Part shown: one piece after another, positions 1 to 64,000 of the stretch
How the letters are laid out: each line of letters opens with the position of its first letter
Numbering within the stretch: position 1 is the stretch's first letter
NCBI GenBank assembly: GCA_963817895.1
Contig: CAWFQB010000004.1
Coordinates: forward strand, 448,001 to 512,000
Length of the DNA stretch: 64,000 bases
Direction: 5' to 3'
Source of the DNA: an uncultured Chthonomonadaceae bacterium
GTDB taxonomy: Bacteria; Armatimonadota; Chthonomonadetes; Chthonomonadales; Chthonomonadaceae
The notes under the pieces: model-generated
The model's database searches: none
Told to the model about the DNA's origin: nothing
Seen by the model: only the letters and a program-made list of their open reading frames with translations
Position numbers and translations under genes: made by a program

Positions 1-1549
1 TCCACTCCAGACCGCGCGCGTCCCACGGATTCGGGCCGGCAATCGCGCCGTATTTCAGCGACCAGATCAGATAGAACAGGGGCAGGGCGTAGCCAACACC
101 TAAGACGGAAGAGCCTGCGGATGACAGCACATGCCATACCTGAAATTCCGGCGCGTAGTAGTGATACCGGCGCGGCATCCCCATGTAGCCGACAATGAAC
201 TGCGGGAAGAACGTCAGGTTGAAGCCGACGAACGTAATCGCAGCGGCCAGTTTTGCCCAGTTTTCCGGGTACATGCGCCCCGTCATTTTCGGCCACCAGT
301 AGTGTATGCCGCCGAGATACGCCATGATCGCGCCGCCCACCATGACATAGTGGAAGTGCGCCACGACAAAGTACGTCTGGTTCAGGTGAACGTCAACCGC
401 GAGCGCGGCAAGGAACAGACCGGTCAATCCGCCAAGCGTGAACAGTCCCATGAAGCCGAGCGCGTAGCAGAACGGAGCCGTAAACGAAACCTGTCCTTTG
501 TAAATCGTCGCCGTCCAGTTGAAGATTTTGATGGCGGTCGGCACGGCGATCATGAAGCTGATGATGGAGAACACCATGCTTGAATACATGGACTGCCCCG
601 TCACAAACATGTGATGGCCCCACACCAGAAAGCCGAGAACGGCAATCGCCATACTGGAAAAAGCGACAAAGCTGTATCCGAAGATGCGCCGCCGGGTAAA
701 CGCCGCCATCAGTTCGCTGATAACGCCGAAACCGGGCAAGATCATAATGTACACAGCCGGGTGCGAGTAGAACCAGAACATGTGCTGGAACAGAATCGGG
801 TCGCCGCCATTGGCCGGGTCGAAAATGCCTAAATGCAGGGTGCGCTCGGCAATCACGAGCAGCAGGGTAATGGCGACAACGGGCGTCCCCAAAATCTGAA
901 TCACGCTTGTGGCGTACATAGACCAGCAGAACAGGGGCATACGGAACCACGTCATACCCGGCGCGCGCATTTTATGGATCGTAACGATGAAGTTGATACC
1001 CGTAAAGATGGACGAGAACCCCGCTAAAAACGCCGCCACTATAGTTAGAACCACGTTGGTATTGCTGTACATCGAACTGTACGGCGTGTAGAACGTCCAG
1101 CCGGTATCTACGCCGCCCGCCACAATGGACGCGACCGCGAACAACCCGGCGACTGTGTACACATACCAACTAAGCAGGTTCAGGCGCGGAAAGGCGAGAT
1201 CGCGCGCTCCGATCATCAGCGGTATCAGGAAGTTTCCTAATACGGCGGGAATGGACGGTATCAAGAAAAAGAAGATCATCACGACGCCGTGAATCGTGAA
1301 AAGCTTGTTGTACGTTTCCGACTGAAACCATGTGTCGTGCGGCGTTGTGAGGGCAATGCGAATCATGCCCGCCGCGATGCCGCCAATACCGAAGAAGAAG
1401 GTAATGGACACAAGGTACAGAATAGCGATACGCTTATGGTCAACCGTGAGCAGCCACGAACTGATCGTGTGCTTCACGTTGAGGTAGTTTTCGCGCATCA
1501 CTTCGCGCTCTCCCGGCAATTCGTTTGGCTGAATAGAATATCCACTCAT
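1..1549 (-). CDS. ctaD: Cytochrome c oxidase subunit I, A2-type heme-copper oxidase (3' end beyond the window)
   Basis: Manual translation from ATG at 1549 gives [64 protein letters not shown] at ~725-780; VWGHHMF and VAHFHYV motifs. Absent from the ORF track because no stop lies inside the window. Confidence 0.95.
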
Positions 1550-1670
1550 AGTGTTTTCCTGCTATTGTTCAACGCTGATTAGCGATCTATCTTAGTTGTT
1601 CGGGCAAACACAGGGGTTTGCCCCTACATCTATTCGGAAACTCAATCTTTTACGGCTGCTTTGCGTTGCG

Positions 1671-2852
1671 CTATGGGGCGCTCGGCGCGCCCGACGGCAC
1701 ACCCGACGTACTGGCTGCCGAAGCGGCGGGAATGGCGACCCGACCCGGCTGTAATGCCGGACTGCCGGCAGGCGGCGCGGACGCATTGCCATTCGGCTTT
1801 TCGGGCGAACCAGTGTCCGTCGGTTTTGGCGCAGCATTGTTTGTCGTCGTGTTTGTCGCTGCCGGCGCGTTTGTTGTCGTCGGGCTTGTCGTCGTTGCAA
1901 CGCCGAGTGTCTTGATGTACGCGACGAGAGAAAGCACCTGCTCTTCCGTCAACTGTCCCTGCTGCGGGCCGACCGGATACGCGGGCATTCCCCACGAGGA
2001 GTAGCCTTTCACGACCTGCGCTGTCGGGTTGACAATGGATGTGCGCAGATAGTTGTCGTCCGCAATCGCCGTGCTGCCGTTCGTGAACTGGCGCACCTTG
2101 TTGTAAATCCCGTACAGGGTGGGGCCGTGAACATTGTTTTGCGCCGCGTGGCAGTTCGCGCATCCCAGCGTATTATACAGGCTTTCGCCCTGCGTGGTGA
2201 TGGTTTCATGCGCCTGCGTGTCTCGCGTTCCGCCTGTGTCCGTCCACACCTGATAATCGGCGGGGTCCATCACGTACACCCATCCGGTCATTTCCGAATG
2301 GTTCGTGCCGCAATACTCCGAGCAGAACAGGTGGTACTTGCCCGGACGAGTGGGCAGGAACCAGCAGGTATTGTACCGACCCGGCAGCACATCGCGCTTT
2401 ACCCGGAAGGCGGGGACGAAAAAGCCGTGAATCACGTCCTGCGAAATCATCGTCAATTTGATGGGCTTGCCGACAGGGATATGCAGTTCGTTGTTTTCGC
2501 GTATCCCGTTGGCGTGTTGTACGTGCCACATCCAGCGTTTGCCGATAACGAATATCTCTGTGGCGTCCGCGGGTGGGCGATACACCTCCGTAAACGGTTT
2601 CGCCGCCCACAGAAACACGCCGAGCGCGAGAAACAGCGGCCCGATAGACCACGACAATTCCAGAATGATATGCTCATCTACAGCACCCTTGCGCGAGTAC
2701 CGCGACCCGCGCCGGTAGCGAATGGCGAGAAACATCATAATGGACGGCACTACGAGCGTGAAAAACAGCGTCAGCAGGCACAGGACAATAAAGATGTTAT
2801 CTACGTCTACGGCAAACGTCGAAGCCTGTTCGGGGGCTATGGGAAAGTTCAT
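1671..2852 (-). CDS. coxB: Cytochrome c oxidase subunit II with fused cytochrome c (caa3 type) and Pro/Thr/Ala-rich C-terminal tail
   Basis: CuA motifs DVIHGF and CSEYCGTNHSEM; CANCH heme motif; two N-terminal TM helices. Confidence 0.95.
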   Translation of the reverse strand: MNFPIAPEQASTFAVDVDNIFIVLCLLTLFFTLVVPSIMMFLAIRYRRGSRYSRKGAVDEHIILELSWSIGPLFLALGVFLWAAKPFTEVYRPPADATEIFVIGKRWMWHVQHANGIRENNELHIPVGKPIKLTMISQDVIHGFFVPAFRVKRDVLPGRYNTCWFLPTRPGKYHLFCSEYCGTNHSEMTGWVYVMDPADYQVWTDTGGTRDTQAHETITTQGESLYNTLGCANCHAAQNNVHGPTLYGIYNKVRQFTNGSTAIADDNYLRTSIVNPTAQVVKGYSSWGMPAYPVGPQQGQLTEEQVLSLVAYIKTLGVATTTSPTTTNAPAATNTTTNNAAPKPTDTGSPEKPNGNASAPPAGSPALQPGRVAIPAASAASTSGVPSGAPSAP

Positions 2853-2862
2853 ATCTGCCCAT

Positions 2863-3777
2863 CTACCTTTCTACCATCCAGCAGTATCTGCTTTTTCTCC
2901 GCCGAAGCATCAGGCCGATGCTGCATCCGAGTATCAGCACGGTCGCGATGCCCAAAACCTGACTGATGCGGGTTACGAACAGGCCGTACTTGCCGGTCGT
3001 CGGGTCGTAATGGTAGCACAGGATGAGAATCTGGTCTATTTTTGAGCCGATTTTGTTTTCGCCGGCTTCGGTCAGCGCCAGTTTCATATCGCGGGCAATG
3101 TAATCGCTGCCATAAAAGTAGCGGAATGTTTTGCCTGTTGGGGATAGCACGACAAAGCCGGTGGCGTGTCCGAACTGCTGCGTTTGCAGGTTTTTAACGT
3201 AGTGGAAGCCGATAGTTTCCGCCAGTTTGGAAATATTCGCGTCCGTGCCGGTCAGATAGTGGATACCCTGCGCCGAGTCTTTGTTCGTCAGTGTGGACGT
3301 GTATTCTGTTTTCCTCGCTTTGGAAATTGCCGGTGTTTCAGCGGGATTGATGCTGACCATGATTACCTGAAAGTCGCGTCCCGGCTGATACTTCATGTTG
3401 TTGAACGCGCTCATCAAGCCGGCCTGTTCCGTGTTGCAGGCTCCGGCGCATTTGTAGAAGGGCATCATCAGAATGGAGGGTTGTTTGCCGTTGATGTAAT
3501 CGCGCAGCATCACGTTTTTGCCGTCTTCGTCCACGAACGACAGGTCAACCGGCACATCCGTATTCACCTTCTGATCGAAATGCACATCCGGCGTAGCGGT
3601 CAGAACGGATTGTCCCTGCGCCAGTCCGACATCGGGCTTCTGTGTCTGCGCCGACACGCCGGATTGCGCGAACGCGGCAAGGCAAGCCGCCACACCCAAA
3701 TTCAACGCCTGTGCGCCCCATGAAAACCGGGTTGTTCGTACCATGCGTTCATCCAACTTTCTACTCTCATCAACCAT
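2863..3777 (-). CDS. SCO1/SenC family copper chaperone
   Basis: CAGAC (CxxxC) motif, FGHA His ligand, CYHYDPTTGKY C-terminal motif; lies between ACIII and oxidase genes. Confidence 0.88.
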   Translation of the reverse strand: MVDESRKLDERMVRTTRFSWGAQALNLGVAACLAAFAQSGVSAQTQKPDVGLAQGQSVLTATPDVHFDQKVNTDVPVDLSFVDEDGKNVMLRDYINGKQPSILMMPFYKCAGACNTEQAGLMSAFNNMKYQPGRDFQVIMVSINPAETPAISKARKTEYTSTLTNKDSAQGIHYLTGTDANISKLAETIGFHYVKNLQTQQFGHATGFVVLSPTGKTFRYFYGSDYIARDMKLALTEAGENKIGSKIDQILILCYHYDPTTGKYGLFVTRISQVLGIATVLILGCSIGLMLRRRKSRYCWMVER

Positions 3778-3887
3778 CTTAAAAGCGTTAACCGGTACAT
3801 CTCTGTACAGTTATTTTTACAATTCAGGAACGCGGAACATTGCGTTTGTACCGGCTTACGAAATGCCGGTTTGCCGCAGGATAGGCT

Positions 3888-4571
3888 CTAATGCGACCCT
3901 GTAGAATTGGGATCAGACAGGGGCAAAGGCAGGCCGCCGCCGCTGTTGGTTCCATTCCCATTTGTTGGGGAGGGCGTGGAAACACCGGGCGCGTTGGGCG
4001 TCGGCTTTGTGCCGCGCTCCGAATTCACGCCACCCTGTCCCACATAGCCGCCGTTCCCGCTCCCGTCCATTGTGCCGGAGGTTGGCGGCACACCGGAACC
4101 GGCATCTTTGCCGTCCATAATCGGGGGCGAATACGGCTGTGTCGTTGCCCGCATGTCCACCGGCCCCGCGCCCGGACGGATGGGCAGTTCCGGCAATACC
4201 AGCGTCATTGCGCGGTCAATGGGAATATGAATCGCGCCCGTGCGCGGATCGCGTCCGTATCCATTGATGGCGGCGAATTCGTTCTGGCGGTAATCTTTAA
4301 TGTCCTGCACGGCATTGGCTTGCAGGCGCGGACCGGGCGGCAGTTGGCGCGAATACGTCAGCGGGAACTGCGATTTCTCCTCGCCTCCCGGCACATACAC
4401 AAACCGGAACAGCACCCACGTCACGGACGCCGCGCCTGCCACGAACACGAACAGGAAGGCGACCCATTTGGCGATGGCGCTGAGAGATACGTCCCGCGTT
4501 TCGTACAATCGTCCCGTGTCGGGTATGGGAGTCGGGTTGTCATGCCCGTGAGAATCGTTGTTATTACGCAT
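3888..4571 (-). CDS. actG: Alternative complex III subunit ActG-like membrane protein with low-complexity tail
   Basis: YETRD + single TM + PPGPRLQ...GYG...IHIPIDRAM pattern; position between actF and SCO. Confidence 0.65.
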   Translation of the reverse strand: MRNNNDSHGHDNPTPIPDTGRLYETRDVSLSAIAKWVAFLFVFVAGAASVTWVLFRFVYVPGGEEKSQFPLTYSRQLPPGPRLQANAVQDIKDYRQNEFAAINGYGRDPRTGAIHIPIDRAMTLVLPELPIRPGAGPVDMRATTQPYSPPIMDGKDAGSGVPPTSGTMDGSGNGGYVGQGGVNSERGTKPTPNAPGVSTPSPTNGNGTNSGGGLPLPLSDPNSTGSH

Positions 4572-5805
4572 GAGCCTCCTCCACGTAATTCAGGTCTGCC
4601 GCGTCTTCAATAGTGACTAAGGAGTTGCGGCGGGCGAACCAGAAGAAGCCGAACATCCACACGCCGCCAATACCGATAACCGCCAGCGGATACGCGAAAT
4701 TAAACTGCGTGACCAGTTCCGTGTACAGGTTTTTCTGGTAAAACGGCACAATGTTCCAGAACGATTCCAGTATGCGGATACCGAATATCCACATTGCCAC
4801 GTTGCGCAGCAGCATCGGACTGCGCTTGGTCTTGCCGGACAGCAGGCACAAGAACGGCCCGAAGAACATGGCAAAGACGAGAAACGTTGTCACATACGCT
4901 GTCGTGCCGTTGTTGCGCTGTATGTAGTAGGTAATCTCTTCCGGCAGGTTGCCCGACCATGTAATGATGAACTGCGATACCGAGAAGTACGCCCACACCA
5001 TGCACAGGGTCAACATCAGGTTGCCCCAATCCTTGAGGGGCTTGGCGGTGACAACTCTGGTATAAATCGCGTCTCCACGCATCCGCAGCGTGGTAGCCAT
5101 AATGGTTGTAAACGCCAGCGCGGTCAGCGCGGAACCGGCCATATACCACGCGGCATAAATGGTCGAATACCAGTGCCGATCCAGCGACATTACCCAATGC
5201 ACATACGCGAACGTGCCTGAGAGCATAAAAGCGCAGAAACTAAGGGCGGCATAGTCTACGCGAGTCTGAATGATTCTGGCGTCACGGGTGCGATCCTGAT
5301 CGGCAGACAGACGTGTTTGCATGGCTGTAATCAGCGTCCAGAGGCCGAAGTAAGTAACTGTGCCGATAGTCCAGGCAGTCGGGTTCATAAACAGATAACG
5401 GTGCGCCATTTTCTCGTCGGCGTGAGCAACGGCGTAGTCACCCCACGGATAAATGCTGCGCGCGCCCATCCAGACATTGGCAATGATGGGCAGAAACAGC
5501 ACGAACATCCATGGGAACATCTTCGCGCCCGCTTCCCATAAGCGCAGAACGGGAAAACCCCACGTTCCCCGCGTGATATTGGTCAGCAGCATGAGCGCGA
5601 AGCAGCCGAGCGTGACGGACATCCAGAATATCCAGCCGTACAGCCATGCCTGATAAAATATAGTTTCCGTGCCGCCGCCAAGATGCAGCAGAAAGCATCC
5701 CAATACAAGTCCGACAAGCGCGGCAATGCCCACAATGCCCGCTTTTTGTCCGAACGGCTCCCAATCGGCGGGGAACAGCCTTGTATTATCTGTTGCCTGT
5801 GCCAT
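4564..5805 (-). CDS. actF: Alternative complex III membrane subunit ActF
   Basis: Multi-TM NrfD-like paralogue, WVMSLDRHWYST and SQFIITWSGNLPEE motifs; start reassigned to MAQATDN at 5805. Confidence 0.9.
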   Translation of the reverse strand: MAQATDNTRLFPADWEPFGQKAGIVGIAALVGLVLGCFLLHLGGGTETIFYQAWLYGWIFWMSVTLGCFALMLLTNITRGTWGFPVLRLWEAGAKMFPWMFVLFLPIIANVWMGARSIYPWGDYAVAHADEKMAHRYLFMNPTAWTIGTVTYFGLWTLITAMQTRLSADQDRTRDARIIQTRVDYAALSFCAFMLSGTFAYVHWVMSLDRHWYSTIYAAWYMAGSALTALAFTTIMATTLRMRGDAIYTRVVTAKPLKDWGNLMLTLCMVWAYFSVSQFIITWSGNLPEEITYYIQRNNGTTAYVTTFLVFAMFFGPFLCLLSGKTKRSPMLLRNVAMWIFGIRILESFWNIVPFYQKNLYTELVTQFNFAYPLAVIGIGGVWMFGFFWFARRNSLVTIEDAADLNYVEEAHA

Positions 5806-6850
5806 TTGTCCCCCCCATCGGCGGCGTCGCAGTACCTGCGGACGGCGGCCTTGCGCCACTCTGGTTATCGTGTTCCGGCACTTCCGGCGCGTGGCGAATC
5901 GTCCCCGAACCTGTTCTGCCGGACGGCATAGTATTTGTCGGCGCTCCGGGCGCGTTGCCTGTTGCGGGAGTTCCCGGCGCGTTTCCACTTTGGGGCGTAC
6001 CCGGCCCGTTTGTGGTTGCCTGCGGTGGTGTGCCGGGGGCGGGCTGCCGATTGCCGTTTTCGGGCGTGTTCGGAACCGGGGTATCCGCAAGCGGCGCGTG
6101 GTCTGTTACCGAACCCGTGCCATTTGCGCCCGGCGTATTATTGTTTCCCGGCTGCGGAACAAAATTGTCAATCTGCGCTTTGGCGGCGGGCGATATTTTG
6201 GTATCGTCTACATCGCCGCGACCCGCGTTCTGGCTGCGCTGAAGGGCGCGAATGTAGGCCACAATCCGCCATCGGTCATCCGGCTCAACACGCGACGCAT
6301 AAGAGTACATCGTGCCGTAGCCGTTGGTAATCACGTCGTAGAAGTGACCGACGGGCGCGTTACGCAGGCGCTCCTCGTGGTAGTTACCCGGCGGGCGGCG
6401 CAGGGCAAAGCCGCGCTGCGCGATCATCCCCTGCCCGTTGCCCAATGCGCCGTGACAGGGCGAACAGTAGATGCTGAATCGCTCCTGTCCCCGCGCCATA
6501 TCCTGTGAGGTAATTTTGAACGGGAACGTGGTCGCCACCTGAAGATGGTTGTCAAAGCCGGTATAACGCGCCGAATCCGTCCAGTATTGGCCCCGCGCGA
6601 CGGTATTGTTGATCGGCTTGCGCTGCGCCTGCTGATCCGGGAAAAAGTCGCTCGGATACTGCGGCTTCACTTTGGGTTGTATCCACATATCGGTGTGGCA
6701 GCCGGACAACCCGACGAGCAGCAATAGGCCGGAGTACCTCACCCCAACCCCTCTCCTTGCCGCTCCTGCGTCGCCAGGAGAGGGGCTATTTGAGGTGGCG
6801 GCTGTGCCAGTGGTTATATTATTGCGTTGTATGCGGAAGGGAACTCGCAT
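5786..6850 (-). CDS. actE: Alternative complex III monoheme cytochrome c lipoprotein ActE (start uncertain)
   Basis: Lipobox LSGC, DMWIQPK, CSPCHG heme motif, GYGTMYSYA...DRWRIVAYIRALQ. Confidence 0.9.
   Translation of the reverse strand: MRVPFRIQRNNITTGTAATSNSPSPGDAGAARRGVGVRYSGLLLLVGLSGCHTDMWIQPKVKPQYPSDFFPDQQAQRKPINNTVARGQYWTDSARYTGFDNHLQVATTFPFKITSQDMARGQERFSIYCSPCHGALGNGQGMIAQRGFALRRPPGNYHEERLRNAPVGHFYDVITNGYGTMYSYASRVEPDDRWRIVAYIRALQRSQNAGRGDVDDTKISPAAKAQIDNFVPQPGNNNTPGANGTGSVTDHAPLADTPVPNTPENGNRQPAPGTPPQATTNGPGTPQSGNAPGTPATGNAPGAPTNTMPSGRTGSGTIRHAPEVPEHDNQSGARPPSAGTATPPMGGTNGTGNR
6737..6785. repeat. REP-like palindrome inside the actE 5' region
   Basis: CCTCACCCCAACCCCTCTCCT...AGGAGAGGGG; arms cccctctcct (6748-6757) and aggagagggg (6776-6785). 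Confidence 0.65.
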
Positions 6851-6867
6851 GTTCACTTTCCTAAACC

Positions 6868-7422
6868 TCAATTCTCGACTTCTGACACCTGTAGCGGGTT
6901 CAGGCCAAGCAGGAAATCTTCGGTTTCTTCGCGGTCGAATTTCGGGTCTTTCGACTCGATGCACAGGAAAAAGCGCGTTTGCGACGCCAGTTCAAAGCGC
7001 GGCGCGTTGAAAATGGGATGGTGCGGGCGCGGCAGGCCGTTGAAAGCGAGCATCGCACCGGCAGCCGTCAGCGCAGCCAGCAAAATGGTACATTCAAATG
7101 TGACCGGAATAAACTGCGGCCAACTGAACGCGGGTTTGCCGCCCACATTCCAGGGATAGTCGCAAACGCTGGTATACCATTGCAGCCCCATGCCGCCCGC
7201 CGCCCCGGACAACCCGGCCAGAAACACAGCCCACGGAATACGCCAGTCGTTTAGGTCGAGCGCGTCTTCCTCATACAGACCCGCGACCGGAAACGGCGTA
7301 TACGCATCCATGACCCGGTAGCCCGCCGCTTTCGCCGCTTTGACCGCCGTGATCAGATCTTCGGGCGTATCAAACTCCGCCGTCATGCCGTATAAGCGGG
7401 GTAATGTCGTCTCGTGTAACAC
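6868..7422 (-). CDS. actD: Alternative complex III subunit ActD (DUF3341)
   Basis: AEFDTPEDL..A, MDAYTPFPV, NVGGKP.FSWP.FIPVTFE motifs. Confidence 0.92.
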   Translation of the reverse strand: MLHETTLPRLYGMTAEFDTPEDLITAVKAAKAAGYRVMDAYTPFPVAGLYEEDALDLNDWRIPWAVFLAGLSGAAGGMGLQWYTSVCDYPWNVGGKPAFSWPQFIPVTFECTILLAALTAAGAMLAFNGLPRPHHPIFNAPRFELASQTRFFLCIESKDPKFDREETEDFLLGLNPLQVSEVEN

Positions 7423-7433
7423 GTTCGTTCCTC

Positions 7434-7555
7434 AGGCATCAGGCATCAGGCATTAGGCATTAGGAAAATCCTGCTGTTATCCAATATGCGCAATTTTAAG
7501 TATCATAGCATCAGTCAAGTTCTTCCTAATGCCTAATGCCTGATGCCTGATGCCT
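7434..7555. repeat. Inverted heptamer-array hairpin (AGGCATY units), actC/actD spacer
   Basis: Perfect 33-bp inverted arms at 7434-7466 and 7523-7555 around a 56-nt AT-rich spacer. Confidence 0.92.
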
Positions 7556-9053
7556 CTATTCGTGCTTAAGTCCCGCAGGACTGGTAATCGCGTTGGCTTG
7601 TTCGCCGCCCGGACTGACATGGCCGTGATGACCGTCCGTGCCGTGTTCGCCACCATGCGTGTGGTTTTCGTGGTGCAGCAGTTCGCGCATTTCAAAGATC
7701 GAAATCATCGGCAGGAACCGGATGAACAGGAACATCAGGAAAATGAACTGCCCGATGGTTCCCAAAAACATCGTATAGTCGAACGGGCGCGGCACATAGT
7801 AGTTCCAGCTTGACGGCAAATAGTCGCGGTGCAGGCTGACCGGAATAATCACGAACCGCTCGAACCACATCCCGATACTGACCGACTGGCACACAAGGAA
7901 CAGCACTTTCAGGTTGGTACGGAACTTCTTAAACCACATCAGTTGCGGAATCAGGATGTTTGTGCAAATCAGCACCCAGTACGACCAGCCATACGCGGGG
8001 CTGAAAATGCGGAACCGCAGCATGTCCATCTCGTACTTGTCGCCGCCGTACCAGCCGAAGAATACTTCCATCAGGTAGCCGTAAGCGACAATCAGGCCCG
8101 TCGTGAGCATGATTTTCGCCATCCAGTCAAGATGCTTCATCGTAATGAAGTCTTCCAGATGGTACCATCTTACGAAGGGGAATGGCGAACGTGATAACCA
8201 TCGCGAACCCGGCGAAAACCGCGCCCGCGACAAAGTACGGCGGGAAAATCGTCGTATGCCAGCCCGGGACGATTCCAACGGAGAAGTCGAAACTCACGAT
8301 GGAGTGGACCGAAAGCACCAGCGGCGTCGAAAGTCCGGCAAGTATCAGGTACGCGCTCTCATACCGCTGCCAGTGCGAGGCGGAACCGCGCCATCCCAAC
8401 GCGCCCGCGCCGAACAGCACTTTGGCGTACACGTTCGTCGCCCTGTCGCGCAGACTGGCAAGGTCGGGTATCAGGCCGATAAACCAGAACACCGCTGATA
8501 CCGTCGCATACGTGGAAACCGCGAACACGTCCCAGATAAGCGGGCTGCGGAACTGCGGCCACATCGCCAGAATGCTCGGATACGGGAACATCCAGTACGC
8601 GCACCAGGGTCGCCCCGTATGCAGCAGTGGGAACAGACCGGCGCACGAAACCGCGAACAGCGTCATGGCTTCCGCAAAGCGGTTGATACTGGTGCGCCAC
8701 TGCTGTCTGAGCAGCAGCAGAATGGCCGAAATCAGGGTTCCCGCGTGGCCGATACCGATCCACCACACGAAGTTGATGATGTCGAAGCCCCACGCGGACG
8801 GCTCATTGATGCCCCAGATACCAACACCCATCCACAGCAGATAGACGATGGTGTACATCAGCAGGTTGAGCAGCAGAAATCCGATGCCCACCATGACGTA
8901 CCAGGGCATCGGGTGTCCGGCCTGATTCAGCACGATCCGCCCGATACGATCCGTGATCGTTTCGTAGGTGTTTCTGCCGCCAATCAGGCGGTTTCCGGTC
9001 GGTTCTGTATTTTCTCCCGGCGCAGGGGTCGGGGTCGGGTAAACGTCAGCCAA
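7556..9053 (-). CDS. actC: Alternative complex III quinol-binding subunit ActC (NrfD family), one frameshift near 8165
   Basis: [38 protein letters not shown] and [10 protein letters not shown] are split across ORFs 8127..9053 and 7556..8278. Confidence 0.92.
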
Positions 9054-9073
9054 CGGGTTACTCCGTGAGGAGA

Positions 9074-9199
<126 letters not shown>

Positions 9200-9201
<2 letters not shown>

Positions 9202-12200
9202 ATCCTCCTAGCTCTGGATTCGGATTATGCACGCGCCCTAGATAGGACGTGCGGGGGCGCGTGTTCAGGTCGGCAAGCACGCCGTAGTTGTGCGGCTCGG
9301 CTTTCAGTTTCGAGACTTCGCTGTTCGGGTCGTTGATGTTGCCGAACACGATGGCGTTGGTCGGGCACGTCTGCTGGCAGGCGGTTTTTATTTCGCCGTC
9401 CGCCAGGTCGCGCTCCTGCATTTTGGCGGTCTGCCGCGCGATATTGATGCGCTGGACGCAGAACGAGCATTTTTCCATCACGCCGCGCCCGCGCACGGTT
9501 ACTTCCGGGTTGTTGCGCATCTTCACTACAGGAATCTCGAAGAAGTTGGCGTAGTTCAGGAAGTTGAAGCGGCGCACTTTGTACGGGCAGTTGTTGGAAC
9601 AGTATTTGGTTCCGATGCACCGATTGTAAATCATCTGATTCAGGCCCTCGTGGCTGTGAATCGTGGCGGCAACCGGGCAGACGGGTTCGCACGGAGCCTG
9701 TTCGCAATGCTGGCACATCATGGGCTGGAAGTACGTGCCCGGATTGTTGACGTAATCCTCGTGATGCTCCGGGTTCGCTTCGTAATACGTGTCAATGCGA
9801 ATCCAGTTCATGTGCCGCCCGATGAGAACCTGCTGCTTGCCGACAATCGGAATATTGTTTTCGGCCTGACACGCCACCATACAGGCGTTACAGCCGATAC
9901 ACGCGGTTTGGTCTACCACCATGCCCCAGGCGTACGCGCCATACTGCGTGTCACCGGGCTGCGGCCATTTCCACTCTGCCGAGGGGTACATGTTGGGCTG
10001 ATCTTCAGCGCTTTGCCGCCGTTTTCGTTTTTGATGGCGAGGTTTTCTTCGCGGTTGGGCGTTTCGGTGTTTGTCCGCGCCCTTTTCGCCAACCTGTCCC
10101 TCACCCTCTTCGGGCGCGAGGCTTGGGCGGCGCTTGAATTCCGCGATGCTGCCCACGCGCACAATGTCGCGCCCGTACATCGTCTGATGGTGCGTGGTCA
10201 CGGCAAGCGGGTAGGTATCGGATAGCTTCTGCACGTCGGCGGCGAAGTGCCAGGGCGCGGACGTGGTAAACAGATTATAAGCGTTGTAGCCGATGTCGTT
10301 GCCGATACTGCCTGCCCGCGTCCGTCCATACCCTAAAAACAGGTTGATGGTATCGTCAGGTACTCCCGGCTGAATGATGACCGGCACTTTTTCCGTTCGG
10401 GACGTACCGTTGGCATCTTTGAACGATACCTCAATAATGTCGGACGGGTGCGCGTAATCGGTATCTAACTGAATATGCAGTTTGTTGGCCGTGTTGATGT
10501 TGATGTACGCGGCGTTGTCCCACGTCACTTTCACGAACGGCTTGGGCAGTTCTTGCAGCCAGCCGTTGTTGCTGTGCCGTCCGTCCCATATATGCGGGTC
10601 GGGGCGCATGGTGATTTCAAAGCCATTGCCGGACGCGGGCGCAGCAGGCAGGGCGGCAATCGCGCCCGCCGCAACCGTAACGGTTCGCGGCGCGGCAGCC
10701 GTGTTCAGGATCACGCCGTCGTGCAGCAGTTTGTTGAAATCGAAGGTTCCGGTCGTGTTCTGGCTTGCCCAATGCTCCTGCACAAGCGCGTAACCGTCGC
10801 GCGGTTCGCCAATCAGCCCGGAAAGAACTTCATGCGCGGACTTGTTGCCGTAAAGTGGTTCGATGAGCGGCTGAATGATGGACGCGGTTCCGTCATAAGC
10901 GCGAATGTCGCTCCACGCTTCCAGAAAATGGGTTTCCGGCAGATGCCACTGGCACAACTCGGAAGTCTCGTCCTCGTACAATCCTAAATGCGCGCGGAAA
11001 GCGGGCTTGCGTATTTGTTCGCGCAGTCCCAAATCTTTCGGCGCGTTGTAAACCGGGTTGCCGCCCAGAATCAGCAGCACATCCACTTTGCCTGCGCGCA
11101 GGTCGCTCGTCAACTGCACAAGGTCCGCGAACTGGTTGGTCGGCGCGGCTTCTACCGGGTCGGTATGGGTTACGGATACGCCCGCGCTGCCCAATGCTTC
11201 GTTAATGGCATGGGCGAGAACGTGTACAGCGGGAGATTGGAAATCGCCGGGAATAACCACGCTGGAACCATGCGGCGCGGATTGCAGGTCTTTCACCGCC
11301 GCTGCGACAAACTTTTGCGTACCCGCGTCCAACGCGCCTGCCGTCATGCCCGCCACGCCCAAGCCTGCGGCAATCGCGCGGGCAATGGGTTCAATCTGGC
11401 TCGGCTTCATGGGCAATTTATGGTCTGCCATTGCCCCGGTAATGCTCGGCGAACACTCCACAACGTACAGGCGGCTCATGTCCCCTTCCGAAGTGGCGCT
11501 GCGAACGCGCCGCCCGTTGATGAAGTCGCGGGCATAGCGGACGCTTCCGGGCATGGACATCAAAAAGTCGGCGTCCAGCGACAGAATACGCTTGGCTTTA
11601 TCCAGATTGTAAATCGTGTTGACGGGAGTTCCGAACGCCAGCCGCGCGCCCTCTCGAACGTTGTCGCGCCCCGCCGGTTCGTACTGTACCCAACGGGCAT
11701 TAGGATACTGCGCCAGCAGGTTTGTCATCTGCGCGGCAAGGGTGGGGGATGTAATAGTTTCCGTCAGAATACGGATACCCGCGCCGCCCGAAGCCCGCTG
11801 CAAAGCGAACGCGCCCCGCGCTTTGTCAAAGAACTCTTTCCACGAACTCACTTCATCCTGACTGGTGACAACCTGCGAACGGTCAGGGTCGTACAGCGGC
11901 AGAATGGAAGCCTGTCCAAGCGCGTCCAATCGTCCCAGACTTGCCGGATGGTCGGGATTGCCCTCCATCTTGATCGGGCGGCCTTCCCGTGACGTGACAA
12001 GCGAACCCACGCCGTACCCGCCGATGCTCGGAATGGCGGTGGCATACACCATTGGGATGCCTTCGATGACCTCTTCGGGCTTGCGCACGTAGGGGACGAG
12101 TTTCTTCTGTTCCTTGTAGCGGCAGCCGCTCAAACCCGCGAGGGCCAGCGACGCCCCGGCAAGCGTCAGGAACTGGCGGCGATCCATGTGCATACCCGCC

Positions 12201-12353
12201 ATGCGCGTGGTTTGCGGAATCTCGTCGGCCAGAAACTCCTGCGTGTCCTGCGTTGCCCAGCAGTTCGCCCAACGTGCGCCAGTACTGCTTGCCCCGCGCG
12301 CCCGATAGCCGCGCCCGGATAGCGTCCATATTTAAGGGGTTGTTGTTGTTCAT
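9200..12353 (-). CDS. actB: Alternative complex III subunit ActB (TAT-variant molybdopterin oxidoreductase-like domain plus Fe-S domain), frameshift near 12260
   Basis: GKQYWRTLGEL N-terminus in a different frame; RRQFL...LSGC Tat-lipoprotein signal; EGRPIKMEGNPDHP; CIGCNAC, CQHCEQAPCEPVCP, CIGTKYCSNNCPY and EKCSFC ferredoxin motifs. Confidence 0.93.
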
Positions 12354-12366
12354 GGTTGGCTCAGGA

Positions 12367-12504
12367 GTAGATAGGTAGATGGGTAGATGGGTAGATGGGT
12401 AGATGACATGACTGGACTCTACCTTTCTGCCGCTATTCGCCTGCATCCACATAACGCAAGCGCATTTTCTACCTATCTACCTGCCTACCTATCTACCTAT
12501 CTAC
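12367..12504. repeat. Inverted octamer-array hairpin (GTAGATRG units), actA/actB spacer
   Basis: Arms at ~12367-12404 and ~12468-12504, imperfectly complementary. Confidence 0.85.
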
Positions 12505-12505
12505 C

Positions 12506-13276
12506 TTACCGGTGGCATATCCAACAGTCGGCAAGTTGCTGCTTCTTGACGCGGTATTTCGGGATCAGTTGCTGCGCGGTTTCGGTTTCGGCGTCGTTGT
12601 TCATGTACGATCCGCCTTCGGCGAGCGCGTACTGGCGCGGCGTCAAACCCTCCCGTTTGGGGTCGTTCTCGTCCTTGCCGCTGGAATCAACCGCGTAGCC
12701 GAAGCGCTGAATGTCCTGATACAGTTTGAAGACGTTTTCGCGGGGCTGAATGAACTTCTCCGGCTGGCGGTGGCAGTTTAAGCACCACACCATAAAGAAG
12801 GTTTTGCCCTTGTACACCATCATCATCTTCTGAATGGGGCCGTGACAGTAGTTGCACGAAACGCCCCGGTTGATGTGAATGTTGTGCGGGAAGTAGACAA
12901 AATCGGGAACGGCGTTCACGTTGTTCCAAAGCAGGGGCTTGCCCTCGGCGTAGCTTTTGCGCGCGGGATCGAGCAGGGGGCTGTCGGTCCAGATTTGCGA
13001 GTGGCATGACATGCACACTTCCGTTGCGGGCAGGGGAGAGTACGAAGACTTCTCCACGCCGCCGTGACAATAGCGGCAGTCAATGCCCAGTTCGACGGCA
13101 TGATGCTCGTGGCTGAAGGGAATCGGCTGCGGCAGGGGAACGCCCACTTTGGTATTCAGGGGCAACCTCGACACGCCGGTCGCGATCAGCAGCGTCGCGC
13201 CGGGGCCGAGGACGCCGAAAACCAGCAGGCTTAATCGCGCAAGCACATTGGTTGCGGGGTGAAAAATTTGAGCCAT
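12506..13276 (-). CDS. actA: Alternative complex III pentaheme cytochrome c ActA
   Basis: MAQIFHP start, one TM, QPIPFSHEHH, five CxxCH motifs (CRYCH, CMSCH, CNYCH, CLNCH, CWICH). Confidence 0.93.
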   Translation of the reverse strand: MAQIFHPATNVLARLSLLVFGVLGPGATLLIATGVSRLPLNTKVGVPLPQPIPFSHEHHAVELGIDCRYCHGGVEKSSYSPLPATEVCMSCHSQIWTDSPLLDPARKSYAEGKPLLWNNVNAVPDFVYFPHNIHINRGVSCNYCHGPIQKMMMVYKGKTFFMVWCLNCHRQPEKFIQPRENVFKLYQDIQRFGYAVDSSGKDENDPKREGLTPRQYALAEGGSYMNNDAETETAQQLIPKYRVKKQQLADCWICHR

Positions 13277-13562
13277 CAATACGCTCCGGGCTGCCATGCG
13301 CGGTCAACACGGCGTCACGCGACGCTTGTTACCGGCACGGGGAATTCAGTTCTGAATGAACACGCGCAACAGGCGCTTCAACGAATTGGACGGCACACGT
13401 CTAACTTACTTAATCGGGGCAGGTTTGGCAGCAATTACGCGCTGTACGCGGGATGGTTCCCCGTCTTAGCCTGCCAATTCCGGGCTAACCTTTTATCATC
13501 ATTGGTATTTTTACGAGCGGCTTGCAGATTCCTGCCGCATTTCAGGGACTTTCAGCAAAAGT

Positions 13563-13580
13563 TTGTGTTTTTTTTCACGA
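13563..13580. promoter_or_regulatory. Candidate Rex-like operator upstream of actA
   Basis: TTGTGTTTTTTTTCACGA versus Rex consensus TTGTGAA-N4-TTCACAA (18 bp, 3 mismatches). Confidence 0.4.
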
Positions 13581-13814
13581 TGCCTGCGCTACCAGTCTGC
13601 TCTTGAGCCTTGTTCGCGAGTTGAAGCCCGCGAAAAGTATTTCTGCTGTCATCAACAAGATTGGGAATTGCGCGATTGTGGAGCGGGTCAGGCAGGTTCA
13701 GTATGTAAACTGTGTCCGCAGTATACCCTCTCCCTCTTGTCTTTGTCTAGGGCTATGCCGCTCAAAGAATGTTCGTAGGGACACAACATGTTGTGTCCTC
13801 TGCTGTACGCCACG

Positions 13815-14834
13815 TCAAGGTGTCAGTACATTATGATCAATCGCCATCACGAGAAATAGCGCGGCCAGATAGATCATCGAATAGTGAAACAGGTGCGACG
13901 CCTGCGGGCGTTCCGGCTTGTGATACAGTTTTATCGTATAGGATACTAGAAACACGTTCAGAAGTCCCGCGCCCGCAAGGTACAGATAACTCGCCTGATG
14001 CTGCGCGAACGGCAGCAGGGTCACGGCAATGGTCATCGCCGTGTAGTAACTGATTTGTCGAACCGTGACGCGCTCGCCGCGCACGGACGGCAGCATCGGA
14101 ATGCCCGCTTTGGTGTAATCCTCTTTGAGCAGGATCGCCAGCGCCCAGAAGTGTACGGGCGTCCAGACAAAGATGATGGCGAACAGCGTCCATGCCAGCG
14201 GGTGCATCGCGTGCGTTACCGCTGTCCACCCGACAAGCGGCGGGAACGAGCCTGCCGCGCCGCCCCACACGATGTTTTGCCACGTCCGGCGTTTCAAAAT
14301 CAGCGTGTACACCACCACATAAAAGGCCAGTCCCGCAAACGCGAACAGGGCGGATTGCAGGCAGCCGAAATGCCACAACAGGCCAAAGGATAAAACCGCA
14401 AGCGTCAGCGCGAACAGCAGGGCATTGCGCGACGTGATAAACTGCGTGACGGTCGGGCGTTTGGCGGTTCGCGCCATGCGCCCGTCAATATCGCGGTCAA
14501 TCACCATGTTGATCGCGTTTGCCGCGCCTGCCATCATGTAACCGCCGATAGCAACCGCCATAAACAGCGCGAAACCGACCGGATGCCGCGCGTCATTGGC
14601 GATATACATGGCTGCAAGCGTGGTGAACAGCAGCAGGCTGATAATGCGCGGCTTGGTCAGCGCGATATAGGCGTTGATGGTTCCACGCAGGGACGGCGGC
14701 GCGAGAACATGCGGAACCGTCACTTCCGGCGTCATGCAGGGCGTGGTTTCACTTGCGACAACGGCTTCGCGCAGTGGCGAACCGGCAGTGGCAAGCGTGT
14801 CTTTGGTCAGGGTGTCAACGGTCGAAATCTTCAC
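13815..14834 (-). CDS. ctaB: Protoheme IX farnesyltransferase (heme O synthase)
   Basis: LTKPRII, NMVIDRDID.RMART..RP, LKRRTWQNIVWGGAAG and WTPVHFWALA motifs. Confidence 0.95.
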   Translation of the reverse strand: MKISTVDTLTKDTLATAGSPLREAVVASETTPCMTPEVTVPHVLAPPSLRGTINAYIALTKPRIISLLLFTTLAAMYIANDARHPVGFALFMAVAIGGYMMAGAANAINMVIDRDIDGRMARTAKRPTVTQFITSRNALLFALTLAVLSFGLLWHFGCLQSALFAFAGLAFYVVVYTLILKRRTWQNIVWGGAAGSFPPLVGWTAVTHAMHPLAWTLFAIIFVWTPVHFWALAILLKEDYTKAGIPMLPSVRGERVTVRQISYYTAMTIAVTLLPFAQHQASYLYLAGAGLLNVFLVSYTIKLYHKPERPQASHLFHYSMIYLAALFLVMAIDHNVLTP

Positions 14835-15780
14835 TCGGGTAAAACCTTTGCGCCAGCGTGGAGGCGCTTAACAGAACCATGACAATCCACAGTAAATCTG
14901 CGAGCAGGAGATGCAGCAACTGCATTCCAATGGGCGTGAGCGTGACAACGTTGAGAAATCCCACCGCGATGTTGATGCCAAATAGTATTACGACATATCG
15001 GGCAAATCGCTGCGTATCTACCGTCGGGCGAAGGCGGACAGCGGCGCGGGCAACGAACAGGGAATAGATGCCGACCGCAATGGCAATGGGCGGATGCAGC
15101 AATCTCAGGCGAATAATCAGATGCGCGCCGGGGTTCAAGTCCTGCTGTAACGCGGCATAGAGATTATTGGCGGGGTACAGCGTGTCGCTCAGGGCGGTAA
15201 TCGCGCCCGTCACCGCCAGAAACAGCGTTGCAATCAGGCCGATGCCAAGCGCGAGGCCGAGCGTTCCCGAATGGCGAAAGGAGAAGCGGGGCCGGCCGCC
15301 GCTCCACCAGGCGGTGAGCGCGAGACACATCAGCAGCACAAAGGTATTGACAAGGTGCAGTGACATCATCACGACGCGGGCGGCGGATTCGTTCCCGGCC
15401 ACCAGTCCGAACAGCACCAGAATTGCGCCGAACGCGGCTTCCGTGAGCGTGAACAGCAGGGACAGGTTGACGCCGAGCCGAACGGGATGGAAACGGGGAA
15501 ACACGCGGTACGCCCACACAACCAACAGTCCGATGAGCGGCAAAATCAGTCCGGTTGAAACGCGATGGGAAAACTCGACAAGGGTGGCAAGCCGCTGAAA
15601 CGCGGGAATCAGATGCCCGCCACAGAACGGCCAGTGCTTGCCGCAGCCGTCGCCCGATCCCGAAGCGCGAACGACAGCGCCCCACACGACGACAAACAGC
15701 ATGTACACCAACACGCCCCACGCATACTGCGGAAACCGAATTCTGGCAAGTGTCTTGACACGCAACAGGTATGCCCCCAC
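14815..15780 (-). CDS. ctaA: Heme A synthase (COX15/CtaA family)
   Basis: GAVVRASGSGDGCGKHWPFC, VEFSHR and conserved His-bearing TM helices. Confidence 0.9.
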   Translation of the reverse strand: MGAYLLRVKTLARIRFPQYAWGVLVYMLFVVVWGAVVRASGSGDGCGKHWPFCGGHLIPAFQRLATLVEFSHRVSTGLILPLIGLLVVWAYRVFPRFHPVRLGVNLSLLFTLTEAAFGAILVLFGLVAGNESAARVVMMSLHLVNTFVLLMCLALTAWWSGGRPRFSFRHSGTLGLALGIGLIATLFLAVTGAITALSDTLYPANNLYAALQQDLNPGAHLIIRLRLLHPPIAIAVGIYSLFVARAAVRLRPTVDTQRFARYVVILFGINIAVGFLNVVTLTPIGMQLLHLLLADLLWIVMVLLSASTLAQRFYPSEDFDR

Positions 15781-15888
15781 TCAAAGGACAGAAGTTAAAG
15801 AAGGATAAACACTTATCCCTTTCCCCTTACCTCTTATCCCTTCCATTGTACCCCGCATTTTCGCTGTTGCCTAGTCTACGAACGAAGG

Positions 15889-15906
15889 TTGTGAAAAATT
15901 GCACAA
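15889..15906. promoter_or_regulatory. Rex-like operator upstream of ctaA-ctaB
   Basis: TTGTGAAAAATTGCACAA, one mismatch to TTGTGAA-N4-TTCACAA. Confidence 0.65.
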
Positions 15907-15994
15907 ACAAAGGAAAGGAAAAAGGAGAAAGGGAAAAGGAAAAAGAAACGAAAGGCTACTGTGTCCCTGTCTCCCTGTCTCCTCTTCTCCTTTT

Positions 15995-16954
15995 CTACTT
16001 CTTGTTCTTGCGGCGGCGCAGGAATGCCGCGCCGGTTACGAACAGGCCGGATAGGAAGGCAACGCTGGAGGGTTCCGGCACGGGGGGAGCAGCGGGCGCA
16101 ATGAAGCCCTGTACCACGAGGACTCGGTTTCCTCCGCCGAACGTGGAAAATACAAAATCGCCTGTCAGCGGATCAATCACGGCGCCTTCCGCTCCGCCAA
16201 GGCCGGTAATAAAGTCTCGGCGTGACGCGACATTCAAATCGCCTGTGGCCGTGACGTCATAGGCTCCAACAGTGCCGGAGCCGTACTCTGACAGCAAGGC
16301 GCTGTCGCCTGCGAAATCCGCGTTGCCGCCTGCGACAAAGGCGATACCTTCCGGCCCACGATTGGGCTGGCTTTGCAGCGTGGCTCCGGTAATGTCGTAA
16401 GTGCCGGTTCCATCCGACGACAGCGTGGCGCTATACTGGCCGCCCCCGCTGTAGGAGAGGATTTTGAACCCGCCTGCGCCTCCGAATCCCGCAGGCACGA
16501 AGTTCAGCGAGCCGACCGAGGAGGTCACGCCGGACAGAGAGACGATTTTGTCCGGGCTGCTGCTGCCCGGTTTGATCTCGCCGATTTGATTGTTTGGAAA
16601 GGCCGTGTAAAATAACACGCCGCCCGGACCATACGCCAATCCGCCATCAATGTTGGGCGCAGTGGAAAACAGCGTGGCGCTGCCGGAAAAACCTGTGATG
16701 TGGTTGCCACTGCCGCGCACGACGTTCACGGAATAGATGCTCCCGGAACCATTGTTGGCATTTCCCCCGATGAGGAGGCTATTGGTATTGCCCGCCTGAA
16801 AGACAAGGCCGCCATAAGGCCCCGGCAGTCCTGAAACCGAGCCAACATTTGTCAGTGTGTAATCGCTTGCGAAGGGTGCCGAAAGCGTTTGCGCGTGAGA
16901 CGTAGCGGCAGTCATCAAGAGCAACACTGCCAATCCGAGTGTACGATGACGCAT
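15995..16954 (-). CDS. PEP-CTERM sorting domain protein, probable beta-propeller
   Basis: Signal peptide; C-terminal VPEPSS + TM + RRRKNKK; Gly/Ser-rich beta-repeat body. Confidence 0.9.
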   Translation of the reverse strand: MRHRTLGLAVLLLMTAATSHAQTLSAPFASDYTLTNVGSVSGLPGPYGGLVFQAGNTNSLLIGGNANNGSGSIYSVNVVRGSGNHITGFSGSATLFSTAPNIDGGLAYGPGGVLFYTAFPNNQIGEIKPGSSSPDKIVSLSGVTSSVGSLNFVPAGFGGAGGFKILSYSGGGQYSATLSSDGTGTYDITGATLQSQPNRGPEGIAFVAGGNADFAGDSALLSEYGSGTVGAYDVTATGDLNVASRRDFITGLGGAEGAVIDPLTGDFVFSTFGGGNRVLVVQGFIAPAAPPVPEPSSVAFLSGLFVTGAAFLRRRKNKK

Positions 16955-17028
16955 GATGAAACTCTCCTTTGTGAGATCATGAGTTCAAGAAACAACGATA
17001 TTCAACAGACTACCATTAAAATATGTAT

Positions 17029-17085
17029 TGCAAGATTCATGCCAATCTGCTACTTGTGCGCTTTGTGACGTAAAATATACCGACT
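17029..17085 (-). promoter_or_regulatory. Sigma-54 (-24/-12) promoter plus candidate upstream activator site for the PEP-CTERM gene
   Basis: Minus strand TGGCATG-AATC-TTGCA at 17029-17044; CGTAAAATATACCGACT at 17069-17085. Confidence 0.7.
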
Positions 17086-17207
17086 TTTTTTCGATACCGG
17101 TAAAATTGACGGGACATTATCGTTGTTTCGTCTGCTGTCTGGGCTGTGGATGGCGGTTTGGGAGGAAACCTCCGGTGCAATGACGAACGCACAGGCATCT
17201 TACAAGA

Positions 17208-17392
17208 TTGGGAGAAACGAACTCTGTGGATGTGTTAAAACCGCTTTGTGAAACCTATCTGCGCGAACTGCGGGATCAGCGCAATCAATCCAACAGCACG
17301 GACGAACTCTCGTACCGGGACTATCCGGGCAAGTTCCTGCAGGGGGTGAAAGACGCGCCTAGCAAACCGGCGGATTTCACCGGCGAAGCCAA
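17208..17392 (+). pseudogene. Possible N-terminal remnant of an N6-adenine methylase / restriction-modification enzyme
   Basis: YLRELRDQ...STDELSYRD resembles the start of fused RM enzymes; the frame then runs into the antisense of the next gene. Confidence 0.3.
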
Positions 17393-17884
17393 TCAGGGTT
17401 CTTCGGTTTCGGACTGCTCTTCCAGCATAGCTTCCAGTTCCGCCAGTGCTTCAAGGTCTTTGGGACGCCCGACCGCCCGCTTCACAAAGATAAGTCGATC
17501 CAGTCCGAGACAATGGCAACGCACTCCAAAAACGTCGAGAACAACACTGTACGCCAGCAAATCTTCGTACCCGCCGCCTGCCGTGATCTCGCCCAACAGG
17601 TCAATTTCACCAAGCGTGGTGGTCAGTGTGAAATTCAGCCCGTTGCGAATCGTTTGCCCCTCCAGATGAAACGGCAGACCCGGCGGCATTCCGCGCAAAT
17701 AGGGTTCATAGGGGGCAAGCGCGGCAGCCAGGCGATTGGCGTTTTCCGAGTCCCGACGGTACACAATATCAAGATCAAGTGTCAGTTGGCTGGCTCCATG
17801 CGCGGTTGCCGCCGCGCCGCCAATGATAATGTACTCGACACCGCCCTCCGTCAGCGCCTGTAAAAGAGCGCGAAAGTTGGTCAT
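17393..17884 (-). CDS. Nucleotidyltransferase-fold protein
   Basis: IIGG.AA..HG...T.DLDI catalytic motif; C-terminal KRAVGRPKD. Confidence 0.8.
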   Translation of the reverse strand: MTNFRALLQALTEGGVEYIIIGGAAATAHGASQLTLDLDIVYRRDSENANRLAAALAPYEPYLRGMPPGLPFHLEGQTIRNGLNFTLTTTLGEIDLLGEITAGGGYEDLLAYSVVLDVFGVRCHCLGLDRLIFVKRAVGRPKDLEALAELEAMLEEQSETEEP

Positions 17885-18069
17885 GGTCGCCGCCGCGCTT
17901 CGCGTCCGGCGCGTTGTAGCTCTTCCGCAAAACGTTGGAGTTCCATCAGACGCTCGAAACGCTCTTCAACCGTGCGCTTCATATTTTCTCGAATCAGCGT
18001 TCGGTCTATGTCCTTCTTGTAGGCTTCGATGACGGGATCAGGGGGAAAGGGAAACGGTTGTTTTGCCAT
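17881..18069 (-). CDS. Small helical partner protein of the nucleotidyltransferase
   Basis: 62 aa, DIDRTLIRENMKRTVEERF; ATGA overlap with the downstream gene. Confidence 0.7.
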   Translation of the reverse strand: MAKQPFPFPPDPVIEAYKKDIDRTLIRENMKRTVEERFERLMELQRFAEELQRAGREARRRP

Positions 18070-18241
18070 GCGCTTTGTTCTCTTTTCCTGCGGTTCTTTG
18101 TCCGCAATGAAGTAACGGCAATATACCCGACTCCGGGCTAAAGTTCGACTCTAGTTCAATAATCCTGTTCCATCCTGAAAATCCTGTTAATCCTGTCTAT
18201 TTCCCTTTGCCTTATTTTGGCACAACAGCAAAGCAAAATTG

Positions 18242-19036
18242 TTACTGTTTAGCCCCGGCTTGCCGGAGCAATTGTTTGATTTTGCGCCGAATGACGGGAT
18301 TGTCTATCCTATCCGCGTGAGTCCATGCAGTGTTGTTGGGAGCCGGATTATTGACATCCACTTTGTGGGCGATAAGCAGGGCCACCATAGCCGGATCATT
18401 GGCGCCAATGGCATACGTCAGGGGTATTCCACCCTGCCGATTGCTGTGATTGACATCGGCTCCGCGTTCGAGCAGCAGGCGGGCTATCTCTAAATTTCCC
18501 GCGCCACACGCTTGCGTGAAAGGCGTGTCGCCCGCTCCATCACTGGTGTCCACCCACGCGCCCGCGTCCAGCAAAGCCCGCGCTATTTCGACGTTGTGGG
18601 AGATCACCGGCCCCATCAGCAGCGGATCATCTATGCCGGAACTTAGCAGTAGATTGTTGGGGTTTGCTCCGCGCTGTAACAGCGCTTTGACAAGCCGGAT
18701 GTTGTCGTGATCCACTGCCAGCGGCAGAAGCGGCTCGTCCATATAAGGAGTTTGCGGCTGTCGAAACTGCTCCCACCGCCATCTGAGCCATGCTCCCATC
18801 GCGTGTGGCGGTTCGGGGGAGTAGAAGGGCAACGCGACAGTCATTTTCGCGTCGCCCCCCTCTTGCAGCGCAAGCAGAGCCGCTTCCGTGTTATTGTTTG
18901 TGACCGCTTCCAGCAGCGCGCTGTTGCGTTGTTCTTGTTTGCGATCTCGCCACATCTGCGCGGCAGGCATGGCGGCCAATGCCGCCAAAAGGCCGCAGAC
19001 GAGGAGAACACTACGGGAGGGCCAGAAGCGTCTCAT
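18242..19036 (-). CDS. Ankyrin repeat protein with N-terminal membrane anchor
   Basis: GDTPFTQACGAGNLEIARLLLERGADVN and similar ankyrin repeats. Confidence 0.88.
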   Translation of the reverse strand: MRRFWPSRSVLLVCGLLAALAAMPAAQMWRDRKQEQRNSALLEAVTNNNTEAALLALQEGGDAKMTVALPFYSPEPPHAMGAWLRWRWEQFRQPQTPYMDEPLLPLAVDHDNIRLVKALLQRGANPNNLLLSSGIDDPLLMGPVISHNVEIARALLDAGAWVDTSDGAGDTPFTQACGAGNLEIARLLLERGADVNHSNRQGGIPLTYAIGANDPAMVALLIAHKVDVNNPAPNNTAWTHADRIDNPVIRRKIKQLLRQAGAKQ

Positions 19037-19071
19037 TATAAAGCAAGTCTCCTTTTCTCGTCTTTTCCGGC

Positions 19072-21600
19072 TTAATCCTCATCTTTGTCGCTTGTTTTGC
19101 GGGTCACGCCCACGACGCTGCGCACGGGCGCGGGGTAGGGAACCTTTTCGCCCTTCACGCTGGCCCACAGGACGCGGTTCAGTTTGTTCTCATCCGCGCG
19201 GTCATAATCGGAGAAGTCCAGTTTGCGGGATGTGGCCGCGCCAACCGCGTTGTTGCCGTTTTTCGCGGCAAGGTCAATGCGCGGCGGAATGAGCGTGTAC
19301 CCGGACATATCGGCGTTGCGGGTGAAACTGGCGAACATGGGCGGCGCGGACGCATCGTACTGCGTCATCGGGTTCAGTCCGAGTATCAGTTCCATCGTGC
19401 GCAGCATGGACGCTTGCGAGTACATGGAACTGTCCACGTAGTTGCGCTTGGTATACGGGCTGACGACGAGCGCGACGGTGCGGTGCGAATCAACGTGATC
19501 CGGGCCGTTCTGCGCGTCATCCTCCACGATGAAAATAGCCGTATCCTTCCATGACGCGGAATGGGAAATGCCATCCACGATTTTGCCGATGGCCTGATCG
19601 TTGGAAGCCACTGCCGCTTTGGGCGTGAACGCGCCCGGTGTCGTTCCCCGCGTGTGGTCTTCGCCAAGCGACATCACCATGAAGTTCGGCAGGGCGTTTT
19701 TCTGCTCGAAATCCTTCCACTCCGACAAGAAACATATCGGCCTTGTCGGTATCCCGGAACGGTTTGCCCTTCGGCCAGCCCACGCCCACGAACCTCGCGC
19801 TGCCATGCCCGATAAGGCTGGTGGTTGCGGCTTCGACGGGTTCGGGTTCGGTCGCGCTGGTTGTCGCCTTGAACAACTCGCCATACGAGCGGAACGACAA
19901 ACCCTTCGCTTTGCAGGCGTCCCAAATATAACCGGATTGCGGCTCACTCACGCTCGGCGACTCGCGCAGGCTGCCCTTGCCGGAATAGGAATATACCCAC
20001 GCCCGCTGCATGAACTCCGTGACAATCCCCGCGTCGCACCACTGATGCCCGTCAACCGACACTTCGCCATTGCAGTAGAAATTGTCCAGAAGGACAAACT
20101 GTTCGGCAAGCGCATGGTGATTGGGCGTTACGTCGCGCCCGAACAGGGTTAAATCCGGGTCGCCGTTGCCTTTGGGAATGTCGCCGAATACCTGATCGTA
20201 AGTGCGGTTCTCTTTGATGATGTAAACGATATGCTTGATGGGTGAGGGTTCGCCTACATTGCGTCGGCACGGCAGTTCCTTCGCTCAACTGCGCGGTTTT
20301 GATGATGGCTCCGGGCGTGTTGGCATACACCTGCTGCGAGTATTTTTGCAGTTGCGGGTCATCCGGCACATCCACGAAACTCAAAAAGCCGTTCAGCTGC
20401 GCCCCGATGTACTGGAACTTATAATCGGCGGGCGCGACCGGCGCGGCGGGCTTCACTTTGCCGGGGTTGGGATGCGAACCAACGCCTTTGCCGCTGCCGA
20501 CAATCAGTTTCTTCCCGTCCGGGCTGATGTGAATCGAAGTGGGATACCAGCCGGTCGGAATAAAGCCTTTTACTTTGCTTTCGCCGGGTTTGGAAACATC
20601 AATCACGCATACGTCGTTGTTGTCGGCATTGGCGACGTACAGGGTTTTGTCGTCCGGGGAAAGCGCAACCGCAACGGGCGTGCTGCCGGTCGGGTCTTTG
20701 GGCAGAAGCGTAGTGCGGATTTTCTCCGACAGTTTGCCGTCCGCAAGGGTATAAGCGTAAACGGCATCCGCGTTGCCGCACGATACGAAGATGCGCCCAT
20801 CTCTGGAAAACGCGAATTCGTTGGGATGTTCGCCCGTTTCCACTTTGCCCGCGACTTTCGGGTTCATCGGATCGTGAACGTCCACCGCCGCGCCGGATTT
20901 GCCGCCCAAGCAGGTGACGGACAAGATGGTTCCGTTTGCCACCAACTGACATGCGTAGGGATGATCGCCGACTTCCACGCTGGATTTGGCGTCGCCCGTA
21001 TTGGCGTCCAGAATGTAGAGTTTGTTGTCCGAGTTGTTTAGCGCGTACAGGATTTTGCCGTCCGGGGAAAGCGCGATTCCCGCCACGCAGGTTGTTTTCG
21101 CGCCGTTGCCCGTGAGTTTGAGGATTTTGCCCTCCGCCCATTTGCCGCCCGTATTCTCAATCGTGTAAATGTCGTTGCCTGCTGTGGAAACGCCGCCGCC
21201 GACATAGATTTTCGTGCCGTCCGGCGACCATGCAAGGCCATTCCACGTATGCGGAATGGCGAATTTTGGCAACCTCTTTTTCACCGGCAATGTCCACAAT
21301 ATGCAGCGCGTGTTTGGCGTAGCCAGCGTTGCAAATGGCAAGCAATTTCCCATCAGGGCTGATGGCCCCGCCGAGCAGCATATCTCCTGTGGGGATTGCC
21401 GGACGACCTGCCGGCGTAATTTTCCAGCCGTTGAAAAGCAGCGTGGCGTCGTTGTCTTTGCCGGGAACCGTGAGCGGCTGCCCGGTATGGGGGTGGGTAG
21501 TGTGGGCCTCCAGCAGCCGGGGCAATCGCGCCGCCGCGCCCAATCCAATCGCAACAATGCCTGCGCCGACAAGCGCGGCAGTGGAAGCGCGTACTCGCAT
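19072..21600 (-). CDS. Bifunctional YncE/YVTN beta-propeller plus alkaline-phosphatase-family phosphoesterase, about 3 frameshifts
   Basis: NGWKITPAG; ALSPD.KTLYVANADNNDV; GFIPTGWYPT; EDDAQNGPDHVDSHRT and SMLRTMELILGL.PMTQYDA spread over four ORFs (shifts near 21265, 20260, 19735). Confidence 0.85.
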
Positions 21601-21792
21601 AATAACAACTCCTTTGCTCAGACAGCAGAACAATTCTAACGATCAACTCTATTCAAGCATAGCCGCGAATGAACGCGAATAAACGCGAATGGCTTCGACG
21701 TTTTGATGCGCAGAGCGTTCTGCTGCGTATGGCAGATCGCTTTGAAGGTAATGCGCGATTGTAGCATATCCGCGTTAAGGTAATGTTAAACT

Positions 21793-22020
21793 TTAGCTGC
21801 CAAGCGGAATCCCGCAATGGGGGCAGATGGAGTACGCCTGCGACATGGAGGAATCGCAGTGGCGGCAATAGGCGTGGTTGCGGGGCGCGGCGGTGGGCGC
21901 GTCCTCTTCCGGTTCCAGCGGACGCGATTTTTCCCGTTCCTCCACAACGCGCAGTTGATTCAGGTCATAGCGGTTCCGGTTTCGCCACTTGCGCCACGCT
22001 TCCAAAAGCGGAAAGGCCAT
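21793..22020 (-). CDS. Small zinc-ribbon protein
   Basis: 75 aa with C-terminal CRHC...CPHCG; abuts the GNAT stop codon. Confidence 0.6.
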   Translation of the reverse strand: MAFPLLEAWRKWRNRNRYDLNQLRVVEEREKSRPLEPEEDAPTAAPRNHAYCRHCDSSMSQAYSICPHCGIPLGS

Positions 22021-22021
22021 T

Positions 22022-22615
22022 TTAATCTCCTCTGACAGCTTCCCTGAAACCCTGATGCGGAAACCGAGCGTAGATCAACGTATCGCGCAGCGCGCCATCC
22101 GGCGCGACCCTCTCGTTGACGAGCGTGGCTTCCAGAGCATAGCCCGCGCGCTCCGCTACCCTGCGGCTTCGCAGATTGCGCGCGTCGCAGCGTATCTCGA
22201 TGCGACGCGCGCCGAACACCTCAAAACCGATGCGCGTCAGCGCTTGTACCGTTTCCGTGACATACCCCTGTCCCTGACAGGTGGCGCGACACCAGTAACC
22301 GATCTCGAATGAGGGAACCTGCCAGTGTAATGGGTGCAATCCCGCGCATAGCGCCAACGCGCCGGTTGTTTTCAGATACGCCCGGACGTTGAAATCTTCG
22401 CCCGCGAGGAACTGCACCCGCGCGCCCGCCTGTCGCTGTTCGGTCTCCTCCACTTCCGGCATATAGCTGGCCCACTCCATCCAGGTATGCAGGTCGGCGT
22501 ATGTTTCGCGGATGGCGGCATTTATTTCGCTTCCATCGCCTTCGCGCGGCGCGCGGATCAGCAGTCGCGCCGTCTCGATCTGCTCAGGGAATACAGGCCG
22601 TTCCCGGGCTGCCAT
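22022..22615 (-). CDS. GNAT N-acetyltransferase, RimJ/RimL type
   Basis: IETARLLIR, FEIGYW...QGQGY.TE and N.RSRRVAERAGY..E motifs. Confidence 0.9.
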   Translation of the reverse strand: MAARERPVFPEQIETARLLIRAPREGDGSEINAAIRETYADLHTWMEWASYMPEVEETEQRQAGARVQFLAGEDFNVRAYLKTTGALALCAGLHPLHWQVPSFEIGYWCRATCQGQGYVTETVQALTRIGFEVFGARRIEIRCDARNLRSRRVAERAGYALEATLVNERVAPDGALRDTLIYARFPHQGFREAVRGD

Positions 22616-23376
22616 CAGCGTCTATCCTCTTGCTCAGGAAGCGGCGGTAACAGGTTTGCGACATTAATTGAGGTTTGCGGCAATGCCAACGGCGCAACGC
22701 TGTCAGTTTCGGTGTAAACGGTCAATGTCTGGTAGGCGAACACTGAAGGCTGGTTGGGCAGGGGCGCGGGGTCGCGGCGCACTTGCAAGGTTCGGTTGTT
22801 GACATTGAGCAGCCAGTAATCGGCAAGCCCCGCTTCGGCGTACAACGCGGCTTTTTGGTTCTGGTCGTAGCGCAACGTCGTGTCCGAGATTTCAATCAGC
22901 AGTACCACGTCCGCCTGCGTTGGATGCTGTATATAATCTTCCCACGAGCCGGGTACAACCAGAATATCGGGTTCCGGTTCGCCATCCGTTGACAGCAGAA
23001 GCGGCAACTGCTGGCGCACATCAAATCCCGGCCCGAATACTCGCGTTGTGGTTTGTGATGAAGCGCGTAACGCAAGCGTATGCGGCGGATTTTGCGGCAT
23101 TTTGATGTACACTTTTCCTTTAATGAGTTCCACGCGCTGACCATCAAACCAGCCCAACTCCGCAGCCTGCTCGTACTCCCTGCGCGTCCAACGCCATTCC
23201 TCCCCGAGATATTTGTAATAGACAGTGCCGCCGAGAAGTTCGACCTTTTCATCACCATTGAACCAGCCAAGTTCTCCTGCCTGATAGTACAAGCGGCGCG
23301 TCATCTGCCATTTGTGTACGCCTTCCTCTTTTACAAACTCATTCAGTTCTTCATTTTCGATTTCGAGAACGCTCAT
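22615..23376 (-). CDS. Uma2 (DUF820) family endonuclease with duplicated N-terminal module
   Basis: RVELIKG...MPQNPPH, EPEPDILVV, LLIEISDTTLRYD..K..LYAEAG..DYW. Confidence 0.9.
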   Translation of the reverse strand: MSVLEIENEELNEFVKEEGVHKWQMTRRLYYQAGELGWFNGDEKVELLGGTVYYKYLGEEWRWTRREYEQAAELGWFDGQRVELIKGKVYIKMPQNPPHTLALRASSQTTTRVFGPGFDVRQQLPLLLSTDGEPEPDILVVPGSWEDYIQHPTQADVVLLIEISDTTLRYDQNQKAALYAEAGLADYWLLNVNNRTLQVRRDPAPLPNQPSVFAYQTLTVYTETDSVAPLALPQTSINVANLLPPLPEQEDRR

Positions 23377-23386
23377 GATATTGTCC

Positions 23387-23917
23387 TCATGGATTAGCGC
23401 AAAATCGCTTCCAGTAGTTTTCCCACGCCTGATACGCCACTCTTGCGTCCGCAAACCCTTCCTGTTCTGTCGCCATAAACGTCAGGAACGCGCAAATTGC
23501 AGCAGATTGTTCCAGTGTGAACAGACGGAATTTCTCCATGCAATGCTCCCGCAGGCGCGGAGTAAAGTTCAGGGCATAGATGGTGTTATCAACAGACGTT
23601 GAACCGGAATGTTCGTAGTTTTGCAGCGTCCACACCATATAAGCAGGCAGGTAGTACCGAAAGCCTATTGGGTCCAGGAACGACAATATCGAGTAATAAT
23701 TTTCGATGTCTGAGGCGGGAACATCTTCCCATCGTCGTTCCGTGTCCAGTTTACGGGCGCGAACACGTTGTTTGTCGGAGGCGCAGCAATCTATCAGCCA
23801 CGCCTCATGCAGTGTGACGCCGCCTTCCCGCTTGACGCCTTTGAAAGCGGCGTGTATTTGCGCAATCAGCGTTGATTTGTGCTGCTCAAGATTCATATGG
23901 ATTTCATCCATTATCAA
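23387..23917 (-). CDS. Hypothetical protein, DUF6714-like
   Basis: I..AF.GV.R..G.TL.EA...D and LSFLD..GFRYYLPAYM motifs. Confidence 0.6.
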   Translation of the reverse strand: MIMDEIHMNLEQHKSTLIAQIHAAFKGVKREGGVTLHEAWLIDCCASDKQRVRARKLDTERRWEDVPASDIENYYSILSFLDPIGFRYYLPAYMVWTLQNYEHSGSTSVDNTIYALNFTPRLREHCMEKFRLFTLEQSAAICAFLTFMATEQEGFADARVAYQAWENYWKRFCANP

Positions 23918-23929
23918 TCTGAAAGCCCC

Positions 23930-24961
23930 TCAACCAGCCACCGGCACATCTACCACGCGATTCTCTTCCCAACTGGTTTTGGCGGCTTCGATGATCTCCT
24001 GCACCGCAAGGCCGTCCTCGCCGCTTGCTTCGATCTCTTCACGCGGAACTTTGGCGTCAATCTGCTCCAGCCAGCGGGCGATGCGCTTGTCGAACGTTTG
24101 GCCGAAACTGGTCATTCCGCCCATGATGCTGTTGCGCGTGACGGTCAATTCCTGACTGCGGCGCGGAAACAGCGTCAGTTCCTCGTACAAATTGTCCAGC
24201 ACAAAGCGGCCTTCGCTTCCCATCAGTTCGCAACGCTCCAGGTTGTGCGCGGGGTTGGCGTCGTAACTGCCCGTCAAATGCCCGACTACGCCGTTCTGAA
24301 ACAGAATGTTGACCTGCGCGTTCGACCAGCACACGCGCTTGCCGTCCGGCCCATCTTCGCGGGGGGCGCGGTTGAAGAACGCCTGCACCTTTTGGGCGTT
24401 GCCGCAAAAATAGCGCATGATGTCCAGACTGTGCGGATGCAGGGCGCGAATGTGGAACCAGGGCGAAGTTTCGTTCGGGTTGCCGATCCACATGGTCATG
24501 TTCATCAGCAGGGGCGTTCCCAATTTGCCTTCGGTCAGCCATTCTTTGGCTTTGGCGGTCGGCGGCGTGAAGCGGTGGTTGAGATTGATGCCGTAGTACA
24601 CGCCTTTCGCTTTGGCCGTCGCCACCATTTCCCGCGCGTGTTCGATATTGTTGCTGATGGGTTTTTCGCCCAGTACGTGCAATCCCGCGTTTAGGCACTC
24701 CATTGTGGGCGGATAGTGGTCGCCTCCATTATCCGCGCCCGCCGAGCAGACCGAAACCGCGTCCAGTTCGCTCCCCACGTCGGAAAGCATCTCCTGAACG
24801 CTGTACCACTTTTTCACGCCGTCGCGCGCCGCCGACTTATCCGCCCGCTCCTGATTGATGTCGCAGTAGCCGAGCAGTTCGGAAAGCGGATGCTTCAAAT
24901 AAATAGGCCCGTGCGTGTTGCCGATGCCGCCACAGCCGATTACGGCCACTTTCAACGCCAT
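23930..24961 (-). CDS. Gfo/Idh/MocA family oxidoreductase
   Basis: VIGCGGIG Rossmann motif, HVLGEKP, NHRF. Confidence 0.92.
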   Translation of the reverse strand: MALKVAVIGCGGIGNTHGPIYLKHPLSELLGYCDINQERADKSAARDGVKKWYSVQEMLSDVGSELDAVSVCSAGADNGGDHYPPTMECLNAGLHVLGEKPISNNIEHAREMVATAKAKGVYYGINLNHRFTPPTAKAKEWLTEGKLGTPLLMNMTMWIGNPNETSPWFHIRALHPHSLDIMRYFCGNAQKVQAFFNRAPREDGPDGKRVCWSNAQVNILFQNGVVGHLTGSYDANPAHNLERCELMGSEGRFVLDNLYEELTLFPRRSQELTVTRNSIMGGMTSFGQTFDKRIARWLEQIDAKVPREEIEASGEDGLAVQEIIEAAKTSWEENRVVDVPVAG

Positions 24962-25079
24962 TGTAGTTTGTCTCCTTGGAAGTATGTTGATTACAACAAA
25001 GGTAGGTTCGTTATGGAACAGGCGCGTACCTGCCTGATTTTGAACTCCGCCCTGCTAAATCAAGAGGCGTATAGAGAAA

Positions 25080-25898
25080 TCAATAGCTTCGTCCGGCATG
25101 ATGAAGCAGAACGGGGGATACCGCTTTGAGGCCATCCTCGTCCGCGAGATCGGATAGTATCTGCCACATTGCCTGCCATAATTCACATTCGCGTTCTAAG
25201 ATGGCGCGTTCCCGGGGTTCCAGATCGCCGATTTCTTTGCGCCGCGCAAGCTCATGGCGGGCATGATACCAATGCGATTGCGTCAGCCAGAAATCCGGTT
25301 CCTCGACAAACCCGAAACGCGCATGCCAGGCCGTACTCGCCTCATTTGCCGGATGGTAGCTGCTGCTTATATGGGAATAGCCCTGAGTGTACAGCGCGTT
25401 CATCGCGTCGGATACAAGCGCGGATGCCAGTCCCTGACGCTGCCAGGCCGGACGAACGTACAGCAGGTCCAGAAATGGCCCAAGAGGATCGCGCACAACC
25501 AGCGCCGCGCCTGCAATCTGTGACGGCTCCTGATCCGTCGCAGCTGTCACCGCCACGCGCGACACCTCCAGACGTTCTCCTCGCCGCCCCCGATACCAGC
25601 CTCCCACGCATCTTTCCGCCGAGCCGAGAAACTTCTCTTCCGACCAATCGCAATACTCCACGCTGTCATGAAAACATTCCAGAAACGCTTCGCATAACTC
25701 CGGTTCGTCTTCGGGCAGCGCGGGGCGCAATGTCAGACCGCCGCGAACCTCGCGCAAAGTCACAGGCACACGCGCGTAAACCGCCCATTCGCGGGGCTGA
25801 ATATGCGCTTCCCCGTCCCAATATTCATACTTCCAGCCAAATTTACGTGGTATCCGATGATACTCTTCAATGGACATAGGAATAATTCGCGTTTGCAT
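25080..25898 (-). CDS. GNAT family N-acetyltransferase
   Basis: GWKYEYWDG N-terminal motif; V.P.WQRQGLA..L acetyl-CoA motif; N..S.AW...FGF. Confidence 0.8.
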   Translation of the reverse strand: MQTRIIPMSIEEYHRIPRKFGWKYEYWDGEAHIQPREWAVYARVPVTLREVRGGLTLRPALPEDEPELCEAFLECFHDSVEYCDWSEEKFLGSAERCVGGWYRGRRGERLEVSRVAVTAATDQEPSQIAGAALVVRDPLGPFLDLLYVRPAWQRQGLASALVSDAMNALYTQGYSHISSSYHPANEASTAWHARFGFVEEPDFWLTQSHWYHARHELARRKEIGDLEPRERAILERECELWQAMWQILSDLADEDGLKAVSPVLLHHAGRSY

Positions 25899-26032
25899 CG
25901 TTTTATAGGATTTCAAGGACGGTTTCCTTTTCGCAACGGCAGGGAAACAGGCTTGCCGAGTCGAACGTAAGCATAAGAAGATTTTACCCTCTTGAAAACC
26001 GATACTAAATAGAACGGGAGAATAGAGTTTCA

Positions 26033-27046
26033 ATGCTGCGCGCGTGTGTTATCGGGCTAGGGCCTATCGGCAATCTTCATGCCGACATTTATCAATCTAT
26101 TCAGCGTACCGAACAATTGGCGGAACTGGCGGGCGTATGCGACACGAACCCGGAACGCGCCCGCAAAGCCGGAGAACGCCTGAAGGTTCCCTTTTATACG
26201 AATACGGCGGAGATGCTGAAAGCGGAAACGCCGGACGTTTGCAGCGTGGCGACGGGCGGTTATGAGTATTCCAGCGACCACCACGCGCCAACCCTTCAGG
26301 CATTGCGGGCGGGCTGCCATGTGCTGTGCGAAAAACCCATCAGCAACGAAATCGCCCACGCCGAAGAGATGGTTCAGGTAGCCCGCGAACTGGGCCGTTG
26401 TTTCGGCATTGACTTCAACCACCGCTTTACGCCTGCCGCCCGCCTTGCGAAACAGTGGCTTGATGAGGGCAGATTGGGCGACCTGCTGTTTGTCAATGTG
26501 GCGCTGTGGATCGGCAGGCCCGAACCGTTCGAGTCGCCATACTACCATCTCAAAGCCCTCAATCCGCACTCCATTGATCTGATACGACGCTTTTGCGGAG
26601 ATATTGAAAAGGTACAGTGTTTTGCGATGCAGGCTCCGGGCCGTAATATCTGGTCTACCGCGTCCTTCAACTTCCAACTGGCGAACGGCATGGTGGGGCA
26701 TTTAACGAGCAGTTACGACATTGCGCGCGGGCATCCCATGGAACGGTGCGAAGTGGCAGGAACAGGTGGTCGGTTCGTGATTGACGATATGTGGCGCGAA
26801 GCCACGCTGTACCCGGCAGGCGATTCCACCAAATCCGTTTACACGAACCCGGTATTCGGCGGCTATCGGGATTTCAACGATACCTTTCGCGCCCGCATCC
26901 TCGGCTTTGTCCAACAGGTGGCGGACGGAACCGCTCCCGAATCTATTGACGGTTCGGGCGCGGACGGACTGGCCGCGCAAAAAGTGATACAGGCCGCCAT
27001 CGAATCGCTGAATACGGGACAAATCGTTGCCGTCAGCAGCCTCTAA
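26033..27046 (+). CDS. Gfo/Idh/MocA family oxidoreductase, paralogue of 23930..24961
   Basis: VIGLGPIG, HVLCEKP, NHRFTP. Confidence 0.92.
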   Translation: MLRACVIGLGPIGNLHADIYQSIQRTEQLAELAGVCDTNPERARKAGERLKVPFYTNTAEMLKAETPDVCSVATGGYEYSSDHHAPTLQALRAGCHVLCEKPISNEIAHAEEMVQVARELGRCFGIDFNHRFTPAARLAKQWLDEGRLGDLLFVNVALWIGRPEPFESPYYHLKALNPHSIDLIRRFCGDIEKVQCFAMQAPGRNIWSTASFNFQLANGMVGHLTSSYDIARGHPMERCEVAGTGGRFVIDDMWREATLYPAGDSTKSVYTNPVFGGYRDFNDTFRARILGFVQQVADGTAPESIDGSGADGLAAQKVIQAAIESLNTGQIVAVSSL

Positions 27047-27269
27047 AATGGAGAGTGGAGAGTGAAGAGTGGAGAGATAGGTGACTGCGAACTTTCCGAA
27101 TACCAATTGGCTCTAATTTCCCTGAACGCTTCCCGCGAAATTCCCCTGAATTGTACGGTAAATGCCGCCGATAATGAGACAGGATACTCCAGCCAGCAGA
27201 ATTTTACTCCCCTTTCCCGGCTATCCCTGTTGTCATCATCCTGTCCCATTCTCGCGGAGGCCGTTTGCA

Positions 27270-28946
27270 ATGCAGATCAAAGAATATGAGGCGTATACGC
27301 TGAAAGAGTGCCTCCAACAGGTGCGCGACGACCTCGGCCCCGAAGCGGTGATTCTGGAAACGCGCAAAATCCGCAAGGGCGGCGTGTTGGGAATGGGCTC
27401 GCGGGATGCGGTCTGCATTGTGGCGGCCATCGGCATCAGCGTGAAAGAGGATCTGGCGTCACGGCGCAGTGCCGCTCCTGCCGCAGCCACGCGCGGACAA
27501 GCAAGCGCCCCGACGCGGGCTGCCAAAGCGGAAAACGACATGGTTGCGCGCGCCAAATCTGTGATTGCGGCGGACAGAAGTAGCGGCAGCGCGAGGCAGG
27601 AACCGGATGTGGAACCGCGCGGCAGCCGCCCCGCCCCGCGCAACACTTCCCCCGCCTTGAATTCACCCGATTTCCCCGCCACCGAAGTGCCCGCCCGAAC
27701 TGCGCCCACCACAGGGCAAAATTCCGCCGTCGCCGCCGCCCGCAACGCTTATGCCCGTTCCAATGGCGGTTCGGCTGCGAAAAACGTTCCGGCTTCCAAT
27801 GCCCCCACGTCCCGCGCCGCCGCGTCCCAGCCCGTTTCGCAAACGGCGCAGGAACGCCGGCCCGCCCCGGCCTACGAGTTACGCATGGACGAAGTTGAGG
27901 AAGAGGAAGAAAAGGAGACGCAATCCTCAATCGGCAACCGGCAATCCACAATCGTCAATCGCCAATCGTCAATCGCCAATCTAGCGGAGGAGGCGCGTTT
28001 TGCTATTCTGGAACAGGCGATGCGCGAAATTCGCGAGGGTCTGTCGGCTTTGCAGCGCGAACAGAAGACGAGCCATGAACGGACGGTTTCCGCTGTTGTT
28101 TCCGCTGTCACGCCTGCCATTAACGCCGCCACCCATACCGCTCAGTTGACTTCGCTGGCGGACGCGAACACGCCGCGCTTTCCCGAAATCCATGCCCGTT
28201 TGGTAGAAACCGGCGTATCTTCCGCCCTTGCGCACGAACTGCTGGACGAACTGCCGGATTTCAGCGCGTGGAGCGAGGAGGCGCAGGAACCTCTGGCTAT
28301 TTCCGGCTTGCGGGACCTGATTGCGCGCCGCGTGTGCAGCGCAGGCCCTATTGACCTGACGCCGGGGCAACTGAAAGCGGTTGCCTTAATCGGGCCGACG
28401 GGCGTAGGTAAAACTACCACGATTGCCAAACTCGCCGCGCATTTCGCGCTTGTGGAAAAGAAAAAAGTGGCACTGCTGACGATGGACACGTATCGTATCG
28501 CCGCGGTCGAGCAGTTAAAGATTTACAGCCAGATTTTGGACATTCCGGTTGGCGTAGCGTACAGTCAGGCGGAACTCGCGCCGGTCATCGCGCAGTTTGT
28601 GGATTTCGATCTGCTGCTCATTGATACCGCCGGACGCAGCCAGAAGAACATCATGCAGGTCGGGGAGTTGAAATCGCTGCTGGAAGCGGTCGGCTGCGAA
28701 ACGCATCTGGTTTTATCTTCGCAAACCAAAGAGCAGGATATGCTGGAATCCATACAGCGGTTCGCCGCCGCCCGCGTGGATCGCCTGATTTTCAGCAAGC
28801 TGGACGAGACCGACAGTTACGGCACACTGCTCAACGTGGCGTACCGAACCGGTCTTCCGCTTTCTTATCTGACAACCGGGCAGAAAGTGCCGGAAGATTT
28901 AGAACTGGCCGATGGCGGCAAACTGGCTGGCCTGCTGCTTGCCTGA
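27270..28946 (+). CDS. flhF: Flagellar biosynthesis SRP-family GTPase FlhF
   Basis: MQIKEYEA...VRDDLGPEAVILETRK N-domain; GPTGVGKTTTIAKLAA, DTYRIAAVEQL, DTAGRS, SKLDET, TTGQKVPEDL. Confidence 0.95.
   Translation: MQIKEYEAYTLKECLQQVRDDLGPEAVILETRKIRKGGVLGMGSRDAVCIVAAIGISVKEDLASRRSAAPAAATRGQASAPTRAAKAENDMVARAKSVIAADRSSGSARQEPDVEPRGSRPAPRNTSPALNSPDFPATEVPARTAPTTGQNSAVAAARNAYARSNGGSAAKNVPASNAPTSRAAASQPVSQTAQERRPAPAYELRMDEVEEEEEKETQSSIGNRQSTIVNRQSSIANLAEEARFAILEQAMREIREGLSALQREQKTSHERTVSAVVSAVTPAINAATHTAQLTSLADANTPRFPEIHARLVETGVSSALAHELLDELPDFSAWSEEAQEPLAISGLRDLIARRVCSAGPIDLTPGQLKAVALIGPTGVGKTTTIAKLAAHFALVEKKKVALLTMDTYRIAAVEQLKIYSQILDIPVGVAYSQAELAPVIAQFVDFDLLLIDTAGRSQKNIMQVGELKSLLEAVGCETHLVLSSQTKEQDMLESIQRFAAARVDRLIFSKLDETDSYGTLLNVAYRTGLPLSYLTTGQKVPEDLELADGGKLAGLLLA
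27921..27980 (+). repeat. In-frame heptamer tandem repeat (CAATCNN units) within flhF
   Basis: caatcct caatcgg caaccgg caatcca caatcgt caatcgc caatcgt caatcgc caat encodes QSSIGNRQSTIVNRQSSIAN. Confidence 0.85.
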
Positions 28947-29090
28947 CCCATTTCCTGAACTTCCGCAAAAGCGGAATACGATGTAGAAGCCAACCGAAAA
29001 CTTCACAAATTTTCAACTCCTGCCCTTCAATGTCTGTCAGACCTCGAAGGGCAGGGGTGTTTTTGCTGTACGACTGCCCGGCTTTTAGTG

Positions 29091-29120
29091 TTGACGGCAA
29101 TATAAAAATTTCCGTATAAT
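29091..29120 (+). promoter_or_regulatory. Sigma-70-like promoter
   Basis: TTGACG-N18-TATAAT upstream of the 29174 ORF. Confidence 0.55.
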
Positions 29121-29173
29121 AGCAAGTATGGACGTAGGCGGAACAAGAAGCGCGTCTCAAAGGAAGAAACAAC

Positions 29174-29389
29174 ATGGAACGCTACTTCTGTCTTTTTCCC
29201 ATTGTGGGAGGTATTCTTATCCTGCTATACCCTTCTCAGGCGAGAGAAGTTTATGCGGCTCTCAGCGCGTCCAAATGGCAGCGCGATTTCACGCTGCGTT
29301 GCAGTGACTTTGCCTTTCGCGTGTTGGGCGTAGGGATCATTGCGTTTGGTATCTTCTTTCTGTGTCTGTTACAAACAACCCCTCATTAA
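29174..29389 (+). CDS. Small two-TM membrane protein
   Basis: RBS aagga, promoter upstream, two hydrophobic segments. Confidence 0.55.
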   Translation: MERYFCLFPIVGGILILLYPSQAREVYAALSASKWQRDFTLRCSDFAFRVLGVGIIAFGIFFLCLLQTTPH

Positions 29390-29422
29390 GTTATTTCGCG
29401 GCATTTCAGAACGGACAATTTC

Positions 29423-29866
29423 ATGCCATCTCCCACTTACCAAATGTGTCCAAAATGCAGGCAACAAGTCTACACCGTTGAGCCGTTTTGTGGACGCTGT
29501 GGGAACCAGTATCCACCCGTCTCGTCAGGAATGTACGCTTCCGCAACGCCGCCTTCAACTCCCCTGCCCACGTCTCCCCCAATCGCGGCTTCAGAGCCGG
29601 GAAGCGCGCTTCAAGAGAACGCGCCTTTGCGATGGCGCGATTTGTCCGATCAACTGAAATACAGTATCTGGCTGATGTGGGGAGGGAGTGTGGTGAGTTC
29701 CTTATGGGCCGTAGATTTTGGATTGAATGGACACATGGAGCCTTTCCCAAGAGCGGCGATTGGGGCTATCGTGGGCATTTTTGTTGCCTGTAGCCTACAA
29801 AATGAGCCTGCTAAGATCGCAAAGATGCATGGTCGCGCCGCGCTTGGCGCTTTATCACGCCATTAA
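29423..29866 (+). CDS. Zinc-ribbon membrane protein
   Basis: CPKC...FCGRCG, Pro-rich linker, two TM segments. Confidence 0.65.
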   Translation: MPSPTYQMCPKCRQQVYTVEPFCGRCGNQYPPVSSGMYASATPPSTPLPTSPPIAASEPGSALQENAPLRWRDLSDQLKYSIWLMWGGSVVSSLWAVDFGLNGHMEPFPRAAIGAIVGIFVACSLQNEPAKIAKMHGRAALGALSRH

Positions 29867-29935
29867 GAGAATATTCAAAGCCCAAAATCCGGGTGGTTGA
29901 TAAAGAACGTACCCGCAGAGGCAGGAGGCGCAGGG

Positions 29936-30390
29936 ATGGAACCGAAGACGGGTAAGCGCATTGTGAGCAAGGGCAGATATATCAAGTTAATGGGTATGAG
30001 ACTCTAGTCTTCTTGCCTGCGGAGCCGTTTGCATGCTGTGTGTGTTTGTGCTGTCGCCGCCATATTGGGGGTAATGGAAGGCGTGAATGATGTTATCAGA
30101 GGCTCTGTGGGAACAAACTTTTCGTTGCCTTCTGCTAACGGATTTTACGCTACTTGTCTGGTCTGTTTTCTCGTTGGAGTATGTTGTGTATTTCTCGGTG
30201 AAAAGGTGAAAGAAGATGTCATTCCCCTCATCCGCGCCAACATCGCCAACCTTCCTGCTCCCGATAGTCTGGTACGCGCTAGTTCAGAGCCGATACAGGC
30301 GCAAGAGGCCGTGTTACTGAGAGCCGCCGTAAAGGGACAGGAAACGCCGCCTGAGAAATTGGTGCGGGCATCCGGCGCGGAGGTTGATTA
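29936..30390 (+). pseudogene. Disrupted membrane protein with LVRAS/LLRAA C-terminal repeats
   Basis: RBS ggagg + MEPKTGKRIVSKGRY... stops early; downstream frame has a TM and DSLVRASSEP...VLLRAA...EKLVRAS. Confidence 0.5.
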
Positions 30391-30392
30391 CT

Positions 30393-30850
30393 ATGACTAT
30401 TTATATCCCCAACCTGCATGCCTTGCCAGAGCATCAACTGTCCCGCCTCGCGCCGGATGCGCGTTTCTCCGTGATGCGGGCGAATGGCGTCGTCTCTGCT
30501 TACGTTTACGAGTGGAGCTGACATGAAGATTGTTATACACGCAGTGCCATGCGCCGTAAGTGGCAACAAGGCTCACCTTGAGGGGTTTATCGGCTGGTCT
30601 CAATCCGTTGCGGGCAGGCGCAGGGCCGAGTTGTGGATGAGGCCCTTCTGCGGCGGATCAGGGCGACTTCAATCATCTGGCTTCGGGGCGGAGGGTACGA
30701 CGAACCGGGATGTGTGGCACAACCGTGTTCAGGACCTAATCGAGCGATGATTTTGCTATAGAAATACCGGGGCACTTATTCTTCTCGGAGGGCAAATCAA
30801 TTTCTTTGAACAGATGAATTGCCAGCAACTCCTGCCTGAAATTGCCTGAC
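30393..30850 (+). pseudogene. Disrupted hypothetical gene
   Basis: RBS ggagg + ATG 30393 (MTIYIPNLHALPEHQL...VYEWS*), continuing in other frames (MKIVIH...HLEGFIGW...). Confidence 0.35.
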
Positions 30851-31059
30851 GCCAATCAGCAACCTCTCCCACGCGAATGACAGAAAAATCTATCATATCT
30901 AAAGCCAAACGGAAAAAGCGTAATTTTGGCTTTGGACTTTGAAACGCAAAGTTCTTTGATTACGTAACCTATTTGTGTAGCCGTTAAGTTCTTATGCGGT
31001 TCTTTCTGTTTGCTGCCGAAAATAGACTAGAGCGGCGCGAAATTGAGGAGAAATACGTT

Positions 31060-31995
31060 ATGACTGGAAATAGCATCTGTGTCCCGATGATGCCCCATAC
31101 CCGGCGCATTGTGGTTGCGGAAGTGGCCGGGTTTTGCTTTGGCGTGAAGCGGGCGGTAGACATGGCGACGCAGGCGCGGCAGGAGCGGGGCGGCAAAATG
31201 ACCGTTCTCGGCCCCATCGTGCATAATGAGCAGGTGATTGCCCGCCTCAAATCGCAGGGTATAGATACGCTGCCTGTTCTGGATGCCATTCGGGAAGGAA
31301 CGGTAGTGCTGTCCGCGCATGGCGTTGCACCGGACGTTGTCGCGCAGGCGAAAACACAGGGACTGAACATTCTGGATGTCACCTGTCCCTTCGTCACCAA
31401 AGTGCATCGAACCGCCAAACATCTATACGATCAGGGCTATCAGGTTCTGCTTGTGGGCGATCAGGGGCATACGGAAGTGAAGGGAATCGTCGGGGCTGTG
31501 GAAGAATTGGGCGGCGAAGTCACGGTCGTATCGTGTGTGGAAGACGTTCGGGCGTTGTTTCTGGAAGCGAAATTGGGCAAAAAGGTCGGCATTGTCAGTC
31601 AGACGACGCAGCGTAGCGCGGACTTCGGCGCTATTGTGGGCGAGGTCGCCAAAACCGCAACCGATATACGCGCCGTCAACACCATCTGCTACGCGACGGA
31701 TGAGTTGCAGGAAGCGGCGATTCGACTGGCCCGACAGGTGGATGTCGCCCTCGTCATCGGCGGCAAGAAAAGCGCGAACACGCGACGCCTGCGCCAGTTG
31801 TGCGAGGAGCAGGGCATCCCCGCCTACCATATCGAAACTCCCGAAGAGATCAACCCGGACTGGCTGGACGGCAAGGATACGATTGGCCTGACGGCAGGCG
31901 CGTCCACGCCCGATTGGATTATCGAAGACGTGGCCCGCGCCCTCAACAACGGCCAACTCCCCGCAGACTGGCAACTGCGCCACCCGGAAGTGTAG
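31060..31995 (+). CDS. ispH: 4-hydroxy-3-methylbut-2-enyl diphosphate reductase
   Basis: AGFCFGVKRAV, IVHN, SAHGV, DVTCPFV, SQTT, NTICYAT, TAGASTP; RBS gaggag before ATG 31060. Confidence 0.96.
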   Translation: MTGNSICVPMMPHTRRIVVAEVAGFCFGVKRAVDMATQARQERGGKMTVLGPIVHNEQVIARLKSQGIDTLPVLDAIREGTVVLSAHGVAPDVVAQAKTQGLNILDVTCPFVTKVHRTAKHLYDQGYQVLLVGDQGHTEVKGIVGAVEELGGEVTVVSCVEDVRALFLEAKLGKKVGIVSQTTQRSADFGAIVGEVAKTATDIRAVNTICYATDELQEAAIRLARQVDVALVIGGKKSANTRRLRQLCEEQGIPAYHIETPEEINPDWLDGKDTIGLTAGASTPDWIIEDVARALNNGQLPADWQLRHPEV

Positions 31996-32150
31996 ATGCG
32001 GTGGTTGGTGGTTGGTGGTTGGTGGTTGGTGGCTTGCTCGTATCTCGTATCTCCTATCTCGTATCTACTTATCCCTTATCCCTTACCACTTCCCCCTTAT
32101 TGCAGGTATAATGAGCGGACAGAAACCGTCGCCATGAGGGAGAAACCGCT

Positions 32151-32841
32151 TTGGAGCCGAAAGACGCCGCCGCGCGCAGAGCCGTGCAGTATGTACAGCC
32201 GAATACCATTATTGGTATCGGCACGGGAAGCACTTCAGCGTATGCCATTCGCGCCCTTGCGGAGCGGGTGCAGCGCGAGGGGCTGAAGATCGCTGCCGTT
32301 CCCACATCGGAACAGTCGCGCGTCCTTGCCGAACAGCTTGGATATTCCGCTTGCGGATTTATCTGAAGTGGGTACGCTCGACCTGACTTTTGATGGCGCG
32401 GACGAAGTAGACGCGGACTTGAACCTCATCAAAGGCGGCGGGGGCGCATTGCTGCGAGAAAAGATTGTTGCCAGCGCCAGCCGCGAACTGGTCATTATTG
32501 TGGATGACAGCAAGGTAAAGCCGAAACTGGGGGCGTTCCCGCTGCCCATCGCCGTTGTGCCGTTCGGACACGAAGCCACGCACCGCCGCCTGCTGGAATT
32601 CACGCCCAATGTCGCGCTGCGCATGGACAAAACCGAACCCTCCCAACCCTTCATCACCGACGACCACCTGTACATTTACGATATGCAGATGGGACATATT
32701 GACGATCCGCCCGCTCTGGAAATCGCAATCCGCCGCATTGTGGGCGTTGCGGAAGTGGGGCTTTTTATCCGCATGACTTCGCGGTTGGTGATCGGCTACG
32801 CGGACGGGCACACAGAGGAAAGAATGAAGGAAGAAGGATGA
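32151..32841 (+). CDS. rpiA: Ribose-5-phosphate isomerase A, frameshift near 32335
   Basis: IGIGTGSTS, VPTS, DGADEVD..LNLIKGGGGALLREKIVA. Confidence 0.92.
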
Positions 32842-32884
32842 AGGATGGAGACTCTCCTTCTCCTAGGATGCCCGGAGTGAGGTA

Positions 32885-34154
32885 ATGAATTGGGAAGAGG
32901 AAGCGCGGCGGCTGGATGCGGAGGACGAACTTGCCGGGTTTCGGCAGAAATTTTATTTGCAGCCGAATACGATCTATCTGGACGGCAACTCGCTCGGGCT
33001 GCTGTCGCGGCAATCCGAGGCCGCGCTCCTTCGCATCGTGGATATGTGGAAAATGTCTTGCCATTGACGGCTGGACGAGTGGCGAGACTCCGTGGTTTTT
33101 CCTTGCAGAAGAACTGGCGAAACTCACGGCTCCTCTGATTGGCGCGGATGCGGATGAGGTAATCGTCACCAATTCCACTACCGTCAACCTTCACCAACTG
33201 ATAGCCACACTGTATGTCGCCCGATGCCGCGTCGTTCGTATATTCTCGCGGATGCCCTCAATTTCCCCTCCGATTTGTACGCACTGCAAAGCCAACTGCG
33301 CCTGCGTGGATTTGATCCTGCCACGCATCTGGTACTTGTGCCGGGGCGCGACGGCCTGCTGAATGAAGATGATATTGTGGCGGGCATGTCCGGGCAAGTA
33401 CAAATTGCCCTGCTTCCGTCTGTGGTTTATACAAGTGGACAATTGCTGGACATCGGCGTATCTGACCGCGCAGGCGCATCGCCGAAATATTCTTATCGGC
33501 TTCGATTGTTCCCACTCCATCGGCAGCGTGCCGCACGATTTCGATGCGCAGGACGTGGATTTCGCCTTCTGGTGCAGCTACAAGTATCTGAATGGAGGGC
33601 CAGGGGCAAGCGGGGGATTGTACCTGAACCGGCGGCATTTCGGACGCGCGCCGGGATTGGCGGGTTGGTTCGGCAGCGCGAAAGAGCGTCAGTTCGACAT
33701 GGGGGGTGAACTTCATGCGGCCTCCCATGCGGGCGCGTTACAGATCGGGACCCCCAACATTCTGAGCATGGCTCCTTTACAGGGCGCTTTGGAACTGTTC
33801 GCGCAGGCGGGAATAAACGCGCTGCGGCGTAAATCCCTGCTGCTGACGGATTTCCTTATGCGGATGGCGGATGCTGAATTAGGTTCAGCCGGAGTCAGTA
33901 TTGTCAACCCACGCGAAGCGCATCGCCGGGGCGGGCATGTCGCGCTTCAGCACCCGGAAGCCATGCGAATTTGCCGCGCTCTGCGGGCGCAGGGCGTTGT
34001 TCCCGATTTCCGACCCGCCAGTATCATTCGTCTTGCCCCCGCGCCCCTGTATAATTCGTTCACCGACTGCCGCCGCGCCGTACAAATTCTCTCCAAAATA
34101 TTACAGCAGCGTACCTACGAAACCTATGCTACAACCCGCGAAATGGTTTCTTGA
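32885..34154 (+). CDS. kynU: Kynureninase, about 3 frameshifts
   Basis: [66 protein letters not shown] across four frames. Confidence 0.92.
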
Positions 34155-34166
34155 AAATTTAAGTTC

Positions 34167-34376
34167 TTTGTCTTGAACCATGAATTCACTACCGGACACA
34201 TTTTCCGAGTATTGAAAATACCCGTCTGAGTGGCGTTCCGCCAAGCGTCCTTCGGACGCGGAAATCTATGCAACAAAGAATCGCGTCCGAAGGACGCTTG
34301 GCCGCAGGCCATGTAGACAGGGTTTTTCAACCCCTGGCAAAAGGTGTCCGGTAGTGAATTCATGGTTCAAGACAAA
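34167..34376. mobile_element. ~210-bp palindromic REPIN/MITE-like element between kynU and kynB
   Basis: Perfect 33-bp terminal arms (34167-34199 / 34344-34376), imperfect middle, perfect 20-bp inner arms containing GCGTCC-TTC-GGACGC mini-hairpins. Confidence 0.8.
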
Positions 34377-34394
34377 AAGGAACGCCAACCACCC

Positions 34395-35014
34395 ATGCCC
34401 TTCTACGACATTACGCTTCCGCTTACCTCCGACATTGCGCCCTGGCCAGGAGACACGCCTTTTCGCTGACGCGGAATCTGGCGCTTGCGAATGGCGACAG
34501 CGTGAACCTGAGTTCATCTGCATGAGCGTTCACAATGGAACCCATACGGATGCGCCGTACCATTTTTCGGAGGCGGGAGCGACAGCAGAAAAACTGGACA
34601 TTTCCGCGTATATCGGGCCAGCGGTTGTTCTGGATGTATCGGGTAGAACGTTGATTACTATTGAAAATTTGGCAGGTATTGAGATTAGCCGGACGCCGCG
34701 CGTTTTGTTCAAGACGGGCGGCATGGCAGGATCACAGCCGGTTTCCCGAACATATTCCCACCCTGATGCCCGATGTACCCGCATATCTCCATTCGCGGGG
34801 CGTGGTTCTCGTCGGCTTCGACGTGCCTTCGGTAGACGCGCTCGACAGCAAAGACCTGCCGGTTCATCACGCGCTTGGCAAATATAATATCGCCATTCTC
34901 GAATCGCTGCTGCTGAAAGATGTGCCGCCGGGTGAATACGAACTGTTGGCGTTGCCGCTCAAATTAGTCGGCGCGGATGGCGCTCCGGTTCGCGCCGTTC
35001 TGCGTTCTTTGTGA
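34395..35014 (+). CDS. kynB: Kynurenine formamidase / cyclase family, about 2 frameshifts
   Basis: MPFYDITLPL....APWPGDT, HNGTHTDAPYHF, G.D.PSVD, ILE.L.L, ALPLKL.GADGAPVRAVL. Confidence 0.88.
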
Positions 35015-35028
35015 TACCGGCTTTGCGT

Positions 35029-35772
35029 TCACTGCTTGCGGGGCCGAAATATCAAGTAAAACTGGCTGGCATGGCGCAGGAAATCTTGACGTTCGGCCAG
35101 TTCCCATCCCGCTTCTTCCGCTTCCCGAATCACGTCTTGTTCCCCGACCCAATGCCCTTCGGGAGCCGATGGATCGCCTTTGATGCCCGCATCAAAATCA
35201 ATGATCGCTAATCGCGCGTCCGGGGAAGCCGACTTGCGGAGCGTCTGAAGAAACGCGACGGGATTTTCCACCTCGTGGTAGACAGTGAGCAGCACGAAGC
35301 AATCCACGCTGCCTCGCGGCAATTTCGGATCGTCCGCGCGTCCTAAAATCACATGAACATTACGATGTGACTGCGCTTTTTGTCGCAGGGTCGGCAGGAA
35401 CGCCGCCTGTATCTCCTCCTCGAACACGCAGCCCCGCGCCCCGACGCCCCTGCTCAAATACGGCAGGAGATACCCTGAGCCTGCGCCGATGTCCGCTACA
35501 ATCTCGCCCGGTTTTAAGCGCAGCATTTCCACCAATCTCTGCGGCTGCTGCCATTTGTCGCGCTTCTCTCCTTCCAGCAGTTCCCCGGCATGTTCAGGGT
35601 TGAATAAGGGCGATACGGAACGCGGCGGGGGAAGCAAGGAGAGCGGGGGCAGTTCGCGCGACGGCGCAAGGGGATAGCTGCTGCGTTGAACTTGCGCCAC
35701 GCGCAGCAGTGTGCAAAGGCTCAAAACCGAGCAGGCGGCAATCAATAAACCGCGAAACCGCAAAGCGTTCAC
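35029..35772 (-). CDS. Class I SAM-dependent methyltransferase with N-terminal anchor
   Basis: RDKWQQP, VADIGAGSGY, VYHE; GTG start overlaps the upstream TGA. Confidence 0.85.
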   Translation of the reverse strand: MNALRFRGLLIAACSVLSLCTLLRVAQVQRSSYPLAPSRELPPLSLLPPPRSVSPLFNPEHAGELLEGEKRDKWQQPQRLVEMLRLKPGEIVADIGAGSGYLLPYLSRGVGARGCVFEEEIQAAFLPTLRQKAQSHRNVHVILGRADDPKLPRGSVDCFVLLTVYHEVENPVAFLQTLRKSASPDARLAIIDFDAGIKGDPSAPEGHWVGEQDVIREAEEAGWELAERQDFLRHASQFYLIFRPRKQ

Positions 35773-36940
35773 GGCAACACTCCCACCGTGTACAGCGCAT
35801 GATGATAGCAAAAACTTAGATGTTCCCCATCCGGCAGCCAGCGAACATCCTGAATTTCATCCTGACAGGAACGCCCTGCAATCGGCGCGCCGAGCCGCGT
35901 TGTTCTCCGCAGCTTCATGTCCACTGTTACGCCGCCGATCTCGCGCATGTCACTGCCATCCAAATGCGACACCTGTAGGCTCATCCACTGATAGGAGGGC
36001 GCTTCGAACCGGGGGTAAAGCGGCGCAGCAGGGCGCGAAGAGGAGGCGTATAAGCGCGCGAGTGAAACAGCCAGAAGACGCGATTGCCCTGCGGCGAAAT
36101 CCGGGCAGAATCGCCGTCAGCGCTGTTACACGCGGCGAAGGTCAGGCCGGGGGGCGCGTGAACCACATGTTTGACGGCGGCTGATCCGGGCGTAAGAGAT
36201 TGCAGCAGCAGGACGCGCGTATCGTTTTCCTCATAAGCGGACGCATACGCATACAGCAGGCCACTGGCCGTAAGCATGGGCGGGCTGTAGTATTGCGCGG
36301 CTCCAAATTCGGGCAGAAAAGGAATAGTGAGGAGTTTTAAATTTTGAATTTCAGTTTGCGGATTAACTATGATCGCGCTTCCGTCTTCTGACGAGATTTG
36401 CGCATCCAATTTTCGCGCGTCTAAAAACGGAAGGCGCAGAAAGTTGTCGGAAAGGGGGGCGGTTGCATTGTTCAAATTAGGCAGGAACACAAGGCGTCCG
36501 TTCGCCAGCCAGAACGGAGCGCCATTGGCAATGTTCTGATTGTCCGGCGGCGTGTTCCACTGGCAGGATTGCAGCCGGGTTCCTTTCGTCGTGAAAAGTT
36601 GAGGCGTGGCCGAGCCATGATAAACGACATGCTTGCCATCCGGCGAGACTTTGAGGAAATAGGGCATATCCGAAGTGTTGGACAGGCTGCGCTGAAGTTC
36701 GGGCAAGGGAACCTTTGTTCCCGTCAGCGTGTCCAGACGGAAGCAGTTCCAGCCATGCTCCGGCGCGCGGTCAAATACCAACAATTCATGGTTGGAAAGC
36801 CATTGATACGGCGCGTCGCCCGAAAAAGCGGTTCGGGCAGCCTTTTGAAGCAGGTCAGGGCGCGGCGTCAGGCAGAGCAGAAGCAAAGCCCATCCGCCGA
36901 AAACAAGCGCGCCGATAAGGATAATGGACAATCGTCGCAT
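35769..36940 (-). CDS. Membrane-anchored beta-propeller-like hypothetical protein, frameshift near 35985
   Basis: N-terminal TM; YQWLS, VSPDGKHV, ISPQGNRV and VRWLPDG blade motifs across two ORFs. Confidence 0.6.
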
Positions 36941-36950
36941 GGTTTTACAG

Positions 36951-36982
36951 CGGATGGCAATTTGAAAGCAAATTGCCATCCG
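36951..36982. repeat. Perfect 14-bp hairpin
   Basis: CGGATGGCAATTTG-AAAG-CAAATTGCCATCCG; no clear U-tract on either strand. Confidence 0.7.
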
Positions 36983-36992
36983 GCAGAACAGA

Positions 36993-37166
36993 TCAGGGCA
37001 GGGAACTTCCGTCCCAGGCGTGTTCCGGGTCGGGGTAAAAGGTGACGTTGCTGTTGCAGGTGACGCCGGTGTTGTGCAGCAGAATAAGCCAGCCGCCCGG
37101 CACTTTCGCGCGGTAGACCTCGCACAGATAGGGATGATTTTTGAGATGTTGCCACTCGATAGACAT
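36993..37166 (-). CDS. 57-aa small protein missed by the ORF track
   Basis: MSIEWQHLKNHPYLCEVYRAKVPGGWLILLHNTGVTCNSNVTFYPDPEHAWDGSSLP; RBS aagga upstream. Confidence 0.75.
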   Translation of the reverse strand: MSIEWQHLKNHPYLCEVYRAKVPGGWLILLHNTGVTCNSNVTFYPDPEHAWDGSSLP

Positions 37167-37276
37167 TGCCGCGTCCTTTCCGAATTCACCGATGAATTGC
37201 TATGCTTCTCATGTTGAGAAGACCTACATTACCGGAACGCCAAACATCATGCGCCAAACACTTTTGATGTTGCAAC

Positions 37277-38293
37277 TTAGAATTCTACAATGGCCTTAAT
37301 AACTCCTGTTTCCGGCTTGATCCAATCGGGAAAATGCGCAATCATATTTTCGCAATCGGCGCGATGGGTAATCCAGGGAGCGGTATTGATTTTCCCGGTT
37401 TCCATCAGGCCGATAATGCGGCGGAAATCATCCCCGGTGGAGTTGCGGGTCGCCAGCAGGGTCAGTTCGCGGCGGTGGAAATCCGGGTCCTGAAAAGTGA
37501 CCTCGCCGAGAAACAGGCCGACAAACACCAATTTGCCGCCCGCCGCAGGGTACTGAAACGCGCCGTGCATGGACGCGGAATTGCCCGTCGCGTCGAAAAC
37601 TATGGTGGGCAGGTCGCTGTGTGTCCGTTCCTTAATGTCCAGAAACGCGCCTTCACCGGCAAGAACGGTTTCCGAAACCCCCATATTTTGCCGGCAAAAT
37701 TCCAGCCGACCGGGATTGGTGTCCATCACAAGAACCCGCGCTCCCCGCGCCTGTACAAACTGAATCACGGCAAGGCCGATAGGTCCCGCGCCAATAACTA
37801 ACGCGGTATCGTCCGCCTGAACATCAGCCCGCTGCACGGCGTGAGCGCCGATACCCAATGTTTCCACAAGCGCCAGTTGGTCCAGCGAAAGTTTGTCGGA
37901 TTTGTGCAGCTTTCGGGCGGGAACTTCGATAATTTCGCGCATCCCGCCGTCCGTATGCACCCCCAATACTTGCAGGGATGTGCAGCAATTGATTTTGCCC
38001 CGCCGACACGCGATGCAATGACCGCAATTCAGATAAGGCTCTACCGCGCAGAAATCACCCGCCTTCAAGTCCGTAACGTTCGCGCCAACCTCAACCACTT
38101 CCACGCCCAGTTCGTGGCCGAGGATACGCGGGTAAGTGAAGAACGGCTGCCGTCCGGCAAAAGCGTGAATATCCGTGCCGCAAATGCCTACGCGCCGGAC
38201 GCGGACGAGTACGCCGTTTTCGGAGGAGAGCATCGGCGCGTCCGTATCGCTGTGCGCCAGTTGGCCGGGTTCGTGCAGGGTGATTGTTTTCAT
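37277..38293 (-). CDS. Zinc-binding alcohol dehydrogenase, L-galactonate dehydrogenase-like
   Basis: GICGTDIH, YPRILGHE, CGHCIACRRGKINCC, GAGPIG. Confidence 0.9.
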   Translation of the reverse strand: MKTITLHEPGQLAHSDTDAPMLSSENGVLVRVRRVGICGTDIHAFAGRQPFFTYPRILGHELGVEVVEVGANVTDLKAGDFCAVEPYLNCGHCIACRRGKINCCTSLQVLGVHTDGGMREIIEVPARKLHKSDKLSLDQLALVETLGIGAHAVQRADVQADDTALVIGAGPIGLAVIQFVQARGARVLVMDTNPGRLEFCRQNMGVSETVLAGEGAFLDIKERTHSDLPTIVFDATGNSASMHGAFQYPAAGGKLVFVGLFLGEVTFQDPDFHRRELTLLATRNSTGDDFRRIIGLMETGKINTAPWITHRADCENMIAHFPDWIKPETGVIKAIVEF

Positions 38294-38296
38294 AGT

Positions 38297-38374
38297 GGTA
38301 GGGGGTAGAGAGTAGGGTGTGGGGAGTAGGGAGTCGGTCTTGTCTACTCCCTGCTTCCTACTCCCCACACCCTA
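38297..38374. repeat. Inverted heptamer-array hairpin (GGAGTAG-like)
   Basis: tagggtgtggggagtagg (38313-38330) pairs perfectly with cctactccccacacccta (38357-38374). Confidence 0.8.
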
Positions 38375-39301
38375 ATTATTTTCCGGCCTGCCGTTGGGCC
38401 ATGTCTTGTTGTGAATGGGTTCTAAAATGGCGAGTACGTCGCGCAGTAAATCAGGGTCGGGCGCGACGCCGACGCAGGCGAGATTTTGCGCGAGTTGTTG
38501 ACGATTGGCGATGCCGCTCAGGGTGGAAGCCACGTCGTTGTTGGATAAAGAGAATTGCAGGCCCAGCGCGGCTATGTCCGTGCCGCGTTCCCGGCATAGC
38601 GCGGCGGCGCGAGCGCAGGCGGCTCTCATTTCCGCATCGGCGGAATGCCATGCGGGCGGCGGGTGATTGGTCAGCAGGCCCATGCCAAGCGGCGAGGCGT
38701 TGATGATGCCGACGTTTTTGGCTTGCAGATAAGGAATCGTTGCTTCCAGTGTCGTGTCGTTAAGGGAATAGTGACAGTACGTGATGATGGCGTCCACATC
38801 CACGCGGTCAAGCACTTTCGGGTAAATGGCGAGTGGCAGGCCGCTAAATCCGACAAACCGAACCTTGCCCGTATCCCGTACCTTATACAAAGCGGGAATG
38901 GCCTCCTCTACAACCTGATTGATGTCCACGAACTCTATGTCGTGGCATAAGATCAGGTCAATGTAATCCACGTTCAGGCGCTGAAGGCTTTCATCTATGC
39001 TGCGGGTTACGCGCCCGGCGGAAAAATCGAAATCGCTGTTGCCATAGCGCCCGACTTTGGTGGAAAGAATATAGCGGTCGCGCGGCACAGTTTTCAGCGC
39101 TTTACCGAGTACAATTTCCGCCTTCAACACGCCATAATACGGGGACACGTCCACATAGTTGATACCCGCATCGAACGCGGCGTGAACTGTAGCGATGCCG
39201 TCCGCCTCATCCAGTTCCCCGAACACGCCCCCAAGCGGCGCGGCTCCCAATCCGAGGACGGAGAGTTCCAGTCCGGTTTGTCCTAATGGTCTTGTTTCCA
39301 T
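38372..39301 (-). CDS. Aldo/keto reductase, L-galactose dehydrogenase-like
   Basis: LGLGAAPLGGVF, GINYVDVSPYYG, LSTKVGRYG, CHDIEF, INASPLGMGLLT. Confidence 0.88.
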   Translation of the reverse strand: METRPLGQTGLELSVLGLGAAPLGGVFGELDEADGIATVHAAFDAGINYVDVSPYYGVLKAEIVLGKALKTVPRDRYILSTKVGRYGNSDFDFSAGRVTRSIDESLQRLNVDYIDLILCHDIEFVDINQVVEEAIPALYKVRDTGKVRFVGFSGLPLAIYPKVLDRVDVDAIITYCHYSLNDTTLEATIPYLQAKNVGIINASPLGMGLLTNHPPPAWHSADAEMRAACARAAALCRERGTDIAALGLQFSLSNNDVASTLSGIANRQQLAQNLACVGVAPDPDLLRDVLAILEPIHNKTWPNGRPENN

Positions 39302-39413
39302 AATCTTGATTCTCACCTGCAATATGACGCGCGCAATCGGCAGACGAAGCAAAGCCGGAAATGTATTCACATGCTTTGCCACTTCCGATTTTTCAACGAC
39401 ACAGGTTAAGCCG

Positions 39414-40175
39414 CTAACTGCCACCCTGTAACGCCGCAATTATCGCGAGCAGCCGCGCATTCTCCGCGTCGGCGTTGTCTGCGCGTTGGACTGCTTCATT
39501 GGCGCGTTGCGCTTCTTGCTCGGCGCGTTGCGTTGCTTCATTAGCGCGTTGCGCTTCCATATCCACGCGCTGCATGGCTTCCAGAGGCGTGAGCAGCACA
39601 ATATCGCGAATGGGATCATACAGGCGCAACGTGTTGCCTTCCAGCATCAAATCAAGCCCTAACTGCTCACTGCGCATCCGGTTCTCTACCAGAGGAATGG
39701 CCACATAGTGGCCTTCCACCAGCCTGTAACCTTGCAGGCGCGGGCGCAGGTAATCCCCTGTTGGATCGAACATGAAATATTCCGGCACGCGCAGAATACG
39801 CTCGTACATCGGACGCTTCCGGTCTGTATCCTGCCGCCTTGTCTTTTTAGACGTTATCTCAAAGACTACGTTCGGCGTCCTGCCATTCTCTTTCCAGACC
39901 ATGAATGTGTCGCGTTCGTGTTTGGGTACATCGAACACCACATAGCAGTCCGGCGACACGACCGCGTGAGGGTTGCCCTGCTCGAAGTACAGAAAGTTGT
40001 TGCCGGCCACATAGATATTCGGATCGTCGGCATAATGCGCCGCCAGCCCGTTAATCATGTAAAACATCTGATTCAAGTGAATATCGGTTTCTGCTATTGG
40101 TTTGCCGTCACTCGTCGGATACATATCGTCCTCATTACGAGGGCGTTTGGAACGGAGTGGAATCGTCGCAGTCAT
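39414..40175 (-). CDS. Uma2 family endonuclease with coiled-coil tail
   Basis: YPTSDGKPIAET..H, VSPDCYVV, VFEITS, VPEYFMFDP; EAQRANEA repeats. Confidence 0.9.
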   Translation of the reverse strand: MTATIPLRSKRPRNEDDMYPTSDGKPIAETDIHLNQMFYMINGLAAHYADDPNIYVAGNNFLYFEQGNPHAVVSPDCYVVFDVPKHERDTFMVWKENGRTPNVVFEITSKKTRRQDTDRKRPMYERILRVPEYFMFDPTGDYLRPRLQGYRLVEGHYVAIPLVENRMRSEQLGLDLMLEGNTLRLYDPIRDIVLLTPLEAMQRVDMEAQRANEATQRAEQEAQRANEAVQRADNADAENARLLAIIAALQGGS

Positions 40176-40240
40176 CAGCGTTTCTCCTCGACATTCGCGG
40201 GTAGTTCAGAATTCAAGGCGATAGTGTCCCGCATTTGGCT

Positions 40241-41212
40241 TCAAAGTTCGGCCAGAAAGTCGAAAATGCGGTCATTGCATCCGGGCAGTCCCTCGTGGCC
40301 GTAGTCCGGGTAGATGAGCAGGTCTTTGGGCGCGGTAATCTTATTGTACGCGGCGAACTGCGTGGACGGCGGGCAAATCGTGTCCATCAGGCCGACTGCC
40401 ATGAGAACGCGGGCGCGTATCCGATGCGCGAGATGCTGGTTGTCAATATAGCCAAGCCGGGTGAATATCTCAGCCTCGCGCTCGTGCAGCGGATCGAACT
40501 GGCGCAGATATGTTCGTAACTCCTCATACGCGCCCACTGCCAGATCCATTTCCCATACGCGTTGATAATCGCACAGGAACGGATAGACCGGCGCGGCGCG
40601 TTTGATGCGCGGTTCGAGGGCGGCGCAGGCAAGCGTCAATGCCCCGCCCTGTGAACCTCCGGTTGCGCCCACCCGGTTCGCGTCCACTTCGGGCAGGTTC
40701 ATCACGATGCCTGCCAGTTGCGCCGTGTCCAGATACACCTGCCGGAAATACAATTTTTCGGGCGCGTCGTCCAACCCGCGTATGATATGCCCGCGCAGCG
40801 TGTTGCCCCGAACGCCCTCGATGTTTTCCGACAATCCGCCCTGTCCGCGCGCGTCCAACGCGGCCACGCAAAAGCCCTGCCCGACGTAATTGAGTTTGTC
40901 CGCCCAATCGCCGCTGTTGCCGGAATACCCGTGAAACATCAGCGCGGCGGGACAACCGTTTGGATTTAGCGCGGGCGCGTTTTTGGGGCGCAGGTATTTG
41001 GCATGAACGCGCGACCCGCCCACGCCCGTAAAATACAGATCGAAACATTCGGCATGGGGCGCGTTCAGTTTATGCGGAACCAACTCCACGCGGGCGTCAA
41101 CGCTGCGCATCTCTTCCAGAGCGTGATCCCAGTACGCTTCCATATCGTCGGGGCGCGGGTTGCGGCCCTCGTACACTTTCAATCGTTCCAGCGGCATATC
41201 AACCTGTGGCAT
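40241..41212 (-). CDS. Acetylxylan esterase / cephalosporin-C deacetylase (CE7)
   Basis: FHGYSG, DARGQGG, GGSQGG nucleophile, D.ICPPSTQFAAYN, YGHE. Confidence 0.92.
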   Translation of the reverse strand: MPQVDMPLERLKVYEGRNPRPDDMEAYWDHALEEMRSVDARVELVPHKLNAPHAECFDLYFTGVGGSRVHAKYLRPKNAPALNPNGCPAALMFHGYSGNSGDWADKLNYVGQGFCVAALDARGQGGLSENIEGVRGNTLRGHIIRGLDDAPEKLYFRQVYLDTAQLAGIVMNLPEVDANRVGATGGSQGGALTLACAALEPRIKRAAPVYPFLCDYQRVWEMDLAVGAYEELRTYLRQFDPLHEREAEIFTRLGYIDNQHLAHRIRARVLMAVGLMDTICPPSTQFAAYNKITAPKDLLIYPDYGHEGLPGCNDRIFDFLAEL

Positions 41213-41229
41213 GGCAGAACCTCCGGGGA

Positions 41230-41323
41230 GGGGAGTAGGGAGTGGGTTGTAGGGAGTAGGTATGCGCGAAATTTAGTAACATCTCAGTGTTTCCTACTCC
41301 TTGCAACCTACTCCCTACTCCCC
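41230..41323. repeat. Inverted heptamer-array hairpin (GGAGTAG units)
   Basis: 31-bp arms at 41230-41260 and 41293-41323; the three mismatches are all G-T type on the + strand. Confidence 0.88.
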
Positions 41324-41734
41324 GCTTTTCCAACATCTTGGCGCGATTATAAAAAACGAGTGAAAATTTAAGAAGCATAGCGCTAATTACGGCGGATGGC
41401 GGTTCAACTCCTGCCTGCAAAACATTGTAGAACAGAGAATTACCTGTTTTTGAACAAACTTATTTTCCTTCTGTCGGCTATTGCTTTTTCCACATGCCAG
41501 TAGGGTAATATGAAAAAGTAGATTGTGCTTTTTGGAACTCCTTTGGATGCCGGATTGTTTATCAGGCTGGCGCGTCGTTTTCTGCAACGCGCTCGCCCAT
41601 TCAACAGAATTCATTGGCGCGTTATCCCTCCCACAGTTTTGCCGTTGTTTGTGTCGCCGCTTGCAAGATTCCGCATTGCCGTTGTTGCTGTATTGGTCAC
41701 ATTCGCTGTATTCTGCACACGAGAAGAGGAAGAC

Positions 41735-42667
41735 ATGCGCTGCCTTGCCGGGTTCCTGCTGCTGATACTGCTGTTGCTTTTTGCCGGGTGCGGGGGCAAC
41801 TTAGGCGCTCCGACCGGGCTTGTCGCCGCAACGGTGACGTTTACCGCAACCGTTCCGCCAATGCCCTCCCCGCAACCCAAATCGGTGCAACTGGCGATTG
41901 CGAAAGCGAACCTGAACGGCTCCGATTTCACGGTCACGCAGAATATCAATCCCACCAACGGCGGCATGTTTCCCGTTCCCGCGGACGGACACCCGCTTGG
42001 CCCCCTGCGTCCCATCACGACCACGCTGAGTTCACGCTTTTATTCCGGGCCGGATGCCAGCGGCGACGTGATTTCCAGCGCGAATGTACCCATTACGCTT
42101 CATTCCGGCCCCAACCAGTTCGGTTTCGCTTCCAATGCCGCTGTCGCGTCCATTGCCCTCGTTCCCGATCAATCGCTTGTTCTGGGACAGTCTCGCGCCC
42201 TCGATGCTATTTTGCGGGACAAGGACGGCAACTACGTGGCGGTTCCCGGCAGCCAGATCAGTTTTACGGTTACGCAGGGACAGGATGTGGTTCAGGCCGT
42301 CAACAACAACACGCAGCTGAAGGGCCTGAAACTCGGAACCGCGACCGTAACAATCACCGCGCAGGGTCTGACCAGCGCGCCGGGTACGGTTCAGGTGGTG
42401 GCGGGCGTGTTCATCAATCCGACAAGCGCGTCTGTCGCGCCCGGAGCGCAGCAGACGTTTACGGCCAGCCAGCCCGTCGTGTGGAGCATTCAGGAGGGCG
42501 CGGCGGGCGGAACCATCGTCACCAACACCGACGGCTCGGCAACGTATACCGCCCCGGTCGGCGCGGGAACCTTCCACGTCGTTGCCACCAGTCAGGCCAA
42601 CTCCACGCAATCGGCGACGGCAGCGGTCACGGTGCAGTCCGGCACGGGCGGCTTCATTATTCAATAG
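41735..42667 (+). CDS. Lipoprotein with Ig-like domains (surface locus gene 1)
   Basis: MRCLAGFLLLILLLLFAGC lipobox; Big_2-like domain; one WSIQEG..GG...YTAP...G.FHVVATSQA repeat; tail GTGGFIIQ. Confidence 0.85.
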   Translation: MRCLAGFLLLILLLLFAGCGGNLGAPTGLVAATVTFTATVPPMPSPQPKSVQLAIAKANLNGSDFTVTQNINPTNGGMFPVPADGHPLGPLRPITTTLSSRFYSGPDASGDVISSANVPITLHSGPNQFGFASNAAVASIALVPDQSLVLGQSRALDAILRDKDGNYVAVPGSQISFTVTQGQDVVQAVNNNTQLKGLKLGTATVTITAQGLTSAPGTVQVVAGVFINPTSASVAPGAQQTFTASQPVVWSIQEGAAGGTIVTNTDGSATYTAPVGAGTFHVVATSQANSTQSATAAVTVQSGTGGFIIQ

Positions 42668-42750
42668 CCGCCTGTACAGAATTTTTGAACCGCAAAGAAG
42701 CAAAGACAGCAAAGAAATAGCAAGGGAAGAAAAGCAAGGAAACAACGGTT

Positions 42751-44883
42751 ATGAAGCGCTTGATTGCCTGTATTCTTGTGGTTGGAATGGCGCTCCTGTT
42801 GAGTGGATGCGGCGGCGGGGGATCGGGGTCGAACGGCTCCTCATCCTCTACCACAGGCCGACAAACAGGACAGGCCACCTTTACCATCGCCTGGCCCACA
42901 TCCGGCAAACAGGCGGCCATCCAACCCGCCCCCGGTAAACCCGCGTCCCGCGTTTCGCGGGTGATACCGGATTCCGTCGCCAGCATCCGCATTACGATTA
43001 CAAACGGGGGTGTGATTGTCGGCGATAAACTGTTTCCGCGCCCATCACAGGGCGGGCAAACGAGCGCGGCTATCAGCGGCCTGCCTGCCGGTGTTCCGCT
43101 CACGGCAACGGTGTACGCTTTCCCCAACGCGGCGGGAACCGGCGTTCCGGTCGCGCAGGCGTCCATTCCCATTGCCATTGTCGCCAACCAGAACACGCAG
43201 GCTCCCACGATTACGCTCGACAGCGCGATTAACCATGTGGATGTGACGCCGGGTACGCTGCTTGCCGCCGGCCAAAGTGTTACGGTTTCTGCGGGCCAGA
43301 CCCTATCCCTTACAGTCGGGCAAACTCTTCCCCTTGTCGCCACCCCCCGCGACAGCTCCAACAACGTCGTGCTGATCGCGCCCGGCAATCTGACGTGGGC
43401 TTCCAACAATGCCGCCGTTGCGATTGACCCGGCTTCGGGCGTCATCACGGCGAAACAGCCCGGCGCGGCCAACATCGTGGCAACCGTGAAAGTGGCGAAC
43501 GGCGATCCCGGCATCGCGTCCCCCGCCTTTCCGGTTGTCGTCCATGTCAACATCGCCTTTAATCCCACTGCGGTTGTTATGACCATCGGGCAAAGCGTGA
43601 CCTTTTCCGCCACGCTCACGCCTGCGGGCAGTGGCGGCGTCACGTACAGCGTTCAGGAGGGGAGTTCGGGCGGCAGCGTCAACCCGTCTACGGGAGCCTA
43701 TACCGCCCCCGGCACAGCCGGAACGTACCACCTCGTAGCCACCAGTCAGGCCGATCCAAGCCAGAGCGCGACAGCAACTATCGTGGTGCAGGAAGCGGCT
43801 CACGCGGTTGTCACTGCCAGCCTGCAATTCGCCACCATCACGCCGCAAAGTTCTCTCACTCTTGCCGCGTCCGTGCAGGGCAAGACCAATACGGGCGTCG
43901 CGTGGAGCATACAGGAGGGCGCGGCGGGCGGAACCCTGACAGCCGATGCCAGCGGAACCGAAACCTACACCGCCTCGAACAACCCCGGCATTTATCACAT
44001 CGTCGCCACCAGTCAGGCCGATCCGTCGCAGGCAGCCGTATCCACGATTGTCGTTCAATTCGCGCCTGCCGCCATCTACTCCACCCTGAGCGCGGCCACT
44101 CTTGCCCCGCAAACAAATGTGACGCTGCGGGCCATTGTCGCCAACCAGACAAGTACGGGCGTGACGTATACCATTCAGGAGGGCAGCGCAGGCGGCATCC
44201 TGACCGCGAACCAGGACGGAACCGAAACCTATACCGCGCCGGGTACAGCAGGCACGTACCACATTGTCGCCACCAGTCAGGCCAATCCTTCGCTTGTGGC
44301 GGTTTCCACAATCACGGTTCTGGGCCAGGCGGGAGCCGCCATCCATCCGAACCTGACGGCTGCGATTGTGTTCCCGCAAAGCGCCCTGACGCTGCGAACT
44401 ATCGTGACCGGCTACGCGAATACGGGCGTGACCTATACCATTCAGGAGGGCGCGAGTGGCGGAACTCTGGTTGCGAACCCGGATGGAACTGAAACCTACA
44501 CGTCGCCGAACACGGCGGGAACCTATCACATCATGGCGGTCAGTCAGGCCGATAATACGCTTGTTGCTGTGATCCCGATCTCTGTAACGGGAAGCCAGTC
44601 AGCAGTGATTATCATTCCGCCCACAGTGACGCTTACCTTGCAGCAAACCACGTCGTTCTGCGCGGCTGTCGCCAATATGATCAACAATACGGTTACGTGG
44701 AGTATTCAGGAGGGCGCGAGTGGGGGCGCGTTGTCAGGGCAGGCGGGCAACACAACCAACTATACGGCTCCCACCACGCCGGGAACCTATCACCTGATTG
44801 CCACCAGCCAGGCGAACGGGGCATTGCAGGCAACCGCAACAATCACAGTGAAAGCGGGCGCGCTCAACGTCACGGTAAATTAG
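42751..44883 (+). CDS. Large lipoprotein with Big_2-like domain and five tandem Ig-like repeats (gene 2)
   Basis: LLSGC lipobox; five (S/T)(I/V)QEG..GG...YT(A/S)...G.YH..A.SQA repeats; tail GALNVTVN. Confidence 0.88.
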   Translation: MKRLIACILVVGMALLLSGCGGGGSGSNGSSSSTTGRQTGQATFTIAWPTSGKQAAIQPAPGKPASRVSRVIPDSVASIRITITNGGVIVGDKLFPRPSQGGQTSAAISGLPAGVPLTATVYAFPNAAGTGVPVAQASIPIAIVANQNTQAPTITLDSAINHVDVTPGTLLAAGQSVTVSAGQTLSLTVGQTLPLVATPRDSSNNVVLIAPGNLTWASNNAAVAIDPASGVITAKQPGAANIVATVKVANGDPGIASPAFPVVVHVNIAFNPTAVVMTIGQSVTFSATLTPAGSGGVTYSVQEGSSGGSVNPSTGAYTAPGTAGTYHLVATSQADPSQSATATIVVQEAAHAVVTASLQFATITPQSSLTLAASVQGKTNTGVAWSIQEGAAGGTLTADASGTETYTASNNPGIYHIVATSQADPSQAAVSTIVVQFAPAAIYSTLSAATLAPQTNVTLRAIVANQTSTGVTYTIQEGSAGGILTANQDGTETYTAPGTAGTYHIVATSQANPSLVAVSTITVLGQAGAAIHPNLTAAIVFPQSALTLRTIVTGYANTGVTYTIQEGASGGTLVANPDGTETYTSPNTAGTYHIMAVSQADNTLVAVIPISVTGSQSAVIIIPPTVTLTLQQTTSFCAAVANMINNTVTWSIQEGASGGALSGQAGNTTNYTAPTTPGTYHLIATSQANGALQATATITVKAGALNVTVN

Positions 44884-44896
44884 GAGCAACACGTTT

Positions 44897-46561
44897 ATGC
44901 GCGGTTTAACACAATCTATCTCCATGGCTCTGCTTCTGCCGCTTGCCGTATTTCTGTGCGGATGCGGCGGCGGAGCGGGCAAAAACGCGCTTGCCGGGGC
45001 GGGGCGCAAGGGCGGCAAGGGCAAGCTGACCGTAACCTTCAAATGGCCCACGCCCGCAAAGGCGGCAAAACGCCATCGCTTTATTCCGCTCGCGTCCATG
45101 AGCGTAGTTGTCAGCGTAAACGGGCCGACCGGCTACACGGCCACCTCCCCGCCCCTGACGCCAACCGGCAGCGGGGTGGGCGCGACAAGCACGTATACTT
45201 TCAATACCGTTCCCACCGGCACGATTGCGGTGACATCCAAAGCGTTTCCCAACCCGGATGGAACCGGAACCGCGCAGGCCGGCGCGACCAATCCCAACGT
45301 CACCATTCAGGCCGATCAGACTGCTAATCTGAATCTGACAATGGACACCACCATTGATAACGGTCACACGACGATTACCGGGTTAGGCCAACTAACGCGG
45401 ACGCGCGCTTCCAATTACACCGTCATCTTTCAGGATGGCGGCGGCAACACGGTACTGGTGGCTCCCAATACCGTCACATGGGGTACGGATGACCCTACCA
45501 TCGCCCTGGTGACAGTGGTTTCCCCGGATGGATTGACAGCAGCCGTATCGGGCATTTCGGCGCGTGAAACCAACATTCACGCCATCTATCAGGAACCCGG
45601 CGAGGCGGCGCAGTTTCCCAACAACCCGAACCGCTCCGGCAATTTCGACCTGAAAGTTTTGCCCATCATCTATATCTGCGACAATGGCAACAACAACATC
45701 GTGGAAATAGATAACATCAACGGGGATAATCGCGCCACACTGCCCCCCTCCGGCGCAGGCTATGCGTTTTCGCAGCCGCAGGGTGTTGCTGTTGATTCCG
45801 TTGGTGGGGTGTACGTGGCGGATACGGGCAACAATCGCCTGGTTCGGATCAACAGGGCGGACGGTTCGGATTTAGTGTCCGTGTCAACCCTCAACGGCAG
45901 GAACCTCAATACGCCGACCGCCGTTGCCATTGATAACAGCGACAACATCTATATACTGGACGACGGCAATTCCCGCGTAGTACAGTGTACCTACACCCCG
46001 AACAACTCGATCAATTTCGTACAGGAGTGGCCCATCAGTTCCGGGCTATTTCACAATGCCCTGACCTCTACGGACCCCGGAACGTTCACGTATACTGAAG
46101 TCCTTACGAGCCGCGCCAATGGCCCCTCACCCGCTATCGTTCAATTCGACGGCTCGGCTTCCAGCGTTTTCCACGGGCAGGGCGTGGTTGCGCTGAAATT
46201 TCCCTGGGGCGTTGTCAACAACTCCGGCAGCCTGATTGTGGCCGACCGGGACGGCAACCAACTGCTTCAACTGGACGGGCAAGGCAGCAGCAACGGCATT
46301 ATCAACTTCGATACCATCACCGTCGCTTCCCGCCTCAACTCGTTCAATAATATCGCGCTGAACGCGCCTCGCGGACTCGCGGCGGACGGCTACAGCAACC
46401 TGTATATCGCGGACACGGGAAACCAACGCATCATCCAGAACTCCAATTTTATCCGCCTGGGGCTGTTTTCTTCCTCTCCCACGTATACCCCGTCCGGCGG
46501 TTCTGCGCTGAACGCTCCCTACGCCGTAGCCGTAGACCCGCCGGAACCGCCACGATTTTAA
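44897..46561 (+). CDS. Lipoprotein with Ig-like domain and C-terminal NHL beta-propeller (gene 3)
   Basis: LCGC lipobox; PQGVAVDS.G.VYVADTGNNR and PRGLAADG..NLYIADTGNQR NHL repeats. Confidence 0.88.
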   Translation: MRGLTQSISMALLLPLAVFLCGCGGGAGKNALAGAGRKGGKGKLTVTFKWPTPAKAAKRHRFIPLASMSVVVSVNGPTGYTATSPPLTPTGSGVGATSTYTFNTVPTGTIAVTSKAFPNPDGTGTAQAGATNPNVTIQADQTANLNLTMDTTIDNGHTTITGLGQLTRTRASNYTVIFQDGGGNTVLVAPNTVTWGTDDPTIALVTVVSPDGLTAAVSGISARETNIHAIYQEPGEAAQFPNNPNRSGNFDLKVLPIIYICDNGNNNIVEIDNINGDNRATLPPSGAGYAFSQPQGVAVDSVGGVYVADTGNNRLVRINRADGSDLVSVSTLNGRNLNTPTAVAIDNSDNIYILDDGNSRVVQCTYTPNNSINFVQEWPISSGLFHNALTSTDPGTFTYTEVLTSRANGPSPAIVQFDGSASSVFHGQGVVALKFPWGVVNNSGSLIVADRDGNQLLQLDGQGSSNGIINFDTITVASRLNSFNNIALNAPRGLAADGYSNLYIADTGNQRIIQNSNFIRLGLFSSSPTYTPSGGSALNAPYAVAVDPPEPPRF

Positions 46562-46658
46562 AGGTATCAGGTATCAGGTGTCAGGTGGCCTGATTTTTCC
46601 CGATTATCGCGGTTAAGATAATGAGGATCATGTACTGACACCTGATACCTGATACCTT
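46561..46658. repeat. Inverted heptamer-array hairpin (AGGTRTC units)
   Basis: Perfect 24-bp arms at 46561-46584 and 46635-46658; 50-nt spacer. Confidence 0.9.
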
Positions 46659-46676
46659 CCTTAAAGGAGACATGCC

Positions 46677-47342
46677 TTGCAGCGCAAACAGGGTTTACAC
46701 ATATTGGCGATGCTGATGCTTTGCCTGGGGCTTGCTCCCGCCGCGCGCGCGCAATTTGCCGGCGGCAGCGCGCTTGTCCGATTTGACGCGACGCGCAAAG
46801 AGCAAACAAGAGTATATGGCGCATTCGACGTTTATCCGTTTGCGCCGTTTACCACTGGTGGCAATTTTGCGAATGGTTCTTCCGGCACACAGACGAATTT
46901 CGGCGCGCTCATTGCGACCAACATCGGAATCAAACCGGCGAAATCGCGCAATGCCGTGGAAGTTGGGGGCTGGTTTTGGACGCGGGGCGGTTCCAGTCTG
47001 AGCCAATACCATATACGGGGATTTTTCACGCCCGAATTCGGCGTTCAATTCAGCTATTTGCAATCCTCGCGCGCTCCCGGCGCGGCATACACGGCGTTTT
47101 TTGTTTATGACCTGCTTTCCACCCGCGTCAATCCGCAGTCCACGCGCCACTGGTCTATTGAAGGCGGTCTGGGCGGCTTCTTCGATCTTGCGGCGGGACG
47201 CAGCACGTCTTCCGTCACCATGTACGTGCAGGGCAGCTACCAATTGGTCGGCAATCTCAGCGCCAATGCCGGTATCTGGTATCTGCGCGACCGCTCCGAC
47301 GACCTGAACCGCTTTACCGTTGGCTTAGGGTACAATTTCTGA
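46677..47342 (+). CDS. Putative small outer-membrane beta-barrel protein (gene 4)
   Basis: Signal peptide ending ARA, alternating amphipathic strands, C-terminal beta-signal FTVGLGYNF. Confidence 0.7.
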   Translation: MQRKQGLHILAMLMLCLGLAPAARAQFAGGSALVRFDATRKEQTRVYGAFDVYPFAPFTTGGNFANGSSGTQTNFGALIATNIGIKPAKSRNAVEVGGWFWTRGGSSLSQYHIRGFFTPEFGVQFSYLQSSRAPGAAYTAFFVYDLLSTRVNPQSTRHWSIEGGLGGFFDLAAGRSTSSVTMYVQGSYQLVGNLSANAGIWYLRDRSDDLNRFTVGLGYNF

Positions 47343-47349
47343 AATTCTT

Positions 47350-47512
47350 GTTAGCCGCGAATGAACGCGAATAAACGCAAATGAGAGACAAAAATATTCA
47401 ACGCTGTTTGCTGCCCTATGTTTTTTTTGCAGCCCGCTATATTTATACGTGGATGCTGACTGTTTGTAACACTCGGCCCATTCGCGTGTATTCGCGTGTA
47501 TTCGCGGCTAAC
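47350..47512. repeat. Inverted decamer-array hairpin (CGCGAATRMA units) overlapping the caspase 5' end
   Basis: 34-bp arms at 47350-47383 and 47479-47512 with 4 mismatches; the left-arm sequence recurs at ~21661-21690. Confidence 0.85.
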
Positions 47513-50500
47513 CTTGCATTTTTCCTCTGCTTCACTCTGGCAAACGCGGCGTGGAGTGACGAGGCTCCGATTCTGCGCGTCAATCCGGGCGGGCATACCG
47601 CGCAGGTGCGGGCGGTGCAGTTCACGCCGGATGGACAGCAGTTGATTTCCGCCGGGTTCGACAAAGTGGCGCGGGTCTGGAATTTGCGGACGGGGCGGCA
47701 AAGCGCGATACGGTTTCAGATCGGGCCGGATTTGGACGGGGCCGTAAAATCCGCGGTGATTTCCCCCGACTCGGCTTCGCATCTGCTCGCGCTGGGCCTG
47801 ACGAGTTCGCACGGCAACATTCTGCTGCTGGATTACACAACGGGCAAACTGGTCGGCAAACTGAGCGGCCACGCGGCCCGCATCCAGACCGCGCATGGCG
47901 ATATTCTGAATACCATCACGGGCCTTGCGTTCTCGGGTGACGGCAAAACGCTGGCATCGTGCGACACGGACGGAACTGTTCGATTGTGGGACGTTGCCGG
48001 ACAGAAATCGCTGCACGAGTGGTCATTAAAGGATCGGCAATCCCGCCCGTATCTTGCCGGGATCGCCCTTTCGCCGGACGGTTCGCAGCTTGCGGTCGCC
48101 AGCAATCATGAAACAACCCGCAACGCTTTCAGCGGGGATGTGCTTGTGTGGGACACGCATACTTTCAAGCAGACGCAAAAATGGCAGTGGCGCGATTTAA
48201 TCAACTGTATTGCCTGGTCGTCGCAGAACGCGCTCGCGTTCGGCAGCCGGGACGGAACCATTCAAATCTGGAACGCCCGAACCGCTTCCAAACCCGAACG
48301 CCTGCCCCGCCAGAAAGATACGGTTGTGTGCCTCGCGTTCAGCCCGGACGGGCGCGAACTGCTCAGTGGCGGTGGCGAAGGCGGGCAGGATTTGTCGGCA
48401 AGCGTATGGACCGGTCCCGATTTCCACCTTACCCGTACCTATCTCACTCATGCCGCGCCGATTTTCGCCTGCGCCCTTGCCCCGGACGGAGCGCAGGCTG
48501 CAACCGGCGATCTGTTCGGAACCATTCACGTCTGGAAAACCGATACCGGTGATGAAGTTCGCGCTTTGCAGGGAACCGGCAAGCCTGTGTTCGCCGTCGC
48601 CTGGTCGCCGGACAACGCGCAGGTCGCCTGGAACACGACGTTCAAAAGCGCGAAACTGGAAGCCGGGTTCGATCTGTCCCGCGCCGTACCCGCCGATGCG
48701 TTCGACCCGACGCTGCCCTGGAAGGGTGGGGAAACGCAGGGCGCGGGCGGTCAAATCAACATCGCTTTCGACAACGCCAGCCTGACAATGGGGGAGAAAC
48801 CCGGCGGCAAGGGCGGCAACCCGAAGCGTATTTCCGCGCAAACCGGCGATCTGTTCCGTTGCGCCACATATGCCCCGGAAGGCGGCGTAATTGTCGGCTC
48901 GGATCAGTATCTCGCGCTGTACGCCAAACCGGACGGCCCGCCCACGCGCCTGTTTGAGGGACACGAAGGCCCCGTCACTGCGGTTGCCGTTTCACCCAAC
49001 GGCAAATTTCTGGCCTCCGCTTCGATGGATCAGACCGTTCGCGTCTGGAGTCTCGACCCCAAAGACGAGGTTGTCGTTCTTGGGCGGCGCGTTGTCCGTC
49101 CCCTGCTGTCCATTTTTCAGGCCAACGACGATGATTGGGTGGCATGGACGCCGCAGGGGTATTACAACGCTTCGGCAACGGGCGACCGCTTGATCGGCTG
49201 GCACGTCAATCACGGCCTGGACAAACTGCCCGACTACTATTCCGCCGACCGGTTCGCGCCCCTGCTGTACCGCCCGGACATCATCTTTTACCAGTTCAAA
49301 ACTGGCAGCCTTGTCGAAGCCTTGCAGGAAGCGGACAAGGCGCGGGGCAAGCAGACCGTTGCCTACGACATCAATCAGGATTTAACCCGCCTCGCCCCGC
49401 GTCCCGTCGCGATTCAGTTTCCCGCCGAAGGCAGCGCTGTAGACAGCCCGGAACTGATAATAGGCGTGAAGTACGAGGGCAACGCGCAGAAAAGCGTCAG
49501 CGTGGGCGCGGTCGTGCTGGAAGCGCCAAGCGCGCGCAGCGTTGTCGAAGTGGATGCGGGCGCGGCGGCTAACGGGCAGAAACTCACAGTTCCCCTTGTG
49601 CCGGGACGCAACACGATTCGCGTTTATGCCGTCAATGCGCAGGGGGTGCGCGGCCTGGCTTCGGAACTACACGTCACCTACAACGCGCCCGCCGGTGAAG
49701 AATCCGGCCCGCATTTCGACACGCTGCATCTGCTGACAGTGGGCATCGGCAAATTCCCGAAACTGGATGAAAAGTGGCAGTTAGGGTACACCACGCAGGA
49801 CGCCAAAGCCGTAGACGCCCTGTACCGCGCCCAACAGGACAAACTGTTCAGCCATGTAGACGCGAAATCCCTGCTGGATTCAGAAGCGACGGGCGACAAC
49901 ATCATGCGATCCATCGAAGACCTGAGCAAACAGGTCGGCAAAAAGAAGCGCGATTTCGTTGTCTTGTTCGTCTCCTCGCACGGTTTTCCCGGCGGCCCGG
50001 ACAAAACCTCGCTGTTCTTCGCGCCCTCCAACCTTGACGCTTCCAGTCAGGCGAAGATGGAGGAAACGGGCGTGGCGTGGAACAAGATCATCGAACAGTT
50101 AAAGCAGCTCCCCTGCCCCGTTCTGCTGCTGATTGACACCTGCCATTCCGGGGGCGTAGGCATTGAACTGTTCCGCTCGTTCGACCCGGTAAAAGGGCGC
50201 GGATTCGACCCGCGCCGCGAAGCCATCCGAGAAGCGACGGAAAGCGGCCTGTACGTCCTGTCCGCCTGCCGCCCCACCGAGCAGAGCCTGGAAACCGAAG
50301 CGTGGATGCACGGCGCGTTCACCAAAGCGTTTCTGGAAATGGGGCAGGCGCAAAATAAAGCCCGCGTAGACCCGGACGGCGTGATTATCTTCCGCAACGC
50401 CTTCGACTACGTGTTCAACCGCGTCCGCGAACTCGTCGCCCCCGGCAAGCAAAGCCCCAAACTCTACGAACCGCTCGACTCCGCCGGCGACCTACCCTTG

Positions 50501-50515
50501 CTGAAAGTGCGCTGA
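47381..50515 (+). CDS. Exported WD40-repeat protein with C-terminal peptidase C14 (caspase-like) domain (gene 5; start uncertain)
   Basis: Signal-like LAFFLCFTLANAAWS; many GH...WD/W blades; catalytic FVSSHG and IDTCHSG; LSAC...Q.S.E....HGAFT. Confidence 0.92.
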   Translation: MRDKNIQRCLLPYVFFAARYIYTWMLTVCNTRPIRVYSRVFAANLAFFLCFTLANAAWSDEAPILRVNPGGHTAQVRAVQFTPDGQQLISAGFDKVARVWNLRTGRQSAIRFQIGPDLDGAVKSAVISPDSASHLLALGLTSSHGNILLLDYTTGKLVGKLSGHAARIQTAHGDILNTITGLAFSGDGKTLASCDTDGTVRLWDVAGQKSLHEWSLKDRQSRPYLAGIALSPDGSQLAVASNHETTRNAFSGDVLVWDTHTFKQTQKWQWRDLINCIAWSSQNALAFGSRDGTIQIWNARTASKPERLPRQKDTVVCLAFSPDGRELLSGGGEGGQDLSASVWTGPDFHLTRTYLTHAAPIFACALAPDGAQAATGDLFGTIHVWKTDTGDEVRALQGTGKPVFAVAWSPDNAQVAWNTTFKSAKLEAGFDLSRAVPADAFDPTLPWKGGETQGAGGQINIAFDNASLTMGEKPGGKGGNPKRISAQTGDLFRCATYAPEGGVIVGSDQYLALYAKPDGPPTRLFEGHEGPVTAVAVSPNGKFLASASMDQTVRVWSLDPKDEVVVLGRRVVRPLLSIFQANDDDWVAWTPQGYYNASATGDRLIGWHVNHGLDKLPDYYSADRFAPLLYRPDIIFYQFKTGSLVEALQEADKARGKQTVAYDINQDLTRLAPRPVAIQFPAEGSAVDSPELIIGVKYEGNAQKSVSVGAVVLEAPSARSVVEVDAGAAANGQKLTVPLVPGRNTIRVYAVNAQGVRGLASELHVTYNAPAGEESGPHFDTLHLLTVGIGKFPKLDEKWQLGYTTQDAKAVDALYRAQQDKLFSHVDAKSLLDSEATGDNIMRSIEDLSKQVGKKKRDFVVLFVSSHGFPGGPDKTSLFFAPSNLDASSQAKMEETGVAWNKIIEQLKQLPCPVLLLIDTCHSGGVGIELFRSFDPVKGRGFDPRREAIREATESGLYVLSACRPTEQSLETEAWMHGAFTKAFLEMGQAQNKARVDPDGVIIFRNAFDYVFNRVRELVAPGKQSPKLYEPLDSAGDLPLLKVR

Positions 50516-50601
50516 ACGCCTTTTTGCCCTCCCGCGCATCTTCCCAATGCGTGGTGAACTCAATTACTACATGTGAATTTTCAAGCCTCATGCCTAAATT
50601 T

Positions 50602-51351
50602 TTACTGCATTGATGCGCTACAAGATACGCATTTTTTATTTTTCGCCTCCTGTTGATGATTGCAATAGCGACAACGAACCAGTTCTTCGCCAGGCTGAGG
50701 CAGGCCATATCCGTTCGCCATATTGCGCTTCGCTTGCTCGCGTCTGTCGAGTTTTTGTGTTTGCGCTTCAGCGCGGTGTTTCTCATGATCTTCCTGGGAG
50801 ATGGACAACTGCTGACCAATCGCCTTCTGAATTTCAGGAGCAATTTCATTCGGATTGAACCTGGATACCAGATAGGCGCGACCAGCATACAACCCCATGC
50901 TCACGACGAGAATAAGAGAACTCCCTGCCAGTTCCCATTTGCCTGCCGTACTGCTTTTAGCTGTTAAGGTCGCCACTCCTACAAGCATACCCACGATAGC
51001 CACCACCAGTGTCATACCGCCTGCTGTAATCATCCACCTCTTCTGTCTTCCTTTAGTAATCGGGATCATGTCAGCTTGTAACCAACCGCAAGAAGGGCAT
51101 GGGACTGGTTCAATAGCGCTATTAAGCACGGCATCAAGTATGTAATTGACATTATGGCGTTTAGGTTCCATTAGGCTGCTTAAAGGACCGGTTGCCTTAC
51201 GAGTTACCTGATAAACGTAACCAACCTGACACTTCTCGCACTTGACCGTTTTGGCGCGTGTGCCTGTAATGGTTCCCGTACTCGATTCGCCCTTGATTTT
51301 TGAAACACCTTCCGCCCCATACACTATCAATCTCAAGAGTAAACGAAGCAT
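50602..51351 (-). CDS. Hypothetical zinc-ribbon membrane protein
   Basis: CEKC, CPSCGW, two TM helices, C-terminal CRYC...CVSC; RBS gaggag. Confidence 0.7.
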   Translation of the reverse strand: MLRLLLRLIVYGAEGVSKIKGESSTGTITGTRAKTVKCEKCQVGYVYQVTRKATGPLSSLMEPKRHNVNYILDAVLNSAIEPVPCPSCGWLQADMIPITKGRQKRWMITAGGMTLVVAIVGMLVGVATLTAKSSTAGKWELAGSSLILVVSMGLYAGRAYLVSRFNPNEIAPEIQKAIGQQLSISQEDHEKHRAEAQTQKLDRREQAKRNMANGYGLPQPGEELVRCRYCNHQQEAKNKKCVSCSASMQ

Positions 51352-51406
51352 TATTCCTCTCCTCAAGGCGTCATGTAGATGCCACGCTATCCACAAGCAT
51401 GAAACG

Positions 51407-51709
51407 TTATCTTGATGCCTGTTCGGAACGACGTGAGACTACTCGTATAGATACGCCCCTAATGCCGCGCCGTCCATTGCTGCGGTTCTGTGTTTCAATG
51501 ACATACTCGACTTCATCCCCTATTTGGCATTGGGATACTAGACTTTGCTTGCTGACAGTGACAAGCGGCGGGCAGCTGGCCCAATTCATGTCAGTATCTA
51601 TCCGCTCTTGTTGCCAGAAAGCCTTCAATTCCGCTGAGTTTTGTACACGAATGTTCCGCTGATTGCTACTAAACGGCACGATTTCGCCACGAACAGTAAA
51701 CTGTGCCAT
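51407..51709 (-). CDS. Hypothetical protein
   Basis: 100-aa ORF with plausible RBS; beta-rich composition. Confidence 0.45.
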   Translation of the reverse strand: MAQFTVRGEIVPFSSNQRNIRVQNSAELKAFWQQERIDTDMNWASCPPLVTVSKQSLVSQCQIGDEVEYVIETQNRSNGRRGIRGVSIRVVSRRSEQASR

Positions 51710-51819
51710 CTTCTTGCCCTTTCGATGCTACTCTACAGCTTTTGCGTTAGCTCCAAGCAGGATACTTCCCGCCAGATACCAGAGGAAGGCATGGGTATCT
51801 ACGAAATGCTTTGTTTCCA

Positions 51820-52038
51820 CTAAAGTTCAATGTCCTCATGCCACTCCGCGCCCTTAAAATCTTCTTCCGTCAGCGATTGAAGTTGAGGAAACATCCCAAA
51901 GGTTATCAACTGTGACGTTGTGGCTGGCGTTGGGTCGTCAGGAGTAACCGTAATCTTGTATTTGCGTGTACCCGGCAACTGGCTCAACTGCTTCACAAGT
52001 TGTTCCGGCGTTCCTTCATGAATCTGCGCGTGTGCCAT
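51820..52038 (-). CDS. Small hypothetical protein, antitoxin-like
   Basis: RBS ggagg + MAHAQIHEGT...ITFGMFPQLQSLTEEDFKGAEW. Confidence 0.55.
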   Translation of the reverse strand: MAHAQIHEGTPEQLVKQLSQLPGTRKYKITVTPDDPTPATTSQLITFGMFPQLQSLTEEDFKGAEWHEDIEL

Positions 52039-52363
52039 TGTCTTTGCCTCCGGTTCGATTCTGCCAATTATAACACACTCGTCAAGATAGTACAAACAGT
52101 TTAATAAATAATCGAAACACCGATTCAATTCAATTAGCGTAACGCGGGTACAGGCTGTTTGGCGCGGGGCAGTAACTTCTTCAAGTCCCGCGCGTCCGGC
52201 GCGATGACGACCACAACACTCCTTATGCATCGTCACGTCACCCGGAGAACGATGCAGGAAACGTCTGTACCCTTCCGCTTCCTCCAAGTTGGTGGGATAT
52301 GCGTCCACTACAATGGCGACGTTTGCCAGTGATGTCGAAATTTGGATTGCCTATCCAACCCGT

Positions 52364-53977
52364 TTAAACCTGTGCCTGCCACAGGGTCCAGTTGCCGTTG
52401 AACACGCGGAATGGTTTGTCCGGCGCAAACAGCAGCAGTTGTGTGGCGACCTTGTCCAGAAAGAAACGGTCGTGACTGACGACTACCACCGCGCCGGGGA
52501 AATGGATCAACGCCTGCTCCATCACCTGGGTACTGGTCAGATCCAGGTGATTTGTTGGCTCGTCCAGAACCAGCACCTGGGCGCCCGAAAGCAGGCACTG
52601 CGCGAGCGCCACCCGCGCCTTCTGCCCGCCGGAAAGCGTTCCGATCCTTTGCTGCATATCCATCTCCGAAAACTGAAGCAAGGAAAGAAAGCGATTCACC
52701 TGCTTTTTCTGCGCCTGGCCCGCCATGCTGAACTGACCACCGGTTGTGTTGACGGCATGTGTCACTGTGTCTTTCAGGTCAAGGTCGCGCTCAGCCGCAT
52801 TAAAATCCGCAAAGATGACGCCCCGTTCCCATACAACTTTGCCGGAACCGGGAGCTTCCTGCCCGGTCAGCAGGCGCAGCAGTGTGGACTTGCCGCTCCC
52901 ATTAGGCCCGACAATCCCCCACCGCTCTCCTTTCCCCACCTCCAGCGTGACGCTGTCAAAGAGGCGATTGTCGCCGTAAGCATGAGCCACCGCTTCCACC
53001 CGACACAACCGGTCGGGGATACGCAACCCCTGATAAATAGCGGTGATAATGGTGTCTACGGGGCGGGGAGCGCGACGTTTTCGGATGTCGGCCAGTTTGC
53101 GCTGCAGACTGTCACTGGGATTGCGCGCCAGTTCCTCGCGGTCAGAAGCCGCTTCCCCCTCCAGGGTCAGCAATTCTTCCTCATGTTCGAACTGCCGTTC
53201 CAGGTTTTTGAGGCGAAAAGGCTTGGTACGCACATAATTGGTGTAGGTCCCCGGATAATCGTGGAGATGATAGTTTTCGACCTCCACAACGCGCGTCACG
53301 ACCTGGTCCAGAAACTGGCGGTCATGCGAAACCAGGAGCAATCCGCCACGGTAGTCCCGCAGCCACGTTTCCAGCCAGGCCAGACCTTCCACATCCAGAA
53401 AGTTGGTCGGTTCATCCAGGAGCAGCACGTCGGGTTGTTCCAGCAGGATACGCGCAAGGGACGCGCGAATGCGCCATCCGCCCGAAAGCTCCTCAATCGG
53501 TTGATGGCGGCGGGTGGCGTTAAACCCCAATTTGGTGAGAACGGTGTCTATCTGGCGCGGATAATCCCATCCGCCTCTCCTGTCCATCTCTTCCAACAGG
53601 TGCGCCTGTCGGTCAATCAACGTTTCCATCTCCTGCATATCGGTGACGCTTTGCAGCGCCAGGCCGAGCCGATCCAATTCGTCCTCAACGGCCTTCAGGT
53701 CGGCGAACAACGCTTCCAATATCTGCTGAATGGAATCAGAACCGCTTAAATCGGAGAACTGAGAGAAGTAGCCCAGTCGTACGCCCTGAGTGACATCCAC
53801 CTCCCCTTCGTCCGGCTCCTCCTGTCCCAGAATCAGACGCAGCAGGGTCGTCTTGCCCGCGCCATTTCTGCCGAGCAACCCGACACGTTCTCCCGCTCGT
53901 AGTCGGAAAGAGACGTCGCGCAAAACCATCCGGTCGCCGTAACGCTTGGTGACGCGGCTCAACCGTACGAGGCTCAT
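52364..53977 (-). CDS. ABC-F family ATP-binding protein
   Basis: Two NBDs (GRNGAGKT/LSGGW/DEPTN and GPNGSGKS/LSGGQ/DEPTNH), VSHDR motifs, no TM segments. Confidence 0.93.
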   Translation of the reverse strand: MSLVRLSRVTKRYGDRMVLRDVSFRLRAGERVGLLGRNGAGKTTLLRLILGQEEPDEGEVDVTQGVRLGYFSQFSDLSGSDSIQQILEALFADLKAVEDELDRLGLALQSVTDMQEMETLIDRQAHLLEEMDRRGGWDYPRQIDTVLTKLGFNATRRHQPIEELSGGWRIRASLARILLEQPDVLLLDEPTNFLDVEGLAWLETWLRDYRGGLLLVSHDRQFLDQVVTRVVEVENYHLHDYPGTYTNYVRTKPFRLKNLERQFEHEEELLTLEGEAASDREELARNPSDSLQRKLADIRKRRAPRPVDTIITAIYQGLRIPDRLCRVEAVAHAYGDNRLFDSVTLEVGKGERWGIVGPNGSGKSTLLRLLTGQEAPGSGKVVWERGVIFADFNAAERDLDLKDTVTHAVNTTGGQFSMAGQAQKKQVNRFLSLLQFSEMDMQQRIGTLSGGQKARVALAQCLLSGAQVLVLDEPTNHLDLTSTQVMEQALIHFPGAVVVVSHDRFFLDKVATQLLLFAPDKPFRVFNGNWTLWQAQV

Positions 53978-54319
53978 GATTGCACCATAAAAATTGTTGT
54001 ACTCATGAGCTGAGTATACCTGTTCTACGAACCACTCGACTCAGCGGGCGACTTACCCTTGCTAAAGGCGCGCTGAAAGCTGGTTTGCCCGCCCGAATCA
54101 CACTGAGAACATCCCCTGCAACACAAAGGCTGCGCTCCCGTAACAGGAACGCAGCCTTTTATTTGATTGGTAGCCAACCATTAAAACTTGTGTGGCTGGC
54201 TGCCGAACATTAGAAACGCTTCAAGAGGACAGGAAGAGGCTGCGTAGGAGCTACCCTCTTTTGAAACCCGAATGGTTCTGTCCTCTTCAAGCCACGTTCG
54301 CTTGACCGCGCGGGTTGTG

Positions 54320-54598
54320 TCAATGCGAATAGCGACGATGCGCGCGCAAGCGCGCTCGGATCGCGTTCGCTTTCAGATGCGCGCGCTCGGCGGCGGCGCG
54401 GTTGCCATGGTTGATCTCCTGCGCGTAGACACCATGCAGTTTCTGCAGACGCTGCCGCGCCTGACGAACCATAGGGCGATGGTGTCCATAATCCATCTCA
54501 CGATGCTCATACCCCTGTGCAATGGCGCCGTTGCCGATACCGGCGAATAAGGCGCACAAACCGCCCAATGCGACAACCCTGGCGACTAAAACCTTCAT
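54320..54598 (-). CDS. Small secreted His/Arg-rich helical protein
   Basis: Signal peptide ending AIA; basic helical mature region; RBS gagga. Confidence 0.6.
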   Translation of the reverse strand: MKVLVARVVALGGLCALFAGIGNGAIAQGYEHREMDYGHHRPMVRQARQRLQKLHGVYAQEINHGNRAAAERAHLKANAIRARLRAHRRYSH

Positions 54599-54900
54599 GG
54601 GTTCATCCTCAACTTTCAAATTGAATTAGATGGGGGCATAAATGCTCCCTTCCTTTATGTCCACAGACGAAGGGAACAATGCGACGGTTAGTTCGCTCTG
54701 CGCCTCAAGTTCATCTGTAGTCATTTTCAAAAAGACGAAGCGCGATGCCTGACGTGACACATCTATCCTATGGGATTGCTGAAAGAACGAACGCATCATC
54801 CCTGTTACGGGTTGGGAGTTACCTTTAAGCTCCGACAGTGCCTGTCTTGACTTCTGCAGGTCCGCCTATCCTGTTTCCCTTGCGCATCGGAGATAGGCGT

Positions 54901-55386
54901 TCAGCCGCGACGAGCTGCCTCGATGGTCGCGATGTCGATCTTCTTCATCTGCATCATCGCCTCGAATGCGCGTTTGGCGACAGCGGGGTCGGCGTCTGTT
55001 ACCGCCTGGATCAGAGCGACCGGCGTGATCTGCCAGGACAATCCCCACTTATCCTTGCACCAGCCACACTCACTCTCTTCGCCGCCATTACCGACGATGG
55101 CGTTCCAGTAACGATCCGTTTCCGCCTGATCAACGGTTGAGACCTGAAACGAGAATGCTTCGCTGTGCTTGAACGCAGGCCCGCCATTAAGCCCGAGGCA
55201 GGGAATCCCCATCACGGTGAACTCGACCGTCAACACGTCCCCTTGCTTCCCGGCCGGATAGTCGCCCGGCGCGCGGTGTACCGCGCGGACGGTCGAGTCG
55301 GGGAATGTCTCGGCGTAAAATCGCGCCGCGTCCTCGGCGTCCCCGTCGTACCACAGACAGATCGTGTTCTTTGCTGGCTTTTCCAT
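54901..55386 (-). CDS. VOC family protein (PhnB / 3-demethylubiquinone-9 3-methyltransferase-like)
   Basis: ICLWYDGDAEDAARFY, LNGGP.F, CGWCKDKWGLSWQI, MKKIDIA. Confidence 0.92.
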   Translation of the reverse strand: MEKPAKNTICLWYDGDAEDAARFYAETFPDSTVRAVHRAPGDYPAGKQGDVLTVEFTVMGIPCLGLNGGPAFKHSEAFSFQVSTVDQAETDRYWNAIVGNGGEESECGWCKDKWGLSWQITPVALIQAVTDADPAVAKRAFEAMMQMKKIDIATIEAARRG

Positions 55387-55678
55387 TTCATCTCTCCTTC
55401 TTGATGAGCTGCCCCGAAGCCGGAGCCGTCGGCGCACCCGAAGTCAAAGGCATCCGTCCCGCAGACGTTTTTCACGCGCTTAAGCGCCGCAAGCTCCTGA
55501 TGACTTCTGCTATGACGGCTGTAACGGTTTTCGGGCGAGCCGGTTTCCTTACCCTCACTCATAGTCGAACGGCCGAACCGGAATTCGACAAATCATTCAA
55601 TAAATTTTCCGGCGATTGCCTGACTGTACTTAGTGAGTTGACGCCAACGGTTTTCTCAAGACCAGCAGAGGGCGCTTA

Positions 55679-56281
55679 TCAAGAGTTAAAAGGGCGTGAC
55701 CCCCTGATCAGGATGTCTATCAGGCGTGTGGCGCTTGCTTTCCAGTCTTCGCTCGGCCCAAAGAACGTGACGCCGACGATAGCCAGAATATGATCTACCG
55801 GGTTAATATCCGGTCGGATATCGCCCGATTGGATGGCCCGCTCATAGATCATCGTGGCCGCTCCTCGAACTTTCGACATGCTCTCCTCAAATACCGGGCT
55901 GCTGCCCACAAGACCGTTCAATGCGGCCGCAATAATCTTCTTGGTGGCAAGGTACTCAATAAAGAGTTGCAGCCAGGCCCGAATAGCCTCCTCTGGAGAC
56001 AACTCTCGAGAGAGTTGCTCGGCAGCATCAGCGAGCTTCTCCACCTCAGCTCGGTAGACCGCCCCCAGAAGCGCCTCTCGTGAGGGAAAGTGACGGTAAA
56101 GGGTGCCTGCGCCGACGCCAGCCTGTTTCGCGATGTCATCCAGGCTCGCGCCGGCGCCGTTTTCCGTGAAAGCCTCTTTAGCGATTTGAATGATTAACTC
56201 CCTGTTGCGCTGACCGTCAGATCGGGGCTTTCGTGATGATTGTGGGTTTTCCGCAGTTGGGGATGTTTTTTCGAGTTTCAT
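55679..56281 (-). CDS. TetR/AcrR family regulator
   Basis: RSDGQRNRE...ASLDDIAKQAGVGAGTLYRHFP. Confidence 0.93.
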   Translation of the reverse strand: MKLEKTSPTAENPQSSRKPRSDGQRNRELIIQIAKEAFTENGAGASLDDIAKQAGVGAGTLYRHFPSREALLGAVYRAEVEKLADAAEQLSRELSPEEAIRAWLQLFIEYLATKKIIAAALNGLVGSSPVFEESMSKVRGAATMIYERAIQSGDIRPDINPVDHILAIVGVTFFGPSEDWKASATRLIDILIRGSRPFNS

Positions 56282-56302
56282 AGGATTATGGCAAAATCGC
56301 GC

Positions 56303-56352
56303 TTGACAAACGGAGACTATCTCCGGTAATATATTAAGCGGAGATAGTCTCC
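56303..56352. promoter_or_regulatory. Divergent promoter with two palindromic TetR operators
   Basis: TTGACA (56303) followed by CGGAGACTATCTCCG (56311-56325) and its inverted copy CGGAGATAGTCTCC (56339-56352). Confidence 0.8.
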
Positions 56353-56428
56353 ATTATACCGATTTATTGCTGCGGGAGTCAACCGAGCGCGGGGAGTCGG
56401 ACGTTTGTGACTATCGAAGGAGAAAGCA

Positions 56429-57322
56429 ATGAGAGTATTCATAACGGGAGCAACCGGATTCATTGGTTCAGCCTTGATTCCTGAGTTGATTCAGGCGGGC
56501 CACACGGTTCTGGGCATGACGCGGTCGGAGAAAGGCGCCGAAAGGCTGACGAAGGCCGGGGCTGACGTTCATTACGGCACTCTTGAGGAGATCGAGAGCC
56601 TGAAATCAGGAGCCTCTCTGGCCGACGCCGTCATCCATCTGGCGTTCAATCATGACTTTTCAAGGATTCAGGCAAGCTGCGAGGAGGATCAACGCGCAAT
56701 TGAGGCGATAGGGGAAGCACTCGCGGGTTCGGGGCGACCGTTCATCGGCACGGCAGGCGTTTTGGTTGACAACCTGACCACCGGAAAGCCTTTTGATGAG
56801 GACGATACGAAGCCCGCCTCCCAATTCCCCCGGGTATCGGAAGAAGCCACTCTGGCGACGGTCGAAAAAGGAGTGAAGGGAAGCGTGATGCGCTTATCCC
56901 AGATTTACGACACGCGGCAGCAAGGACTTGTGAGTTTCTTGATTCAGATTGCCCTGGCGAAAAAGGTAGCGGCCTATGTCGGCGATGGCGGCAGCCGGTG
57001 GGCGGCGGCGCACGTCAGCGATACCGCGCGGCTTTACCGGTTGGCTCTGGAAAAGGGCGAGGCTGGATTCAAATGGCATGCCGTTGGCGAACAGGGCGTG
57101 ACTGCCAGGGACATAGCGGAAGCGCTTGGCCGACGTTTGAACCTGCCGGTGGTTTCAATTACTCCTGAAGAGGCTCCTGCGCACTTCGGTTTTCTCGGCC
57201 ATTTCATGGCGCTTGACTCGCCCACTGCGAATACGAAGACCCGCGAACGGCTGGGATGGGAGCCGACGGGACCCTCGCTTATCGAAGATCTAAATCAACT
57301 TGTTTTGCCGGAAGAAGCCTGA
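56429..57322 (+). CDS. Atypical SDR / NAD-dependent epimerase-dehydratase
   Basis: MRVFITGATGFIGS, VIHLAFNHDF, W.A.HV.D.ARLY.LALE. Confidence 0.92.
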   Translation: MRVFITGATGFIGSALIPELIQAGHTVLGMTRSEKGAERLTKAGADVHYGTLEEIESLKSGASLADAVIHLAFNHDFSRIQASCEEDQRAIEAIGEALAGSGRPFIGTAGVLVDNLTTGKPFDEDDTKPASQFPRVSEEATLATVEKGVKGSVMRLSQIYDTRQQGLVSFLIQIALAKKVAAYVGDGGSRWAAAHVSDTARLYRLALEKGEAGFKWHAVGEQGVTARDIAEALGRRLNLPVVSITPEEAPAHFGFLGHFMALDSPTANTKTRERLGWEPTGPSLIEDLNQLVLPEEA

Positions 57323-57382
57323 GTTTATCCGGTGATTGTCGCGGGTTGAGTTTGTGGTATAACAACATCACGACTCCTTCAT

Positions 57383-57454
57383 TAGACCTCTTTCATAAGT
57401 TCTTGTAAGCGCGGCAGGTTTCATCTCATTCAACAGACTTACGAAAGAGGTCTA
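57383..57454. mobile_element. 72-bp MITE-like element with TA ends
   Basis: TAGACCTCTTTCATAAGT ... ACTTACGAAAGAGGTCTA, 18-bp inverted ends with one mismatch. Confidence 0.6.
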
Positions 57455-57570
57455 TTTACCCCATTCCGCCCCAATCCTTTGCAGGATTCCGCCTGTTTCT
57501 GTTGAATTCTAACGTCGCTGCTCAAACAGGTTGCCCATCCGGTCGTGATGAGTCCTCTTACCGCGCCCTG

Positions 57571-57701
57571 AGAGCCTATCCCGATAGGTTCCCCTTCCCC
57601 CAGGTTGCGTATTTCCAAAGCGAAGCAGAAATACGCAACCTGGGGGAAGGGGTATGTCTACAAGAGGACGCCCGGATTGAGGGCTAATTGGGATAGGCTC
57701 T
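57571..57701. mobile_element. ~130-bp MITE-like element with internal 25-bp perfect hairpin
   Basis: Terminal IR AGAGCCTATCCC / GGGATAGGCTCT; inner arms at 57591-57615 and 57628-57652. Confidence 0.65.
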
Positions 57702-57739
57702 TAGTTGGCTGGCTACAATTTGTTAAGATGGAGAAACCA

Positions 57740-58823
57740 ATGCAATATGGATTGAATATAAACCCTGCGCGTGGGCTGGACTTAGTCTCACTGGGGGCAC
57801 TTGTCCACCGCCTGGATACCGGGATCATTCCCTTCCGCAAGGCAACCGAGTGCCAGATTCATGTCAGCGGCGGCGAGTTCAACGTGGCCGCCAATATGGC
57901 GGACTGCTTCCGGCTCAAGACGGGGATTGTCACCGCGATGGTGGATTACCCGGTCGGGGATTTGGTTGCGGATCGGGTCCGGGCGATGGGGGTCGAGCCA
58001 TTCTACAAACGCTACTCACACGATGGCGTCAGCGGCCCCAATATCGCCTCCGTTTACAGCGACCGTGGTTTTGGGAGCGCGCGCGCCCGTTGTCTTTTAC
58101 AACCGCGCCAATGAGGCCGCCGCGCAGCTCAAGCCGGGCAACTTCGACTGGACGGCCATCTTCGCGAACGGGGCGCGTTGGTTTCACAGTGGCGGCATTT
58201 TCGCCGCGCTTTCCGAAACAACCTCCGAGGTAATTCTGGAGGGAATGGCGGCGGCAAAGGCTGCCGGCGCAATCATCTCCCTCGATCTCAATTTCCGCGA
58301 GAAGCTCTGGCGGAAGTCGGGAGGCGCGGCCCGCGCCCAGGAAGTATTAGGGCGCATCATGGCGTATGTGGACGTGCTTGTCGGAAACGAAGAAGACATG
58401 CAGAAGGGACTCGGCATCTATGGCCCGGAGGTTTCCGAGAAGTCTAGCCTCGACCCCAGCACCTTCTTCGGGATGATTGATCGCGTGGTGGAACAGTACC
58501 CGCAGGTGAAGATCGTGGCGACGACCCTGCGGGAAGTACATTCCACAAACCGGCATACATGGAGCGCGGTCGCCTGGGTGGACGGCCAGACATACGTGGC
58601 TCCGACCTGTGATCTAGATGTTTATGATCGCGTCGGCGGGGGCGATGGATTTGCCTCCGGCTTCTTCTACGGCCTGCTCACGGGCGAGACGCCGCAGGCA
58701 GCAATCAACCTGGGATGGGCGCACGGGGCGCTGCTGACGACGTTTCCCGGCGATACGACAATGGCAACGCTGGATCAAGTCCGCGCCTACGCGCAGGGTG
58801 GCTCCGCGCGAATTCAGCGTTAA
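57740..58823 (+). CDS. kdgK: PfkB family sugar kinase, 2-dehydro-3-deoxygluconokinase-like, frameshift near 58075
   Basis: GGEFNVA, WFHSGGIFAAL, DLNFREKLW, GNEED, DRVGGGDGFASG. Confidence 0.8.
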
Positions 58824-58897
58824 TCAAGCGCCCCTCCGGGCAAGTGAAAAGAGCGGCTGCCTGGCCGCTCTTCCATCAAGGTTGACCGCGACAGACC

Positions 58898-59422
58898 TCA
58901 AGTCAAAGAACTGCTCATGCGAGAATCAGCGTTGTTTCGTAGAACGTCGGGGGCGTCTACCCACCCCATTCCGACTTCCTCCGAAAGACGTTTCACCGTT
59001 GCTTTATCTGCCGTCATGGGCAAACCCTTTGGGGGAAGCGTCCGAGTTTCGGCAGGCTGCGCTGCTTCGATAATCATTCTTTCGAAACCCGCCGGGGTAT
59101 AAGAGTTCAAAACGCGCGCCGTTTCGGTATCCACGCGAAAGCTGTGGACGGTGCCAGGCGGCACAGTGACGAAGGAGCCTGCGCCGGCCGTGATGGTTTC
59201 GTCGCCAACGAGGAAGGTGATCTCGCCCTCGAGAATATAGAACATCTCCCGCTGTTCGTGCGTGTGAGGCGGTGGCCCGGAGTCCTTCGGGCAAAGTTGT
59301 TCCATCAGGGAATATTGACCGTTGGTGGTTTCGCCGGTGGCGAGAATGAGCCAGAGAATGTCCACCTCCCAATAGGCGGGAGCATGGGAATTACTCTGAA
59401 CAAGCGCGTTGAGTATCATCAT
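58898..59422 (-). CDS. Cupin domain protein, quercetin dioxygenase-like
   Basis: T.GQYSL.E, GPPPHTH...E.FYILEG, P.GTVHSF, TPAGFE. Confidence 0.85.
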   Translation of the reverse strand: MMILNALVQSNSHAPAYWEVDILWLILATGETTNGQYSLMEQLCPKDSGPPPHTHEQREMFYILEGEITFLVGDETITAGAGSFVTVPPGTVHSFRVDTETARVLNSYTPAGFERMIIEAAQPAETRTLPPKGLPMTADKATVKRLSEEVGMGWVDAPDVLRNNADSRMSSSLT

Positions 59423-59449
59423 TTTACCTCTTCCTGATTTCACCTGGGT

Positions 59450-60338
59450 TCAGGAACGTTTTCCAATCGCGTCCTGTAGTTTCGTCCATACGACATCGGG
59501 ATAACGGGCGTTATCCAGTGATTGATGATGCGCGCTGAACATGCTCTGCATGTACTGACTCTGCTGCCAGCCTGCATACAGCTCGTTCTCGCCCTCGGGA
59601 TGCGCGGCGCGTTCGCGCTTGTTGTACACACCCAAATCTTCCAGACTTCCTATGCGCGCGAGCGTGAAAGGCGTTTTCAAAGTCTCCCCGGTGAACTTGA
59701 CAAGATCATTGGGGCTGACTTGAAAACTCGCAATCTTCAGAGCGCGCGGCGTTGTGGGATCGAGGGCGGCGGCGGCGGTATAGGCGGCGGTGTCATCCAT
59801 CGTGGTGAAGTCAATATGCCAATCAGGATCTTCCCAATACCCGACCGTCTTCTTTTCAAAGTCCAGAAGCGGAACGTTATAGGTCAGAATTTCGCCGAAG
59901 GCTCCGTTGAAGATGGAGGTCGAAGCGATGGGCGCGACATCCAGGCGTTTGTGAAACTCGCGCCGCAGATCAAAATTGCGATTCTCGCCTTCCGGCAACG
60001 TGGTGAAGTCGGTGCAAAAATCCGACGGAATGAACCGTGGCACTCCCGCCGCAATAGCCGCTTCCAGCAAAACGGACTGAGCCTCAACAATCACGTCCCG
60101 CAGTCCTTGAAATCGCAGAAACCACGCAACCTGATCCGGCGCATGCTCTGGCGATGTCGGCGGCGCTTGACATGTCAACGACAGCGACCTTTACGCCAAA
60201 TTCTTCTAACGCCTTGATTTTGTCGGCCTCCGCTCCGACCCGCGTAAGCGCGACCACGTTGGCTCCTCGTCCGAGGAGAGCCTTTGTGATGCGCTTGCCA
60301 AGATTACCTGTCGCGCCCGCTACCACGATTGTCGTCAT
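59450..60338 (-). CDS. NmrA / aromatic alcohol reductase family, frameshifted near 60090-60140
   Basis: IVVAGATGNLG in one frame; AAIAAGVPRFIPSDF and DFTTMDDTAAYTA in another. Confidence 0.85.
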
Positions 60339-60422
60339 TGCCACGCTCCTTACCCGATGTCTTTAATCGGGGTTTGTGAAACCACTGCTTTCCGACCTTT
60401 GGAAGGAAACTGCCTCAGAATA

Positions 60423-60479
60423 AGTTACCACTGGTAACTAATCTTAAACAGAGTGTAGCACAGAGTAACCACCGGTTAC
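60423..60479. promoter_or_regulatory. Two palindromic operators upstream of the NmrA-cupin operon
   Basis: AGTTACCACTGGTAACT (60423-60439) and GTAACCACCGGTTAC (60465-60479). Confidence 0.75.
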
Positions 60480-60584
60480 AAGACTAATGGAAATATTATC
60501 AAGGAAAATTTTCAGGGGACGATTTTCTTAGCGGTTTCTGTGGCGCGCCTGCGAGGAGGGGCTTACAAACTAAGTGCGCTCCCA

Positions 60585-61229
60585 TCAGGAGAAGGCTTCC
60601 GGCTCTGAAGCGATTGTTTTCAGGCCCGCCCACATGATCTTGATGGATTGCTCCACGACGCTGGCCGGCGACGACAGGTGCGGAATGTTTCCCTGGACGA
60701 TCAAAACCATGGTCAGCCCGAAAATGGAGTTCCACCAGGTATGCGCGTCCAGCAGTGGGTCTGCCATGCTCAACCCGCTGTAGCGCGAACACTCAATGAA
60801 TACCTTCACCAGGCGTTCGAACAGGGGTCTGCCAATGGCGTTGATGTAGTCTCCAGCGCGGATGCCGTTGCGGTCTTCCGGCCCGAAGAAGACGATGCGA
60901 AAATGCTGGGGGTGCGTCAAACCGAAGCGAACGAAGCCGCGTGAGGTTTGGAAGAGACAATCTTCGGGGTTCGCCGCCGCGACCGCGATGGCGTCGAACT
61001 CGGCGACAAGGAGGGCGAACGTCTCGCGACAAAGTTCGGCGAGAAGATGCGATTTATCAGGAAAGTATCGGTACAAACTGGCGTGCGTACAACCCATTTC
61101 TTCTGCAATCGCGCGTAACGTCACGTTTTCGTAACCTAATTTAGAAAAAAGGCGGCTGGCAACGTCGAGAATATCTTTGCGGCGCTGATCGCGGCGCTCT
61201 TCTTTGCGACTGCTCGATGGGGTACTCAT
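60585..61229 (-). CDS. TetR/AcrR family regulator (WHG-type C-domain)
   Basis: GYENVTLRAIAEEMGCTHASLYRYFPDK; W.SIFGL. Confidence 0.92.
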   Translation of the reverse strand: MSTPSSSRKEERRDQRRKDILDVASRLFSKLGYENVTLRAIAEEMGCTHASLYRYFPDKSHLLAELCRETFALLVAEFDAIAVAAANPEDCLFQTSRGFVRFGLTHPQHFRIVFFGPEDRNGIRAGDYINAIGRPLFERLVKVFIECSRYSGLSMADPLLDAHTWWNSIFGLTMVLIVQGNIPHLSSPASVVEQSIKIMWAGLKTIASEPEAFS

Positions 61230-61320
61230 TATATATTAGAATACCCGGGTTCGGCCAACATTTGGATATAGAGAAGATTGCCATGACCGATAGTTGGATC
61301 AATCGTGATGCTCCAGCAAT

Positions 61321-62253
61321 TCACGGCCTGGCGGCTAATAAATGTTTTTGTACAAACGCCATGATGTGCGTCACCGCTTCCTGCGGATTTTTGCCGAAAT
61401 CGGCATGGCCTGCCCCTTCCAGACGCAGAAAGTCCACATCTGCCCCCTTCTCTTTGAGCTTTGCCGCAAACTCCTCCGACTGGGTAATAGACACCAGCGT
61501 ATCCGCCGTGCCATGCGTCAGGAGCGTCGGAACCGTCTTCTTGCTGACATACGATATGGGACTGGCCGCCCGGTATTGCGCTGCCTCCTGCGAAGGTGTT
61601 CCTCCCAAAAATCCTTCCAGCGCGCTGCGCAGTCCGCGCCCCTCCTCTTCCTTCTGCTGAAACGTGTCGCGATATATCCGCGCGAGATCGTAGGGGCCGC
61701 TCATGCAAATCATGGCGCAAATGGCGCTGGACTGTTCGGGATTCCCTCCCGTGCCTTCCCACCTCTTCTCCCCATTGGTCGTTCCCAGCAGCGCCACGAG
61801 ATGCGCCCCGGCGGAGCCACCCAATGCCCCGATACGCCTGGGGTCAATGTGGTATTTGTCGGCATTAGCCCGCAGCCAGCGCACCGCGCACTTCACGTCT
61901 TCAACCTGCGCGGGAAAGCGGTATTTTGGAGCGAATCGGTATTCAATCGAGATACACACGATGCCCTGTTGCGCAAGGGAATATAAGAAGGGACGCAAGC
62001 TCTCTTTGTCGCCGCCGATCCACCCACCGCCATGCACCAACACCAGCGCCGGAAAGGGGCCGCTTCCCTGTTTGGGACGAGCCAGGTCCAGATGCAGTGG
62101 CTGCTGGCCTCCAGTTCCGAAGACAAGGTTGGTTTCCAGCGCGATGTTGGGCGGAGGAGCCTGCGCCTGTTTCTTGACGAAGGCTGCCAGAACCAGAAAG
62201 CTCAACAGAGCTAGACAACTCAGCAGCAAGACTGACAAAGCGCGTTTGCGCAT
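61321..62253 (-). CDS. Exported alpha/beta hydrolase (HSL / BD-FAE-like esterase)
   Basis: HGGGW, YRFAP, GGSAGAHL, HGTAD.LV, GAGH; N-terminal signal. Confidence 0.9.
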   Translation of the reverse strand: MRKRALSVLLLSCLALLSFLVLAAFVKKQAQAPPPNIALETNLVFGTGGQQPLHLDLARPKQGSGPFPALVLVHGGGWIGGDKESLRPFLYSLAQQGIVCISIEYRFAPKYRFPAQVEDVKCAVRWLRANADKYHIDPRRIGALGGSAGAHLVALLGTTNGEKRWEGTGGNPEQSSAICAMICMSGPYDLARIYRDTFQQKEEEGRGLRSALEGFLGGTPSQEAAQYRAASPISYVSKKTVPTLLTHGTADTLVSITQSEEFAAKLKEKGADVDFLRLEGAGHADFGKNPQEAVTHIMAFVQKHLLAARP

Positions 62254-62488
62254 TTGCACTCCTTTTCGATACTCCCGGTACGGTTCACATGGGAGGAGCC
62301 TGTCCGGTTTCACGAGTAACACCGACAGAGAGAGAGATAAACGAACCGGCAGAAAGGAACCACTTCATCAGGTAATATTTAGACCGTGAACTGATGTGAT
62401 TGGTTTCAGATCGCTTATATTAATTAACACACAAGGACGTTATCTTACCTGATCAAGCAGCCGGACAATCGAAAGCGAGGATTTCAAA

Positions 62489-62827
62489 ATGGACAAACAG
62501 CATACCGGGCAAGTTTCCTGCGCGAATTTCGAATTCAGTGGGACGATCTGGTACTGGAAAGGTCCGTCTCCGTATCATTTTCTGACGGTTCCCGCCGCGC
62601 AATCAGGTGAGTTGAAGGAGATTGTCCATCTTGTCACTTATGGTTGGGGAATGATTCCCGTCCAGGCCCATCTTGGCAGTACAAGTTTCACAACGTCGCT
62701 GTTTCACAAAGACGGGCGCTATGTCTTGCCCCTCAAGGACAGCGTCCGAAAGGCGGAAGGCGTAACAGAAGGGGATCAGGTGACTGCGCGTATTGAGGTG
62801 AAAGTCCGGAGCAGAGAATCGTTATAG
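62489..62827 (+). CDS. DUF1905 domain protein
   Basis: IWYWKGPSPYHF, TYGWGMIPV, TTSLF.KDG.Y.LPLK..VRKAE. Confidence 0.85.
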   Translation: MDKQHTGQVSCANFEFSGTIWYWKGPSPYHFLTVPAAQSGELKEIVHLVTYGWGMIPVQAHLGSTSFTTSLFHKDGRYVLPLKDSVRKAEGVTEGDQVTARIEVKVRSRESL

Positions 62828-62993
62828 CAATCGCTGAAACTGGCGTTGCGCGGCAGGAAACCAATCGCCGCTAAAATCGTACCTTCACTATCGGCGTTTA
62901 CATTTTTTAAGCTGATAAGGCTCATTCCGAGTTCCTTCCGATGTGGACAGGCGAACATTGTTTTCCTGTTATTCATTTTTAGGAGATGCTTTC

Positions 62994-64000
62994 ATGGTCA
63001 AGCTGCCTATTGGTTTCCGCAAGCGAACGAGCGCGCCGTCCCCTTCCACACAGCCGTACAGCCCGCAAACGCTGCGCAAGGCGTCGCGATTGGATGGCGC
63101 GACTTTGACGAAAAGCATCTGTCCGTATTGCGCGGTCGGGTGCAGTCTGGATGTGTATACCAAGGGCGGCAAGCTGATTGACATCGAGGGCAACCCGGAC
63201 AGCCCCATCAATGAGGGTACGCTGTGTCCCAAAGGCGCGAACAGTTTCCAACTCGCCGTCAATCCGCATCGCGTGAAAACCGTGCTGTACCGCGCGCCCT
63301 ATTCGGATAAGTGGGAACAGAAGCCTCTGGCGTGGGCGATGGAGCAGATCGCGCAACGCGTCAAAATGGCGCGGGATAAAGGCTGGAAAGATACGTCCGA
63401 AGAGGGGCTTCAGCTCAACCACGTTACCAACGTCGGCACCCTGGGCGGCGCGACTCTGGACAACGAAGAAAACTACCTCATCAAGAAACTGTTCTCAGCC
63501 GGGTTGGGCATCCTTTCCGTAGAGAATCAGGCGCGCATTTGACACTCCGCTTCCGTCCCCGGTCTGGGGGCGTCATTCGGCAGGGGCGCGGCCACCACCA
63601 ATCAGCAGGACTTGCAGAACAGCGATTGCATTCTCATCATGGGTTCCAATATGGCCGAAGCGCATCCCGTCGGCTTCCGCTGGCCCATGAAAGCCAAAGC
63701 GAAGGGCGGCAAAATCATCCATGTTGACCCGCGCTTTTCCCGCACGTCTGCCCTTGCCGACGTGTACGTTCCCATTCGGGCGGGAACCGACATCGCATTT
63801 TTAGGCGGGCTAATCAACTACGTTCTGACGCAGGAGCGCTGGTTCAGGGAGTACGTTCTCGCGTATACCAACGCTTCCACGATCATCGCGGAGGGTTTTG
63901 AAGGCGCGGAGGATTTGGACGGCCTGTTCAGCGGCTATGACCCAAAACAGCGCAGATATGAGGCGGCAAAGGGGCATTGGGGCTACAAAGATTCCGCAAG
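62994..64000 (+). CDS. fdnG: Formate dehydrogenase major subunit, selenocysteine-containing (3' end beyond the window)
   Basis: SICPYCAVGC, IEGNPDSPINEGTLCPKG; ENQARI-TGA(63540)-HSASVPGLGASFGRGAAT continuing in frame to GSNMAEAHPVGF, HVDPRFSRTSA, IRAGTDIAFLGGLI. Confidence 0.92.
63540..63572 (+). promoter_or_regulatory. Sec codon and bacterial SECIS hairpin
   Basis: TGA, 11 nt, then stem CGTCCCC / GGGGGCG with GGTCT loop. Confidence 0.8.

Follow-up and report, generated by a model that had tools for sequence, protein, structure and literature searches.

In the window, by which we mean the whole stretch of 64,000 nucleotides that was analyzed, we found three adjacent and co-oriented genes on the plus strand, all with intact ORFs and a lipobox cysteine. 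Gene 1 (41735..42667, 310 aa) encodes a predicted anchor lipoprotein with a Cys19 lipobox, a Big-like Ig domain, one terminal-type Ig repeat and a short C-terminal tail. Gene 2 (42751..44883, 710 aa) encodes a predicted stalk or spacer lipoprotein with Cys20, an acceptor N-terminal domain (N-domain), a Big_2 domain, five terminal-type Ig repeats and again a tail, and gene 3 (44897..46561, 554 aa) a predicted tip lipoprotein with Cys23, an acceptor N-domain, an Ig domain and an NHL beta-propeller. Pfam searches assigned Ig-like domains to genes 1 and 2 and NHL repeats to gene 3; the N-domain is unnamed. In genes 2 and 3 it follows the same order: lipobox, Gly/Ser linker, a placeholder strand (strand A) ending in W-P, a loop and an R-x-I-P motif. 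Strand A with W-P reads GQATFTIAWP in gene 2 (42868..42897, plus strand) and GKLTVTFKWP in gene 3 (45020..45049, plus strand), and the R-x-I-P motifs are R70-V-I-P (42958..42969) and R61-F-I-P (45077..45088), respectively, both on the plus strand. The N-domain of gene 1 is divergent, and no Arg stands between the first and second strands predicted in it. Gene 1 has a tail and no Arg loop, and gene 3 has the Arg loop and no tail. A promoter and terminator scan gave signal at or below chance.

Translation placed tail 1, GTGGFIIQ, at 42641..42664 with its stop codon reaching 42667, and tail 2, GALNVTVN, at 44857..44880 with its stop codon reaching 44883 (both on the plus strand). They are the predicted donor strands for genes 2 and 3, respectively, and both tails and both strands A lie exactly where the first-pass annotation had read them when it proposed that the tail of each lipoprotein mimics the N-terminal strand of the next gene's product. 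Position 2 is a small residue in tail 1 and Ala in strand A of gene 2, and Leu in both tail 2 and strand A of gene 3. The same-genus ortholog of gene 1 ends in GTGGFIVQ. Chance similarity had been allowed for; the 8-mers of the window alone prove nothing, but the family-wide tail pattern given below excludes chance.

Of 301 genomes of the phylum, 112 had a match to the N-domain profile, and the domain was present in 44/68 and 42/71 genomes of two classes. The family comprised 1565 protein clusters at 50% identity, and its named relatives were Armatimonadota, from which the window therefore most likely derives; one member is annotated in Armatimonas rosea. The second domain was Big_2-like in 73 of 136 members (Big domains were matched at Z 9-11), and the C-terminal heads varied by Pfam accession, including NHL, FG-GAP, PQQ-like, TolB-like, lactonase-like, RCC1, LamG and others. 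A search of the ESM Atlas returned unnamed clusters only (best 0.90), and Big_2 proteins dominated the hits when proteins were searched with the two-domain alignment. The family appeared to be undescribed in the literature searched, in which coverage of subscription journals was thin; in its passage on fimbriae, the Fimbriimonas genome paper ascribes these to type IV-type genes and leaves the family unmentioned (PMC4072686).

The relationship between the tail and the presence of a downstream family gene was analyzed in two sets. The first comprised 80 regions plus five of the source genome (146 domain-bearing ORFs, 138 with a parsable Cys and strand A), and the second 60 regions from genomes obtained later, with 88 ORFs of which 83 could be parsed and 73 entered the counts; the counts exclude loci L005-L034 and L115-L135, and region L161 of the second set is a same-genus ortholog of the window operon and hence not independent. 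When C-termini of the first set were scored with a profile built from A strands only, genes with a downstream family gene were separated from those without at an AUC of 0.79, and 20/48 versus 10/88 exceeded the background cut. A tail rule, composed after seeing the first data set, was passed by 33 of 49 genes with a downstream member versus 11 of 86 without (p=1e-10; 135 parsable ORFs with a stop and downstream room) and by 60 of 2479 background ORFs. In the second set the counts were 11/18 versus 6/55 (p=6e-5), both p-values being inflated by kinship. Thus, most family members with another family gene downstream carry at their C-terminus an 8-residue tail similar to the first strand of the family, and the mimicry first noticed in the window extends across relatives far beyond chance. 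About a dozen upstream tails had Gly at position 4 (loci L041, L048, L038, L044, L067, L073, L140, L147 and L151); these did not mimic strand A and were dropped by the rule from the pair tests.

Structure models placed the tail outside its own domain. In the model of the last 96 residues of gene 2 (50-row alignment, pLDDT 94), the Ig strands were complete at residue 87 and residues 88-96 formed a coil, with a pLDDT of 62 in the last block versus 93-98 elsewhere. The four internal Ig copies of gene 2 lead straight on to the following repeat and lack the tail. The first-pass annotation had named a tail that is the integral last strand of its own Ig domain as the outcome that would speak against its proposal; neither the model nor the internal repeats showed such a strand. 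The first two domains of gene 3 (136 rows, pLDDT 88) were modelled with a seven-stranded sandwich in which strand A (residues 3-11) is followed by a lower-confidence loop (12-30) containing the Arg. The nearest solved folds of the N-domain were middling, near the level that the tool calls common (VIA Z 8.9 for 1nkg; 8.2 for 4q1z, Bacteroides BT_1938, rmsd 3.1 over 86 residues; 8.1 for 3liu, a Parabacteroides cell-adhesion protein, rmsd 4.2 over 95 residues). Foldseek with the two-domain model gave matches to antibodies and filamin only, all of them poor (TM 0.2-0.35).

We then consider the complex predicted for gene 3, cut of everything up to the Arg, with the last Ig domain and tail of gene 2. 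It scored 0.76 (runs 0.76, 0.77 and 0.76) versus 0.36 for the best of three controls, with at least 99% of contacts in common between runs and a partner pLDDT of 90-91; the mark used for such scores was attained by 116/157 solved and 2/215 mismatched pairs and is roughly applicable here. Tail residues 87-96 lay between gene 3 strands 57-70 and 99-111, and residues 90-95 ran antiparallel to the former and parallel to the latter. The tail of gene 2 is thus predicted to occupy the strand A slot of gene 3. The slot was emptied for modelling, could be filled by any beta-prone tail, and was folded with one cognate pair, so that the prediction is neutral as to partner; it may also owe something to a resemblance to solved folds with strand complementation. 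The predicted complex supports assembly by tails as the first-pass annotation had it, as far as the gene 2 tail and the gene 3 slot are concerned, and does not go as far as a strict code or a heterotrimer of fixed composition. It is very improbable that the tail instead directs sorting or export, or is a relict strand, and that it looks like strand A only through the generic G-x-h-x-h-x-h pattern of beta-strands: the motif is short and generic and occurs in some genes without a downstream member (the 11/86 and 6/55 above), but a signal would be expected on tip proteins too and would not covary with the strand and core of a neighbour (see below), and the complex model places the tail in the slot.

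A further conserved feature of the family, absent from the first-pass annotation, was the Arg of the loop after strand A. Arg23 (model numbering) was found in at least 90% of 136 alignment rows. Arg or Lys preceded x-[ILV]-P in 75 of 81 acceptors, and the other six had a basic residue nearby (judged by eye), whereas Arg stood there in only 17 of 29 chain-heading N-domains. A further 37 donors had no usable N-domain match, 27 of them being, by eye, plain lipoproteins of other domains. In type V pilins, the first strand carries the lipid and the loop behind it contains an Arg at which the protein is cut, whereupon a donor strand takes the place of the first strand (PMC13655056; bioRxiv 10.1101/2024.11.15.621889). 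By analogy, the near-invariant Arg is likely the trigger of assembly, with putative cleavage after it; in the window a cut would fall after Arg70 of gene 2, judging from conservation in the family, and after Arg61 of gene 3.

Neither of two protease candidates, the caspase-like C14 gene and clostripain (C11), tracked the family. Homologues of the caspase-like gene adjoined 6/145 regions, and the third copy of this WD40-caspase gene in the source genome has no chain genes, which argues against it as the dedicated protease. Clostripain was found in 67/68 and 30/32 genomes of two groups and in 0/39 genomes of one family, in which 11/39 carried the N-domain and members kept the Arg; it was rejected on this ground (Arg or Lys in 7/9 members of the clostripain-free family versus 181/191 parsed elsewhere, p=0.09). 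A search for C25 (gingipain-type) proteases in the 81%-complete source genome gave no match, the control being silent too. C11 proteases are near-universal in the class; of two in the source genome (G000:C4:523594-525705 and G000:C1:75669-76765), one is secreted-looking and lies ~12 kb beyond the window, and the other is a split lipoprotein. The lack of a dedicated protease among these candidates would fit a displacement without proteolysis, in which the tail ousts strand A, all subunits stay lipid-tethered in a membrane-hugging complex or mesh, and the conserved Arg may be structural. Many chain heads also retain the Arg. Nevertheless, Arg or Lys is kept in acceptors and more often lost in heads, and the loop that holds the Arg differs greatly in length and is modelled with low confidence, the Arg taking the position that the Rgp site has in type V pilins. 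We therefore regard displacement without a cut as quite unlikely.

Taken together, it is fairly probable, from sequence comparison and models, that the three genes encode a short surface appendage built by donor-strand exchange in a manner similar to type V pili, with gene 1 as anchor, gene 2 as spacer and gene 3 as tip; this order is favored, and other products are possible. The subunits would be exported as lipoproteins, as suggested by the lipoboxes seen in the sequence, and presumably reach the outer surface. In the modelled N-terminal sandwich of stalk and tip, strand A would be a lipid-tied placeholder followed by the Arg loop. A cut after the Arg would free the position of strand A, the 8-residue tail of another subunit is predicted to take its place, and this swap would both release the acceptor from the membrane and hang it on the donor. 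Gene 1, tailed and without the Arg loop, would stay behind as anchor, gene 2 would serve as a six-Ig spacer, and gene 3 would present its NHL propeller at the tip, possibly for adhesion. The fit of the tail's first inward residue to the slot may bias the tail towards the subunit encoded next, a statistical and loose effect.

The evidence for such a bias came from comparing each tail with the strand A of the next gene. In the source genome, eight pairs summed to a cognate BLOSUM score of 77, where permutation gave 55 on average (p=0.067), and the cognate strand ranked from 1 to 8 of 10. Tail 1 scored 11 against the strand of gene 2 and -2 against that of gene 3, and tail 2 scored 17 against the strand of gene 3 and 9 against that of its own protein. 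In the first set, 54 pairs summed to 647 versus 464±29 when shuffled, with the signal at positions 0 and 2; the big/small class of position 2 agreed in 45/54 pairs, and matched the next gene in 29/33 cases versus the protein's own strand in 21/33. The position-2 class test was fixed before the new genomes were obtained, and in the second set it failed (17/27, p=0.26). Overall similarity was replicated there (27 pairs, 291 versus 241±17, p=0.003), and the tail went with the next gene in 4/5 discordant cases; in this set alone, the signal was lost when pairs were shuffled within genomes (p=0.24; 15 pairs could be moved). After de-duplication of the pooled pairs at 55% identity (67 of 81 kept), cognate similarity was 773 versus 611 when shuffled within the family (p=0.0002), 674 within the genome (p=0.0002) and 737 within the locus (p=0.005, 19 movable pairs). 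Position 2 agreed in 52/67 pooled pairs; where the own and the next strand differed at this position, the tail matched the next gene in 10/12 cases (p=0.039), and overall the next strand beat the own strand 23 to 10 (n=34). The covariation that the first-pass annotation had put forward as a check, between tails and the acceptor strand of the downstream gene, was thus found in the first set, the second set and the pool.

The core of the acceptor pointed in the same direction. The volume of tail position 2 anticorrelated with acceptor columns 111, 82, 121 and 79 (rho -0.53, -0.38, -0.38 and -0.27, respectively), of which only the first clearly survives correction for the 111 columns tested. The same columns anticorrelated with position 2 of strand A itself. 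They correspond to V135, V105, L145 and F102 of gene 3, all within the predicted interface; in the complex model, the Leu of the tail is touched by F102 and L145. A tree-based independent-pairs test on a quick tree yielded 2-3 supported pairs only and was uninformative.

Since tails were closer to the strand of the next gene than to others, even within genomes (p=0.0002), a loose preference of tails for gene order is probable from these alignments. An uncoded exchange would account for the likeness by drift of co-inherited neighbors: any tail would fit any slot, giving homopolymers of gene 2 type or chains with any tip. It would be in line with the spread of cognate ranks in the source genome, with the failed position-2 test, with operons that run counter to a simple order, having several tips after one tail (L050, L056, L058) or a tail-less gene first (L036, L069), and with the fact that 140 of 221 family genes had no upstream neighbor with a tail passing the rule (81/221 had one). 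We consider it unlikely, as the signal survives shuffling within genomes and within loci, the tails follow the next gene and not their own protein, and DNA duplication as a source of the likeness was unsupported (codon-level likeness 42% versus 39±4%). The preference itself is loose, a median of 19% of non-cognate strands scoring above the cognate one. Of the assembly-order code colinear with the genes that the first-pass annotation had envisaged, the bias of tails towards the next strand remains, and a strict form conflicts with the failed position-2 test and the counter-order operons. Likewise, its defined heterotrimer fits the anchor, stalk and tip features of genes 1-3 and agrees less well with the multi-tip operons and the many genes without a tailed upstream neighbor. 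A stronger reading, that stalks of programmed fixed length occur phylum-wide, is conceivable, though we lean against it; here operon order would spell a heteromeric chain, the first residues of the tail would form a knob-in-hole code that selects the next subunit and prevents self-polymerisation, reach would be tuned through added Ig repeats or added genes (up to six per chain), and propeller tips would be interchangeable.

Chains in which a tailed gene is followed by the next member (n=66) contained two genes in 57 cases, three in five, four in three and six in one. In the source genome the N-domain occurred at four other loci as well, and in three of them upstream members had a similar tail and the last member had a propeller without a tail. 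Among the side cases, L001:1022-11863 (G000:C1:315022-325863, minus strand) is a five-subunit chain of four tailed genes and an NHL tip, in which an unusual aromatic residue at position 1 is common to the third tail and the strand of the fourth gene. The pair on contig C2 (L003:5912-7791; G000:C2:527912-529791) has neither tail nor conserved Arg and is possibly a non-exchanging offshoot. In L050, L056, L058, L170 and L179, a single tailed gene precedes two or three genes that have no tail and differ in their heads, suggestive of interchangeable tips. Several family genes were split by frameshifts (L001:9422-10835, L002:6678-8424, L004:6978-8877, L161:11252-12418), likely due to sequencing error because many other genes of the same genomes were also split.

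Comparison with type V pili, a system that the first-pass annotation had not brought up, revealed both likenesses and differences. These pili, with FimA/Mfa1 stalk, FimB/Mfa2 anchor and Mfa3-5 adaptor and tip pilins, are described as unique to Bacteroidia, and the ordering of their subunits is stated to be unclear (PMC13655056, the latter in the legend of its Fig. 5); their anchor has no cut site and their tips have no donor strand (PMC13655056; bioRxiv 10.1101/2024.11.15.621889). Both systems share lipoprotein precursors, anchor, stalk and tip genes in one operon, a first strand followed by an Arg loop, and a C-terminal donor strand that replaces strand A, here by prediction. The anchor without a cut site and the tip without a donor are also shared, in our case as a family-wide trend with exceptions, and the N-domain sandwich aligns to 3liu and 4q1z, at Z-scores near the common level. 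We take 3liu and DUF4493 to be pilin-type; DUF4493 gave a weak match in 5/136 members (best E 4e-5) and nothing in the source genome, and HMM searches of the family against solved pilins gave no match. In contrast with type V pili, the family has no transthyretin-like pilin C-domain of the kind that bears the donor strands and self-complements them, carrying instead Ig arrays, Big_2 among them, that vary in number and end in one short free tail. Its chains mostly comprise two or three different genes (57/66 have two), whereas type V pili have one polymerising stalk, and its host is Armatimonadota and not the class Bacteroidia. P. gingivalis uses a gingipain, whereas our search for this type in the 81%-complete genome, with its silent control, had no match. 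Because it departs from type V pili in two defining features, namely the pilin C-domain and the host class, we did not class the family as a type V pilus. It is a real feature whose assembly logic, as read from sequences and models, would be type V-like with Ig spacers in place of the pilin C-domain.

Order in chaperone-usher pili (P and type 1) is biased by the fit of donor-strand residues to the cognate pocket, non-cognate exchange being slower (PMC3960871). The family appears to resemble them in choosing partners through the fit of a donor strand to a neighbor's pocket. However, the donor there is an N-terminal extension and here a C-terminal tail, and those subunits are not lipoproteins and need a chaperone and an usher; genes 4 and 5 of the window matched no chaperone or usher family. 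If our reading is true, protease-triggered strand exchange would extend well beyond Bacteroidia, to a distant and barely studied phylum with Ig spacers and many tip types. With dozens of natural tail/slot pairs and free tails of 8 residues, partner choice would be open to direct tests with peptides, and the pairs could yield orthogonal plug-and-socket protein connectors.

Downstream of the three genes lie gene 4 (46677..47342, plus strand), whose product is secreted and has, by eye, the look of a small outer-membrane beta-barrel, with no Pfam match, and gene 5 (47381..50515, plus strand), which encodes WD40 repeats and a caspase-like Peptidase_C14 domain and has an uncertain start codon. The link of gene 4 to the chain is doubtful, its type adjoining 5/145 regions, and a role of gene 5 as maturation protease is possible but poorly supported. 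The barrel-like and WD40-caspase genes (window:46677-50515) form a module with three copies in the source genome, one of them without chain genes; the other copies follow two chain operons, those of the window and of the five-gene chain of L001. Finally, the operon at 1671-15780 of the window presumably encodes alternative complex III with cytochrome oxidase genes, by the look of the N-terminal sequences.

Follow-up and report, generated by a model that had tools for sequence, protein, structure and literature searches.

What might three lipoprotein genes build when they are followed by an apparent outer-membrane barrel and a caspase-fold peptidase? The question is raised by a locus in 64,000 nucleotides of an uncultured Chthonomonadaceae bacterium of the Armatimonadota, the stretch analyzed here and referred to below as the window. 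An earlier note on this DNA had proposed a protease-matured surface filament, and the five co-directional genes and all motifs it quoted are present. Our best explanation, which we consider probable, is that g1-g3 form a surface chain whose subunits are linked by donor-strand exchange after a protease cut, with a clostripain the likelier cutting enzyme, and that g4-g5 are a separate module. The five open reading frames (41735..50515, all on the + strand) and their features are:

41735..42667, + strand: g1, 310 aa; lipobox Cys C19; degenerate N-domain, Big-type domain, one Ig repeat, C-terminal tail
42641..42664, + strand: g1 8-residue tail, candidate donor strand (from tail-strand matching)
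42751..44883, + strand: g2, 710 aa; lipobox Cys C20; acceptor N-domain, Big_2 domain, five Ig repeats, tail
42868..42897, + strand: g2 first strand (A1), ending in Trp-Pro; predicted strand, block mean pLDDT 95
42958..42963, + strand: g2 R70|V71, candidate cleavage site; surrounding loop of lower confidence (pLDDT about 70)
44857..44880, + strand: g2 8-residue tail, candidate donor strand (from tail-strand matching)
44897..46561, + strand: g3, 554 aa; lipobox Cys C23; acceptor N-domain, second beta domain, NHL propeller, tail absent
45020..45049, + strand: g3 first strand (A1), ending in Trp-Pro (from sequence)
45077..45082, + strand: g3 R61|F62, candidate cleavage site (from sequence)
46677..47342, + strand: g4, 221 aa; small, outer-membrane beta-barrel-like, C-terminal Phe; part of a barrel and caspase module
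47381..50515, + strand: g5, 1044 aa; WD40 repeats and C14 (caspase-fold) peptidase

Pattern matches to the lipobox agree with the view of g1-g3 as lipoprotein precursors; for g4 and g5, the signal peptides were judged only by eye, from the sequence. The motif GQATFTIAWP begins at residue 40 of g2 and GKLTVTFKWP at residue 42 of g3, and R70|VIPDS and R61|FIPLAS are likewise present. The matching loop of g1 is Pro-rich and lacks Arg, as had been claimed, and Trp-Pro is also missing from this protein. The C terminus of g3 consists of NHL repeats (Pfam E 2.8e-20). Scans for promoters (3 sites versus 3.8 by chance) and terminators (10 versus 12.9) did not inform the operon limits.

The N-domain of g2 and g3 belongs to an unnamed family of 2222 sequence clusters that we detected in 128 of 301 sampled Armatimonadota genomes. 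By pattern match only, 141 of 150 family representatives carry a lipobox; the family profile covers only the second half of the g1 N-domain (E 0.015). In the predicted structure of g2 residues 36-265 (pLDDT 90.9), the first strand is ordered. Matches listed by a fold search with this N-domain include Mfa3 (5nf4; Z 7.4, rmsd 2.9, 95 aligned), the FimA1 prepilin (6jzk; Z 6.7, rmsd 4.0, 97 aligned), and 3liu and 4qdg (Z 6.7 each), and the alignment to type V pilin N-termini starts at the first strand. Unrelated folds score alike, among them a rhamnogalacturonan lyase domain (Z 8.1) and CnaB-type and FnIII domains (Z 6.5-7.6), and all Z values for the domain sit within the tool's 'common' range, with pilins not above unrelated folds. 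Mfa1, Mfa2 and Mfa4 are not among the best 50 matches listed, which does not exclude them. The structural comparison with pilins suggested by the earlier note was thus divided in outcome: Foldseek against the PDB returned Ig-type matches only, whereas the other search aligned Mfa3 and FimA1 at middling Z. From the latter, we predict a transthyretin-like fold for the N-domain, as in type V pilins. At the sequence level, no pilin Pfam family was listed for 30 N-domain members (best DUF4493, 3 of 30 members, E 0.004), and a PDB search with the N-domain gave no match below E 0.07 and no significant match to solved pilins. Beyond the N-domain, fold matches are to Big_2, intimin, LigA and S-layer domains (Z 8.3-12.4 over all later domains); for the second domain, those to Big_2-type domains of LigA, intimin and SbsC have Z 8.5-12.4, while its Pfam Big_2 score is below cut-off.

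A paralogue modeled with its first strand removed retains high confidence (pLDDT 95.9), and both stretches that would flank this strand lose their strand assignment relative to the g2 model, in a comparison of two different paralogues judged from DSSP strings only. These two models suggest that the first strand is central to a sheet and removable, in line with the proposal of a removable strand after the lipobox; from such a mid-sheet position, its loss would open a groove. The fold search with the mature paralogue was filled by Ig domains and is therefore uninformative on the N-domain.

The loop that follows the first strand contains a conserved basic residue, a candidate cleavage site. Among the top 150 family representatives, the residue preceding the x-[IV]-P motif is Arg in 144 and Lys in 4, a level of conservation inflated because the search profiles contained Arg. 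With a loop-free profile, Arg is still found in 83 of 102 lipoprotein members and Lys in one, compared with Arg at 8.2% of background sites before x-[IV]-P (n=3056), and the conserved Arg that had been postulated stands. The loop varies in length across the family. Three of the five canonical members lacking Arg bear a tail, and in the loop-free profile set Arg loss falls preferentially on tail-bearing members.

If a groove is opened, what might fill it? We scored C-terminal tails in bits against a first-strand matrix in 201 parsed family members, 46 of which were unclassified. Seventeen members end in an Ig domain followed by 8-13 residues (exactly 9 in 14 of them), with a median of 2.6 bits, versus -14.7 bits for the 138 with some other terminal domain and -15 when tails are shuffled. 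These medians argue for strand-mimicking tails, although only 7 of the 17 exceed 3 bits and the tails of g1 (-2.0) and g2 (1.7) do not; g3 scores -35. The sequence agrees with the earlier assignment of tails to g1 and g2 and of an NHL end to g3, and this distribution, together with the missing Arg of g1, points to a division of labor between anchor and tip. Among classified members the tail-less outnumber the tailed, 138 to 17, and many loci consist of a single Arg-containing gene of the tip type for which no donor can be seen. Lipoproteins composed of Ig repeats and a tail alone also exist, flanking tip genes, and speak for anchors, as do the tailed members without Arg.

The tails further bear on the order of subunits. 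The g1 tail best matches the first strand of g2 (11, versus -2 for that of g3), and the g2 tail that of g3 (BLOSUM 17, versus 9 for its own). Over 21 pairs, which contain orthologous duplicates and were drawn with a tail caller that overlooked several tails, tails score 10.8 against the next gene's strand versus 9.1 when permuted (p 0.017), and 9.4 versus 8.9 against their own (p 0.28); the next gene's strand outscores the own strand in 11 of 15. This better fit to the next gene tips the balance modestly toward an ordered chain of anchor, extender and tip and away from a homopolymer, and we regard a short g1-g2-g3 chain as slightly more probable than a long polymer of g2. The description of g2 as a stalk can thus be kept in the sense of an extender, but is weakened in the sense of a self-polymerizing subunit.

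We envision an assembly in which g1-g3 would each be exported as a lipoprotein, as their lipoboxes indicate, and an Arg-specific protease would cut the g2 and g3 loops after the first strand. Loss of this strand would open the groove, into which the 8-residue C-terminal tail of the cell-proximal subunit would insert. Lacking the Arg, g1 would keep its lipid and act as uncleaved membrane anchor and first donor; g2 would serve as an extender of roughly seven domains, and g3 as the tip, its NHL propeller capping the chain. The g4-g5 pair would be a separate barrel and caspase module that has remained beside loci of this kind in the genus. We also entertain, as a rather doubtful extension, modular chains across the phylum in which the 8-residue tail is a code selecting the next gene's groove and tips are interchangeable, with genus-level recruitment of the caspase and its own barrel as maturase.

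Which protease would make the cut? The phylum's housekeeping clostripain lipoprotein is, by a little, the better bet; g5 is a considerably less likely candidate, and some other protease slightly less likely again. Of 41 relatives, 40 carry a clostripain (C11): all 27 that have the N-domain but also 13 of the 14 that lack it, so the presence of C11 is not specific. A lipobox was found at 18 of 20 C11 loci, in most cases with a Gly run behind it, as in the subunits. C11 lies outside the window and is unlinked to N-domain family genes, and the lipoprotein copy in this organism's own assembly is split across several frames. According to the available parts of PMC12632263, clostripain cleaves Bacteroides pilins and Bacteroides clostripains release many surface lipoproteins. 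The gingipain family C25 was rejected as a maturase; it occurs in 8 of the 41 genomes, with none in this organism's own.

The assignment of g5 as a WD40 protein with a peptidase C14 domain is confirmed by Pfam matches (C14 E 6.5e-12; PF00656 46.1 bits versus a cut-off of 21.4) and by a His-Cys dyad, H867 and C921, invariant in six aligned neighbors together with D807 and D919. These two Asp residues may form an acidic S1 pocket of the kind that confers Arg/Lys specificity in metacaspases. The true start of g5 possibly lies downstream of 47381. Its neighbor g4 has no Pfam or NCBIfam match; by language-model features it resembles outer-membrane barrels (0.95 to OMP_b-brl clusters, 138-148 shared features), and a C-terminal Phe is found in 4 of 4 aligned paralogues.

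Could all five genes instead form one self-contained system, with g2 a long filament, g4 its exporter or scaffold and g5 its dedicated maturase? We consider this unlikely, although the linkage within the genus speaks for it: all six barrel loci in its three genomes are followed by a WD40-caspase, five after intact family genes and one after a tail-like remnant, and the caspases so linked have diverged far from one another, paralogous domains sharing 28-32% identity. A quick, midpoint-rooted tree of 17 proteins places g5 in a clade adjoining a small barrel gene (SH-aLRT 97), and a similar layout recurs in G284 of another family, in which a tail gene and a tip gene are accompanied by two small barrel-like genes, a WD40 and a caspase. 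The invariant dyad and Asp pair of g5 are in keeping with the available parts of PMC5756287, in which non-animal C14 enzymes cut after Arg or Lys. Outside the genus, however, a caspase or g4-type barrel flanks just 1 of 57 family loci (flanks of varying length, many on short contigs), and an N-domain family gene occurs at none of 20 caspase-centered loci. Barrel and caspase travel without family genes in other families (G049, G306, G225), and three other N-domain family loci of this organism's genome have neither as neighbor. A C14 match is missing in 10 of 27 domain-bearing genomes, 8 of these at least 90% complete, in a search that is not fully sensitive because it missed g5 itself. Folded Ig chains would also seem unable to fit through a barrel of only about 200 residues, and the g2 tail suits g3 better than g2. 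The predicted protease-lipoprotein association is therefore real and old within the genus but is seen once in 57 loci elsewhere. Since the module is separable, 56 of 57 outside loci lack it and C11 is nearly universal in the relatives, the roles of pilus translocator for g4 and dedicated maturase for g5 are both weakened.

Cleavage might alternatively serve regulated shedding rather than assembly, the Arg loop being a release site and the tails ordinary terminal strands or sorting signals. The release of surface lipoproteins by Bacteroides clostripains (available parts of PMC12632263) is in keeping with this, as are the predominance of tail-less members, often standing alone, and the single-chain model of the mature paralogue, in which the tail is unpaired, is not a strand and does not self-insert. 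We find shedding improbable nonetheless: the sheet would be left with a gap if the chain were cut after its first strand, a release site would be placed more simply in the Gly/Ser linker ahead of that strand, and the tails are strand-like and of fixed length, are mostly missing where a member ends in a propeller, and vary in step with the next gene. Least probable, in our estimation, is that no cleavage occurs, the Arg having a structural role, in a salt bridge or in contact with an export factor, and the proteins being independent Ig-rich adhesins or surface-layer components. Such a role would fit the adhesin and S-layer matches of the later domains and the inflation of the 144 of 150 count. 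The Arg nonetheless lies in a variable-length, lower-confidence loop, is still seen with the loop-free profile, and its loss is concentrated in members that bear a tail; the tails would also be left unexplained.

Donor-strand exchange thus remains our preferred account, probably as a variant of type V-like assembly that is new in its kind of parts. In type V pili we take FimA/Mfa1 to be the stalk, FimB/Mfa2 the anchor, and Mfa3-5 and FimC-E accessory pilins. The available parts of PMC13655056 and PMC12632263 describe lipoprotein precursors whose transthyretin-like N-domain has a first strand and then a loop with Arg, a donor strand at the C terminus of base and stalk subunits but not of the tip, and an anchor that keeps its lipid; the former considers these pili unique to Bacteroidia. 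From sequence and predicted structures, g1-g3 resemble them in being lipoproteins, in the strand-loop-Arg N-domain of g2 and g3, and in having tails in g1 and g2 but not g3. Unlike them, they come from Armatimonadota, continue in g2 with a Big_2-like second domain and variable Ig repeats in place of a transthyretin-like C-terminal domain, do not significantly match solved pilins or Pfam pilin families in sequence, and offer a donor of about 8 residues, enough for an N-domain only; our evidence also leans to short ordered chains. Tandem Ig domains with a distal domain recall Big_2/Ig adhesins (intimin, invasin, LigA) and Ig-rich S-layers, but those are single chains with neither the strand-loop-Arg N-domain nor a strand-like tail. 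The mostly lipobox-bearing Armatimonadota C11 proteins are like fragipain and doripain, Bacteroidales clan CD surface enzymes that process lipoproteins and pilins (available parts of PMC12632263), but are predicted only and unlinked to the lipoprotein genes. As for g5, its His-Cys dyad, conserved Asp and WD40 repeats are those of bacterial WD40 ortho/metacaspases; its clade differs in sitting beside a small barrel gene. In the literature searched, which stopped short of most subscription journals, we found no account of such a system outside Bacteroidota, no paper joining type V pili with an armatimonad and no pilus-maturation role of WD40 C14 caspases. Fimbriae of Fimbriimonas are attributed to type IV-like genes (available parts of PMC4072686), so we do not count that phenotype as support.

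If this account is true, strand exchange in Armatimonadota would make it a general principle for surface appendages, realized with different spacer and tip modules. Both a large, unnamed domain family and the near-universal clostripain lipoprotein of this group would gain a proposed function, and the account names precise testable points: two neo-N-termini, two tails and two candidate proteases. Should g5 have been recruited as a maturase, the chain would be the first constructive substrate for bacterial WD40-caspases.

Sequence comparison and structural models together make it rather probable that the lipoproteins encoded in the window assemble by strand exchange. The earlier note had proposed a protease-matured filament here; all the features behind that proposal (five open reading frames, lipoboxes, first strands, Arg sites, tails, NHL, WD40 repeats and the C14 domain) lie where it had placed them, and its interpretation is supported in part. 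Successive gaps between the five genes are 83, 13, 115 and 38 bases, and the locus and its surroundings are as follows. In the coordinates given below for the own genome (G000), the window spans C4:448001-512000.

39414-41212, opposite strand, upstream: acetyl xylan esterase (AXE1) and a Uma2-family gene, with no sign of membership in the system
41735-42667: g1, lipoprotein, putative anchor
42751-44883: g2, lipoprotein, putative extender
44897-46561: g3, lipoprotein, putative tip
46677-47342: g4, small barrel-like protein
47381-50515: g5, WD40 repeats and C14 (caspase-fold) peptidase
50602-51396, minus strand: convergent 264-residue membrane-protein-like frame with Cys pairs, which closes the locus and had no significant match in a Pfam search

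The N-domain shared by g2 and g3 runs, in consensus, from a lipobox through a Gly/Ser linker, a strand ending in Trp-Pro, a loop of variable length and Arg-Leu-Ile-Pro to the remaining sandwich. It has 13 matches within its own genome, occurs in 27 of 41 relatives and 128 of 301 phylum genomes (E up to 1e-8), and forms 2222 clusters at 50% identity. No Pfam family covers it, the best match being DUF4493 (3 of 30 members, E 0.004), and a PDB sequence search found no match. Related loci are labelled Armatimonadota in 15 of 16 cases; one is labelled only "bacterium". In a separate subfamily (L071, G000:C2:527912-529788 in the own genome; L072; L073), two or three adjacent lipoproteins each combine the N-domain with a single additional domain; their basic loop is long, Gly precedes x-Ile-Pro and the tail is missing; the own-genome copies follow genes that by eye resemble a membrane adenylate cyclase, a FecR-like protein and a barrel.

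Conservation of the loop Arg, a proposed cleavage site, is borne out. In the 150 top-ranking members of the 2222 representatives, the motif is preceded by Arg in 144, Lys in 4 and Ala in 1, and the remaining one, mis-parsed, has Arg on inspection. The profile behind this count contained the Arg and was rebuilt without first strand and loop; it then gave 83 Arg and 1 Lys among 102 lipoprotein members of fetched loci, against a background Arg frequency of 8.2%, with some bias remaining because these loci were originally found by Arg-containing queries. The 18 members with neither residue comprise 7 from a subfamily with the Arg displaced by one or two places, 6 from a separate subfamily whose basic loop is long, and 5 canonical members lacking it (3 of them tail-bearing).

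Modelled with a mean pLDDT of 90.9, residues 36-265 of g2 show an ordered first strand and, with a pLDDT of about 70, a loop that holds the Arg. A wide structural search matched the N-domain to transthyretin-like folds; five of the entries are pilins or pilin-like proteins from Bacteroidota (5nf4, Z 7.4; 4q1z, 7.2; 3liu, 4qdg and 6jzk, 6.7 each). The proposed likeness to pilin N-domains would run from the first strand on, the alignments beginning there and at the pilins' N-termini, but unrelated folds equal or outscore the pilins (1nkg, Z 8.1; 6fwv, 7.6). The match therefore fits a pilin-like fold without being diagnostic of one. Another paralogue in the own genome, with three domains, was modelled with everything up to and including the Arg removed (pLDDT 95.9); the two segments that should border the absent strand lose their strand assignment, which suggests that loss of the first strand would leave a central groove. 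The tail block of this model is fairly confident (mean 85) yet unpaired. These are readings of confidence and DSSP strings only, and the g2 and truncated models represent different proteins.

A tail survey parsed 201 of 202 non-redundant members, 46 of which are unclassified. Seventeen have a terminal Ig domain with 8-13 residues beyond it, exactly 9 in 14 of them. On a matrix built from first strands, these tails score a median of 2.6 bits (n=17; only 7 exceed 3 bits), compared with -14.7 for members with another terminal domain (n=138), -15 when tails are shuffled and -16.8 across 6166 ORFs of the genome; g1, g2 and g3 score -2.0, 1.7 and -35. Lipoproteins consisting of Ig repeats and a tail alone also exist, adjoining tip-type genes, and are candidate natural anchors, offering a donor without an acceptor.

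Candidate pure anchors (Ig repeats and a strand-like tail only): proteins P0163, P0168, P0170, P0173, P0187, P0200, P0221 and P0236; loci L082, L122 and L128; some lie beside tip-type genes

The N-domain of g1 shows no more than a faint family match (E 0.015) and has a loop rich in Pro, so g1 would functionally resemble these anchors.

Within the window, the g1 tail scores 11 against the first strand of g2 and -2 against that of g3, and the g2 tail 17 against g3 and 9 against the first strand of g2 itself. In 21 adjacent pairs, a set that includes orthologues and frame fragments and whose caller missed several tails, tails score 10.8 against the next gene's strand versus 9.1 for permuted partners (p 0.017), and 9.4 against their own versus 8.9 by chance (p 0.28); the next strand outscores the own strand in 11 of 15. 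Called gene orders were tail to no tail in 17 cases, tail to tail in 7, no tail to tail in 5 and neither in 28. Tail/next-strand matching gives modest support to an ordered chain rather than a polymer.

The protease proposed for this system was g5, an intact-looking C14 enzyme; enzymes of its kind cut after basic residues, according to PMC5756287. The own genus has six barrel loci in three genomes, and in each a WD40-caspase follows the barrel; five come after intact family genes and one after a tail-like remnant. Lipoprotein-protease synteny is thus strong in the genus but weak outside it, where a caspase lies near 1 of 57 family loci (in the relative G284). Twenty loci centred on caspases, 3 in the own genus and 17 in other genera, include no family gene. 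C14 was unmatched in 10 of 27 domain-bearing genomes by a search that also missed g5 itself. In genomes of three other families the barrel has a caspase as neighbour but no family genes, and in three more it stands alone. Because the pair occurs without family genes, and because a quick tree groups barrel-adjacent WD40-caspases with or without family genes near, barrel and caspase are primarily partners of each other. A long g2 filament served by g4 and g5 as its dedicated machinery, in keeping with the linkage in the genus and less so with the record outside it, seems improbable. Caspase loci of varied composition were also recorded.

G000:C1:313448-325863 (L001, paralogous locus, own genome): five family-type lipoproteins, barrel split over two frames, WD40-caspase, second caspase and TPR protein; a Pvc16_N and CarboxypepD_reg gene upstream
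G000:C14:415326-422599 (L002, own genome): barrel and WD40-caspase, preceded only by the tail-like remnant; TIR_2, NB-ARC protein with TPR-like repeats downstream
L068:5255-17982 (G001): lipoproteins (five, strongly diverged, of which the family profile catches only one), barrel and WD40-caspase in the window's order
L125:9202-15463 (G284, from a different family): a single run of a tail gene that lacks the Arg, a tip gene, two small barrel-like genes other than the window's, a separate WD40 gene and a caspase gene; the arrangement resembles that of the window, but its parts differ
L088, L089, L091, L096 and L098: conserved exported-protein cluster with a caspase of roughly 500 residues and a WD40-caspase of roughly 1000, unlinked to the lipoprotein family

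Clostripain (C11) is a better candidate than g5 for the proposed cut at Arg. It occurs in 40 of 41 relatives: in 27 of 27 that have the N-domain, but likewise in 13 of the 14 that lack it. Few relatives have a gingipain (C25; 8 of 41). A lipobox was found by pattern in 18 of 20 fetched C11 loci and by eye in one more, and the proteins mostly begin with a Cys-Gly run, as the lipoprotein subunits do. In Bacteroides, pilins are reportedly cut by the surface clostripain (PMC12632263). The own-genome assembly, which shows frame splits in several genes, contains the following.

G000:C4:523594-525702 (L070): C11 gene with its frame intact; it lies beyond the window, 25 kb downstream of g5
G000:C1:75191-76765 (L146): C11 lipoprotein copy, split over several frames

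Literature searches, covering sources in part, found no description of such a system. Type V pili are described as unique to Bacteroidia in PMC13655056. Because the second domain here lacks the transthyretin-like fold, one defining feature of those pili, and the host lies outside Bacteroidia, we do not class the system as a type V pilus; it nevertheless appears to work like one.
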